Position numbers and translations under genes: made by a program. From Oopsacas minuta (Eukaryota; Animalia; Porifera), in contig JAKMXF010000177.1 of the NCBI GenBank assembly GCA_024704765.1, positions 696,526-760,525 of the forward strand: a DNA stretch of 64,000 bases. The letters run 5' to 3'. How positions within the stretch are numbered: the first letter of the stretch is position 1; each line of letters opens with the position of its first letter. The notes beneath the pieces are model-generated. The model ran no database searches. It was given only the letters and a program-made list of their open reading frames with translations, and had not been told where the DNA came from. Shown here in pieces: positions 1-64,000 of the stretch.

Positions 1-406
1 TACCACCCATAAGAAAACAGAAGTAAACAAAGGTAAATAACTAATATTTGAAGTTTATACCAAATGCAGCACACCATAAGGCTGTTGCCCCTCCAAACTC
101 ATATCCTGTGAAATCAGATTGAACTGTCATTGTGTATTCAAGATCCTAAACCTCTAGAAAATTCTTCAGGATATAGCTTACTATCATATTTTGACCTTTC
201 TGAGCAGCTAGAATTAACGAAGACCCCTTACTGACCTTAGTCTAGAATATATCCTTTGGATGTGTATTCTTTAGTAAAGTTGGTAGTTGAGACTTAAATA
301 ATGGAAATTTCCCTTTCGCTGCAGAATCCAATAATTCTTTATGTAACAATTCATCTGAGTATGTTGATGACGTTGTTATGTGACGTAGAAGATGGCTACT
401 TAACAT
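1..406 (-). pseudogene. FEM1-like ankyrin gene, copy 1 (5' part, runs off window start)
   Basis: ATG at 406 (MLSSHLL...ELLDSAAKG), then GATALWCAA ankyrin motif typical of FEM-1 family. 1-nt frameshift near 300 (also seen in copy 2). The 54-nt intron 1 (7-60) has its AG acceptor changed to GG. Confidence 0.75.
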
Positions 407-502
407 TTCTAATTGAAAGTTCTACAAGTAAAATAGCCAATTTTGTAAATATTCAGTAAATAGAATACGATAGAGAAAGAGGGAAATAAATAAATAATTA
501 TC

Positions 503-1328
503 NNNNNNNNNNNNNNNNNNNNNNNNNNNNNNNNNNNNNNNNNNNNNNNNNNNNNNNNNNNNNNNNNNNNNNNNNNNNNNNNNNNNNNNNNNNNNNNNNN
601 NNNNNNNNNNNNNNNNNNNNNNNNNNNNNNNNNNNNNNNNNNNNNNNNNNNNNNNNNNNNNNNNNNNNNNNNNNNNNNNNNNNNNNNNNNNNNNNNNNNN
701 NNNNNNNNNNNNNNNNNNNNNNNNNNNNNNNNNNNNNNNNNNNNNNNNNNNNNNNNNNNNNNNNNNNNNNNNNNNNNNNNNNNNNNNNNNNNNNNNNNNN
801 NNNNNNNNNNNNNNNNNNNNNNNNNNNNNNNNNNNNNNNNNNNNNNNNNNNNNNNNNNNNNNNNNNNNNNNNNNNNNNNNNNNNNNNNNNNNNNNNNNNN
901 NNNNNNNNNNNNNNNNNNNNNNNNNNNNNNNNNNNNNNNNNNNNNNNNNNNNNNNNNNNNNNNNNNNNNNNNNNNNNNNNNNNNNNNNNNNNNNNNNNNN
1001 NNNNNNNNNNNNNNNNNNNNNNNNNNNNNNNNNNNNNNNNNNNNNNNNNNNNNNNNNNNNNNNNNNNNNNNNNNNNNNNNNNNNNNNNNNNNNNNNNNNN
1101 NNNNNNNNNNNNNNNNNNNNNNNNNNNNNNNNNNNNNNNNNNNNNNNNNNNNNNNNNNNNNNNNNNNNNNNNNNNNNNNNNNNNNNNNNNNNNNNNNNNN
1201 NNNNNNNNNNNNNNNNNNNNNNNNNNNNNNNNNNNNNNNNNNNNNNNNNNNNNNNNNNNNNNNNNNNNNNNNNNNNNNNNNNNNNNNNNNNNNNNNNNNN
1301 NNNNNNNNNNNNNNNNNNNNNNNNNNNN
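503..1328. other. Assembly gap (N-run)
   Basis: 826 consecutive N. Confidence 1.
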
Positions 1329-1337
1329 CGGGTACCA

Positions 1338-1682
1338 ATGAAGGATCCAACTCAGTTTTGGCGGTCCAGTGTCTTAACACGTCTGCGCACCTGTGCAACG
1401 ATAATTTTCTCGCCACCAATATCTTCTGCAGCCGTGGAGAGGTTGTTCAGCCAGGCCGGCAACCTACTTTCAAAAATGAGAAAGAGAATGTCACCGGCGG
1501 TCTTGAAGAAATTAGTATACATCAAATACCAGAAAATGTATACCACAATAATCAAGAAGCTGGGAATTTTAATCGAGCCTAAGGAAGTTGCGATGATAAT
1601 CAACAATGAGCCCATGTCCCTGTCATTTGAAGACGATAGTGATATCGAAGAGTTTATGAATGACAGTTTACATAATATCTAG
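1338..1682 (+). mobile_element. hAT transposase C-terminal dimerisation domain (5' part lost in gap)
   Basis: FW...PISSAAVERLFSQAGNLLSKMRKRMSPAVLKKLVYIK matches the hATC dimerisation motif. Confidence 0.85.
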
Positions 1683-1716
1683 AGCTTCAGTATAACGTTT
1701 AGTATATGAATAGATT

Positions 1717-2249
1717 CAGGGTTTCATCCAGGCGCGTATTTTAAAAAGATATTATAGTTAAGCGCGTGAAAATTTTAACAGCTAGGCGCATGGACGCGCC
1801 TAGGTTAATATCGACAAATAATTCAATGGGTTACGTCCAGGCTTCCATCCAGGAGCGCCACGCGCGCCTACAGGCGTGTATTTACAAAAAATTTGTATAG
1901 TTAGGCGCAAGAAAATTTTGAGAGTTCGACGCGTGTCACGCTCCTATGCTAGGCGTGCTGTATACGCCTAATTCCGATGAGTAATTTAATGGGTTACGTA
2001 AGAATCATAAAGGTCAGAGAGACAATGAATAAATAAGAATATACAATGTTAGGTCAATAGTTACTTATTTAAAGTGAAAGATTCTAGATGACACCTCTGG
2101 AATGTAGTATTAACCGTATAATATGTAGTGGATGTAAGGTCTGCTTAAAATTTAAGTTTGATGCTTCGAAAATTCAAATAGTCTAGGCGCGTAATTAAAA
2201 TCGAGAACTCATTTAGGCGCGCTACATATAAAAGCTGGAAGAAACCCTG
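1717..2249 (+). mobile_element. Non-autonomous hAT element (MITE), 533 bp
   Basis: TIRs CAGGGTTTCATCCAG / CTGGAAGAAACCCTG (1 mismatch). Perfect 8-bp TSD AATAGATT at 1709-1716 and 2250-2257. Relatives at about 36510-36828 and 62816-63199. Confidence 0.93.
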
Positions 2250-2342
2250 AATAGATTTTCATTAGTAATCTACATCTACATAGCGGTTACCTGTACATAA
2301 CAGTCACTACTAGGCTTGAATGGCCGTTATAGACAAGATGTT

Positions 2343-5300
2343 CTAGGTCTTTGAAATATCCATGGATATGGATATAGATATGGATGGGATTTTTCTCATC
2401 GACGGCAAGCCTGGTATTTTGCTATTTATTAGTCCTTTTTGGGTGTACCAAGTAGAGATTCCTGAATCAGAGGATACTCCAGAAGTAGAGCTAACTTTAT
2501 GAGATATATTCGGACTACCGCCTATATACTCACCAGAAGCAGTATCATCAGGATCAGACAGGAAATGCCCGGATATACCAATAGGATTCTCGTATGTAGT
2601 GTTCTTAAAAGGAGAAGGTGAACGAGAGAGAGTGTGTGCTTCTGACGGATCAGGGTAGTAGGTCAAACCACGGTACAATTGATGTTCAGAATCAACCGAC
2701 TCACGGAAGGTCTCTTTCTCCGCATCCTCTATATTTTGTATCTTCACTTTAGCCACATTCTTCTTCTTATAAACCAAACAAACGATAAATAATATCGTAA
2801 ATACGATAATAAGAATAATGATAATGAAGGCTAATGAAGGTGTCCCTACAATTAGAAGTATCCTTCCTATAGGTAATACAGTAGGATCACTACTACACTC
2901 ATCAGATATAGTGTGTAAACAGTGTAGCTTAGATGGAAGAGACAATAGATCACCATCTGGTGTCAATAAAGTAATACCATCAGTAAATATAGGTTCTGAA
3001 TAACTACTATGATCTTGTATAGAAAATAAGCTGGAAATAGGAGGAAGAGACCGTGAGGAATGTAAGTAGATAAATACTTGTGTAGTGATAGAAATCGGGA
3101 GAAATAGATCAGTACTGACGGTATAGAGGGATGGATTTGATTCAGGACTCGCTTCAAATACAATTAAGCTGATTCCACCAGTATAAGTTTGAGATACGAA
3201 TGAACCTATACACAATTCCCAATTAGTATAATCAGATAGATCAGCCATACTGAATAATCCCAAATATACTTTAACTGTATCGAATTGTGTGTAAGGAGAG
3301 TGTTGTATGTCTGATAACTCAACTCTGATAGAGAGATGGCATACGTTAGTGGAATTGAAGGTTTCATAGAAAACTGGTAAAGGCAAAACACCGAAATGCG
3401 AGGAAAATAATCGACGAAAATCTTCGAAGATAACCACACCATCTGCAGTGACGTCATTCATATTTTGTACATAGAAGTGGACCAATCACGAATAACAAGT
3501 TCCACTTCATGAATAAATATTGTAGCAATTTCCAAATCTTTCCCCTATAGAAATGAATAATCAGCTAACCTCCAAACTTCATTAATAGCATCACTAAGAT
3601 ATTTTCATCCGTCAATTCCCTAATACTCAGCCTCCGCAATTGGTTCATTTCTTCAAATAAGTTTAGGCTAACACACTCATCTACATTGCTGTATTCCCAT
3701 ACTGGCTGATCAGCTGTGCATTCATATGGTGGAATACAAGTACCTGAAATTACCTCATACAAAGTATTTGGGCATTGCTTACGAATGGTTATACCAATGG
3801 GTGTATCTGGATATACAGTCCCAGTACTATCAAGAATACTAGGACATTTCAGCCCATCTATAGACGGTGTACAATCTGATCCAGTTGGAAAGAACCCCTG
3901 TAAACATTCGCAGAAATCCACCTAGAATGTTTTCACACTTTTGGGTCGATCCGCATAAATCAAGTGTAGCACACTCATTGATATCCACACACATTTTCTC
4001 CTTACAATCCTCAGTATAGTAGTAAGAAGGTTGTGTGAGATTGTTCGAGGAATATCCAGTAGGACAAACACAATTAAACCCACCTACAATATTCATACAA
4101 ACAGCTGGATACTGTCCACATGCTGGGTAATAGAAACTACACTCATTTATGTCTGTACAGGCAAAGCCATCACCCATGAAACCTTGTTTACACACACAAG
4201 TATAGCTGCCATATGCATTGGTACAGATTGTATCCACGTGACATGGAAACCCAAGACATTCATCGTTATCAAAACAAGGCCCAGGTTCAATTCCTTCAGC
4301 GAAAGCAGGTCTGTTACCAATACAGTGATCTACGTCACAAACTTCAGTGATCAGGTCGCACGAAGTATTTCCACATGGAATCCTCGTAAATCATACTCGC
4401 ATGTATCACTATTCAATACGCTTCCTACACCACATGTCAAGTTGCATACGTCACAATCCATACCTTGAAATGAGCTTGTACATTCACATATGTATATAGC
4501 GTTACCGTCCATACATAGTCCATTCACACAAGGATCAGGTATACAATTGTCAATCACCTCACTGCAGTTCTTAGCAGTGATATCAGGTACACAAATATAC
4601 ATATAATCATGTGGAGGTACATTAAGACAATCTATGGAAAATTCAGGGTCACAAGGATTAGGGTCGCATGCATCATCAACAACACACACACAGGGTATAT
4701 TTGGTCAATAAATATGTACGCTGTATCACAGTCACAATCGTATGTATTTGGGTGGGTAAGGTCAGTACAATTGCTACTAATTCCACACGGATCACAAGAA
4801 CATAAGTCTGCTTCCTGATCGCATAAGTCAACTGTCAGTGTACGAGGACATTGACACCCAGTGCAATTTGAATATGGACTAGTACAATGTTTGCAGTCCA
4901 GCCCACAGGTAGTACAACTAGAATCCTCCCAATACTCTCTACACAATCACATCCAGTACAAATGGTGTTGTGAAAGCCTTCGTTTCCACAGGTTATGCCA
5001 CAAACTGAGCAATCAAATCCTCCCCATGAGGTAATACAAGTACAGCCATGACAAGTTGAATTAGCCGTTCCAGCATTCAAACAGCTGGAAAATTCACAAG
5101 TACTGCAGTCGATACCAGTCCATCTCTCCACACAATTACAGCCATCACAAGTTGAATTTGGTGATCCACCATTCAAACAGCTCGTAAACCCACAAGTATC
5201 GCACTCATCACCACACCAATTCCCTACACAATCACATCCATTACAAGTTGAATTTACTTATCCACCGTTTTTACATACAATAGGACAAGTAGTACAATCG

Positions 5301-6163
5301 GTACCCTCCCACATGTTATTACAGTCATATGTATACACATTATCTCCTATACCATCAATACATAATCCCCCATCTTGGCAAGGAGTACCCAAGCAAGGAA
5401 GGTATTGGCTCTCGCATACAGTACCCAAATAATCAACAGCACAAATACAAGCACTACAATCTGTCCAAGTTGTTCCATTCTGGCCGATTAAATCACAGTT
5501 TGAGCAGTCAGGACCTGATCTATTCGGAGCACATAACACAAGTAGACTCAATATTATACACACAGTTCAAAGGACACATGGCACACACATTCCATCGAGA
5601 CTATATGAGCAACACTCTGATGCAGACTGTCTGTAGCAATAGCCTAATGAGGTATTAACACCAGCTCTAAGACAATCATCATGGCATTCCATACAACCGT
5701 ACATATCACTAGAGAATGGAGAGAAGTTAAGATTACATTCATAACAATCTACACGCAAATAAGAAGAATTTAGAAATACAGGGGGGTTATTAGGTACAGA
5801 AATAGTACCAGTGGTATTATCAACTATCCATATCCCCACGTTACAAATCAAAGACAATCGTGCATAGTAGTTCGCGTCATCTTCTATTACCAAGGTTAGG
5901 AAAATGTAGGTATACTTAGATGTATCATTCTGGTCTCTTACTGAACAGCTGTGATAGGAATCTACCATTGTAGGGGAGCCTCCTAATACTAACCCAATTG
6001 AAAAACCCTCTTTCATAGAATCATCTGGGAAATCACATTCAGCTGATGCTTGTAGACATGTGATGGATAGTAAAAGTATAAGAAAATACTTCAAAACGAG
6101 TCTGATGTTTTGAGTCAAACAAAAATCAACTAATATAAGAACACTAGTTATAAAAACCGGCAT
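2343..6163 (-). pseudogene. EGF-repeat / hormone-receptor-domain single-pass receptor, copy A (frameshifted)
   Basis: Pieces across frames: hydrophobic N-terminus (MPVFITSVLILV), Cys-rich region, many EGF/EGF-Ca repeats (DINEC, C..PC..G.C), HormR-like CPSILDSTGTVYPDTPIG...CP...C...W...DEC, then an open 380-codon segment (2343-3485) with one TM helix, KKK stop-transfer and a Tyr-containing tail. Several frameshifts lack GT-AG introns. Confidence 0.8.
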
Positions 6164-6977
6164 AATTATGGAGATCTGAAAACAATTTTCAGTACACCTC
6201 GAAGTATATCAGCTGATATACTTCCAGAAATTGTAAGTGCGCTGCATGCCTAGTAATAGTTAATTCAATCAAATAGCAGGATATTTCCTTTAAATACAAA
6301 AAATAATACATGCAAAATATAGTACAGCATGATAAATATTACAAACAAGTTCTCTAGTAAACAATACACACAAGTTCTTTAGTAAATATGCACAAAGGAG
6401 CAGGTTTAACTGGAGGAGAGAGAAATAGAAACGTATTCGTCACCTTTTGAAGGTGCTGTGCGATGAAAGTCAATAAAGGTGTGAAAAAACGCAGGTAGTG
6501 TTTCTGCAGATAGTTGGTACTCTACAATAATCCTTACGGACAGACAAGCTAGTCTTAAAGGGTAATACGATCTTAGTGCTAGATACTGTGGGGAAAGTTC
6601 GTTGATACAAGATTCCATAGGCGTTCGATTTGAGGGAGTAACAGAGTCTAAATGTGACCCAGCTTGTATTAACGCGTGGATAACAGAATCAGGAACTGTT
6701 TCTAACATACACGCTAAATGCAACGCGGTTAAACCGTCCTCATCTGAAATCTCTAACATATCTGGGGTAGATAGAGCAATGAATGCGTTCAATACATTTT
6801 CATATTTAAGAAAATACTTTGATTTCATAATAGAATGGAAAATAGGTTCATCTCTTGTTAATGGATGAAATAATAGCTGCAGTGCTTCTAACATCACAGG
6901 ATTTCTATAAACGACAGACTCGAAAGTAGTGAAAGATGGAAATTTCTCCAACCAAATATCAAGAAAAGTTAATACCC

Positions 6978-7231
6978 NNNNNNNNNNNNNNNNNNNNNNN
7001 NNNNNNNNNNNNNNNNNNNNNNNNNNNNNNNNNNNNNNNNNNNNNNNNNNNNNNNNNNNNNNNNNNNNNNNNNNNNNNNNNNNNNNNNNNNNNNNNNNNN
7101 NNNNNNNNNNNNNNNNNNNNNNNNNNNNNNNNNNNNNNNNNNNNNNNNNNNNNNNNNNNNNNNNNNNNNNNNNNNNNNNNNNNNNNNNNNNNNNNNNNNN
7201 NNNNNNNNNNNNNNNNNNNNNNNNNNNNNNN
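6978..7231. other. Assembly gap (N-run)
   Basis: 254 N inside FEM1-like copy 2. Confidence 1.
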
Positions 7232-7905
7232 AACAGTATACCTTGTGTATATACACTTGAAATATGCAGCAAACCTTTCCATTGTCATAACATCAGTATT
7301 GAACGCTGGCAATAGTGTATTTACTTGATGCAAGAGCATTTCAAATTCATCGATAGATGCTTGTGTTGGCATCCAACTTGTCTTCACGACAGCTTGTAAT
7401 AGCTGATACAATAGCTCACAACATCTCCAATAATACACAGAACCTTCACTATACAAGTGGTTGGTTAATCGAATCTTAAGATCACAAGATGTATAGTATA
7501 ATGGCCCGAATACTCTCTCGCTTATTAGCACACACTGAATGAGGTAGTTTTTCTGTGAAATATTATAAAAATCAGTTAATGTTCCAACTTCCTGTACACC
7601 CTCGTATAAATCTATAGCTGGTTTCCCGGGATAACCTAAATTGTGGATTTTTCTCAATTCAAGTGCTTTTCTCCAAAATTCAGTTACTTTAGAAGAAGGA
7701 TGATCACAGAATATCTCTACCCCTCTGACTAACCACATATCAACTTCACATTCCAGAGTACATTCAGGCTGTTTACTGAGATAATCCATTGCATATTCAT
7801 TGTGACATTTGGTAGCTACAAATAAATGACAGGGGGTTGATACACCTCTGGTACTGTGTAGTAAGGTATAGGAGGAGATGGAGATTGGGCTCTACATGGC
7901 CAGAT

Positions 7906-8062
7906 NNNNNNNNNNNNNNNNNNNNNNNNNNNNNNNNNNNNNNNNNNNNNNNNNNNNNNNNNNNNNNNNNNNNNNNNNNNNNNNNNNNNNNNNNNNNNNN
8001 NNNNNNNNNNNNNNNNNNNNNNNNNNNNNNNNNNNNNNNNNNNNNNNNNNNNNNNNNNNNNN
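7906..8062. other. Assembly gap whose flanks overlap (probably spurious)
   Basis: About 43 bp (AGGTATAGGAGGAGATGG...CCAGAT) occurs on both sides of the N-run. Confidence 0.9.
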
Positions 8063-9051
8063 AGGTATAGGAGGAGATGGAGATTGGGCTCTGCATGGCC
8101 AGATTATTTTAGCTCCGAGGTGGATTAATAGGTTGAATATCTCTTTGGATTCTCGTTCTATTGCTATGTGTAATAAGTCTATTCCTGCAGCTGTTGTCTG
8201 ACTGAGATCAGCTTTGCCACAAGTAACTGTATACAAATATATGGTAACTAATATTAAAGTATAATACAGTCAACTCCCAATATTCGAAACCCAAGGGATC
8301 GTGATAATTTCTTCGATATGACTGGGGTAATTTATGTTACTTTGACGGTTTCTACATATTACTTGCCGAGTAATCTAAGAGTATTTTCATTCTCTCTCAA
8401 TACAGCTACCATAAAAGGAGCCTGTCCTTCTTGATTAGCTATATTAATATCAGTTCCCTTATTCAGCAGATACATTATAACTTTCCCTCTATTATGATAA
8501 GACTCGGCTCTAAGCGGAGTAGAATTCGTTGCGTTTGAGTGGTTAATATTCCCCCCGGCTCCGATAAGTTCTCTTACAATAGTGACATTACAACCTATAA
8601 GAAAACAGAAGTAAACAAAGGCAATTAACTAATATTCGAAGTTTATACCTGATGCAGCACACCATAAGGCTGTTGCCTCTTTAATCTCATATCCTGTGAA
8701 TTCAGATTTAACTGTCATTGTGTACTCAAGACCCAAAATTTCTAGAAAATTCCTCAGGATATAGCTTGCTATCATATTTTGACTTTTCTGAGCAGCTAGA
8801 ATTAACGGAGATCCCTTATTGCCCTTAGGCTGGAATATATCTTCTGGATGTGTAGTATTTAGTATAGTTGTTAGGTGAGACTTAATACTGAAAATTTTCC
8901 TTTGGCTGCAGAATCCACTAATTCTTGATGTGACAATTCATCTGAGGTGGTTGACATTTCTAATTGAAAGTTCAACAAGCAAAATAGTCAATTTTGTCAA
9001 TATTCAGTATATAGAACACGATAGAGAAAGAGGGAAATATATACCCAATTA

Positions 9052-9854
9052 AACTGTCCGACAAATTTTCAGCATTTTTTGCTTTTGGAATACACTGTAG
9101 TGTCTCTCATGTATTCAAGCACCCTGATTCCAAATATCCAATCAGTTTTTCTCTATCAGGCAGAGATTTTGTAAAATTCGGAAATATACAAAATCATGTT
9201 TCCATAGATCTCTATAGAATGTATAATTGTATATGTATTAATACCTTCCGTATATATTGTCTAAGAATTCAAATTTTCTTAAAATATATAGAATATTATT
9301 TGCTCTTTCAAGAGGAGATTATCTGATTGTATTTGTATATATTTCTTTTCAATAATGTCTCGTTGATGTTCAAACCCAACAGATTCTGTCTGTTATATTT
9401 GTGGAGAATTTACTACCAAATTTCAGCTGAGAGACATGTCTCCCAATGTACACAAGGGATATGAGCAATATTTTGGTTGCAAGATTGGTGATCAAGATAA
9501 GCCTTGGATACCTCATTTGTGTTGCTCAAAATGTGCAATAGGACTTAGTAAATGGCTAAATGGCTCACGTACTTCAATGCAATTTGCTATTCCCATGGCA
9601 TGATATGGAGGGAACCAAGAGATCATTATACTGATTGTTATTTCTGTTTGACTGATATAATAGGAATCACTTCTAAGACCAAAAAGAATATATCTTATCC
9701 CAATCTTCAGTCTGCGATTCGTCCTGTTGAGCATTCTACAGAATTTACCTCCGCCTATGCCACCTGATAAAACAAGACTACCCCACATCATTAATCAAAG
9801 TGAGCTGAATGATTTGGTTAGAGACTTGAGTTTGACAAAAGATCAAAGTGAATT
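9052..9854 (+). mobile_element. Chapaev3-like (CMC superfamily) DNA transposon, 5' end plus decayed transposase N-terminus
   Basis: Terminus (A/C)ACTGTCC.ACAAATTTT after TTA. Degenerate ORF CYICG...GDQDKPWIPHLCCSKC...W...WREPRDHYTDCYFC fits the Chapa zinc finger. Superfamily assigned from recalled motif pattern, not a search. Confidence 0.75.
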
Positions 9855-9855
9855 N

Positions 9856-11807
9856 TATTACACCTGTGATATGATTCAGAACGAATACATCACTTGAGTG
9901 AGAGATTAAACTATAAGATATACTGCCTTCATTCCCTGTGTCTAAATTTGTTGCAGAAATACGACCAATAACTCCACCAGTATTAACAACATGTAAATGG
10001 TCAAAATAGTAATTTTGTTCAGAGAATTCAGGTGCATGCATGTTCCTAGGGGTAACACGTATTTCAAATGATGCAATAACGAAATTACCTCCAAGATCAG
10101 AAGCCTGTATCCTCAGGTAGTATAAGGAATTAACGTCAACACATGGTACTGTATTCAGGAAGAGTATCCCGATAATAGAGTTGATACTAAATACTGGATC
10201 AATATCACCGGATAATATCTTGTACGATAGAATATCTCCGTCTTTATCAATAGTTTCAACCTTGTAAATAGTCATGTATCTATCAGTGCCATCTTCTACA
10301 AACAGCTGATAGATAGAATGTGAAAATTCTGGTGATCAATCGTTCACATTTTCTATTTGTATAATAACAGTTACAAAGCTAGATTTACGGAAAGAAGAAT
10401 AAGCATTATCTGTTGCTGATAAGTCAAACGAGATTTCTACTGGATCTGTTTCAGCATCTAATAACGGAGTTAATACAATTATACCCGTAGTAGAATTCAC
10501 TATACAATAAATATTATACGAAATACTGTATGTAATATCCCCATTGATACCAGTATCCATATTAACAGCATTTGTTTGTAGAATAGAATTTCCAATTGAA
10601 GTTCCTTCTGGTATAGATATAGTGAAGTTATGTTGGGGAAATATTGGTGTGTGTAAATTGGCTGGAATGACGTTAATAATCACGATTGCACTATCTGTAT
10701 GTATAGAGTCATTTACTGATACAGTTATAGTTGGACTCTGAATAACCAATTCCTTTGCTACAAATATATCTCCAGTGAATGGGTCTATATCGAAGTAATC
10801 ACTAGTCGTGGTGAATTGGTATAAAAGAGTTGAGGATGTATCCACATCAGTTGCAATTATTCTACCAATAATACCAGCAACAATTGTATTATTTACTACT
10901 GTAAATATGTAGGTAGATTCGGCGAAAATAGCTGGAGAATCGTTCTCGTCTAAAACTACTATTTCAACAGGAAGTGTAGTGGATTTTCGTTGCCAGGGTG
11001 AAGCGTTATCTTCCGCAGTTATCACCAAACTCAATATTTGTATCTGTTCATAATGAAATAAATTAACAAGGGTTAGAACACCACTACTTTGATCAATAGG
11101 GATATAATAATTATCTGTAATAGTATAAGAAATTACCGCATTAGCTCCTATATCATTATCAGTTGCTGTTATCAGTAATACATCAGTTGAATAATTATTC
11201 TCTAGAATGTTAAATGAACCGTTTGAATTAGAGAATAATGGAGAGTACAAATTAGGTTCTTCTACAAAAATCGTCACTAAAGCTGTAGCAGTATATATCC
11301 CATCATTATATGATATTTCTATAGAATATTTACTAACCAAATTCAGCCCAAAGTCTTCTGTTAATCTGATAACACCATTCTCAGAGATTGTGAAAATAAA
11401 TGGATCAGATATAATAGCATAGGAGAAAGGCTAGTTGATGTTATTACGTCATCAATAATAAAAACTGTACCAATTGGGTTACCTGATTGGAAATTTGAAG
11501 CGAATATAAATGTATAATTAGTGAGAGAAAATTCAGGAATAAAATCGTTAATATCTTCAATGATAATATCAACAGAAATATCAGAATATCTGTATTCGAA
11601 TAGATTACCTGGGTTATATGCTAGAATAGTCAAAGTATACGAGTTCATTTCTTCAAAATCGAGTGAAGTTTTGACGAACAAAGCTCCATCATTAGAAATA
11701 TCGAATACTTCATGAATATTCCCTGTTGAAATGTAATACTCAATAATACCAGAGTCTCCAATGTCAAAGTCAACTGTTTTAAATTAATAGACAAGTTCAG
11801 CTGCACC
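9856..11807 (-). pseudogene. Cadherin-repeat gene fragment (Fat/Dachsous/protocadherin-like)
   Basis: Repeated cadherin motifs (EDINDFIP, LDENDSPA, ATD.D.G.N..I.Y.I, SLDFE). Several frameshifts. Both ends abut unrelated sequence. Confidence 0.85.
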
Positions 11808-12016
11808 AAGTTATGCCACAAACTGAGCAATCAAATCCTCCCCTTGAGTTTATACAATTGCAGCCATTACAAGTTGAATTTAGTAATCCACCATTTTTGA
11901 TACAATAGGACAGGTAGTACAATCGGTACCCTCCCACATGTTATTACACTCACACCTACACACATGATCTCCTATACCGTCAATATATAATTCCTCGCTT
12001 TGACCAGGAGTACCCA
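11808..12016 (-). pseudogene. Third fragment of the EGF receptor gene, joined to the cadherin fragment
   Basis: Matches about 4990-5060 joined to about 5250-5390. Ends at a single N (12017). Confidence 0.8.
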
Positions 12017-13423
12017 NCTTCTATCATGCAAACTGCACGTGTACGGACAGCTAGAGTAGCTTCTTTGACCATGATTATTTCTTGTATATGAAAAGTAAGA
12101 AAAATTGAACAAGAGAGTATTTTTAGTGTCTATAATTTTCGGAATTTACAGGAATTCTATTATTTCAAATACGTAGAATAAGAATTGGAAGCTAAAACAC
12201 GATTCAAATAGTTAATTTATGGCTCTATTTAATTTCAAAAAGGTGACATCAATTTCTTAACACCCTGTAAATGATAATAGATTCATTGGAAAATATGATC
12301 GTAACATATCATTGAGTAGATAAAATTCTACAGCCCCGATCAAAGACTTCGAGGACAAATTTTCAGAGACAGCCTACAGTAATATAAATTATCAATACTC
12401 ATAGGCGTCGAACTTTTCAGATTTCGGAATAAAGCTAACGGGACCAGGTCCACGAGGCTTCGGGGTTCATTACTCCGAAATTCATAATCATATATAGTGT
12501 GTCTGGTATAAGAGATTTTAAACATTCAAATTTAGCCAACAAATCTGAACAAAAGCATAAACTATAAGAATACACAACTATGAAAATGTAACCATAAATG
12601 ATCCAATAGTAGTTTTAACAATATACTCTCTATAATTCAAGAATCATGGGAAGTGGTACAAGCATTTTACTATGTGCCTCTTGTAGCACAAGTGGCTCAA
12701 AAGTGTTCAAGTACTTTTGGCCAGGGAGTATAATTACTTTGACTAAGACTAGTGGCTTCCTTGTTAAATGAAAGAATAAATAATTAATGGCTTTCGTGGG
12801 AAATCTAAGTACAGTTAAACCTCCAAATAGTGAACACCTCTAGTTAGTGAACATGGGTCAGGATTCTGAATACAAAATAATCGGTATCATAGAAAAGCGT
12901 GAATACTGTAGTATTAATTAATGGCTCCCTTGTTAAATGAATTAACCCTGACAAACATAATTAAAACTTCCGAAGTCTGATAGCCCAAAACCTGATGGGG
13001 CCAGGTGGGTTTGTCCCCATCAGTTTCAGATGCTGAGGGGCCGGCCCCACCGGCCCCGTCAAGATCGACACCCACGTGAATACTTAAGCTCTCGGAAGAA
13101 TAAGGCAATTGAAAATAAAGAAAATTTACAATCATTATTTGGTCCTAATGAGTTCATTCTTATAATTTGTCTCATAGTGTGGATAAGTATCTGGAACTGA
13201 ACCCGAACCGATTCCAACTCTGATTCAATCATGAGATTGTCAAAAACACTAAGTAATTCGGATTCACTTCTCACCCCTGTGAGAGGTAAGGTTAGGGGAG
13301 GACACGAGTGCCGCCGGCTACAGACATAGCAAAATTACAGTTAAAATGAACAGAAGAATCACAAGAATAAGCATTATAATATAAAGTTATATGGCACAGA
13401 TGTAAACCACAATTAATAAGTAA

Positions 13424-14263
13424 TTAAAATATGAGAAGGTTATGACCAACAATAACGATAAATCTACACTTGGAGTCTAGTGACACAGCCATAGGCTTAT
13501 AAATACCATCAGTTATCCTATGAAATAGATTACCCCTATTATCAAAAAATTGAATAGCATTATCAACATGAGTGGTAATGATAAAATTCCCATTAACATC
13601 GATACAAAATCCCAACGGACAGGCTAAGAATGGAGAAATAATAAGATCATTCAATTTGTTCAGGTCGTAATCAAACATAGATAAATAGGGTTCACTAGAA
13701 GACAGCACAAATATGTTATCCCTGGTTAGTTCTATGTCTACAGGAGATTCAACTTTAAAAGAATTCACAAAAGGATAGTGATTCAACAGAATATTCACTC
13801 TACCATGATTGCGAACACATAGGTATATTGATTCTTCATTGACAGTTATACCATAAAGTTGATAAGATTTTTCGCTCTTTGACCTTCCTATTCGTGTAAT
13901 AAAATTACCATCAAGATCATATATAGAGAGATCATGATGAGTAATAAACATTTTGTCTTCATAGATAGAAATATAGCGAGGGAGCCTCATCCATTTATCG
14001 ACAAATTTAAATATGAAATGTCCCTCTCTATCAAATACTTGTACTCTGTGGTTATTTGTATCCGTAACATAGATATTATCAGTTGGATGGGACACTGCTA
14101 CTCCCCAGGGATTCTTGAATTGTCCATCACCACTACCTCCCATATTCCCAATTTTTCCTAATTTGGAAACTGGTATTAACTTCTGGGTATAATCTGGAAA
14201 ATAATAAGAATTATCTTCATTCAGAAGACCTACTAACCTCATAACTTTTCTGCTCTTTTCCAT
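13424..14263 (-). CDS. NHL-repeat beta-propeller protein (TRIM-NHL-like, no RING/B-box)
   Basis: 279-aa intronless ORF. GSGDGQFKNPWGVAV...IYVTDTNNHRVQVF NHL motif. Confidence 0.85.
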   Translation of the reverse strand: MEKSRKVMRLVGLLNEDNSYYFPDYTQKLIPVSKLGKIGNMGGSGDGQFKNPWGVAVSHPTDNIYVTDTNNHRVQVFDREGHFIFKFVDKWMRLPRYISIYEDKMFITHHDLSIYDLDGNFITRIGRSKSEKSYQLYGITVNEESIYLCVRNHGRVNILLNHYPFVNSFKVESPVDIELTRDNIFVLSSSEPYLSMFDYDLNKLNDLIISPFLACPLGFCIDVNGNFIITTHVDNAIQFFDNRGNLFHRITDGIYKPMAVSLDSKCRFIVIVGHNLLIF

Positions 14264-14974
14264 AAGTCAGAATAATAAGAAATAAGAGAGTGATTGATGC
14301 TAAGCAAATAATCAAAATGAAGCACGGTAAGATGTAACTCATGCAACGAGTCTAAGTTGTCACGAGAGAACAATGTTGGCGTCGTATACAGTTTTTGAAA
14401 TTTGTGAAATTTCATAGAGAGTACTGATAGGGAGGCGAAGTACTAAAAAGTATGAATACCATGCGCCTTAGGTACATAGAGCATACGCGTAAATAAAGTA
14501 CTAGCGCGCTTCGATGCTAGATCGCTGCGTGAGACAGCATAGAGCATCAAGTGGCCTAAGTATTAAACGGCTAGATTTCTTGATGCCTTTGGTCACTACG
14601 CGACGGGTTAAACTCAGACTAGGTGCCTCGGGGTAACCTTTTCGTGGAAATGCAAATTTGATATTATCCATGGTCCATCCAAATTCCAATTAATGGCCTA
14701 CTGTGGAAATTACGTGGCTTTAGTAAACTGGGCACTTGTATCTAGATTATAATGAATTTCCCAAAAAATATCGAGATTTGGAGAATTTTGAGATATTTTA
14801 TAGATTCCTGATGACGTAATAATCCCATGATGAGTTTGCATTTGGTCAGAGTCATGTCGCCAGGACATGTGTCACATTGAAGGGTACCTGTGATTCAAAT
14901 TTCAAACTTCTATCATATATATTGGCTGAGCAGTGGTTAATAATGTGATTTTTGTAATGCAAAAGAGGAACAAT

Positions 14975-15065
14975 GACGTCATAATTTCGTCATTGATGTG
15001 AATTTTCGTCCAAGACTCGAAAATTTCCGAGTCAGGCTCAAACTACCCCTGTAGGCAAAAATCAG
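14975..15065. repeat. Dispersed repeat, related copy at about 60645-60735
   Basis: Shared ACGTCATAATTT...TCCAAGACTCGAAAATT..CGAG.CAGG...CCCTGTA in the same orientation. Confidence 0.6.
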
Positions 15066-15272
15066 CCCTGGGAGTCTTCTAGTTTCTTCAATCAATTCTG
15101 AAAGTACACACAAATAGACATAGCCTATGAAATAGATTAATTGCGTTTTAACTTTAATCACAAATAGAACCAAAATTACTGACTTTCCAACAGACGATAA
15201 CACTTTCAAAACATAAAAAATTCCTCGATCCAGAGATAAAATGCATTTTAAGGTAGAAAAAATGTGTGAAAT

Positions 15273-15332
15273 ATTGATATACAATTGATATACAATTGAT
15301 ATATAATTGATATATAATTGATATACAATTGA
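15273..15332. repeat. 11-bp minisatellite (ATTGATATA[C/T]A) x5.5
   Basis: Read directly from the sequence. Confidence 0.95.
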
Positions 15333-15748
15333 CTTTCAAATTAAGCTTGGAATCGATTTAAATATTTCCATTGAATTCTACGGTAAAATAAGATAGTTTG
15401 GGACTTATATATGAGTCATATTTTTCCAAAGATAATTGAGGCTTAGGGACACAGTGTAGAGTATGTAGTCAAGATTAATTGATTAAGGAGATTTACAAAA
15501 TAATGTGAAACTTAATAATGACACTTCTTTAGCTGATAACCAATTTCACATACCATCATATGATTTCTTACAAATTCTTTGAAATTCCTTTAATTCACGA
15601 AAATATCAGTACTTAAGATCTTGCTAACTGATTATGTGATCAAAGGGATATACTTGGGAGGCTAGAAACTGGGCAGCTCCCCCCAATCTATGGTGGCAAA
15701 ACCAACGCAACATTCCCTCATTGAACATCCAACCGCTAGCTTTTAAAA

Positions 15749-17130
15749 TTAGAAAGCTGTTGCCCTGGGGTCTCCTGTGTTATTTTTCACCAGTGCTCCG
15801 ATTCTACGTATAATATCTTTCGCTCCATCACCACAAGCCCCAATTGACTCAATACAAATCGGAGCAAAGCTATACGCAGAGATAAGTGAAGCATACTTTC
15901 GGCTTTTTGGGTGTTCAGCCTCACATGATAATTTCGGGCTCAACTGCTAGCGGTTGGCCTGTTAGAAGGAGCGAGTGTGTCATAGCAAGTAAAATGCCAT
16001 AATAAACAATTTCCTTTTCCCATGGTATTAATGTCATTCCATCTGGTCTTTTCGCATCTTCCCGACAAATCTCAACCGGATTCAAACAGACCTCGTGATG
16101 GAAGGGAGGTCTAATAGTTTCATTAGCAGCCTGATGTCTAGATATCCTCCCTTCACTCCTCTTACAGCCAAGATCATGACTCCCATTCCTATCCACCTTT
16201 ACGCAGGTATGCTGTCTGCACCCAAGCGAAGTCCCACTGCGATGCGGATGGATTCGTCATTCTGTTTCGCATTTAACCATGCTTATCTCTGCTTAAGCTA
16301 TTAAATGGGTTCTTGTAGTCAATTTTCAAGAGGACACGTGGCTTCTCTTCTCCTGCGTTGTCCAAAAGTCTACGAGTGGCGTGAACTGCTGCCTCACACC
16401 CCCCAGAGGTTCCATAGCAAGTTGTATTGGTCTTAGTTTAGTCCCAACATCATCCGAAATGAGAAGGCTTACAGCTTTAGCTACCATACGTCGTAGTGTA
16501 TTACCCACTGCTATAGGGCGTACACCCCCTACTAATTTCTTTTGAGCTATAAGGTTAGCACAATATAAAAGGGCTATAATTGGCGGTGGGACAGTCCTTA
16601 CTAGCATCAAGTTAGTCAGATTGGTTAATGCTTGGAGGAGACTAGTTCCGACCTCACCGGTGTGTCAAGAAATTATTTCTTTCAAGTGTAGGGGCCTCAT
16701 TCTGCAGCAGATACAGGTTTGAAAGTTCGTATAACTTCCTCAATAATATCCAGGTGACAGTTAAGGATTTGTAGGAGCAGTCAGGGGCTGGAGGATGTTT
16801 ATCCTGAGTGCTTTTAGGGTATCTTTGTCTAAGGGGGCCAGTGACATCTCCTTCCTCTAATTTTAACTTGACTCTCTTCTTTAGATTTTATTTTGATTAT
16901 CCGACCGATATAGATTTCCCTGCTCTGCTTGGAGACTGAGGTGAGAGGCAGACTAGAGCCTGAAGCATAAGCTTCGATTTATTGACGTTGTCAGTGAGAT
17001 CTTATTCTGTATCGATTGGGGAGCGGTAAGAGCGCAAGAGGCGAAGTAGTTTATGCCATTTGACAATACACGAGTGTACTCTTCAATCGTTTGTCCCAGT
17101 CCCTGGGCGGTTAGAATCCGCGCTCTTTTA
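15749..17130 (-). mobile_element. Decayed non-LTR retrotransposon with restriction-like endonuclease (CRE-like)
   Basis: RT N-terminal KK..GGVRPIAVGNTLRRMVAK. C-terminal RLE RPDGMTLIPW and FAPICIESIGACG. The RT core is deleted and stops/frameshifts are present. Confidence 0.75.
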
Positions 17131-17134
17131 GGGT

Positions 17135-17158
17135 TATATATATATATATATATATATA
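17135..17158. repeat. (TA)12 microsatellite
   Basis: Read directly from the sequence. Confidence 0.95.
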
Positions 17159-17615
17159 TGCCGTATTATTTTTGTATTCCTACCATATTGCATAAGGCAG
17201 TATAGACAACACCCTCAAAACCTCTTACCGCAATTTCCACATAGCAGTCTTGGGCAGCTATCTGCTTATTACAATTAGCCATAGTTCTGTAGATGCAGGA
17301 GCCTGGGTAACTTGTGAGTATCCTGTTTGATTTTTGTAGTATCCTCTAGGAAGACGTATGCAATTGGAACATACGATACCTGTTTTAGTGCAAGAATAGC
17401 TTATGCAACTTCCCACTTTGCATCGACAATGGTGCATGAAGGTAAGATTTCAACTGTATGTAGGTTAGTGTTATTAAAGTTTGTAGAAGTTATATAAAGC
17501 TAATAGCTAATTCTGTAAGATTTATGTGAAGAATTTGTAGTAAAGTTTGTAAACATATCAAATTGTAATTATATTGTTTGATGGATTATAAATCCGAGCA
17601 GAGCGAGGAAAAATA

Positions 17616-17787
17616 AAAAATTACAATCTCTGCCGACAGATTTGTCTATTAATAAAATTTGTTTAAAAAAGTGGCACTATTAATTGGAGGCGCAATGAAA
17701 GATTAGTTTAATTCCAATACACATAGTGCCACTTTTTTAAACAAATTTATTAATAGACTAAGCTGTCGGCACAGATTGTAATTTTAT
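17616..17787. repeat. Foldback/hairpin element, copy 1
   Basis: About 65-bp inverted arms (TTACAATC..TGCCGA...AAAAAAGTGGCACTAT / ATAGTGCCACTTTTTT...GGCACAGATTGTAA). Second copy at 28321-28520. Confidence 0.85.
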
Positions 17788-18115
17788 TAGTTCCATATCC
17801 ACCTTACAGCTGACACTATTTATAATTAACAGCTGAAATTTTGTCTATGAGTTCATTGTGGCCTTTAGCTTGGCACCTAGGTATAAGATTTCGACCTGAC
17901 ACAATATGTCACTTTTAGTGCCACCACCAAATTATACCCCTTAGATTCAGAAAACTATTTTCCAGATTATAGCAGCTCAAGAATTTGCATATCACTTAAC
18001 ATTTTAAACAAATAAGTATATAGGACAATCCTGGGTGTTATTATTACGCCTATGATTAGGCTTAGTTACATATTAATCATTTCACTCTCAGCAACTTGTT
18101 TAATTAATTACCATT

Positions 18116-19105
18116 TCATATTTTCAATGGTTTCATGCCTAAAGAGGCTCTCAATTCATTTTGCTGTCTGATTTCTTCCAGTTCATCTCTGGAGTATTTC
18201 TTTTCAATGTCACCAACCTTTCCAGAACGTTCGTCCCTATCTCTCTTTCTGTCTAGAGCTGGATCGTGATCTCGTTTGTCCCTCCTCTTGAAAGTAGGAG
18301 AGCGAGAGCGGGACCTGCTCCGAAATCGATCTCTCTTTCTTTCAGAGTATCTGCTGTGTCTGTGTCGAGAGCTATGATCTTTACTACTTCTATAAGGTGA
18401 CTGATCATGCCTCCTATGATGAAAATCAGGAGTTCTGCTTTTATACTTCTCCTTTACCCCCCTAGACTTAGTATCAACACTCTCTTCACTATCAGAATTG
18501 TCTGTCTCATTGTCACTCTGACTAATGTCCCCATCTCCTGTGATATCATCTTCTAAAGGGGATATTCGAGGGGGTAGAAGTTCAGACTCCTCGAGCACCC
18601 ATCTCTTCTGTAATCTAGGGAGTAGAATACTGAACACCCGCTCCTCATTCAGTAGGTCATCTATATACTCATCCATATGCGTTAGTACGAATTTCCCTTC
18701 AACATTCTTATATTTCATCTTTCGATAATCAATGTAAAGAGGGTCTAAATATTTGTAAATATCCACAGAAGTACCCACTAGACGCATATAGTACGCTCCC
18801 AAGGCTCTCACATACTTATAGTCAGAACGTCGAATAAACTCAACAATTATATCTTTGCTAGGTTGGATTTGAAGCATTTTCAGTACAAGACAGATGAAAG
18901 GGGTGATTTGTACATTTTGGGCGAATGTACCACCTATGTGATCAATTGCCATTGCTTTGTCTACCAGGAGCTCAGCTGTCAGTCCAAAGCAGTCCTCTTT
19001 CCAATAACGGCTATCATATATTCGTGTACGTATAATCTTCTCTATCAAGTATTGAGGGTTCGTACCACGTATAGCAGTTGCTTCCTTTATAGTTCTGTTA
19101 GCCAT
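18116..19105 (-). CDS. PRPF38A: Pre-mRNA-splicing factor 38A
   Basis: MANRT...IRGTNPQYLIEKIIRTRIYDSRYWKEDCFGLTAELLVDKA, YKYVRALGAYYMRL, RS-rich C-terminus. Intronless. Likely start is ATG 19105. Confidence 0.97.
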   Translation of the reverse strand: MANRTIKEATAIRGTNPQYLIEKIIRTRIYDSRYWKEDCFGLTAELLVDKAMAIDHIGGTFAQNVQITPFICLVLKMLQIQPSKDIIVEFIRRSDYKYVRALGAYYMRLVGTSVDIYKYLDPLYIDYRKMKYKNVEGKFVLTHMDEYIDDLLNEERVFSILLPRLQKRWVLEESELLPPRISPLEDDITGDGDISQSDNETDNSDSEESVDTKSRGVKEKYKSRTPDFHHRRHDQSPYRSSKDHSSRHRHSRYSERKRDRFRSRSRSRSPTFKRRDKRDHDPALDRKRDRDERSGKVGDIEKKYSRDELEEIRQQNELRASLGMKPLKI

Positions 19106-19177
19106 TAGCAGGATTGAATGGCTAGTCCTCTGAATTATTTTGTTAAACAATCATCAAACAAAATAGTCAATTTAGTG

Positions 19178-19549
19178 CAGGGAAGGCTAACCTTTTGCAC
19201 CCTGCGGGCCACATTTGAGGATTTGATATATTGGATGGCTATTAGCCACTATCTTACTTCAATTTTCTAAACTGATATTAATAGTTCTATGTAGAAGGTA
19301 AAGGTTTTGGTGGCTTAACTAAGCTGCTTTGCTAAGCCACCAAACCACCCAATTTGTCGTGCACTGCAAAAAAAAGATCTCATTTTCAGCAAACTGAATT
19401 TAATTTTAATCCTATGTGGATACTTCTATTAGGACCACTGAAGTGGTTCATTCTATTAGAATATTCATAGCAAGCTGATTCACGTTAAGCATGTAATATT
19501 AGTTCAGGAATTATTTTGATGCTCCGCGGCCCCAGGTTGGCCATCCCTG
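19178..19549. mobile_element. hAT (Charlie-type) MITE, 372 bp
   Basis: TIRs CAGGGAAGGCTAACC / GGTTGGCCATCCCTG. 8-bp TSD ATTTAGTG / ATGTAGTG (7/8). Confidence 0.85.
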
Positions 19550-19565
19550 ATGTAGTGCATAGTAC

Positions 19566-20960
19566 CAGGGGCGGTGCTAGCGCAGCAGCCTCAGGGGAGC
19601 GGGTTGATATGTTGGGTGCGAACCCCATAATTGTAAATATAAATCACAAATTCAGTACCAAAGTATATAACCAATGCGCATATGCAGCCGTAGACAGCCA
19701 GATTCTCCTTCGATAGAAATCTCCTCTGCAGTCTTGCCAAAGTCTTATTGCACATCGGCATAAATACTTCTCTATGATAGTCTTCAAACGACCTCAACCC
19801 AGCAGGACAACCATGAACTGCGGAACTCGGCGCAAATGGCCCTGAGGAAGATCTGCTGCCTGCTTGTAGATATCCTCCTGTACTTTGTCTGCCAGTGGAA
19901 TCTAAGGCCACTCCAGCCATGAGCAGACTGTTTTGATGACTTGTAGGAACTTCTCTAGAGTCTCGCTCTTACCTTGGAGCTTCGCACTGGCATCAGCACA
20001 AATTTTGAGTAGGAACTTAAATATACACAAGTGGACCACGAAGCTGGTATTGAGTTGCGTCATCAGGCTCCGCGGACTAGCGCCGCGTTCTCCGGAAACT
20101 TAAAATGAGATCCTCTAGAACATCGATAACTGCTGGAAGAGTGGCTGAGAGAGTCTCACAGGCATCATGGCGACACATCCAACGCGTATCGGAAAAAGAG
20201 GGTATCTCGAGAGGTTGGGAATCAGGAAAGCGGGACCTCTGAACCTTGACGTACAGTTCGTGGCCAATTGGCGAGGAGAGGAAATTGTGCAACGACTGCA
20301 GCAGTGCGAAGAGGTCTACCGCCCTGGCTGTATCGTGCACAACATCGACGATGACTAAGTTCAATATATAGGCAAAACAATGTACATAAAAGGCTTTAGG
20401 GTAGAGCTCACTGATTCGCGCCTGGACTCCAGTGCATCGCCCACTCATCACAACTACACTATCGAAGCACTAGCGACACAAAAGAAGATCAATTCTACAA
20501 TCTCGAAGACTTGTCAGCAGAGTTTCGCACAAACCAGCAGCGAAGAGACTCCCACAAGTTGCAAGAAACGACTATTCGATTCTTCCCGTGGATCCCATCC
20601 TCCTGCACAACGTACCTCAACACAAGTGACATCTGCTCCTTGTGGCCAGTATCACGAGACTCATCAGCTATGATGGCGTAATAGTTTACATTCGTTTCAG
20701 CAGCTCTGGTCACTCAACATAGCTGTGACATTCCTCGGGTCGTCAGGCCGCCACTGCGTGCTTATGAGCGTCACTGAACAGTTGTGCTCGAAAAACTTCT
20801 CAATGGCCTTCTTCCAATTGCTGAACCCCGTCGCACACTTCGCTGATCTCACATTGCCCAGGTCAAACTGTTTGCAAGCATAACAGACCGCAGAGTCACG
20901 TGTTTGAGAATACTTGTGTCACACCGAATCCTTAAACCATTCTTTGCAAAACCTGATTTT
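19566..20960 (-). mobile_element. Decayed hAT transposase (ZMYM1/DUF4371-type)
   Basis: TTF-type zinc finger (C..C...FSNWKKA), YYAIIADESRD...EQMSLVLRYV, MSG..TGVQARI...YVHC..Y.LNL, TRW. CAGGGGCGG end-like sequence at 19566. Visibly GC-richer than its flanks. Confidence 0.85.
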
Positions 20961-21159
20961 TTCGAATAAATTAGCTATAAGTAGAAGTTACCTTTTGAAT
21001 AGATTAGAGAAGTAAGTTTCCACAAAATGTGAGAGGGCGAAACTCCCTCACGCTTTGAAAAAGAGCCCAGCATGGCCTGATATTTTTGTTATGGCAACGC
21101 CGCAAAATGCGGCCTAAAATGACTGCTTCATGACACAGCAATATTCAAATTTACTCTAC

Positions 21160-21297
21160 TAAAACCGATTACGGTCAATGTGTTACGTTCATAACGAATA
21201 GGCCATTTCCTGTTAACCAATTCCCGCACCCAAATCGAGATTTTAGCACCTTATTGACGTCATAAAATCACACATTTTCCCGACTGTATTCGGTAAA
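21160..21297. repeat. Small inverted-repeat element, related copy at about 29305-29392
   Basis: AACCGATTACGGTC ... GACTGTATTCGGTA ends. Shared AACCAATTCCCG.ACC...CACATTTTCCCGAC core. Confidence 0.55.
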
Positions 21298-21580
21298 TAT
21301 ACAATCAATAATACTTTTGAGAGATTGGCAAAAAGGTGTTACAAGTTATAGTTAATAATTATTTGCACCTCAGTATACGATTATACCAGGAGAAGGACAG
21401 ACGTCATACAACGTGGGCACAGCTACTCCCATTCAGAGTCGCACTAAAACTAAGACAATGATTTGAAATAATGAATTGAATATCACAGGAGAAATGAGGA
21501 AAACACAACTAAAAACAAGCATAATTATGGGAAATTTATAATATCTTTAAAGTTTATCATGATTCTTGCTGGATACCGGC

Positions 21581-22462
21581 CTAGTAATCCAGGGCACATG
21601 CTTTAATCTTCATTTCAATAGGGTAATGTTTACTGATAGCAAGAGATCTGGATAAATCTATTCCTAACACTCGACTAAAATTATATACCTGAATATCAGA
21701 AATTCCTCCCAAAATAGTCTCATAGAAAACAAAATTATCATAGGTACATGTATGGTTTTGATAAACTGAAGTACTGTTAATTCTTTTCTTTAACCCAAAG
21801 GAGAAGGAAGGATCTGTGTAGAAATACAACTTCTTGAACTCATCATCTGATAGATAACTACAATCAGCATTTAAGTTGCCGAGTATAATTCCATCTGTTG
21901 TACCAAATGTAAGATAGTTTGAACGAAAAGTATAATACAGACTTTGAAGTTCATTGTAGGTATCTTTAGAATAGGCGTGTATAGCCTGAAGCCAGAAAGA
22001 AGAACAGCTAGAACAGTTAGTCGGTAAGAATAGAGCTGAGAATGGAGACCTCATAAAACCACCCTTGTAGACAGGGTATTGATAGGAATCTATTAAAGAT
22101 ACTCTATAGGGTTTATAGAAAAAACTGTACTGTTCTGTTTGTATCTTACCTAATCGAATGCTAATAACTTGTTTATATCCAGAAGTCTTGGGTAAAGTGG
22201 AATTGAGTTGATGTAGCAACGTGTTGGTAACATTATTGACTGAATTATCTGGATCTGTTAACCCAACGAGTAATACAATATCGTATCTCTTTATTGTAGT
22301 AACTATAGTCTCCAAAATTTCTTTATTTCTGCATTTATCTGAATCAAAACTATCAAAGCTAAATGAGGCTACTTTAAGTGTTGGACACGTGTTTTGTTGA
22401 ATTTCGAGGGCAGAAATTTGATAAACCATGAAAGCAAAGTTGATAAATAATAGCAGTGACAT
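21581..22462 (-). CDS. Secreted DNase I-family protein with degenerate metal-binding site
   Basis: Signal peptide. LKVASF, RYDIVLL, LG..QTEQY.F.Y, R.PF, G.LNADCSY, C.YD, AIS.HYPIE align to DNase I. Intact 293-aa intronless ORF. Confidence 0.9.
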   Translation of the reverse strand: MSLLLFINFAFMVYQISALEIQQNTCPTLKVASFSFDSFDSDKCRNKEILETIVTTIKRYDIVLLVGLTDPDNSVNNVTNTLLHQLNSTLPKTSGYKQVISIRLGKIQTEQYSFFYKPYRVSLIDSYQYPVYKGGFMRSPFSALFLPTNCSSCSSFWLQAIHAYSKDTYNELQSLYYTFRSNYLTFGTTDGIILGNLNADCSYLSDDEFKKLYFYTDPSFSFGLKKRINSTSVYQNHTCTYDNFVFYETILGGISDIQVYNFSRVLGIDLSRSLAISKHYPIEMKIKACALDY

Positions 22463-23136
22463 GTTTAGAGGATATTACTAGTGTTGGTAAACAAAAGTTA
22501 TAATACATTGGGTTTCCAATCCCGCGATCTCGAGATCTGGAGCGTTAAGAATTCTCGGGCTACATAATACGTACACATTACACCGTTGTACATGGATGTC
22601 AGCAGGAAGGCCGAATAGTTTTGTAATATTTTCGGATAAGATGAACAAATATTTACACAAAATCAGGTCATTACAATTTTTTTGAAATTGAGATCTCTGT
22701 TAATAGCTAGTCCGGATTAGAGCACAATTTTGGAAGGTCCGCTCGTGTAAGTATTAACGAGTGTCTACTAAAGATTCATATTTTAGAATATAATGGTTGA
22801 TAATTCGTTGCACTATAATTATGCAATACATCTATTCGGCAAAAAATGCGACGTTTCTGCAATATAGAAATCACTAAATTTTGTTTTACCCGGCTAACTC
22901 TAGCCCAAAATCCACAAGTTACTGTTACTCTGTTAGGCCTTATGTATAGTAGGCTATGGCATAAGTATATTTATAAACAAAACTATGTGAAAAAAGAAAA
23001 ATTACTAAAAAGCTTAACAATAAATAGAATGTACAATAGCACCCTATGAAAATATACGTACATTTTCACTAGTATATCACATCTAATCAAGTGTTTGTCT
23101 CTCCTATGTATAACTAAATATTCCGATACTAATAAG

Positions 23137-23138
<2 letters not shown>

Positions 23139-23216
<78 letters not shown>
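23139..23216. repeat. (AC)39 microsatellite
   Basis: Read directly from the sequence. Lies 34 bp beyond the amine-oxidase stop codon. Confidence 0.98.
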
Positions 23217-23219
<3 letters not shown>

Positions 23220-23249
23220 TACATACTATACAAACTAAGCTAGCACTCG

Positions 23250-24902
23250 CTATTTCTTAGATGCATCGCTCTTCTTCAGATCTACATATCGAGCGAAATA
23301 GTCATCAGTATGTAACAATGCTCCTTCCACCCAGCCTTGTTGAAGTGAATAGGTTTCGCCAATGATTGCAATATTCTTCCCTAATAAATTGTACACCCCA
23401 GGTGAAATCTTACCGTCATCTGATGAAACCTTCCAAGCGTGTGGACTATCACCGAAACGTGGTTCTGTCCAATGTGTGTAAGTAGCGAGAACTGGATCTG
23501 GAGGTGTTATAGGATTTTTGGTGCATAAAATCTTATTTGAACCCTGTTTATCTGGAGAGTAATTCGGCATTTGAAACAGCTGAGTTAGTTCATCCATTAT
23601 AGCCTCTACAACTATTTTCTTTGCCAAAACAGAATCTTCTGGGGCTTTGACATTATCCTTCGGGATAAAGTCCTCACCGATTGACTGCATTGAGTGCCAG
23701 TAGAAGCTACTTTGATAGTCACAGTAAATAGTCAGAGATCCTGGCTGATCACTGGTACCTTTTCTTACTTTAGGATCTCTTATCGAATTAAATATATATA
23801 CACTTCCCAGATTTAAATCTGTAAAGCTTGGACCATCACTGAATCCTAACTGATCCCACCATTGACTCTCAAAATAGATGTCAATTTTAGTGAGAGAGAG
23901 AGAAATTACGGAATCAACATATGAGGAAAAATTGGCTGCTTGATTCATCCAGTCGTTTTTCTCGGCTAAAGATTGCAATGCAATTTTAGGTAGAGCAAGT
24001 ATGCACCTATTACATCTGATAGTTCTATTGAATGGTTTTGAAGAATTCGAATCACAATATTGAATCTTAATAGGGTAAATTTTGTTAGTATCATCTTCTC
24101 TCAATATTTGGACTTCACATAGCAACTTTACCTTTGCTCCTTTCTCCGTAATTATTTTGCACAGTGATATTGGTAGTTGGTTATAACCGTAAAGAAGAGT
24201 ATAAAATTTGGGGTCTGAAGAGAAATCAAGAGTCAATTGAAATCCAACACCTGCATTAATATTACGATTAAACACACTTTTGAACCCAATAGTCTGCTGT
24301 ATCATTCTAATGCTTTCATATGTTAAGCCCATCTTGCGCAAGAGAAAACCAAAATCCCACTCGTATAATTTTTTCCCTAATATATCCCAGTTCAATCGAG
24401 CATACTGCCATTCCTGTGGAGTAGTTGGACTCTTATGCCCATTCAGATCGACTATCCTTTGAAATACGGAATTTAGCAATATATCTGGGAGTGGATTTGC
24501 CTCAATCTCTTTCTTTGTCAGTTCAGTGTTGAAAATATCATACCAAACTAGGTTCTCTCTAGCTTGTTTATTGGTAAATCGGCATCCTCTGACGTTATTC
24601 AAATTTGCATCACTGGCCATTTGAAAATCTACAATCTGATCTCCTAGTCCAACTTCTTTGATTATTTTCTCGGTCAATGTTTTTGACATGAAACGCATCC
24701 CTCCTTCTTCTTGCTTAATTACATATCCTCCGATATCTACTAGATCACTTTTCAGCAGGCCTCCAACTCTATTTAATCTTTCTAACACAAGTATACGCTT
24801 TGGATCAAATCCATATTGGATAAATTGGTATGCGCTATAAAGGCCTGCTACTCCTGCACCTACTATTATGATGTCGTAATTTTCATCTTCTTTCTGAGCC
24901 AT
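23250..24902 (-). CDS. Flavin-containing amine oxidase / L-amino-acid-oxidase-like protein
   Basis: DIIIVGAGVAGLYSAY (GxGxxG), E..NRVGG, EEGGMRF, C-terminal IIGETYSLQQGWVEGAL. 550 aa, intronless, no signal peptide. Confidence 0.9.
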   Translation of the reverse strand: MAQKEDENYDIIIVGAGVAGLYSAYQFIQYGFDPKRILVLERLNRVGGLLKSDLVDIGGYVIKQEEGGMRFMSKTLTEKIIKEVGLGDQIVDFQMASDANLNNVRGCRFTNKQARENLVWYDIFNTELTKKEIEANPLPDILLNSVFQRIVDLNGHKSPTTPQEWQYARLNWDILGKKLYEWDFGFLLRKMGLTYESIRMIQQTIGFKSVFNRNINAGVGFQLTLDFSSDPKFYTLLYGYNQLPISLCKIITEKGAKVKLLCEVQILREDDTNKIYPIKIQYCDSNSSKPFNRTIRCNRCILALPKIALQSLAEKNDWMNQAANFSSYVDSVISLSLTKIDIYFESQWWDQLGFSDGPSFTDLNLGSVYIFNSIRDPKVRKGTSDQPGSLTIYCDYQSSFYWHSMQSIGEDFIPKDNVKAPEDSVLAKKIVVEAIMDELTQLFQMPNYSPDKQGSNKILCTKNPITPPDPVLATYTHWTEPRFGDSPHAWKVSSDDGKISPGVYNLLGKNIAIIGETYSLQQGWVEGALLHTDDYFARYVDLKKSDASKK

Positions 24903-25560
24903 TATGCTATATTAAATGATACAAACGTAATTGTAACAGTAATTTGTATATTGAGTAGGGATTTTAGCTAGGAGGAAATTTAGAGCCATGCATTGAGGAT
25001 AACAACCAACCCGAGCTTTCCCCTGATATTTTAGTGTAAGGTGGCCTGCGAATAATTTGTACTGGACCTTCCAAACCTTAATTGCCTCGCTTTTTTGTAG
25101 TCCAGGCTAATACAAATACCGCGATGACCCGACGAATTAGTGTATTCCGTCCGGCTTTATCCTTTCACTCAGGTTGGCGAGTATGAAATAGAGTCACGCT
25201 TTTTGCAAAGGTGAAGACACTGGACATAGCTAAAATTGACCCAAAATACTGGACACCCTAATGTTGACTCAGAGTTGTGGATTTCGTGTATACAAGCGCT
25301 ATTGTTTGCTAGGACGCTGTGCGACAGCTTAGGTATTAAACAGCTACATTTTATGATGTTTTTGGTCGGTACGAGACCGAATATACTCTGCACTACATCC
25401 CAATTCTATTCGTTTCTATACAAAATATAAGAAAATTGTAATGATTATGTTACTGAGTTATATAGCACAGACCATGGAGGGTACAATTTTGTCAATTTCA
25501 CTTACAACTCGATATTAGTGGAAAATTGTGTAAAATCAGTGTAGCTATTTGTAAGAGATA

Positions 25561-25741
25561 TCATATCAAAATGTGTTATTTGGTCATGGGAAGTCGGATG
25601 TATACTATAACATGTGACGCAATAATGAAAATGCCTATTTATGGTCATTGTCAATATTACGCAATAATCTTCATATATTTCATATCAAATGTATTATTAG
25701 GATATGGGAAGTCGGGTGTATACTATAAAATGGCTATAATG
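25561..25741. repeat. Degenerate direct repeat (about 62-bp core, about 120-bp period)
   Basis: TCATATCAAA.TGT.TTATT.G..ATGGGAAGTCGG.TGTATACTATAA at about 25561 and about 25680. Confidence 0.7.
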
Positions 25742-26094
25742 ATTTATAATAATTTCGAAGATTATCGAGTAATAATTAGATATTGTGGAATTCCATGTCA
25801 AATCATCCAGTCGTTCCACCAACCTCAACCGATTTGTGTAACAGTTGGTGTGTGACAAGCTACAGTGCAACCGTGATTATCCAGACATGCGCATGCCCCA
25901 GGGTCACAGGTCATAATTCACTATGTATAAATTACCTCGATTGTCAGGACGCTTATGACAGGTCCCAACGAGTCCATGTAATCGCGGTTGTACTGTATCA
26001 ACATCAGTGTAGTAGGGAGCCCATGGAAAGTGGGGTGGGCCATGTTAGCATAGTAAAATTAAGGGGCGACTATGCTGACTCATGGCCCATAGAA

Positions 26095-27482
26095 CCGTTG
26101 CGTGAGATTTTAACTCATCTATACTCAATGACTGTGAATTTTTCCACTAGCCATATCATTATTCACATTGTCTAGTACAATACTAGATTATCTCATAAGA
26201 CTAATGAGCATGATTGTCATTTACGCATGAAGTAACACATGTTATAACTCTTCTCTTGGTTCACATTCTAATGTTGCTACAACCGAATAATGAAACCGCA
26301 AAGTACTGACAATTATGAATTACATTTTCTATTTTTATCCATCACAATGAAATATACATATTGACAATAATCATACATCTACCTCATCCTTATTGAATCA
26401 TACTTCAGTATTTCTGACAAAGACATTACTGTAAGAGATAGTAACACTAGTGTAGAATTGGTTTAGGATAGTAAAACATAATATTTTGAATTACGAAACT
26501 AGGTTAAAGGCCGCAGGTCGAAATACGTTAATAAAGATGACAGAAGTATTGCATTCAAATTTGCTTTTATAACATTAGCAAGTGAAGCATCTAAACTAAA
26601 AATACGAAAAAATGTTGTGGAAAATGAGGAAGATTTGTAGGGAGGAGTGATCCAAAAGGAAAAGGAGCAAATTAAGTTTTATTAATCCATCAAAGAATAT
26701 AATAACAATGATTTAGTAGTTTTATTACAAATACGCCACAGAGCCATCAGAATTCTATAGGATGTTCTAATCTAAGAATTAACAAAGAGATGTTACCAAA
26801 TATTCCCCTTTCTGTTCCTGGGCATCAAATAAATTGCCAAAATGAGATCAAGATAATTCTACATCTTATCTGCTAATACGTTGGCAGGGAAAGATGTAGA
26901 AACAATTAAATCAATATTTAACAAGGCATTTATTGAAAGAAGAATTATTCATAACAATTGTGGTGATTGTTATGACTAAACTGGGACGAAAGACTAAAAG
27001 AGTTAGAACAAGTAGTCATTTTATCCAAATATAAATTAGAGTGGGTGAAGTTACCCGTTTTGAATACTGCGCTAACCTCACAGTCGCATTGTCCCGTGAA
27101 AATTGTATTATAATACATACGTAGTATGGGGATTGGACTCAAGAATATTAGATATATCAAAAAATAGATGAGTATTTTGCGGTTTCATTATTCATTTGTT
27201 GTAGCAACATTAGAATGGGAACCAAGAGAAGAGTTATGACATGTGTTACTTCATGCGTAAATGACAGTCATGCTCATTAGTCTTATGAGATAATCTAGTA
27301 TTGTACTAGACAATGGGAATAATGATATGGCAGTGGAAAAATTCACAGTGGTTGAATATAGATGAGTTAAAATCTCACGGTGAAAGACTGTCCCTGGTCC
27401 AATAATACTAATGAGTTAAAATCTCACGGCGAAAGACTGTCCCTGGTCCAATAATACTAATGAGTTAAATCTCACGCAACAG
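26095..27482. mobile_element. Non-autonomous element with about 210-bp terminal inverted repeats
   Basis: 26097-26307 is the reverse complement of 27171-27379. The right arm carries a 49-bp tandem duplication (27362-27480). The interior has no long ORF. Confidence 0.8.
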
Positions 27483-28320
27483 AACTAACATTAATTCACA
27501 CAAATAGTGGGACGGACAAGGCCGCCCAGCCACCCCTAATGAATATGTTCAACATGTGTGAAAATTTTGTATGAGTCGGTCAAATAACTTTCGAGTTATG
27601 ACGTCACTAATATTTGATTTTTTGCACTCCGAGATGAAATATCCCAAATATAGTATTTAGATTCAAAACAACAAAGTAAACGACAATATTTCCTCGCTAC
27701 GAAATTTCACCGTGAATGCATGCATTCGATCACCAAAAATTTTGACGAATACCGATTTCATATTTGGACTAACGCTAACATCTGAATTTTGGACTAATAC
27801 ATGCGCCCCTCTAATTCATCCATTTTTGTAAAAATAATCAATGGTCTTCATCGACATCAATGGTCCGATTTTCACTCCAGTGAACAGGCCTTATTATAAC
27901 GTAGGCACGCCTGCTTATATATACAAGGAATAAACATAGTTTTACTACATCTAGAATTACGAAATTCGAATTCAAATACATACCAAACACCAGAATACAT
28001 CTGATACGTAACGTGCACAATATGTATGTAACTTCCATCCTATCTCCTCACTTGTATCAACAACTCCGGTTATATAGAAGTAAATTAATGGTTCCTTGAG
28101 TTTCGATATTATGGGAGTTTACTGTATTTATGTTCAATAATCTACATATCGTAATTTCATTCGAAAAATTTATATATAACTGTAAAATATAAACTATGGC
28201 TGGCATTGAGCACAGCAATACAGTTTATAGACATTATAAGACTAAATATGTAGTTATTCATGCAAATTAAAATATTAAATAGAGAGCTACGATTGAATAA
28301 AATCCCTTTCAATAGTAATA

Positions 28321-28520
28321 AAAATATAAAATTACAATCCGTGCCGATAGCTTAGTCTATTAAATTCAATTTGTTTAAAAAGTGGCACTATTAATTGAAG
28401 GCACTATGAGAGGTCAGGTTTAATCCCAATATACGTAGTGCCTACAATTAATAGTGCCACTTTTTAAACAAATTTAATTAATAGACTAAGCTATTGGCAC
28501 AGATTGTAATTTTATATTTC
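28321..28520. repeat. Foldback/hairpin element, copy 2
   Basis: About 86-bp arms (28321-28406 / 28435-28520) around a 28-nt loop. Its one-sided flank (CCTCGCTCCGCTCG) is inverted relative to copy 1. Confidence 0.88.
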
Positions 28521-29511
28521 TTCCTCGCTCCGCTCGAATTTCAAATCCATCTAACAATTTATTTACAAATAAATATGATTATCCAGTCCATATAATGTTC
28601 AATTTGTTTGCAATAATTATCAGTTGACTAATAATATTAATAGAAGAGAATACTGGAGAAGATTTGATCGGTACAAATTCAAGAGTGTAAAATTCGGAAT
28701 CAGCGCATTGAATTACCCCCTTATGCTGTTTAGAACAATCTTTTACGAATATTCAAAGATTATAAAATCTGGCAAACACATGTCTTTTAAATTATCCATG
28801 GTTAATTTGAAAAATAATATATTCATAAATATAGTGAACATCACCCCACTGGTTTTGTAGGACTATATTCCTACCTAGTGCTTGGCAGCACCAATTTTAC
28901 AGAAACGATTTCATTTGGCTATTTGCTGTTCAGAAACACAAATTTCTACAATCTTCATCGTCAATATCAAGTATTACTAATGGTATATTTATATGAGAAA
29001 TAATTGTTGTTTGCTCGCCTACTCGGAAAAATATAATAGCACAAGTTATCCAACAAGTAGCGGGTACGATTCTGGCAGTAACAACATATAAACGTATCCT
29101 ATCTTAGGTATTATATATAATTGGAGCATCGGGATTACCAGAATATTGATTCTATTAAGTTGGCTATGTAATCATGAATGAGTATTGTTTTATGAGAATA
29201 TCTTATCAAAATGTAGTGTTATGGCTTTAATATAGTCTGTATACGTATCTTGAATATTATCATTATAGTAGTCTATCACTTAATCAACGACAAACTAACA
29301 CTTCCTTGTAACCAATTCCCGTACCAAAAACGAGATTGTAACAGCTTTTTGATGTCAAAAATTACACATTTTCCCGACCGTAATCGGTTAAGAAGACTTT
29401 GATTATTTAAAAACACAATATTTGTGTCAGTAAGAAACTAGAAGAATGTAACTAACTGACAAGAAGCAGGAACAATACTTAGAAGGATAAATAGTAAACT
29501 GGTACAACAAA

Positions 29512-30744
29512 TCAAATAAACATCAAAAGACTATTTTTGCCACGATTGACAACTACAATTCCTCCTTTAGAATTGAGGGTAACTCCAGTTGGATGTAAAA
29601 TTGATTGAGTGAGTTTATTAAGTAATTCTCCTGTATTATCAAATATAATAATATTGTTGTTGTAATAATCCGAAATAATGAAATTACCAGCTCCATCTAT
29701 CAGGAATAAACACGGAGTATTCAAATGTTTGCTAATAGAATCACATACAGTATTCTGTACTTGATTAAGATTGTAATTGAAAGAGTAGAGAAAGGAATTT
29801 TGATCAGACAATACAAATATAGTATCTTTAGTTAGTTGTATGTCTACTGGATATTTGACTATACCAATTCCAAACTGAGATTTGTAAGAATAATCTTGAG
29901 AGAATATTTGTATTCTGTTGTTAGACCGATCACATACATAAATATCTCCATTATCTACATTGATACCAATACCATGAGAGTTGTTGAATTGTCCTTCTCC
30001 ACTACCTGGAGTATCTATTTGTTTGATAAAATTTCCTTTCAAATCAAATATCAACAAACAACCTGTTCCATTCTGGCTAACAAATACTCTCTCTTTATCA
30101 ATAGTAATATAGAGAGGATTATTCATCTTATCAGCACCAAATAGAAACAAGAATTTACCATCTTTACTGAATACCTGTACTCTGTTGTTCCATTGTTCTG
30201 CTACATATATGTTATCTGTTCTGTAATCAACTGCAACTCCCCATGGACAATTGAATTGTCCTTTACCACTACCTACAGCACCTACACTCACTACTGGTTT
30301 CACTTTACCTTTATAATCTACAACTGGTAGACATGAGTAACTTGAATTAACAACACTAATCTTACCAAATCCATTAATTCTATCTAATAGTGTATTATCA
30401 AATACAAATGAAATATGTTTGGGTTTCCATTCAGATTCTATTTCTTTGTGTTTTTGTTCTAAAGTTTTGATAATTCCACTCTGAGTTTCTGTAAAGATTT
30501 GTGATTGAAGATTTTCTCGAATTGATTTAGATGATTTTTCTATTTCTAGTATATACTCTTTATGTTTATCATTTTCATGTTTGTATTTGTTGTGTATTTC
30601 TTCCAATTCTATCAAAAGTTCTGTTTTCCGATTACTCAAATAACTTATCAATTCATTGAAATGAGTTTCAATCTCAGTTCTGATTTGAGTTACTTCAAAC
30701 TCAAAACTAACTTCTTCCACTGATGACGTAGATATAGTAGCCAT
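29512..30744 (-). CDS. Coiled-coil + NHL-repeat protein (TRIM-NHL-like, no RING/B-box)
   Basis: N-terminal coiled coil (EIETHFNELISYLSNRKTELL). NHL repeats GSGKGQFNCPWGVAV, GSGEGQFNNSHGIGI. 410 aa, intronless. Confidence 0.9.
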   Translation of the reverse strand: MATISTSSVEEVSFEFEVTQIRTEIETHFNELISYLSNRKTELLIELEEIHNKYKHENDKHKEYILEIEKSSKSIRENLQSQIFTETQSGIIKTLEQKHKEIESEWKPKHISFVFDNTLLDRINGFGKISVVNSSYSCLPVVDYKGKVKPVVSVGAVGSGKGQFNCPWGVAVDYRTDNIYVAEQWNNRVQVFSKDGKFLFLFGADKMNNPLYITIDKERVFVSQNGTGCLLIFDLKGNFIKQIDTPGSGEGQFNNSHGIGINVDNGDIYVCDRSNNRIQIFSQDYSYKSQFGIGIVKYPVDIQLTKDTIFVLSDQNSFLYSFNYNLNQVQNTVCDSISKHLNTPCLFLIDGAGNFIISDYYNNNIIIFDNTGELLNKLTQSILHPTGVTLNSKGGIVVVNRGKNSLLMFI

Positions 30745-31841
30745 TATACAATAGTAAAGCTAAATCTAGGAAAATGTCTACCCCGATACAATTATTCTGG
30801 TGTGTGAATACCTGTGTAGAAAAACACAATCATGAGAGCATAAAATAGATCAGTATTTACTAATATGCATGGATATTCAGTGCCGTCTTTATCAATGAGC
30901 AAATTGGGCACTTACCAAAGGCCTACACCTAGAGGGCATACTTATGATAAGAAGAATAATTTCTCCTTGTATACGCTAACTCGCTAATGGATACCTGGAA
31001 TTTGTCCAAAAAATTCATAAAAGTGATTCAAGTTTGTCCTAAAAAGGAACCTCAGGAATTTGTCATAGAAAGTCGGTATGTGTCCTAAACTCAGAAACTG
31101 GATTTTGTCCGAAAATATACTATAATTATTTGGGTTCAAATATATCAGCCAACAACCACAGGGTGACCAATAAGTCAGACCACAGTTGGGGGAAAAGATA
31201 GAAACTTATCCAAGAGAAAATTCTTCACAACCATCCTAATAGTGAATAGAAATTGACAAATACAACAATTTAAGTTGGTATATCTACTAAACCGCGTCCT
31301 CCAGGAGCCTTACATTATAAAGTCCAGTGACTCATATTTACGATAAATTCCAACACCTTCCCACCATAAGCTTCATAAAATATTGAATGTGGAATACTAG
31401 ATAGCATCGATTTTGACGATTTGATTGGCGATTTTGCATGAGCTAAACACCCCAAAATTCCAATCTGATTGGTTGTAACTGTAAAACCTCTCCAAATATA
31501 GTCAATTTCAATATTTTTGAATCTTTAAGTGTGAAAGGAGCATAGTTATTATTGATACCCAGGGCTAACGCCTAAAGACGGCACTGTAGATATTCATTTT
31601 ACAGAAGAATAGGTAGTTGACATTTCACAATTACTGAAACGTGACTGTCTATCATCAATACTGTACGTTGTTAAATGTTAATCCTGAGAATAAATATATT
31701 TATCAAATTCAACAACAAAACAATTGTCTGTGTAGCTACGAATTAATGCTATACAATATACCAATTAATAGCTATGTTTAGATTAGACATGGATATGAAT
31801 AAAAAGTATTTTACCATTCATGTGCCCAAGAGATGGCTCAC

Positions 31842-32108
31842 CAGTGCCGGATTTAGGTATGTGGGCCCTGTTCGAGGGCAATTCCTGGGGGCCCTGAAGC
31901 TAATTCAAAACTGTCACGGTTCGCCCACCTGTTTCCATTCCTCAATTGAGAATGCTTGTGTTTATTGTATTCATGTGAAGGTTTTGTTCTAGTATTTCGT
32001 ATAAGAGTTATAGTGATTAAAGTAGAATTACAGTGTGTATAAAATTAATGACGTTGAGTGTGGGGCCCTGTTCGGCCGCACACTCCGAACACTCCTAATC
32101 CGGTACTG
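31842..32108. mobile_element. hAT-like MITE
   Basis: Ends CAGTGCCGGATT / AATCCGGTACTG. Subterminal GGGCCCTGTTCG motifs. No convincing TSD. Confidence 0.6.
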
Positions 32109-32132
32109 TGCCTACTATAATGGATATATATA

Positions 32133-32852
32133 CTAATAGCTATCATTCTGAGTGTTCCAGTTAGTCCAAGTGTATTTGCTACTGTCCTGGGTTGACGATC
32201 GGCAGATCCATTCTGCGATGGAGGGGTCGAACCTTCCGCACAGCTTGAGTAACTCGGTAGCATTACCGGTGTTTTGAAGATGTCCACGAAACGGAAGTCC
32301 TTGTCTGGCCAAAAATCTGTAACACTCGAATATTGCAGTCATAGCGGCTCTTCCATTGATCTTTGACGCCTTGAATGCCTCGCTGAGCAGGCTAGCAGTA
32401 TCATTCCCTTGTTGCGCGGTTGTAAAAGCAACTAGAGCCTTGGCATGTGCTTCGCTTCGCTCATGCTTTTGAAAACTTCCAGCAGAGTGTTTTCCATCCG
32501 ACTTCATAGCTCCAGACAGCGCTTTCTTCCAGTTGGAAAACCCAGTTACGGTGAATTTGGCAGAAAGCTGGTCAGTAGGAGACCAGCGTTTATCTTCTGT
32601 CATCCACGAGCACATGTTTCAAAAACATTTCCCGTCCCTTGCTACAAGCCATGGAAAGGTTATCTTCCACTCTTCTTGAAACTGACGTCCTTTCATCCTG
32701 GACTGAGTCTGTCTGCTGCCCTGAGAGGTTTGGGACGAGGTTTGGGGCTGCTGGGTGAGAACATTGGCATCCGTTTCAGGGTGCGAATGTCCATGCTGAT
32801 GAGTGCAAACCATAAACTGACTCATCAAAGATTGTCTTGAAGCTCCTGACAC
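32133..32852 (-). mobile_element. hAT transposase N-terminal fragment (TTF zinc finger / DUF4371)
   Basis: RQFQEEWKITFPWLV...GKCF, GFSNWKKA...HERSEAH, RFLARQGLPFRGH...GN..ELL. GC-rich. Confidence 0.85.
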
Positions 32853-32900
32853 GAATTACATTTCTTAGATATGGGAGAAGAGGATTGAGACATATTAATA

Positions 32901-34058
32901 CTATAATGCTAATAACAAATATATAAGATACAAATAATAATGCAAAAAATACTCATCGGAACTTCGCGCCCATGATGTATAGTACAATGGCCCGAATACC
33001 CTCTCGGTTATTAGTACACATTGAATGAGGTAGTTTTTCTTGGTAATATTATAAATATCTGTTACTTGTCTCACTTCTTGTACACCCTCATACAAATCTA
33101 CAGCTGGCTTCCCGGGATAACTTAAATTGTGTCTCTCTCTCAATTCAAGTGCTTTGGTCCAAACTTGAGCTACTTTTGAATAATGATAATCCCAGAATCC
33201 CTCTATCCCTCCGACTAGCCACATGTCAACTTCATATTCAGGCGTACATTGAGGCTGTTTTCTGAGATAGTACACTGCATACTCATTGTCACATTTTGCA
33301 GCTACAAATAAATGGCAGGGGAGTTGATGCACCTCTGGTACTGCGTAATTGGGTATAGGAGGAGATGGAGATTGGGCTCTACATGGCCAGATTATTTCAG
33401 CTCCGAGGTCGATTAATAGATTGAATATATTCTGGGGCTTTTGCTCTATTGTTACGTGTAGTGCGTCTATTCCTGCAGCTACTGTCTGACTGAGCTCAGC
33501 TTTGCCACAGGTATCTGTATACAAATATATGGTAACTAATATTAAAGTATAATACAGTCAACTCCCTATATTCGAAGCACAAGGGATCGTGATAATTTCT
33601 TCGATATGACTGGTGTAATTTATGTTACTTTGACTGTTCGGGACAATATTTGTAAAATTACACATATCGATATAAGCGGGTATTACGATATTTCCGTGTT
33701 CGATATAACGTGAGTTAACTGTACGTATAGAAATCGTATAAATATTCCTACTGTAAATTATGTATATGATACCGAGTAATCTAAGAGCATCTTCATTCTC
33801 TCTCAATACAGCTATCATGATTGGAGCCTGTCCCTCACTATTAGCTATTTTATAAATTTCCATCAAGATACAGCTCATTATTTTGTTGTGAATTTTCTGT
33901 GCACCCAGAATTAATGGCGATCCCTTGTTGGCCTTGGGCTGGAATATCTCCTCTGGATTTACAGTGTTTAGTAAAGTTTTTAGTTTAGACCTAAATTCTG
34001 GATATTTCCCTTTCGCTGCGGAATCCAGTAAATCTTTATGAAGCGAACATCTTGCCAT
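32901..34058 (-). pseudogene. FEM1-like gene, copy 3 (internally deleted, 3'-truncated)
   Basis: ATG 34058 (MARCSLHKDLLDSAAKG). First ankyrins and intron 1 are deleted. GT-AG intron 33515-33772. Homology ends after GPLYYTS (about 32985). Confidence 0.8.
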
Positions 34059-34235
34059 TTCTAATTGAATGTTCAATAAGCAAAATAGCCAATTTTGTAA
34101 CTATTCAGTATATAGAATACGATAGAGAAAGAGGGAAATAAATAAATAATTATCCAAGTAGTAAAAAGTAAAAAAGATTCGTAAAAATTCCTATAAATAT
34201 ATCTCTTTTTAGTTTGCCTATTTTCATTTAAATAT

Positions 34236-35815
34236 TTTAATGAATTCCCGCTGCTTTCTCGACAGAATTTAGATATGCTTTGATGTTTATATCCTTGAAT
34301 AGTTCTCTAATTCTGGGACCTAAAAATAGCCCTTCCTTGATTTTAGCATCGCTGACCTTTGGAAATTTGTCCTTAAAGTATTCGAAACCTTCTCCTTCTT
34401 TATTGTATTTTACTATCGCCTTTACAAAGTTTTCCATCAAACCCAGGTTTATTTGTAGAGGTGGTAATAGAATTTTCTCAGGATTTACTAAGGACTGACA
34501 ACTTACACTCTTTATACCAGCAGTTAATTGATGTCGTAGAGGTCACTCCTTAACTATATAGTGGGATTGCCTTGCTTTACTATCCCACTCACAGAGGAAG
34601 CAATAATATTTTGTGCATCCTGGTTGCATATTGCATACCCAACAAAAGTCCAATTACCTTCAGATCACCGCAGATGTGCCAATTGTAAGAGTTATATTTG
34701 ATCAGTTTCAATAAGATATCCATATTCCCATGAGACTCCTTCATGTGTACTGAATGACCTATCGGTATGGATGGTAATACATTCCCTTTGTGAAGTAAGA
34801 CTGCCTTGAGCCTGTACTTAGAAGAATCAATGAAGAGACGCCACTCTGATGGTTCGTGTTGAACACCTAATAACTCCATCACACGATCCACATTGTTACA
34901 ATAACAAAGAGACCCCTGCATTTCAAAATGTACAGAGAAATCACTTTGACGGGTCCTGAAAAATGAAACTTTAGTTTCCTCATCCAATAAGTTCCAACCT
35001 TTCAATCTTGACCCAAGCAATTCACTTTGATCTTTTGTCAAATTCAAGTCTCTAACCAAATAATTCGGCTCACTTTGATTAATGATGTGGGGAAGTCTTG
35101 TTTTATCGGTTGGCATAGGCGGAGGTAAATTTTGTAGAATGCTCAACAGGACGAATCGCAGATTGAAGATTGAGATAAGATGTATTCTTTTTGGTCTTGG
35201 AAGTGATTCCTATTATATCAGTCAAACAGAAATAACAATCAGCATAATGATCTCTTGGTTCCCTCCATATCATGGGAATAGCAAATTGCATTGAAGTACG
35301 TGAGCCATTTGGCCATTGACTAAGTCCTATTGCACATTTTGAGCAACACAAATGAGGTATCCAAGGCTTATCTTGATCACCAATCTTGCGACCAAAATAT
35401 TGCTCATATCCCTTGTGTACAAGGGGAGACATGTCTCTCAGCTGAATTTTGTAGTATATTCTCCACAAATATAACAGACAGAATCTGTTGGGTTTGAACA
35501 TCAACGCGGCATTATTGAAAAGAAATAAATACAAATACAATCAGATAATCTCCTCTTGAAAGAGCAAATAATATTATATATATTTTTAAGAAAGTTTGAA
35601 TTCTTAGACAATATATACGGAAGGTATTAATACAAATACAATTATACATTCTATAGAGATCTATGGAAACATGATTTTGGATATTTCCGAATTTTACAAA
35701 ATCTCTGCCTGATAGAGAAAAACTGATTGGATATTTGGAATCAGGGTGCTTGAATACATGAGAAACACTACAGTGTATTCCAGAAGCAAAAATGCTGAAA
35801 ATGTGTTGGACAGTG
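34236..35815 (-). mobile_element. Chapaev3-like transposon, 5' end plus most of a frameshifted transposase
   Basis: Terminus CACTGTCCAAC at 35815. Chapa finger, then WRLFIDSSK...LKAVLLH.GN..PSIP, W.ICGDLK, LCEWDS, I.EGLF.GP.IREL. Confidence 0.8.
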
Positions 35816-36828
35816 TCATCGAAGTAGTAAAATGTAAAAAGATTCGTAAAGTAAGTCCTAATGATTTAGCTATTTATTGGTTCATTTTAGGTGTACCAGG
35901 CAGAGATTCCTGTATCAGAGGATATACCCCAGAAGTAGAGCTAACTTTATGAGATATATTCAGACTACCGTCTATATACCGCTTTAGGTTGCTGGTTAGA
36001 ACAATTCTATTAAACAATTGTGATTTGGATAATTTAGTTATTTAAATATTTATTCTGATTAAAGTAATACAATCTTTCTTAGCGATGGGATCAATTCAAA
36101 AATAGAAAAACGGTGAGGAAAACAAGAATTAATCAGTGAGAAATTCGGCTCTCGAAGATTATTTTTTCTCATTTTTGCTATACACTGCAAGACCAAAAGT
36201 ATTGAGACACTGTATCCTTTCAGCACAAGTAGCAAAAACACGGCGAGGATACTTTGTAAGATTCTATGGATATAGTAGACAGTAAAACAATAGCTAATTA
36301 TTTGTTATTTACGATTTATGTATTTATGTCAGTTACAAATCATCTTCAGTCTATAAACTAAGGTGGTATGCCTTTTGTACGAGGTATCAATTGTGACAAG
36401 GTGTTCCGATACTTTTGGAAATTGATTTAATTTGAACTAGCGTAAGCATATAATCTAATATGCAATATTCAATCCTGAATCTCGGGATAGCAAATGCTAC
36501 CAGAACCAGGCTTTTATCCAGGAGCCCACGCGCGCCTACAGGCACGTATTTACAAAAAATTTGTATAGTTAGTAGCAAGAAATTTTGAGAGTTAGGCGCG
36601 ATGTATACACCTAATTCCGACGAATAATGTAATGGGTTACGTAACAATCATAAGGACAGAGAGACACTGAATAAAGATAAATATACAATGTTACTTCAAT
36701 AGTTAATTATTTATGGTGAAAGATTCTAGATGACACCTCTGGAATGTAGTATTAACCATATTATATGTAACGGATGTATGGTTCGCTCAAAATCTAAGTT
36801 CGATGCTTCGAAATTCAAATACTCTAGG
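35700..36828. repeat. Segmental duplication, inverted copy of about 62870-64000
   Basis: Long near-identical reverse-complement match, also visible as near-identical ORF translations 36387-36647(-) and 63059-63319(+). Confidence 0.92.
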
Positions 36829-38190
36829 AAAGTATGGGGAATTATCATTTACATCTAAAACGATAAGAATTACATTAGCGAGTGAATACTTGCGATATTC
36901 AGCAGCTGCTAGATCATTAGCTTGAACTTGAAATATAATACCATCTCTATACAACTCATTATCTAACGCACTCAATAGCGTAATACTACCATTATTCGTA
37001 TTAATATGTAGAAATGTGTAATCAGTTAGAATCAAATATTCAACTTGTCCGAGGATGCCTTCATCTAGATCAACAGCTGTTACAGATAAGATAGTATCAG
37101 AATACAGTATATTCTCTTGAATATATACAGTATAGTTATCAGGTGAGGTAAATACAGGAGGGTATGTATTAGTGGGTGTGATGTATACCATAATATCAGC
37201 TGTTGATGATAATGGCATTAAACCGAAATCTGTAGCTCTTACAGTTATACTATACATATCATCAGCTCCAGTTAATGTCCTTTGAGTGTAATAGCGCCAA
37301 AACTTGATTCTACTTTAAAATAATCAGCTGATTGAAACATTATAGAATACACAACCACACTATTGGAAGCAAAATCTATATCAACAGCCAGTACAGTCAA
37401 GATAATAGAGTTAACTGGTGTATCTTCTTCCCAATTACTATGTAATTATATTCAGTGAATATAGGAGGATTATCATTCACGACATCAATATTGATCACAA
37501 GAGTAACTAAAGCAGTATTACCTGGAAAGCCGTGATCAACAGCTGATATTTGTATTGTATAATAAGCATTCATTTCTCTGTATAAGAGATTGTGTACTGA
37601 CACGACTCCAGATAGGGGGTCAACAACAAAATCACCCGGGGGGAATATAATAACGAATCTGGCTATTGAGACCTATGTCTATATCAGTAGCAATGAACTG
37701 GGCTATGCTTGTAGTAACTGGTGTATTCTCAGGGAGAGATTTGTATTGGTGATTAGTAGTGAATATTGGAAAATTATCATTAATATCCAGTATGGTAATT
37801 GATACATTAGTGTATGCTGTGTAGCGTATAGGACCTCCAGGTGCATCTACTGCGGAAATTGTTATTAAAATAGAGGATACGTCAACCTCACGATCGAAAA
37901 AACCAAAAACTATCACTCCACCGTTATCATCAAGTCTAAAACGACTATCTACTTCAACTACACTATATGTAGTTACACCATCAATACCATTATTTGCATC
38001 AGTAGCTTCTACAAGCCCTATCATTGTGTTACCAGGTGAATTCTCTTCGAAAGTAAATGTGTAGTTATTTTGTTGGAATTGAGGTTCATATTCATTGATA
38101 CCAGTTATAGAAATGAAGCAGGTTAGTACTTCAGAGGTTAGACTTGGGAACTTTATCTTTCGCACTTAGGTATATAATATGAGATTCTAC
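36829..38190 (-). pseudogene. Cadherin-repeat gene fragment (different repeats from 9856-11807)
   Basis: GINEYEPQF, ATDAN.G.DG, FDRE, LDINDNFP, VVNDNPP, LDVNDNSP. Frameshifts. Truncated at both ends. Confidence 0.85.
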
Positions 38191-38194
38191 AGAC

Positions 38195-38930
38195 ACGAAA
38201 TATTGTTGCTTCCTCTGTGAGTGGGATAGTAGAGTCAGGCAATCCCACTATATAGTTAAGGAGTGGCCTCTACGACATCAATTAATTGCTGGTATAAAGA
38301 GTGTAAGTTGTCAGTCCTTAGTAATCCTGAGAAAATTCTATTACTACCTCTACAAATAAAACTGGGTTTGATGAAAAACATTGTAAAGGCGATGATAAAA
38401 TATAATAAAGAAGGAGAAGGTTTCAAATACCTCAAGGACAAATTTCCAAAGGTCAGCGATGTTAAAATCAAGGAAGGGCTATTTATAGGTCCACAAATTA
38501 GAGAACTATTCAAGGATCTAAACTTCGAAGCAGATCTAAATTCTGTCGAGAAAATTCATTCAAATATTTAAATGAGAACTTTTAGGAACTAAGAAATCAC
38601 CAAATTATGAAGAAATTGTAGTGACACTACTTGATGCATTCAGAACAATAGGATGTAATATGTCTCTAAAAATACACTTTCTTCACTCACATTTGCAATT
38701 CTTTTTCTTGAAAATCTATGTGCTGTGAGTGATGAACATGGTGAAAGACATCATCAAGATAAAAGCACAATGGAAAGTCGTTATAATGGAAAATTCTCTC
38801 CAAACATAATGATTGATTATTGTTGGTCACAAGAAGAGATATTCCTGATGCAATACACAAAAGAAAATCACATTCCAATCATTTCTAAATTAGTAAAATA
38901 AATGCAAACTAATTGAAATTTTCATTGTAA
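38195..38930 (+). mobile_element. Chapaev3-like transposase, C-terminal part
   Basis: KYCCFLCEWDSR, PLQIKLGLMKNIVKA, GCNMSLKIHFLHSH, AVSDEHGERHHQD...RYNGK. About 90% similar by eye to 34240-34620 in reverse. Confidence 0.8.
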
Positions 38931-38989
38931 CTAAGTGATAAGTATGCATATGATTAGCCAAACTAAAGAGAGATATTAATAGAAATAAA

Positions 38990-40856
38990 CCGGGGGAATG
39001 ATAAGCCAAAATATTACACACAAGTTCTTCAATAAATATACACAAAAGCAGCAGGCTTAACTGGAGGAGAGAAAGAGGAGAGATGTATTCGTCACCTTTT
39101 GAAGGTGCTGTGCGATGAAGGTCTATGAAGGTTTCAAAAAACGCAGGTAGTGTGTCTGTAGACAGTTAGTACTCTATGATAATCCGTGCGGACAGACACG
39201 TTAGTTTCAACGGGTAATACGATATTAGTTCTAAATATTGTGAGGAAAATTTGCTGACACACGATTCTATAGAAGTTTGATTTGAGGGAGTCACAGAGCC
39301 TAAATGTGATCCAGCTTGTATTAACGCGGGGATAATAGAATCAGGAACAGTTTCCAACATTCACGCGAAATGTAACGCGGTTAAACCATCCTTATCTCAC
39401 ACCTCGAACATATCTGGAGTAGATACAGCAATGAATGCGTTCAGTACATTTTCATGTTTAAGAAAATACTCTGATTTCATGATAGAATGGTAAATTGGTT
39501 CATTTCTCGTCAATAGATGGAATAATAGCTGCAGTGCTTCCAATATCACAGGATTTCTATTCCCCTTCGCTGCATCTATCATAACTGGAGCCAGTCCCCC
39601 TTGATTCGCTATACTAATATTAGCGCCATTATTTAATAGACATATTATGACTTCAACTCTATTATTGTAAGACGCGGCGCTAAGCGGAGTAGAATTGGTT
39701 GCGCTTGTGTGATTAATAGACGCCCCGGCTTATAGAAGTTCTCTTACAATAGCGATATGTGCACCTATAAGAAAACAGAAGTAAACAAAGGTAAATAACT
39801 AATATTTGAAGTTTATACCTAATGCAGCACACCATAAGGCTGTTACCCCTCTAATCTCATGTACTGCGTGATTAGATTTAACAGTCATTGTGTAATCCAG
39901 TTTCAAAACTTCTTCAAATTTCTTCAGGATATAGCTTACTATATTATAATGACGTTCCTTAGCAGCTGGAATTAACGGGGACCCCTTATTTCCCTCAGGT
40001 TGGAATATTTTCTCTGGATCTGGATTCTCTAGTAAAGTTGTTAGTTGAGAGCTAAATTCTGGATATTTCTCTTTTGCTGCGGAATCCAATAATTCTTTGT
40101 GACAATTCATCTGAGCATGTTGATGACGTTGTTGTGAGAGGTTGAAGATGCCTACTTGCCATTTCTAATTGAAAGTTCTACAAGCAAAATAACCAATTTT
40201 GTAAATATTCAGTATATAGAATACGATAGAGAAGTTTCTCAAACCAAATATCAAGAAAAGCTAATATCTGATTCAAACACTTACGATAAGAAACGTTCGT
40301 ATTAGCTTCTATCCCTTGCACCAAAACAGCATATCTTGTGTAAATTCACGTGAAATAATCACCAAACCTTTCCATTGTCATCACATCTGTACTGAACGCT
40401 GCCAATTGTGTATTTACCTCATTCATGAGCACGTTAAATTCAATGATTGATGTTCGTGTCACCATCCAACTTTTCTTTACCACAGCTTGTAATAGCTGAT
40501 GCAATAACTCACAGCATCTCAGATAATTCAGAGAACCTTCACTATACAAATGATTGGTCAATCTCATCTTAAGATCACTAGATGTCTTGTACAATGGCCC
40601 GAATACCCTCTCGATTATTAGTACACACTGAATGAGGTAGTTTTTCTTGGTAATATTATATCTGTTACTTGTCTCATTTCTTGTACACCCTCATACAAAT
40701 CTACAGCTGGCTTTCCGGGATAACTTAAATTGTGTCTCTCTCTCAATTCAAGTGCTTTTCTCCAAACTTGAGCTACTTTTGAAGAAGGATACTCCCAGAC
40801 TATCTCTATCCCTCTGACTGACCACAAATCAACTTCACATTCAGGAGTATATTCAG
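38990..40856 (-). pseudogene. FEM1-like gene, copy 4 (scrambled)
   Basis: C-terminus (38990-39560) is fused directly to N-terminal ankyrins (39560-40180, intron 39765-39818). The missing middle part lies upstream at 40234-40856. Confidence 0.8.
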
Positions 40857-42882
40857 TGAGATTAGAGGGGCAACAGCCTTATGGCATGCGGCATTAGATA
40901 CCAACTTCAAATATTAGTCATTTACCTTTGTTTACTTCTGTTTTCTTATAGGTGGTAATGTCAATATTGTTAGAGAACTTCTAGAAGCCGGTGCGAATAT
41001 TAACCACTCAACGCAACAAATTCTACTCCGCTTAGAGCCGCGTCTTATCATAATAGAGAGGAAGTTAAAATGTGTTTGTTGAATAAGGGAGCTGATGTTA
41101 GTACAGCTAATCAAGTGGGACAGGCTCCTGCCGTGATAGCTGTATTCAGATTGAATGAAGATGCTCTTAGATTACTCGGTATCATATAGATAATTTACAG
41201 TAGGAATATTTATACGATTTCTATACGTACAGTTAACTCACGTTATATCGAAGACGGAAATATCGAAATACCCGCTTATATCGATATGTGTAATTTTACA
41301 AATATTGTCTCGAACCGTCAAAGTAACATAAATTACACCAGTCATATTGAAGAAATTATCACGATCCCTTGTGCTTCGAATATTGGGAGTTGACTGTATT
41401 ATACTTTAATATTAGTTACCATATATTTGTATACAGATACCTGTGGCAAAGCTGAGCTCAGTCAGACAGTAGCTGCAGGAATAGACGCACTACACGTAAC
41501 AATAGAGCAAAAGCCCCAGAATATATTCAATCTATTAATCGACCTCGGAGCTGAAATAATCTGGCCATGTAGAGCCCAGTCTCCATCTCCTCCTATACCC
41601 TACTACGCAGTGCCAGAGGTGCATCAACTCCCATACCATTTATTTGTAGCTGCCAAATGTGACAATGAATATGCGGTGAATTATCTCAGTAAGCAGCCTG
41701 ATGTACTCCTGGATTTGAAGTTGACATGTGGCTAGTCGGAGGGATAGAGGGATTCTGGGATTATCATTATTCAAAAGTAGCTCAAGTTTGGACCAAAGCA
41801 CTTGAATTGAGAGAGAGACACAATTTAAGTTATCCCGGGAAGCCAGCTGTAGATTTGTATGAGGGTGTACAAGAAGTGAGACAAGTAACATATTTATAAT
41901 ATTACCAAGAAAAACTACCTCATTCAGTGTGTACTAATAATCGAGAGGGTATTCGGGCCATTGTACAAGACATCTAGTGATCTTAAGATGAGATTGACCA
42001 ATCATTTGTATAGTGAAGGTTCTCTGAATTATCTGAGATGCTGTGAGTTATTGCATCAGCTATTACAAGCTGTGGTAAAGAAAAGTTGGATGGTGACACG
42101 AACATCAATCATTGAATTTAACGTGCTCATGAATGAGGTAAATACACAATTGGCAGCGTTCAGTACAGATGTGATGACAATGGAAAGGTTTGGTGATTAT
42201 TTCACGTGTATTTACACAAGATATGCTGTTTTGGTGCAAGGGATAGAAGCTAATACGAACGTTTCATATCGTAAGTGTTTGAATCAGATATTAGCTTTTC
42301 TTGATATTTGGTTTGAGAAATTTCCATCTCTCACCACAGTCGAGTCAGCCATCTATAGAAATCGTTTGATATTGGAAGCACCGCAGGCTATATCTCATCC
42401 ACTAACAAAAGATGAGCCTATGTTCCATTCTATCATGAAGTCAAAGAATGTTGTTCGACATGAGTGCATTGAACGCATTCATTTCTGCAGCAGCCCTAGA
42501 TCTGCTAGGGGCAACAGATAAGGACGGTTTAACCGCATTACATTTGGCGTGTATGTTGGAAACTGTTACTGATTCTGTTATCCCCGCGTTAATACAAGCT
42601 GTGTCACATTTAGACTCTGTTACTCCATCAAATCAAACTTCTATAGAATCGTGTGTCAGCAAATTTTCCCCACAATGTTTAGAACTAATATCGTATTACC
42701 CGTTGATACTAACGTGTCTGTCCGCACGGATTATCGTAGAGTACCAACTGTCTACAGAAACACTACCAGCGTTATTCACACATTTATTGACCTTCTACGC
42801 AAACCACCTCCCCAAATTGACGAATATATCTCTCTTTCTCTCTCCTCCAGTTAAGCCTGCTGCTTTTGTGTATATTTATTAA
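40857..42882 (+). pseudogene. FEM1-like gene, copy 5 (opposite strand, 5'-truncated)
   Basis: Starts at EIRGATALWHAA. Intron-1 donor mutated GT>AT (40898). Intron 41179-41436. Frameshifts. Ends with DGLTALHLAC and YPLILTCLSARII. Confidence 0.82.
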
Positions 42883-42939
42883 AGAACTTATGTTAATATT
42901 TCTAAATGCTCTATTATATTTTGGGGTGGTAATGACTGC

Positions 42940-45640
42940 AGTACTTGTGAATTTTCCAGCTGTTTGGATGGTGGAACTGCCAATTCAACTTGTAATGGCT
43001 GCAATTGTATAACTCACGGGGAGGATTTGATTGCTCAGTTTCTGGCATAACATGCGAAAAGGAAGGCTTTCACAACACGATTTGTATTGGATGTGATTGT
43101 GTAGAATATTGGGAGGATTCTAGTTGTAGTACCTGTGGGCTGGACTGCAAACATGGTACTAGTCCATATTCAAATTGCACTGGGTATCAATGTCCTCGTA
43201 CACTGACAGGTGACTTATGTGATCAGGAAGCAGACATATGTTCTAGTGATCCGTGTGGAACTAGTAGCAATTGTACTGACCTTACCCATCCAAATACATA
43301 CGAGTGTGACTGTGATCCAGCGTACATATTAATTGACCAAGTATACCCTGTGTGTGTGTGTTGTTGATGATGCATGCGACCCTAATCCTTGTGACCCTCA
43401 ATTTTCCATAGATTGTCTTAATGTACCTCCACATGATTATATTTGTAATTGTGTACAGTGGAAGCCGCTTAATCGGGACAGCTCGGGAGTCAATGTTTTG
43501 TCCCGATTAACCGATTGTCCTGTTTAACTGATTATGATTATTGAAGTATTCAAGACTAGTTTTTCATTGCCACATGACCAGAAGTATCCTAGTTCTCTCT
43601 TACTAATCCTGATTTATCTAGGTTTAGTAGAGATTTGGTTGTAGTATGAGTATATTTCCGCTTCAAGAGGTCATAGAATGCGTTACGATATATACTTTAA
43701 AAGTAAGAAAATATAGTTTAAATAATTATGCATGTGCTTATTACCGCAACCCATGCAAAACGTTTGGATATCCAACAGTGTGGTCATTATTGAGGGAATT
43801 ATACACGGTGGAATAGCCAATGGAACCTGAGACGAGTGAGCAATGTTAATAATCTTAGTTTAGTAAATGGTAATCGCGTCTGTGTTGTATTGTTATAGTT
43901 GTAGATAATATTCCAATTCTTAGTTTTACAACAAACCATTTTACAATAATTCTGAATAAATATACAATCGTTAAATCGGGATAAGAAATACCAATTAAGC
44001 GAATAAAATTAATATCCGATTAATCGGGATAAGAAATCCTGAATAACCGATTATGACCTACAAATATTCGGGTAATGGGATAAACAATCCCGATTAACCG
44101 ATTCGATGTCCCAATTATTCGACGATTTTTCTATGTAAAAAATCTGTTCCCAAACCATTGTCCCGTTTAAGCAGATATCCTGATTAAGCGGCTTCCACTG
44201 TACCTGATATCACTGCTAAGAACTGCAGTGAGGTGATTGACAATTGTATACCTGATCCTTGTGTAAATGGAGTATGTATATGCGGTAACGCTACATACAT
44301 ATGTGAATGTACAAACTCATTTCAAGGTATGGATTGTGACGTATGCAACTTGACATGTGGTATAGGAAGCGTATTGAATAGTGATACATGCGAGTGTGAT
44401 TTTACGAGGATTCCATGTGGAAGTACTTCCTGCGACCTGATCACTGAGGTTTGTGACGTAGATCACTGTATTTGTAACAGGCCTACTTTCGCTGAAGGAA
44501 TTGAACCTGGGCCTTGTTTTGAAAACGATGAATGTCTTGTTTTTCCATGTCACGAGGATACAATCTGTACCAATGCATATGGCAGCTATACTTGTGTGTG
44601 TAAACAAGGTTTCATAGGTGATGGCATTGACTGTACAGCATAATTGAGTGTAGTTTCTATTACCCAGCATGTGGGCAGTATCCAGCTGTTTGTATGAATA
44701 TTGTAGGTGGATTTAATTGTGTTTGTCCCACTGGATATTCCTCGAATAATCTCACACAACCTTCTTACTGCTATACCGAGGATTGTAAGGAGAAAATGTG
44801 TGTGGATATCAATGAGTGTGCTACACCTGATTTATGCGGAGCGAACCAAAAGTGTGAAACATCCTAGGTGGATATTTCTGCGAATGTTTACATGGGTTAG
44901 TTCCAACTGGATCAGATTGTACACCGTCTATAGATGGGCTGAAATGTTCTAGTACGCCTGATACCACTGGGAGTGTATATCCACATACGCCCATTGGTAT
45001 AACCACTTTTAAGCAATGCCCTAATACTTTGTATGGGGTAATTTCACGTACTTGTATTCCACTCATGTGAGTGCACAGCTGATCAGCCAGCATGGGGATA
45101 CAGCAATGTAGATGAGTGAGTTAGTCAATACGTATTTGAATAAATGAACCAATTACGGAGGTTGAGTATTAGGGAATTGACGGAAGAAAATATCTTAGTG
45201 AATGCTATTAATGAAGTTTGGAGGTTAGCTGATGTTTCATTTCTATTGGGGAATGATTTGGAAATTGCTACAATATTTATTCATGAAGTGGAACTTGTTA
45301 TTCGTGATTGGCCCACTTCTATCTACAAAATATGAATGACGTCACTGCAGATGGTATGGTTAACTTCGATTATTTTCCTCCATTTCGGTGTTTTACCTTT
45401 ACTCGTTTTATATGAAACCTTCAATTCCACTAACGCATGCCATCACTCTATCAGAGTTGAGTTATCAGACATACAACACTCTCCTTACACACAATTCGAT
45501 ACAGTTAAAGTATATATTGGGATTATTCATTATATCTGATCTATCTGATTATACTAATTGGGAATTGAGTATAGGTTCATTCGTATTTCAAACTTATACT
45601 AGTGGAATCAGCTTAATTGTATTTGAAGCGAGTCCTGAAT
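42940..45640 (+). pseudogene. EGF/HormR receptor gene, copy B (inverted paralogue of about 3150-5120)
   Basis: Collinear reverse-complement match to copy A. Interrupted by a MITE. Lacks both the 5' end and the TM/tail. Confidence 0.85.
43456..44200. mobile_element. Tc1/pogo (Tigger-like) non-autonomous element, 745 bp
   Basis: Perfect TIRs CAGTGGAAGCCGCTTAATC / GATTAAGCGGCTTCCACTG. TA TSD. The empty site (TGTGTACCTGAT) is visible in copy A at about 4585. Confidence 0.95.
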
Positions 45641-45748
45641 CAAATATAGCAGCTAATGCGGAAATTTCTTATACTATTACAGATAATTATTATATCTCTA
45701 TTGATGAAAGTAGTGGTGTTGTAACCCTTGTTAATTTATTTGATTATA
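45640..45748 (+). pseudogene. Cadherin fragment fused in frame to EGF-receptor copy B
   Basis: Matches about 11050-11155 in reverse. ORF 45388-45771 reads ...FEASPESN|IAANAEISYTITDNYY... Confidence 0.85.
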
Positions 45749-46969
45749 CACTACGTAACAAATATTTATGAAATTTTTGTTTGGCTTGATATTTTGATGG
45801 TTTATGGATAATTTTGAGGCGCTGATTCCGAAAATGCAATTAGTTTTTTTCTATCATCGATCGTTAACTTTCAGGAAGCCTATTTATATGAGCAGGTTAC
45901 ACGCTTAGCCAACCCAGCAAAACGTACCTCACGATCAAAATCTTTTGTGCTATAACAATAAAGATAACAAACATTTTGCACTCCCTTCACTGTCTCTTGT
46001 CTTTTTATGCTCTGGGAGACACTTAAAGTGTCTGCGAATGCACAGCTTAAACAGCATCAGATTTCCAGGCTGGAGTAGGATTACAAAACTTAGAAATTAC
46101 GTTCTTGTGTATAGTTTATTTGCTATCCAGTACCTTCACTTGGAAAGTATTTACTTACATCAATAGTATAAGCTACCAGCAGCTAGTATAAGCATCAGTA
46201 TAACTGACTTTAGCAGAGAAGGCAGAAACAACTTGCTGGTTGTTCTTACGTTAAGTTAGTGTTTTTCAAATTTAGAAATTGCAATGGCTAGTAGACAATG
46301 CAAGAATTCACCTGACTCATTTTGCTATGCTTGTGGATATTATGTTGGTGGCAAACATGTTTCAAATAAAATATCAAAAGAAGCTAGTATTGGGAAGCGT
46401 ATAGACTGTATTTTGGGATGTCCATTGAGGACCAGGAAAAGGCCTGGGCCCCACATGTAATTTGTGGCAGCTGTCGATCTAATCTTGAAAGTTGGTTGAG
46501 GGGTTCCGCTAGAGTTGTGCCATTTGCTATTCCAAGAGTTTGGAGAGAACCACAAAACCATCATGATGATTGTTACTTTTGTATGATAAATATTGCTAGT
46601 ACCTCAATGTTAAGGGAAGAAGAGCACTGACTTATCCAAGTATACCTTCATCCATTGCACCTATTCCTCACAGTGAAACTTTACCAGTTCCAAAACAACC
46701 AGCAAATGTAAGTAGTTTCCAACGCTAGAAGTACCTATTGTATAGCTAATAAATATTTAAGATCTAAGAACAAGAGAATTATTACAGATGACGTATAGTG
46801 CTATAAAATGAATATTTTTCATTTAGATTCAGCAAAAAAAACTATAACCAATATACAAATTCTAGAAGAGTACGAAGGTGTAGAATATTTTCTCTTTCGA
46901 AAGGTGTGAAAATTTGGCACCTTTCCTTTCATAATTTTTGCTAGAGGCTTGACGAAATTTTGACCAGTG
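45749..46969 (+). mobile_element. Second-subfamily Chapaev3-like element (internally deleted)
   Basis: Starts CACTACGTAACAAAT. Candidate 3' end ...TTTTGACCAGTG at 46969. ORF remnants MASRQCKNSPDSFCYACG, WAPHVICGSC, WREPQNHHDDCYFC. Confidence 0.7.
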
Positions 46970-47000
46970 TGATTCAATTTTTAACGTAGCGGCTCGTTAT

Positions 47001-47413
47001 CAGGGTTTCATACAGGGGGTTGTAGGGGGGGGGGCAAGTGCCCACCCTGAGCCTTTAAGTGCCCCCTCGAAAAACCACTTAAACAAAGAAGTTTGAATAA
47101 ATTGATTTTATATAGAACAAAGAACAGCAAGTCTACCAACTTAAAAAAGAGTAGTTTAAGGCTAATCAGAGTATCCTAGTGACAGTTTGAGTACGTGCTG
47201 TTACCCGAAATTATATTGAGTGGCCATTATACACGGTTACACACTGTATAGCTACATATCCAGCAGGTAATTTCATGATCAACCAAGTATCACAGAAGAA
47301 GTAACCTTCTTTACAATAAAAATCGCAATAATAAGTTTTCCCTTGATGGATAAAGTGAGGAGATGTGATTTAGTACCTGCCCCCCTTGTATGCAATTCCT
47401 ATATGAAACTTTG
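47001..47413. mobile_element. MITE with CA...TG termini and apparent 5-bp TSD
   Basis: CAGGGTTTCATACAGG / CCTATATGAAACTTTG (13/16). G-rich/C-rich subterminal tracts. Flanks GTTAT on both sides. Confidence 0.65.
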
Positions 47414-48018
47414 GTTATCATTAAATTTCTATTTGTTAAGAATGAAGCGACAAGAGGGCCCATGGTTGGCGTCAATTTGAAATATGTGCAAAATGTGTGA
47501 AATATGATTAATCACCAAAAAGGTGTGAAATATTCATTTTAGATACAATTAATACCAGAGATGCAAATCTCCACGACCCAAAATGTATATGTATGCCAAT
47601 TTTCATGTTCATTCGACTGCTAGATTTCGCACGGCCGCGCGGACGGACATCGCACATCGTCCATGCCATTAAGGCATCTCCCTATAGGAGCTACACTCAA
47701 AATCACCAATGTTTTAGGTGCATAAAATTCTATGCATCTGATAATGGGCGAAGTAAGCTAGTTTCAATGTCTAGAATGTTTGTAATTTTAGGTCAAAAGC
47801 GGGTAAATATGACTAATCATTTAATAATGTAAAAATGTAATATAATTGAATTTTGAATTTGCCTAGAAATAACCCATTCTACATATTTATACAAGTGAAG
47901 AAAGAAGAAATTTAAACACATTTAGTCTGGTTTCAAATCTCAAAAAGTGAGCAGGAACAATAGTACTAACACCTCTAAATCTCAAGAAATGGAACCAGAA
48001 TAATAATAATAACACTAC

Positions 48019-49863
48019 TTATTTATCTTTTGAATACAATAACTGTAGATTGCCTTTGCGTGCAGATTCTCCATACTCGTGAATTCCACCTACTGTAGTA
48101 GAAATTTGATTGGTAGTCTGGTCTGCTATATACATCATAATCCTTCGAGCATTTTTAGTAGAAGCGTACTCAAGAAATAGGCTAGATATATATAAATTAC
48201 ACAGTCTGAATGCTATGTCACGTGAAGCAGTTTCGAACATCACAGAATCAGCGAACATTGGTTCCATCAACATTGTGAACATAGTTAAATCACCGGATAA
48301 CTTCTCTGCGATACAGGCAATGTCAGTGCCAGCTGAACTAGCCTTCCGAATACGTTGTTTGATGACGTCCGAGAATACTGAAAACCACTCTCCATCTGTT
48401 GACGCGTGTACACGGAGGACATCAAGACATTGTATATTAGTTGTGCCCTCCCAAATTGGCAGTACCTGTGCATCTCGAAGGAGTCTAGGCAGTCCTGTAT
48501 CTTCAATATAACCCTGACCTCCGAAACACTCTAACCCTTCCGAAATAACATGTACAGCTTCTTTAGCAGTATACATCTTTAGGAGTGGAGTTAATATTCT
48601 CAAGAGTATAATATTATTGTTAGAACTTCTACTATCTTCAACTAGTCCCATTAATCTGGATACATCCAGGGCAAACGCAGTCGCTTTGATTGTCCTTATT
48701 TCCAAGTTCGCTAATGTACGAACATGTAATGGATGTTTGAAGAGAGGACTACCAAATGCTTGTCGCTTCTTGGCATAATCACAAGCTAGTTGTAAGATAC
48801 GACGCATCGCACCAGTAGCTGCAAGGCTGTTATGCAATCGTGTTATGGTCAGCATATGAGAAATCTGACTAACACCTCTCTTCGGCCTACCAATGATCTG
48901 AGCCACAGAACCAGTTAGTGTCAGCTCTGCAGTGGGCAGCTGTCGAGTACCAAGTTTGTTCTTCAGCTTGTCTATCTGAATAGCATTATAAGTACCATTC
49001 TCAAGTTTTGTCTCAAGATAGAATAAAGACAACTGCTTATCATTTGACTGATCTGGTTGTTGAATTCTCGCTAGAGTGAATGCCATCTCGCTGTCAACCG
49101 CAGACGTGAACCATTTCTGTCCATACAACTTGTAACTCTCATCTATTTGCTTGACGGCAACTGTTTCTGTACCTCCACTGACGTCCGATCCTCCCATCCG
49201 TTCTGTCATCCATTGACCAGAAGTCCAGAATTCAGTCGGCTTCCTGCTGATGAGAGACAAGAAAGCTGTGCTCATTAGTGAAGTAATATTTTCCTCTTTA
49301 ATAAGTTTAGCTGCTCCATCAGTCATTGCGAGAGGGCAGTTGTAGAGTCCAGAGGAAGGAGAGAACAAGTGTAACTTAGCAGCTTGATGAATACGACTGT
49401 ACTCCCCATGTGTCCGTTCATAAGGAATAGATACTAAACCTTCTTCTGCGCTGATATCTTTCAATTGCTTCCAAGCATGACTTGTCATAACTTGATCAAT
49501 TCTCTCGCCCCATGCAGAGTACTGGACTAACACAGGTTGTTCTAGCTCTGCTTGTAAACCAATTGCTTCGATTTCATTTGCTATTCTCTTACCAAATCGT
49601 TTGAGATCTTTTGAAACAATATCAAATATGTGAGGGGGTAGATATTCAACGAGAAGAATTCGGAGGAAATCTTCTGCTCTGTAAGGGTTCTCTAAGGTAG
49701 GAGGAGATTGAGAGTATTCTCTATTAATAAGACATTGTGGAACCTGGAACAAAGAATACAATTTCCTAGTGGTTATAGCTAATAACGTCATTACTAAGAA
49801 GAAAAGTGTGAATAGGAGAATGTCAATTAGGAAAATACTGTTTTGAGGATTTTGTATAGTCAT
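48019..49863 (-). CDS. Acyl-CoA dehydrogenase, AidB/ACDH-11-type
   Basis: GQWMTERMGGSDV, KWFTSA, KLKNKLGTRQLPTAEL, GGQGYIED, LPIWEGTTNI (catalytic Glu). Intronless. Alternative start at ATG 49791 (MTLLAITTRK). Confidence 0.93.
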   Translation of the reverse strand: MTIQNPQNSIFLIDILLFTLFFLVMTLLAITTRKLYSLFQVPQCLINREYSQSPPTLENPYRAEDFLRILLVEYLPPHIFDIVSKDLKRFGKRIANEIEAIGLQAELEQPVLVQYSAWGERIDQVMTSHAWKQLKDISAEEGLVSIPYERTHGEYSRIHQAAKLHLFSPSSGLYNCPLAMTDGAAKLIKEENITSLMSTAFLSLISRKPTEFWTSGQWMTERMGGSDVSGGTETVAVKQIDESYKLYGQKWFTSAVDSEMAFTLARIQQPDQSNDKQLSLFYLETKLENGTYNAIQIDKLKNKLGTRQLPTAELTLTGSVAQIIGRPKRGVSQISHMLTITRLHNSLAATGAMRRILQLACDYAKKRQAFGSPLFKHPLHVRTLANLEIRTIKATAFALDVSRLMGLVEDSRSSNNNIILLRILTPLLKMYTAKEAVHVISEGLECFGGQGYIEDTGLPRLLRDAQVLPIWEGTTNIQCLDVLRVHASTDGEWFSVFSDVIKQRIRKASSAGTDIACIAEKLSGDLTMFTMLMEPMFADSVMFETASRDIAFRLCNLYISSLFLEYASTKNARRIMMYIADQTTNQISTTVGGIHEYGESARKGNLQLLYSKDK

Positions 49864-50424
49864 CAGATAGCAATAGCACTAGAGAAGTGTAAAATTGATA
49901 TAACTTTTATGATTGAAGTCAGATCACATTATTATAATTCACGTCGTTTAATTAGTCACATGACCATATTTGGGAATAATTTATATAGCAACGCAACAAG
50001 GTCTCAGGAATGTGTCAACATTCCATTCCCAAATCTTATCCAAACCCTATCGAGTGGCCACTTGTTCGACGCCGCCCTGAACACGAAATATAGCTATATA
50101 GCCATACAAAGTTGATCTGAAAGATTGAATTAGCTAGCCTACATTCACAACACCTGCGATACTATGTATTGGACGCCAAGTTTTGACCTCAGAAATTTTC
50201 AACTTCTGGGTGTATGTTTGTAGTAGACTTTTATTCTGTCGGTTAGACTAGTTAGTAGATGACAAAAAGCAGTAAAAAGTTTTGTTGAAATTTGTTAGGT
50301 TAACTCATTCTTGCCTCTTTGACCCGACTATAAATTAGAATCTGTAATTAGCGTTACTTGCAGACAAACAAAGAGGTATTCAAGATATTATGATAAATAC
50401 TGGTTAGGAATGATAATAATAATA

Positions 50425-51585
50425 TTAGTTTAGCTCAGCCAGGTAGATAACTCCATCCACTGAATACGGGACTACATCGATATAGGTCTTGTCCAACGGA
50501 AATCTTGGAGGTATGCTTTCTAACAAGCCAGAGAATGCTTCACAAGTCTCAATACCCAACTTGTTGCCCCAGATAGAGACGCTTTTGATTGAATCGTTAC
50601 GAAACAAAGAAACAGAAAAATGACAAAGTCCAGCATCTCCAATATTATTATAACCAATCATCAGAGTTCCTAGAGTAGAATTGTAGAACCGAATAACCTC
50701 ACTTATAGCTATTAATCCCTGGTCTCCGATTCGATTAGCAGTCAAGTCGATGTATTTGATGGTAGTATTGAATTTTAATAATTGGGAAAGGTATTTCGCG
50801 CCATCTTGAGCCAGCTTATTACAGCTGAAGTCTAAAGATACAATTGACTTGTTGTCCTTGAATAAATTACATAACTCGAGCATATCAAAATCCGTCAAAT
50901 TATGTTTAGATAATCTTAGTTCTTTGAGGGTTTTGTTAACATTCAACATTTTTCCCAAATGCGTTGTTGTTTCGCTATTTCTACTGAACAAGATTGGCCT
51001 GGAGATATCGAGTAATTGAATTGATTGATTAAAACTGAGAACGGTAGCGAGGGCTATCACCACGTCAGTGTTTATGTCACAAGAAGACAAGAGTAGTTCT
51101 TTAAGTGATTGGTTCACCTGGAGCATTGATGCAACACTAAGTCCTCCTTTTAACCCTAATTTACATCCAGAGAGATTGAGATGTTTCAAGGTACTATTAA
51201 AGTGAAGTGATTTAATCAAAGAATCCACACCATCTCCATCAAAATCGTTGAAAGATAAATCCAATCTTTCGAGGTATTTGTCTTCTTTAATTATTTCAGA
51301 AAGTTGCTCAATCCCTATCATATTAATTGAATTGTAAGACAGATCAATTGAAACCAACTTTGACATCCCCCAAGACCTACATAATGCTGTGATTAGGTCA
51401 TCGTTAATTCTGGCGCTCTTTCGACCTCTACCGGTTAAAGAGACACAAATTTCCCCATCCGATGACCTGGCATATGACTTGATAATCTGCTGTAGGACAA
51501 CTTTACACAAGCTATCCTCTATGCCAAGATTCGAGCAATTTACCTCTAAGGCATTGATGAATGAATCCAGATTCTCACTAGACAT
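50425..51585 (-). CDS. LRRC34: Leucine-rich repeat-containing protein 34
   Basis: RI-like LRRs with LRRC34-diagnostic segments ATVLSFN...RPILF...ETTTHLGKML.VN, IWGNK, DV.PY.VDG.IYLAE. Intronless. Confidence 0.88.
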   Translation of the reverse strand: MSSENLDSFINALEVNCSNLGIEDSLCKVVLQQIIKSYARSSDGEICVSLTGRGRKSARINDDLITALCRSWGMSKLVSIDLSYNSINMIGIEQLSEIIKEDKYLERLDLSFNDFDGDGVDSLIKSLHFNSTLKHLNLSGCKLGLKGGLSVASMLQVNQSLKELLLSSCDINTDVVIALATVLSFNQSIQLLDISRPILFSRNSETTTHLGKMLNVNKTLKELRLSKHNLTDFDMLELCNLFKDNKSIVSLDFSCNKLAQDGAKYLSQLLKFNTTIKYIDLTANRIGDQGLIAISEVIRFYNSTLGTLMIGYNNIGDAGLCHFSVSLFRNDSIKSVSIWGNKLGIETCEAFSGLLESIPPRFPLDKTYIDVVPYSVDGVIYLAELN

Positions 51586-51724
51586 TGTGCTAAAATGCTA
51601 CTACATTAATAAAACATAAATTTGGATAACAACAACAACAAATGGAATTGTTAAAATCGATTTAGTATGAAATTTCGTTGGGGATTTCTTGGGGATATGA
51701 AATATGATTAATCATATGATAAAT

Positions 51725-51828
51725 CAATGGCGGCGCAAAAAGTTAGGCTAGTTAGGCCATGGCCTGACCACTTTACAATAGACCAAGCCAATAGCCTGAC
51801 CGTCACTTAACACCTTCCGCCGCCTTTG
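51725..51828. mobile_element. Short MITE with CA...TG termini and apparent 5-bp TSD
   Basis: CAATGGCGGCG / CCGCCGCCTTTG. Flanks TAAAT on both sides. Confidence 0.65.
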
Positions 51829-53254
51829 TAAATCATAGAGATATAGATTTGGAAAAAAACAACATATTTTTGAGGAGTTATTTATCGTTATGATGAATTG
51901 AACTTTTGGCTTTCTCAGAAGAAACTTACAAATTTTGTAGATTCAACCAACAACCTTAGCGCATTAGGACATGTATCATAATAATCAAATATCATTGAAA
52001 AACAGTCTTTGGAGGAAGTGGCTATAACATATTGACTCTAATATCTCTCGTTCAAGGGCATTTACATGTTTTAATGTTTTGTCATATGAATGAAATATTT
52101 CAGACTTATATACATAGATTCGCGTATTACTACCCTTCTGGGCAAGTTTCATCAAGAGTTAGGCAACCCGTGCACCCTAAGTGTGCACCCTCATAATTAT
52201 TTTTGGATGCGGGTCGTACCCAGGTAAAGGCCTGCTTCTGGGATGTGTGAATCGGCGGTCCTAGGCGCTAATATTGTATTAGTAGGGCAATTCGGCAAAC
52301 TGGACAGTAGAGCAAGGAATTATCGAGGAGCGCCAGACGCTCCTCGAGGCGTATGGTTTTTGATGGAATTATATTTAGGAGCGTGAAAATTGGAGATCTT
52401 TCACTATACTGTAACACTAATTTACGGATTCAGGCGTATGAAATTTGACAGGAGGAGCGCTAGGAGGGCGCTGCGAATAACCTTACAGTAGAGGTGTTAG
52501 GTTCAGAAAATATAATATATTCGATTATACAATTGAGAAATTTTTGGACCTCAAATGTGTACATTTGGGGAGTAGTGTCTCCCTTACCTCTCTCTAGATT
52601 CGCTAATGGGTGTGTACCAATGTCTTTACATTGTTATTTGTTTGTGGGACATTTTGGCTTAGCTTTATTTCTAGCCCTGGGTGTTATTTACTGGGCAATG
52701 AGCTAGGGGGTATATAATATTCTGGGATAGTCTAATATATTCCGAAAGATTATTTCCTGGTATAATCTGGGGTAGGATAGATTATACCCAGGCATATTCC
52801 AGGATAAAGGTAAAATAGAAATGTTACTAGTATATATAGATAATGTTACCTAAGTATACGTATTCATATTTTACATAGAGCGACTTGTGGAGGGTGAATA
52901 ATAGTAATGCAAAACTACTTGTGGTTGGACCAAATCACATTGCAACCCCTGACCAAATACGTGTTAATTCTAAATATTTAGTCTAGGCAATTTTTAGGCC
53001 TGTCGGACCAAAATATTATTGATAATTTGGTCCGAACTGAATTACAAACCCGGACCGAATATGCCTAAATATTTGGTCTGGGCAATTTTTAGGACGCCCC
53101 TAGGGTGGGGGCTATTACTCCACTAGTTTTTCAACATAAGAATAACTCAAATCAATTAGTAAACGCGCTTTCCAACACATTATCTAAATTGATTGTTTTC
53201 ACAATATCTCTATTCCAAGAAAGTGACATCAAATCACTTGTCTAGTGCTATCAA

Positions 53255-53400
53255 GATTATATCTAGCCCAATTAAATATTCTATTCATGGCACTAAAGCT
53301 GCTCTCGACTGTTGCAGGAATGACAGGGATGGTTTTGGAGATCGCAATTAACTTCATTAATTGAGGGAACAAATCTAAGTCTAATGGTTAGCCATCTTTT
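53255..53400 (-). mobile_element. hAT dimerisation-domain remnant
   Basis: Manual translation DLFPQLMKLIAISKTIPVIPATVESSFSAMNRI. Confidence 0.7.
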
Positions 53401-55009
53401 AGTACAATTTTGGCTATTTCGTTCTCACTTTTGAGGAGCATAAAATATAAGTGAGACAATTCTTGAAATGCTCGGCGATAAAACTTCCGGTATAGAAATA
53501 GGCTTGCTTATATTAATCTAAAGAATCTAATTAAGATAATAGTTGAATGTTATCATAAGGAAAACACCAATCAAATTCGTTGATACTATTGTTGATTAAC
53601 TTGTCTCTTAGCTCTTGACATAAATAAGGATCAGAAAGATTGTTACTTCTGAATGATTGTAAAGGGTCTTCAGTTCACAATGTATAGTAATCCCAACCTC
53701 TGAGCATTAGAGGCTGCTCTTCCAATAATTTCTGAATCTTTATCATTTATAATTGTTGTTTTATTGGCTGTATCTCAGACAATAGAGATCCATTTTATGT
53801 TATTTTCCTGCATACATGAATTGAGACTTTTTTCAAAGATTTTTCAAAGAACTTCATGTAAAAGACGAGAAATATGAACATATGATATATTTTATGTTGC
53901 CAAAAATTGAGAAATTTTCGAAGATACACAAAAAGAGGTGTATCTGGCATGCCATATTTGGTCCCCCTGTAGTTAATGTACCCGGGGATAATCCTAATAT
54001 GAAGACGGAAGGAATTAATGGATGGACGAAATCCCAACAACGATGAAGCAACTCATTCTATTTTATCGATGGTTCTAAAGAATCAGCCAAAAAGCTTCGA
54101 AAACATGCAACTAGGAAGTTATTGCGGTAATTATGCGAAATATCCACTCAGTGTTATGTTACAGTCAGATTTTTCATAGAATCTATTACATTATTTGTCC
54201 AAATTTTCCAATAAACCGTAATAACGGTCTGATGGCCAGCATATGGAGAGTAATAGGTTGTGGTCTATGCTTGATAACACATGTATAATGAGATCTCGAA
54301 GATATGATACTGATATCCAGAAAATGTTCATGAAGAAACAGAACCGGCACAAAGTTATTCGTCAACAGCTGGAAATATGGCGAGGGATACGTTTCTGGGA
54401 AGTTTCTGGGAAGTTTCTGGAGCACAGGCCAAGAGCTCTGATTCAGAACTTGAAAGTCCTCCTGTTCTCCTCTTCCAATCAAACCTTCAGTCTCTCTACC
54501 CATTCAGCCCAGAAATCCTCACGCGTGCCAAAAGCCCTCAAGTAAAGCTAAACCTACCTCAAGTACTGCTAAGCCTGTCTCATCTACGGGAGAGGACTAC
54601 TATGAGATATGTGGCGGCACCGAATTAATGGTCGAGTCGGCTTGAGAATACAGAACAACTTTGCCCCGATGAGATTCAGTGAGTAATGTGCGATATCTGT
54701 GGATCTTGGTATCATGACGAGCGATTATTGCCCAGATTGCTGATGAAACAGCTTTCATTAGTAGTTAGAAAGGATTAGAATAGCCTATTATTGTAATATT
54801 ATTGAATAAGACAGAGCTCTATTACATATCCAAAACTTTCGCATTCAAGAATAATCTTGGAATATAGCCATTATCTTTCAATTACATTACTGATAGAAAT
54901 TTGATATCTTACCAGATATGTACATTATATACATTTTACAGAATTAGAAAACTTTATATTTATTATGATTGTTTACTAAATCTAATTTGTAGAGTTACAG
55001 AACTGAATT

Positions 55010-55858
55010 ATGGCTACAGCTAATCCTTTGGAGAGAATATTCTCTGTAGACTATAAGAACAAGTTACAACAAATAGTCAATGTTTGTAGATGGGGAAAGG
55101 GGCTAGATAATCTTGATGGACCAGAAGGTGTGACTATTGGTAATTCTACAGGAGATATCTATGTAGCAGATAGAGGGAATCATTGTGTGAAAGTATTTGA
55201 TAATAATTGTAAGAGTTTGTTCAAATTTGGAGATGAAGAAGGAGAAGGAAAGATGTATCATCCAATTGGGTTAGCTATATGTAGAGATAGAATTCTAATC
55301 ACACAGAGAAGGAACTATATTTTAATATATCAAGTTAATGGGAAGTTTGTTTCTAGGATAGGAAAACCTGGGAAAGGAGAATTGGAATTTGATCATCCTC
55401 GTGGTCTAACATTTGATGAATCTAATGGAGAGGTATACATATGTGATTATAATAATAATCGTATTCAGATACTTTCAAAAGAATTTGCCTTCAAAACACA
55501 GTTTGGATTAGATACCCTCAGATACCCTCTTGATGTTAAACTTTCTAAAGAAAGTATTTTTGTTCTAGAACATTCTAATCCTTGCCTTCATCTGTTCAAC
55601 TACGATCTCATTCTACAGAAGAGTGTTATTTCTCGAGGAACTGGATTAATAATTCTTAGTCCAAGGTTTTTCTATATTGACACTTCAGACAATATTATCA
55701 TCACAGATTATTATTCTAACAATTTTTCTATTTTCAACTCTCAATTCGAATTGATACATAAGATATCTATACCTTATCCTACCGGTCTTACAGTAGATAA
55801 TCAAGGAAGAGTAATTGTATCTAGTAGAGGAGGTTACAAGTGTCTTTACATATTCTAA
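55010..55858 (+). CDS. NHL-repeat beta-propeller protein
   Basis: LDGPEGVTI...IYVADRGNHCVKVF, GKGELEFDHPRGLTF...ICDYNNNRIQIL. 282 aa, intronless. Confidence 0.9.
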   Translation: MATANPLERIFSVDYKNKLQQIVNVCRWGKGLDNLDGPEGVTIGNSTGDIYVADRGNHCVKVFDNNCKSLFKFGDEEGEGKMYHPIGLAICRDRILITQRRNYILIYQVNGKFVSRIGKPGKGELEFDHPRGLTFDESNGEVYICDYNNNRIQILSKEFAFKTQFGLDTLRYPLDVKLSKESIFVLEHSNPCLHLFNYDLILQKSVISRGTGLIILSPRFFYIDTSDNIIITDYYSNNFSIFNSQFELIHKISIPYPTGLTVDNQGRVIVSSRGGYKCLYIF

Positions 55859-56104
55859 CTTACTTTTGCATTCCTAATAAGTTTCATGCTCAGAAATATT
55901 ATTGTATCTATTATTGTACTACTATTCGTATGCTTTGTATTAATTCTTCTTCCTTTGTTTTGGTCATCACATAGAGTTAGCAATCAATCATACATTTACC
56001 TTTCATATGTGCTACTTGAATTACAATAGCCATCACTTAATAGGGTGACTTCAGGACCAAGACTAATTGAACCGTTTAACCAGAGTTCTTAGAAATAATA
56101 TATA

Positions 56105-56227
56105 CAGCGGAAACCGCCTATTAGCAGCTATTTTCATGGCATAAAGTTCAGTTTTGTATGGTATTTAAAGTGAATAATAGCGAAATTCGCGAAATAGCAA
56201 GGAAAGTCTTGCAAAAGGTTTCCACTG
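56105..56227. mobile_element. Tc1/pogo-type MITE, 123 bp
   Basis: TA|CAGCGGAAACC ... GGTTTCCACTG|TA. Confidence 0.8.
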
Positions 56228-56424
56228 TATACGTAGATACTAGAGTTATATTTGGGGCCAGAAATAGATTACGAAATGGCTATTGACACCGGTCGGTCGC
56301 GGTCTTTGTCAATAGCCACTTAGTAATTAATATTGTCATGTTAACTATGTTAACCTTTTCCTTAAATTTCCCTAAAAATTTGCAAAATTATTTTTCATTG
56401 TATTAGAATTTTTTGAGATTTGCA

Positions 56425-56612
56425 AAAATTTGTTTACTTTATACTCATAAAAATAACAATAAATTTACATATGAGAAATTTGAAAATACGAAATTCGGAT
56501 TCAGCGTATTAGTTACCCCTGGTGGGTAGCCGTTTATAGCAACCCTGTATGTATGTTTTGAGATTTGGATAATTTGTTTACTTTTATATTCATAAAAACA
56601 ACAATAAATTAA
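56425..56612. repeat. About 42-bp direct repeat pair
   Basis: AATTTGTTTACTTT(T)ATA.TCATAAAAA.AACAATAAATT at about 56426 and about 56571. Confidence 0.7.
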
Positions 56613-56853
56613 CGAGAGTATGACTTTTATGTACAAATATAATAGTCATAATTCATAAATAAGGAATAATAGTATAACACTAGTAAATAATACAATTGCA
56701 CTTAGTATTCTTAAGTATATTTTACTTAATGGATTACTTAATTATTCCTTGGCATTTCTTTTTGGCGAAAAATGGATTTTCTCAATGAAAGTTGCGTTTC
56801 CAAATTCTTTAATTGTAATGATTCTCTGCTAATTTCTGAGCTGATGGAAACCG

Positions 56854-57847
56854 TTGGAAGTGCTCATAGCGATTCTTATTCCTTTTCAAAATAGAGAAGT
56901 TATACTCGGTCTCCAACAAATTTTGCATGGACTAAATGATACTTTTGTAACCCTTTCCACGCCAAGTCTCATAGCTGGATACAGATTCAATTTGACTACT
57001 CAATGTTTAAAGGTGGCATTGATAAATTGGGGAGATTTTCAAGAATGTGGAGGAATACTAACGTGGACAGGAGAAGATGATATCACATTCATTGATAATG
57101 TAGAAATACAGGAGAAGTTGTCAGATTTCCACAATTATTGCCACGGTAGGCAACAACAAACTGACATCTTACATAGAGAAGTTAGAAAGAATGCAATTGA
57201 ATTGCAAAATGCAATAGTTGATCTGGATAATATCATTCCAGACATGCCAATGGCCATGGATAGCTCTATCTTTTTATCTGAGAATGACTCACAAGAAGGA
57301 AACATTAACTCTTCAATTGACAATTCCTCCGAAGCAATTGGTGTAACAACTATAAATAATTCTGTACTTGCTGAAAACTCAGATTATAAACTAATAAAAT
57401 CATCGAAAGGCCGGGACTAATTGTCATACAGTGGCTATTTTCAATTTCCAACGTGAATCAAATGGTAAACAACAATGGAGTGTATATATATTTTCAAGAC
57501 ACCTATGTTGAAAAAAAGATTAACACGGTCTTTATCATCCACCATTACTTCCAATTCCAATGTGGAACAATTACCATCTGGTGGCAAATGGAATACCTAC
57601 TACAACAAATTCATTTGAAGCTTGGCATCGTGCCTTCTCATCAACGGTTGCATCTCACCATCCTACCTTTTGGAAGTTTTATGAATCGCTAAAAATAGAA
57701 CAATCAAGCGTGGAACTTAAACAAGCACACCGACCAAGTATAAAATCACTGGAAAGGGAATTCACATTAGTTGGATTAGTAATGAGCTATCACACGAGGC
57801 TTATCCATACCTACCTTAAAAGTATTACTTTTGAGGTGTCCCTTTAA
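56854..57847 (+). mobile_element. Decayed MULE (Mutator-like) transposase with FLYWCH-like start
   Basis: IKSSKGRD*LSYSGYF resembles a FLYWCH N-terminus. WN....PTTTNSFEAWHRAF...HHPTFWKFYESLKIEQ matches the MULE C-terminal motif. The core is deleted. Confidence 0.7.
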
Positions 57848-58019
57848 TTATCAAATCTTTTTCAGTATTGTTAGCATCTCCATTTTTTAGAATTAGCATT
57901 ACCGTCATTATTATTTCTGTAGTATAGGTATTAGGTATTGATCCTTACTACCATATTTAAATAAATGACTTATCATGTTGATTTGTTACAGTTTATCAAG
58001 TATTACTGATACAGTAGAA

Positions 58020-58060
58020 CAGTGCTTCTCAATCAGGGGGATATCCCCCATTGGGGGGGG
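58020..58060 (+). mobile_element. Solo hAT-like terminus
   Basis: CAGTGCTTCTCAA followed by G/C tracts. No partner end found. Confidence 0.4.
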
Positions 58061-58690
58061 ATGGCAATACCGAAGAGGGGATATATATTTGGAGAGAACC
58101 ATCTATACCTGGGGTGTGCGTAAATAATTTAGTCAGAGGAGGCTCCTCGCTATCGCTACTTATTTTACATCTTTGTATTCAATTCCTCGCTCTTTTAAAA
58201 ACCCATTTGCATTATACATCGATAAAGTTAGTACTCAGATACAATTATTGTTAATACTTTGTAAGCGCTACAATATAAGGGTTCGAAAAGATGGGATGTA
58301 TCTGGCAAATATAATTTGCTTTTGTATGACAATTCATCAATTAGAATTAACAGTATATAGATGTATATTTGCTTTATTTTTCAATTATCCGATATCAATT
58401 TTATCATTATCATTATAGTCCAGGATTTTGGTGAAAATCATCTGGTCATCCTATTAATTATATAATTCTAAATAAGCTAATATTACTTCAATTCATGAAT
58501 AGTTTCAATTTCATCACATAGGTATTGATATATATTCTAGAGTATAATCATCCCCAGTATATTGTGTATTTATAGTATCATATCTATTGTAACATTCTGG
58601 CGGTGAATCCGCTCAATACCTATAATAGGTATAATCAAATGTTTTACTATAAATATCATGCAACTCATAGTAGACTATATTTCTTATATA

Positions 58691-59710
58691 ATGTTTCCAT
58701 CTTCTGGATATTTCAGAGCTCTGCCTTGTCCTTATTTTCCCCAAGAGGAGTGTTATAGACCACACTGTCAATTCAAGCACTCCAAACCTAAGATCCCAAT
58801 CCGAACTGGTACATTTCCCCGCGAGAACCTCACAAAGAAACTACCTCACTTTCTACAACGAAACACAACAGAACCAAAACATTCTCCAACCAGTAGTTCG
58901 ACTGAAATTCTCCCAGACATATTCAACCACACTGAACCTACACAGTCAGTATGTGCTCCAGATTTTACGTCAGTAGTTAATCCTGTCAGCTCCTCCTCCA
59001 GTCCTCCCGCCCCCAGATACAGCCCCTTACCCGAGAGCCCCCCCAACTCTGACCCTACCTCAACCCTGCTTACTCAAGATGACAACACATCTCCTGAGAT
59101 AGGAGAGGCATGCGAGGAGACTTTTATTTTCACTTCAGCTCCGACCTCTACTGACGATTCGAAATCTAACGAAAGTGAATCCACTATCGAGTCTAATATA
59201 GAAACGGATCTGTTAGGTTCCGCTAGTAATCCATCAGATTCAGAAATATCAAATGCAACATGTTCTGTATATGCTAATGATACTACTCCAGACGAGGGGA
59301 CTTCCTTATTCTTACAGCCTGACATTATCGCGAAATTACAGGCTCCCTTAGCGCCTCTGAAGCGTCGCGCGGAATCTAGCACCTCTGAGACTTCTCAGTC
59401 TGACACTTCTCCTATAATCAAAAGGAAGAGAATGATGTTGACAGCTGAAAAACGGCCCAACGTATTAGTAATGTCCAAAACGATACCAAAATTATCGACA
59501 AATTCTATATTGATTGACAGAGATTCTATCTACATGCCGAAAAGCTCTAGGCTAGGTTCTAATGTCATATCCAAAGTAACGACCTCAACCAAGCCATCTC
59601 TCCCCATGACTATGGACAGTAAGGTTCCTGTTAAGATGAGACAGAAATTCCTTGATAAAGTATTCTCAGAATACGTCAAAGTCCTACCAGAGAATGACGC
59701 ACATTCAAAA
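58691..59710 (+). CDS. REXO1: RNA exonuclease 1 homologue, exon 1
   Basis: MFPSSGYFRALPCPY...CYRPHCQFKH N-terminus and KVPVKMRQKFLDKVF (EloA-BP1 start). Phase-0 donor GTAAAT at 59711. Confidence 0.85.
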
Positions 59711-60463
59711 GTAAATTACCCAAATTTATTTTGGTGTATTTTCGTTAATTTGTTAGCTACTGCTAATTCAATTCATTTTATCCATAGCGACAGACACTCG
59801 CACGAATTGCATAGTTTGTTATTCAACGAATTGGAAACCTACCATATACCACGTGTTAACACTGCATTTGTAAATCCGTTAGTGACTATACCGAAACAAA
59901 TTTACTGTGTACCATAGCATGTAGTATGTAGGAATAGCTTGACTGTGTTGCATACATACTTGCGCAATTACTTTCATTCAAACCTTAATCATTGTGAGAT
60001 ACTATATACTATAGCGGTATCATAGCAACGTATTTATTGATCTACTTCGTGATGGTAGTATCAATAAAGAAGTATTAACCACTAGAATATTAACATCTGA
60101 CCTCGATACGAACCGTTTATGACATGCACAATTCAGCACTATTTCTAAGATCACATCCATTAATGCGGCTTAATGATGATAAAGAGATAAACACTGATCT
60201 TTTTTGGTGTAAGTTTTCACGGAAGTCTACATACGCACATGACGAATAGTTTTAATCAGCAATATCGACACGAAATTTGTATATATCTGGTCATGCCAAT
60301 TATTTTACATTTTTATGCGATCGATACTACTTTAACATGAAAGTTAAAATTCATCTTACTTTTTCTAATTGCCTCATTTTGGAAAACTAATTCTTAAACA
60401 ATTTATTATTTATTTGACTGCCAGTTGAGGTTAAATTCTCTCAGATTACGATTTCTTAATATA

Positions 60464-60606
60464 CAGTCGATTCTCTCTAGTTGTTCACATGTTTATACTT
60501 AAATCTCGTAATCGTTATTCACTTGGAATTCTCTAATTGTCAAGGGTTCTCTAATTGTCCGCTTCGGCCCATTTCCCACTAGTGAATAATTCGAGAGGAT
60601 CCACTG
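60464..60606. mobile_element. Tc1/pogo-type MITE in the REXO1 intron, 143 bp
   Basis: TA|CAGTCGATTCTCTC ... GAGAGGATCCACTG|TA. Confidence 0.8.
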
Positions 60607-61154
60607 TACTTGACTCTAATGAATGCTGCAATACTGGTGCCACTACGTCATAATTTTGTTATAGGTGTGATATTTCTTCCAAGACTCGAAAATTGCCCGA
60701 GCCAGGGCTAAAATATCCCTGTATGACAAAAAAATTGTTCATACAGTTACATTGTCTCCATTCAATCCCGAACGCACAACATGTATATATTTATCAATAC
60801 ATCCAAAAGTATTATGTGATTGTTACGATATTTTGTGGTTAAGCTCGAAATTGTTAATAAATATTCGTGCTACTTACTAGATATGACTTTAGTATTTGAA
60901 CTTGACATTAAGTACTTAGTGAACTTTCTATTAACGATTGGAAACTCCTGATTTCATCAACATTCTTCAAATTCATATTTATTTTATTTTGGAGCCTGTA
61001 ATTTGCAAATCAGAAAGATTTCTAAATTTGGCCAGAAGAATTTCATTTTTCATGTATTTATTCCAATTAAAGTATAGAATATTTAGGATTACGTATCATT
61101 TTTTGTAAAATATTTTGTTTTTCAAACACAATTTGATCAGTTCTCTATATGTAG

Positions 61155-62462
61155 GCAAAAGGTGATGAAAAGAAGATTTATGACCGTACAACAAACAAAC
61201 AGACTTACACCGGCATCTGTTTAAACACGTTGAAGAAGATACGAATAAGAGTTAACAGAGCTCTAGGAAACAACAAACCGAATAAGTTAGACGATTCTAA
61301 ATCTGTAAGCAAGAACGATACTACGAATTTGGACGTCGAAGCTACTACACCTGACTCAACAACTGCAGTTATTTGTAATTCTAATATTATTAAATCCAAA
61401 GATTCGTTAACCTCTCTAGGTGCAGTTTCCACAGACAATACACCTACAACTCCATTTGGTGATAATAGCGTATTGTTAAAATCATTTGACAGTTTAGCAG
61501 AGCGATTAAATATACCAGATAATTGTAATAAATCACAGAATAATGAATTTTATATTTTGCTTGAGAAATATTTGCTCACTGAAGAGCAATTGATTGAGAA
61601 TGCTTACCCAATGAAGACCTCAATACAAGGAGTAGCAGAGATCAAGGTTACGCCCTCCTCAACTGAACCCCACGATATTAACCCCAAAGCTAAGAGACAT
61701 TGTTGTGCGCGTTGTGGTAAAAACTTTATAATAATGAATAATGGTAGTTACATGCGTGCTGAGGAATGCTGGTATCATCACGGTAAGGCTTACAACCAGA
61801 AAGTAGGTGGAGAATGGATTGCAGTGTTCAGTTGCTGTCAGAGTTCTTCATTCAATGGATGTCAGGTTGCCGACAAGCATGTAACGAGTGGAGAAAAGCC
61901 TGCAAAACGAACCGGTTACACTCTCCTACAGAAACCTACTGAAGGGAAAGAGAAGAGAATTTTCGCTTTAGACTGCGAGATGGTTTACACAAGCATTGGA
62001 CTTGAATTGGCGCGTGTCTCTATCATAGACTACAACCATAACACTGTTTATGACAGCTATGTTAAGCCATACAATCAGGTGATTGATTACAACACTAGAT
62101 TTAGTGGTATTACAGTGCCAAAACTAACTGGGATTCTACCAAACTTGAAACAAGTTCAAAGAGATTTGAAACAAATCATGTTCAATGACTCTATTCTAAT
62201 CGGGCACAGTTTAGAAAGTGACTTAAAAGCACTGAAGATAATACATAACAGAGTGGTTGACACTGCTATAGTATTCCCGCATAGAAAAGGGGGACTATTC
62301 AAGAGAGCATTGTCTACATTAACCCGTGAGTATTTAGAGAAGATTATACAAGACGATGAAGGAGGTCATGACAGTGTAGAAGATGCCATAGCTTGTATTG
62401 AGTTGATGGAATTACAAATTTCACAAGATAGAGAGAAATTACAGAAACAGAAGAAATTTTGA
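61155..62462 (+). CDS. REXO1: RNA exonuclease 1 homologue, exon 2 (DEDDh domain)
   Basis: Acceptor TGTAG|GCA at 61154/61155, in frame (AKGDEKKIYDR...LNTLKKIR). C.RCGK, CWYHHGK, FALDCEMVYT, GHSLESDL, HDSVEDA. Joined protein 775 aa. Confidence 0.93.
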   Translation, partial: AKGDEKKIYDRTTNKQTYTGICLNTLKKIRIRVNRALGNNKPNKLDDSKSVSKNDTTNLDVEATTPDSTTAVICNSNIIKSKDSLTSLGAVSTDNTPTTPFGDNSVLLKSFDSLAERLNIPDNCNKSQNNEFYILLEKYLLTEEQLIENAYPMKTSIQGVAEIKVTPSSTEPHDINPKAKRHCCARCGKNFIIMNNGSYMRAEECWYHHGKAYNQKVGGEWIAVFSCCQSSSFNGCQVADKHVTSGEKPAKRTGYTLLQKPTEGKEKRIFALDCEMVYTSIGLELARVSIIDYNHNTVYDSYVKPYNQVIDYNTRFSGITVPKLTGILPNLKQVQRDLKQIMFNDSILIGHSLESDLKALKIIHNRVVDTAIVFPHRKGGLFKRALSTLTREYLEKIIQDDEGGHDSVEDAIACIELMELQISQDREKLQKQKKF

Positions 62463-62815
62463 GAATGGTAAGAGAAATTCGAAAGAAGAAATGCAAACAA
62501 ATTAACCTTGAAGCAAAAGGCTATGGATTTATCAATAATAATAAATTATCTAGAAATAACACATTTGAAGAAATATAATTATTTCAGTATATCTCTGAAC
62601 ATTATTAAGCTTGTACGTAGATTGCATTAGATTTGAATTAAATATTGCAAACTATTCGTTTAGTATTTATGGCCATTGCTTAGTAGAAAGGACACTCACT
62701 CTATTCTTCTCTTCACCTAGTTTGTTTTGGTTAATTTAATCATTATCCATCGGATAATACTCCTGTATGACAGACAGTTTAACTACTTCCATTAACAGAA
62801 CCCATGGGTTTTGGT

Positions 62816-63199
62816 CAGGGTTTCTTCCAGCTTTTATATGTAGCGCGCCTAAACGGGTTCTCGATTTCACTTACACGCCTAGAGTATTTGAATTTCGAAG
62901 CATCAAACTTAAATTTTGAGCGAACCATACATCCGTTACATATAATATGGTTAATACTACATTCCAGAGGTGTCATCTAGAATCTTTCACTATAAATAAT
63001 TAACTATTGAAGTAACATTGTATATTTATCTTTATTCAGTGTCTCTCTGTCCTTATGATTGTTACGTAACCCATTACATTATTCGTCGGAATTAGGTGTA
63101 TACATCGCGCCTAACTCTCAAAATTTCTTGCTCCTAACTATAGAAATTTTTTGTAAATACGTGCCTGTAGGCGCGCGTGGGCTCCTGGATGAAAGCCTG
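62816..63199 (-). mobile_element. Short form (384 bp) of the hAT MITE at 1717-2249
   Basis: Ends CAGGGTTTCTTCCAG / CTGGATGAAAGCCTG. 8-bp TSD GTTTTGGT / GTTCTGGT (7/8). Confidence 0.85.
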
Positions 63200-63902
63200 G
63201 TTCTGGTAGTGTTTGCAATCCCGAGATTCAGGATTGAATATTGCACATTAGATTATATGCTTACGCTAGTACAAATGAAATCAATTTCCAAAAGTATCGG
63301 AACACCCTGCCACAATTGACACCTCGTACAAAATGCATACCACCTTAGTTTATAGGCTAAAGATGATTGGTAACTGAACATAAATACATATATCATAAAC
63401 AACAAATAATTAGCTATTGTTTTACTGTCTACTATATCCATAGAATCTTACAAAGTATCCTCGCCATGTTTTTGCTACTTGTGCTGAAAGGATACAGTGT
63501 CCCAATACTTTTGGTCTGGTAGTGTATAGCAAAAATGAGTAAAACTAATCTTCGAGAGCCAAATTTCTCACTGATTAATTCTTGTTTTCCTCAGAGTTTT
63601 TCTATTTTTGAATTGATTCCATCGCTAAGAAAGATTGTATTACTTTAATCAGAATAAATATTTAAATAACTAAAATATCGAAATCACAATTGTTTAATAG
63701 AATTGTTCTAACCAGCAACCTAAAGTGGTATATAGACGGTAGTCTGAATATATCTCATAAAGTTAGCTCTACTTCTGGGGTATATCCTCTGATATAGGAA
63801 TCTCTGCCTGGTACACCTAAAATGAACCAATAAATAGCTAAATCATTAGTTTACTGTAGGACTTATTTTTACGAATCTTTTTACTTTTTACTACTTCGAT
63901 GA

Positions 63903-64000
63903 CACTGTCCAACAAATTTTTAGCATTTTTGCTTCTGGAATACACTGTAGTGTTTCTCATGTATTCAAGCACCCTGATTCCAAATATCCAATCAGTTTTT
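63903..64000 (+). mobile_element. Chapaev3-like 5' terminus running off the window end
   Basis: CACTGTCCAACAAATTTT..., near-identical to 9052-9150 and to 35718-35815 in reverse. Confidence 0.8.

What the first reader, a model, noticed from the sequence alone, without database searches (positions are those of the whole stretch)
1..8957. Tandemly amplified two-gene cassette: FEM1-like E3 adaptor plus EGF/HormR receptor
Seen: on the minus strand the order is FEM1-like (8957-6406), receptor (6163-2343), FEM1-like again (406-1, off window). The same pair recurs inverted at 40857-45640. At 35816-35980 and 63720-63900 the FEM1 upstream flank sits next to receptor-tail sequence. Established: FEM1 proteins are Cullin-2 substrate receptors with ankyrin repeats and a C-terminal BC/VHL box, and a matching PLRLACLSVRII motif is present. 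Inference: a surface receptor and a ubiquitin-ligase adaptor were duplicated repeatedly as one unit and diversified by birth-and-death, as in immune or allorecognition loci. All copies in this window look damaged, so any working copy is elsewhere.
Basis: partly seen in the sequence, partly recalled or inferred. Interest (0 to 1): 0.75.

Follow-up and report, generated by a model that had tools for sequence, protein, structure and literature searches.

The report
Decayed duplicates of a sponge gene trio
This stretch of the glass sponge Oopsacas minuta holds broken copies of a three-gene neighbourhood that survives intact on another scaffold, and the supposed "receptor" is only the seam where a tandem duplication joined pieces of two different genes, so the finding is mostly ordinary genome debris.

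Summary
The sequence-level observation holds. On the minus strand lie a FEM1-like gene (8957-6406), an EGF/HRM "receptor" (6163-2343) and a second FEM1-like start (406-1). An inverted partial pair lies at 40857-45646. All copies are damaged.

Scaffold C318 of this genome (Oopsacas minuta) carries the intact parent locus: giant cadherin, then FEM1-like, then a 1562-aa adhesion GPCR with a 7TM domain. The window's "receptor" is a chimera. Window 3467-6163 is the GPCR's 5' half and 2414-3465 is the cadherin's tail. Their join (C318 155900|149257) is what a tandem duplication of a 6.6-kb segment would produce, and it is out of frame.

The same junction occurs five times in the assembly, as two sequence types. 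No copy outside C318 carries the GAIN/7TM half. Only C318 has a full-length intact pair, so a birth-and-death receptor family is not supported.

Blocks that are 100% identical to scaffold C57 end exactly at assembly gaps, so the copy number is probably inflated by the assembly.

In about seven related glass-sponge assemblies the FEM1-like and GPCR genes share a contig, and their trees match a single-copy gene tree. That indicates one conserved linked pair per species.

The parts
1..502 (-). FEM1-like copy B, 5' part. Exon 1 is 406-61 and exon 2 starts at 6; the copy runs off the window. It is a pseudogene with two in-frame TAG stops and intron-1 acceptor AG>GG.
   Evidence: 93.6% identical to C318 150364-150865.
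503..1328 (.). Assembly gap. The ungapped C57 has 618 bp here: the rest of the hAT element, its 8-bp target-site duplication and 62 bp upstream of the FEM1-like gene.
   Evidence: Flanks match C57 18801 and 18182 at 99.2% and 100%.
1329..2413 (.). Decayed hAT transposon, about 1.64 kb in C57, inserted 10 bp after the cadherin stop codon. The ORF at 1338-1682 (+) keeps a hAT dimerisation domain.
   Evidence: Dimer_Tnp_hAT E 2e-8. Target-site duplication CAAAATAC and inverted-repeat end CAGGCTTGCCG seen in C57.
2414..3465 (-). Copy of the giant cadherin's 3' tail: half of a dockerin/EF-hand-like motif, a single TM helix and the cytoplasmic tail. A 2-bp deletion near the end lets the frame read into the hAT element.
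   Evidence: 95.4% identical to C318 150310-149257. The parent ORF has cadherin domains.
3466..3467 (-). Tandem-duplication junction (C318 155900|149257). It is out of frame by 2 nt; the GPCR frame reads TAC AAA ATA TGA.
   Evidence: The junction is identical in window copy 1, window copy 2 and C57. It occurs 5 times in the assembly, while the two halves lie apart on C318.
3467..6163 (-). Copy of the 5' half of the adhesion GPCR: signal peptide, cysteine-rich EGF-like array, EGF_CA and HRM. It lacks the GAIN/7TM half and is a pseudogene.
   Evidence: 93% identical to C318 153015-155900, with 7 frameshifting indels, 2 stops and two 93-bp deletions. Pfam hits.
6406..8957 (-). FEM1-like copy A. 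Exon 1 is 8957-8649, exon 2 is 8594-8367 and exon 3 is 8226-6406. It is a pseudogene stitched from three contig blocks across two gaps.
   Evidence: It has two 1-bp frameshifts, a 36-bp deletion and donor 2 GT>GC.
9053..9854 (.). Transposon fragment abutting the FEM1-like upstream flank at the position equivalent to C318 150366. The same element end abuts the cadherin-tail side at 35814/35818.
   Evidence: 95% identical to 35814-35019, inverted.
9856..12016 (-). Cadherin-body fragment (9856-11807 = C318 145087-143125) joined to a GPCR 5' scrap (11807-12016).
   Evidence: Cadherin Pfam hits. The block is 100% identical to C57 9162-7002 and is bounded by Ns.
32971..34186 (-). FEM1-like copy C, 5' half only, with stops.
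35818..35979 (-). Fragment of the cadherin 3' end plus the intergenic stretch up to C318 150366. This is the parent arrangement just upstream of the FEM1-like gene. A twin fragment lies at 63728-63900 (+).
36826..38193 (-). Cadherin-body fragment (C318 142785-141415, 96%).
39009..40856 (-). FEM1-like copy D, with its pieces in scrambled order.
40857..42901 (+). FEM1-like copy E, running from late exon 1 to the 3' end. It is 86.7% identical to C318 and is frameshifted.
42921..45646 (+). Second junction copy. The GPCR 5' part lacks its first ~1.25 kb and carries a 742-bp insertion at 43457-44198. The junction lies at 45327, followed by the first 320 bp of the cadherin tail and then a cadherin-body scrap to 45747.

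Best explanation
Window 1-8957, together with 32.9-45.7 kb, is a graveyard of segmental duplicates. They derive from a tightly packed three-gene locus that is intact on scaffold C318 of the Oopsacas minuta assembly.

The parent locus reads, on one strand: a giant single-pass cadherin (stop at ~150295), a three-exon FEM1-like gene (150460-152745), and a single-exon 1562-aa adhesion GPCR (153015-157704; EGF array, EGF_CA, HRM, 7tm_2). The spacers are only 165 bp and 270 bp.

A ~6.6-kb segment was duplicated head to tail. It ran from inside the cadherin's last exon (149257) to inside the GPCR's exon (155900, about 50 codons after HRM). The seam therefore places the GPCR ectodomain coding sequence in front of the cadherin's TM and cytoplasmic tail, 2 nt out of frame, with a stop three codons on. 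This mimics an 'EGF/HormR single-pass receptor' next to each FEM1-like copy.

Shown: the breakpoints, the shared junction, the absence of the 7TM half from all copies, the damage, and the hAT and other transposon insertions.

Inferred: the copies were non-functional from birth or soon after. They then spread and scrambled through further duplication, inversion and deletion. Part of the apparent copy number is assembly redundancy.

The FEM1-like and GPCR genes travel together because they are immediate neighbours. This neighbourhood is conserved across glass sponges.
For: - The parent locus has long open frames and the expected domains.
- Window-to-C318 BLAST gives 3467-5150 = 155900-154217, 2414-3465 = 150310-149257, and the same break in copy 2 at 45326/45328.
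- The junction sequence is identical in three copies, and the frame analysis shows it is out of frame.
- A 100-nt junction probe finds 5 places, as two sequence types. C318 matches only as two separate halves.
- The GPCR 3' half (600 aa) has no second copy in the genome; the next hit is a 30% paralogue on C3.
- Ungapped C57 shows cadherin body, FEM1-like, GPCR 5' half, junction, cadherin tail, hAT, FEM1-like, then a truncated GPCR 5' part.
- Identity blocks end at gaps, and C177 626-652 kb repeats window 1-47 kb at 99.4-100%.
- The assembly was built with hybrid SPAdes, then SSPACE and GapFiller (PMC10280926).
Against: - The 380-aa tail ORF is open in three identical copies. About two stops would be expected by chance, so this is weak evidence for constraint.
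- dN/dS of the FEM1-like copies against C318 is 0.41-0.52. That is no higher than the 0.385 seen between C318 and C332, so neutral decay is not demonstrated by that measure.
- Synonymous divergence is uneven: FEM1-like 0.14-0.16 against 0.04-0.09 for the flanks. A single simple duplication does not explain this.
- NCBI annotates spliced models over these pieces (LOD99_1952 and LOD99_1929).
- No read depth or RNA data could be examined.
Confidence: 0.8

Rival explanations
1. First reader's model. A receptor plus a CRL2-adaptor cassette is amplified as a functional unit and diversifies by birth and death, as in immune or allorecognition loci. The window shows the dead members.
For: - The pair is copied together several times on C177 and C57.
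- The FEM1-like to GPCR linkage is conserved on 8 contigs of related sponges, one of them only 7.8 kb long.
- The basal pair on contig 809977 may be an old duplicate of the unit.
Against: - There is only one full-length intact pair in 61 Mb.
- The copied unit cuts through both flanking genes, and its junction is out of frame.
- The relatives' pairs mirror the single-copy PRP38 tree, at about one pair per species.
- No dN/dS value significantly exceeds 1.
Confidence: 0.08
2. Mostly an assembly artefact. The copies on C177 and C57 are one locus, or two haplotypes, placed several times by SPAdes and SSPACE. There would then be at most one real extra copy beside C318.
For: - Three 100%-identical copies of a 5.6-kb block, with identity ending exactly at N runs.
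- A gap whose two flanks overlap by 42 bp.
- The assembly method.
Against: - The copies differ from C318 by 4-15% and carry a junction, transposon insertions and deletions that are absent from C318. At least some non-parental copies are therefore real.
- Two junction types, 94% alike, exist within one window.
- Several FEM1-like copies in the window differ from each other by 5-29%.
Confidence: 0.1
3. The chimera is, or was, a working new gene. It would be either a secreted EGF/HRM ectodomain acting as a decoy, or a new single-pass receptor using the cadherin's tyrosine-rich tail.
For: The 5' half keeps the signal peptide. The tail ORF of 380 aa is open. Gene models have been annotated here.
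Against: - The junction is out of frame in all copies.
- The ectodomain part carries 7 frameshifts and 2 stops.
- Copy 2 lacks the first 1.25 kb and carries an insertion.
Confidence: 0.02

Closest known systems
FEM1A/B/C (substrate receptors of Cullin-2 RING ligases)
   Same: The N-terminal ankyrin block aligns position for position with FEM1B (54-193 to 40-175, E 2e-36) and FEM1C. The middle and C-terminal parts are colinear with the sponge's own canonical FEM1 on C11 (E 5e-27). The C-terminal box aligns to FEM1B 529-627.
   Different: Identity to the canonical sponge FEM1 is only ~23%. The gene belongs to a separate paralogue lineage, seen so far only in glass-sponge-like assemblies. The window copies are pseudogenes. 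Elongin/Cul2 binding is untested.
Adhesion (class B2) GPCRs, e.g. CELSR/Flamingo and latrophilin-type receptors
   Same: The parent gene on C318 has an EGF/EGF_CA array, an HRM-like domain and a 7tm_2 domain in one 1562-aa ORF. A relative's contig carries a cadherin-EGF-7TM version of 2097 aa, which is Flamingo-like.
   Different: The window copies stop about 50 codons after HRM and have no GAIN or 7TM part. Pfam did not detect GAIN or GPS even in the parent.
Chimeric pseudogenes at tandem or segmental duplication junctions
   Same: The distal breakpoint is joined head to tail to the proximal breakpoint. The junction is shared by all descendants. Decay and transposon insertions followed.
   Different: Nothing essential differs. 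This is a new instance in a glass sponge, complicated by assembly redundancy.
C. elegans TRA-2 receptor / FEM-1-CUL-2 pathway (from my own knowledge, not tested)
   Same: A membrane receptor and a FEM-1 ligase adaptor act in one pathway.
   Different: There is no homology between TRA-2 and this GPCR. There is no evidence here of any functional coupling, only gene adjacency.

Membership tests
FEM1 family | N-terminal ankyrin-repeat block colinear with FEM1B/C | tested here: met
   P0001, the C318 protein, aligns 54-193 to FEM1B 40-175 (E 2e-36) and 26-228 to FEM1C 8-204. Ank_2 in window exon 2.
FEM1 family | Colinear middle helical region and C-terminal ankyrin part, matched to a bona fide FEM1 | tested here: met
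   exon 3 residues 20-472 align to residues 177-631 of the C11 protein (E 5e-27); that C11 protein matches FEM1B over 45-627 (E 1.6e-51).
FEM1 family | C-terminal BC/VHL (Cul2) box | tested here: met
   residues 377-470 align to FEM1B 529-627 (E 6e-4). YYPLKLACLSARIIVQY aligns to YYPLALTCLSARAIQRH. This is sequence level only.
FEM1 family | Binds Elongin B/C-Cul2 and a degron | not testable with these tools
   This needs biochemistry.
FEM1 family (window copies as working genes) | Intact reading frame and splice sites | tested here: not met
   frameshifts, stops and lost splice sites in copies A and B; stops in the other copies.
Adhesion GPCR | Secretin-type 7TM domain | tested here: not met
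   The parent on C318 has 7tm_2 (E 3.3e-15). No window, C177 or C57 copy has the 3' half.
Adhesion GPCR | GAIN domain with GPS motif | tested here: inconclusive
   Pfam gives no hit at E<=0.5 in the parent. Only a degenerate C..NHY motif is visible by eye.
Adhesion GPCR | Extracellular adhesion modules (EGF_CA, HRM) | tested here: met
   EGF_CA E 9e-20; HRM 24.6 bits, just under the 26.2 cut-off. One search shows the same modules in the parent.
Birth-and-death receptor family (immune or allorecognition type) | Several intact, diversified paralogues in one genome | tested here: not met
   one full-length intact pair, on C318. The C332 copy has exon 3 only.
Birth-and-death receptor family (immune or allorecognition type) | Signs of diversifying selection | tested here: inconclusive
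   Pairwise Nei-Gojobori dN/dS is 0.41-0.72, and 1.15 on 371 codons with only 8 synonymous changes.
Tandem segmental duplication | Head-to-tail junction joining the distal to the proximal breakpoint, shared by all copies | tested here: met

The most novel reading that the evidence does not exclude
The tight cadherin, FEM1-like, adhesion-GPCR neighbourhood has 165-bp and 270-bp spacers and all three genes on one strand. The FEM1-like/GPCR pair shares a contig in about seven glass-sponge genomes. This neighbourhood might be a functional module in which a dedicated Cullin-2 adaptor controls turnover of its neighbouring surface receptors. The O. minuta duplicates would then be failed offshoots of an actively rearranging locus.
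Probability: 0.1. Interest if true: 0.55.

Novelty: new member of a known kind. Interest (0 to 1): 0.22.

Why it matters
The main value is corrective.
- Two annotated O. minuta proteins, LOD99_1952 and LOD99_1929, are gene-prediction read-throughs of pseudogene fragments.
- The 'adhesion-GPCR ectodomain on a single TM helix' noted on this window is a duplication seam and not a new receptor architecture.
- The end of scaffold C177 and all of C57 are redundant, low-confidence assembly.

A small positive result also emerges. Glass sponges carry a lineage-specific FEM1 paralogue that has stayed next to one adhesion GPCR through the divergence of their main sampled lineages. This could be followed up cheaply with public contigs and RNA-seq.

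Tried and rejected
The relatives' contigs could not be read, so linkage there rests on matching contig lengths and on one 7.8-kb contig.
C177 596-696 kb was therefore seen only through the loci returned.
Homologues of the cadherin tail in relatives were not searched.
Exons were searched by reference, and the database's own protein P0001 was used for the full-length comparison.
- A Pfam search for GAIN/GPS gave nothing.
- dN/dS did not separate pseudogenes from the intact paralogue. My first GPCR run was off by one base; this was corrected.
- Rejected: that the frame changes in the receptor are introns. The parent is one uninterrupted ORF and the changes are 1-2-bp indels.
- Rejected: that C332 holds a second intact unlinked FEM1-like gene. 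It has exon 3 only.
- A literature search found no description of this linkage.


Full report
Organism and assembly. The window is the last 64 kb of scaffold C177 (696526-760525 of 760525) in a 61.46-Mb, 365-scaffold genome. Database names identify it as Oopsacas minuta. The genome paper reports 365 scaffolds and 36% G+C. The assembly was built with hybrid SPAdes on Illumina plus corrected PacBio reads, then SSPACE, Pilon and GapFiller (PMC10280926).

Observation. On the minus strand, Pfam finds ankyrin repeats in the pieces between 8957 and 6406. It finds EGF_CA, cEGF, EGF_3 and a near-threshold HRM domain between 4390 and 3568. A 380-aa ORF with one hydrophobic helix lies at 3485-2346. A second FEM1-like start lies at 406-1. 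The observation therefore stands.

Gaps, tested first as requested.
- The flanks of gap 7906-8062 repeat the same 42 bp with one mismatch, so this gap has no real length.
- The flanks of gap 6978-7231 correspond to points 55 bp apart in C57 and 58 bp apart in C318.
- The flanks of gap 503-1328 are 618 bp apart in C57.
C57 has no Ns between 10 and 20 kb and shows the same gene order, so that order is not created by the gaps. However, window 1329-6977 and 9856-12016 are 100% identical to C57, and the identity ends exactly at the Ns. In addition, C177 626-652 kb repeats window 1-47 kb at 99.4-100%. Such blocks are what a graph assembler yields when it re-uses a collapsed repeat, so the copy number in the assembly is an upper bound.

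The parent locus. Genome-wide searches with the FEM1-like middle region and with the receptor tail both pointed to scaffold C318, where the matches lie in long open frames. All on one strand, C318 carries three genes.
- A giant cadherin, with open frames of 3883+, 1596 and 1956 aa. It ends in a dockerin/EF-hand-like motif, one TM helix and a cytoplasmic tail.
- A three-exon FEM1-like gene with GT-AG introns of 54 and 261 bp, starting 165 bp after the cadherin.
- A 1562-aa single-exon adhesion GPCR with EGF_CA and a 7tm_2 domain (E 3.3e-15), starting 270 bp after the FEM1-like gene.
NCBI names the last two genes 'fem-1-like protein C-like' and 'SCO-spondin-like'.

The 'receptor' is a seam. BLAST of the window against C318 splits the receptor in two. 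Window 3467-6163 is the GPCR's first 2.9 kb (to C318 155900). Window 2414-3465 is the cadherin's last 1.05 kb (from C318 149257). On C318 the cadherin tail lies upstream of the GPCR, so the join 155900|149257 is the head-to-tail junction expected from a tandem duplication of the 6.6-kb segment 149257-155900. That segment contains the whole FEM1-like gene.

The junction sequence is identical in window copy 1, window copy 2 (45327) and C57. A 100-nt probe across it finds five places, three identical and two others identical to each other, whereas C318 matches only as two separate halves. This indicates a single origin. The join is 2 nt out of frame: the GPCR frame reads Y-K-I-stop. The 600-aa GAIN/7TM half has no second copy anywhere in the genome. 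The 'single-pass EGF/HormR receptor' was therefore never an in-frame gene.

Damage.
- Against the uninterrupted parent ORF, the window's GPCR half has seven frameshifting 1-2-bp indels, two stop codons and two 93-bp deletions of EGF-like units.
- FEM1-like copy A has two 1-bp frameshifts, a 36-bp deletion and a GT>GC donor. Copy B has two TAG stops and a lost acceptor.
- The other copies carry stops or are truncated and scrambled.
- A 1.64-kb hAT element sits 10 bp after the cadherin-tail stop, with an 8-bp target-site duplication.
- The annotated proteins LOD99_1952 and LOD99_1929 splice FEM1-like exon 3 onto GPCR fragments and end in frameshifted sequence. I read them as prediction artefacts.

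Linked versus unlinked copies. FEM1-like matches occur on C177, C57, C318, C332 and, as a small fragment, C25. C11 carries the canonical FEM1, which is 23-24% identical. The C332 copy is exon 3 only, with no GPCR within reach and another exon-1 scrap 4.4 kb downstream. The GPCR's nearest paralogues (C3, C343, C111, C22) have no FEM1-like neighbour among the hits. The genome thus has one full-length intact pair.

Selection. Pairwise dN/dS against C318 is 0.41-0.52 for FEM1-like exon 3, 0.57 for the cadherin tail and 0.72 for the GPCR half. It is 1.15 for part of copy 2, with few synonymous changes. The intact-looking C318/C332 comparison gives 0.385. These values neither prove neutrality nor suggest diversifying selection. 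Synonymous divergence is two to three times higher in the FEM1-like part than in the flanks, which I cannot explain. Gene conversion or different duplication ages are possible.

Relatives. The protein search found intact FEM1-like proteins (57-72% identity) and GPCRs (51-61% identity) from unnamed ENA assemblies. On the 7838-bp contig the calls are the FEM1-like C-terminus and the GPCR N-terminus cut by the contig end, which is the C318 arrangement.

The two gene trees agree with each other. They also agree with the tree of PRP38, a single-copy gene that the window itself encodes at 18119-19150. Each tree has one clade with contigs 1118058 and 2097362, and a second clade that joins O. minuta. 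PRP38 differs between the 1118058 and 2097362 contigs, so these come from different genomes. The simplest reading is one conserved pair per species. An exception may be the deep-branching pair on contig 809977.

Verdict. What was amplified, however, is a duplication segment whose ends cut two genes. It is not a receptor-adaptor cassette under birth-and-death evolution. Interest is low, apart from the conserved FEM1-like/adhesion-GPCR neighbourhood, which is a modest lead.

Noticed in passing
window 18119-19150 (-): PRP38 splicing-factor gene. In two related glass-sponge assemblies its orthologue lies on the same contigs (1118058 and 2097362) as the intact FEM1-like/GPCR pair. In O. minuta it sits among the decayed copies, while the intact trio is on C318. 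Either the C177 end and C318 are neighbours in the real chromosome, or the window is the ancestral site.
   Followed up: partly
window 9040-9070 and 35805-35825: The same transposon end (9053-9854 = 35814-35019, inverted) abuts the two halves of one site, C318 position 150366. The FEM1-like side is at 9051 and the cadherin side at 35818. This suggests a transposon-associated inversion or rearrangement.
   Followed up: partly
window 1329-2413; C57 17098-18739: A 1.64-kb hAT element with the 8-bp target-site duplication CAAAATAC and inverted-repeat end CAGGCTTGCCG, inserted 10 bp after the cadherin stop. Its remnant ORF keeps the hAT dimerisation domain.
   Followed up: yes
L045 (C318) 1157-1320; window ~3465-3400: The cadherin's membrane-proximal region matches Pfam Dockerin_1 (31 bits, above the cut-off) and EF-hand_7. 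This is a calcium-binding pair unusual for an animal cadherin. The duplication breakpoint cuts through it.
   Followed up: no
window 6406-8957 versus 2414-6163: Synonymous divergence from C318 is 0.14-0.16 in the FEM1-like gene but 0.04-0.09 in the adjoining GPCR and cadherin parts of the same unit. The history is therefore mosaic, through gene conversion or different duplication ages.
   Followed up: partly
relatives' contig 809977 (P0023): A 2097-aa protein with eight cadherin domains, EGF modules and a C-terminal half 51% identical to the GPCR's GAIN/7TM part. It is Flamingo/CELSR-like and lies on the same contig as a plain GPCR (P0022) and a FEM1-like gene (P0009).
   Followed up: partly
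window 13427-14266, 29515-30759, 55007-55855: Three ORFs with NHL-repeat/beta-propeller-like sequence. NHL scored E 2e-12 in the first; the other two were not scanned, and 13942-14138 resembles 30078-30274 at 69%. This may be a small local family.
   Followed up: no
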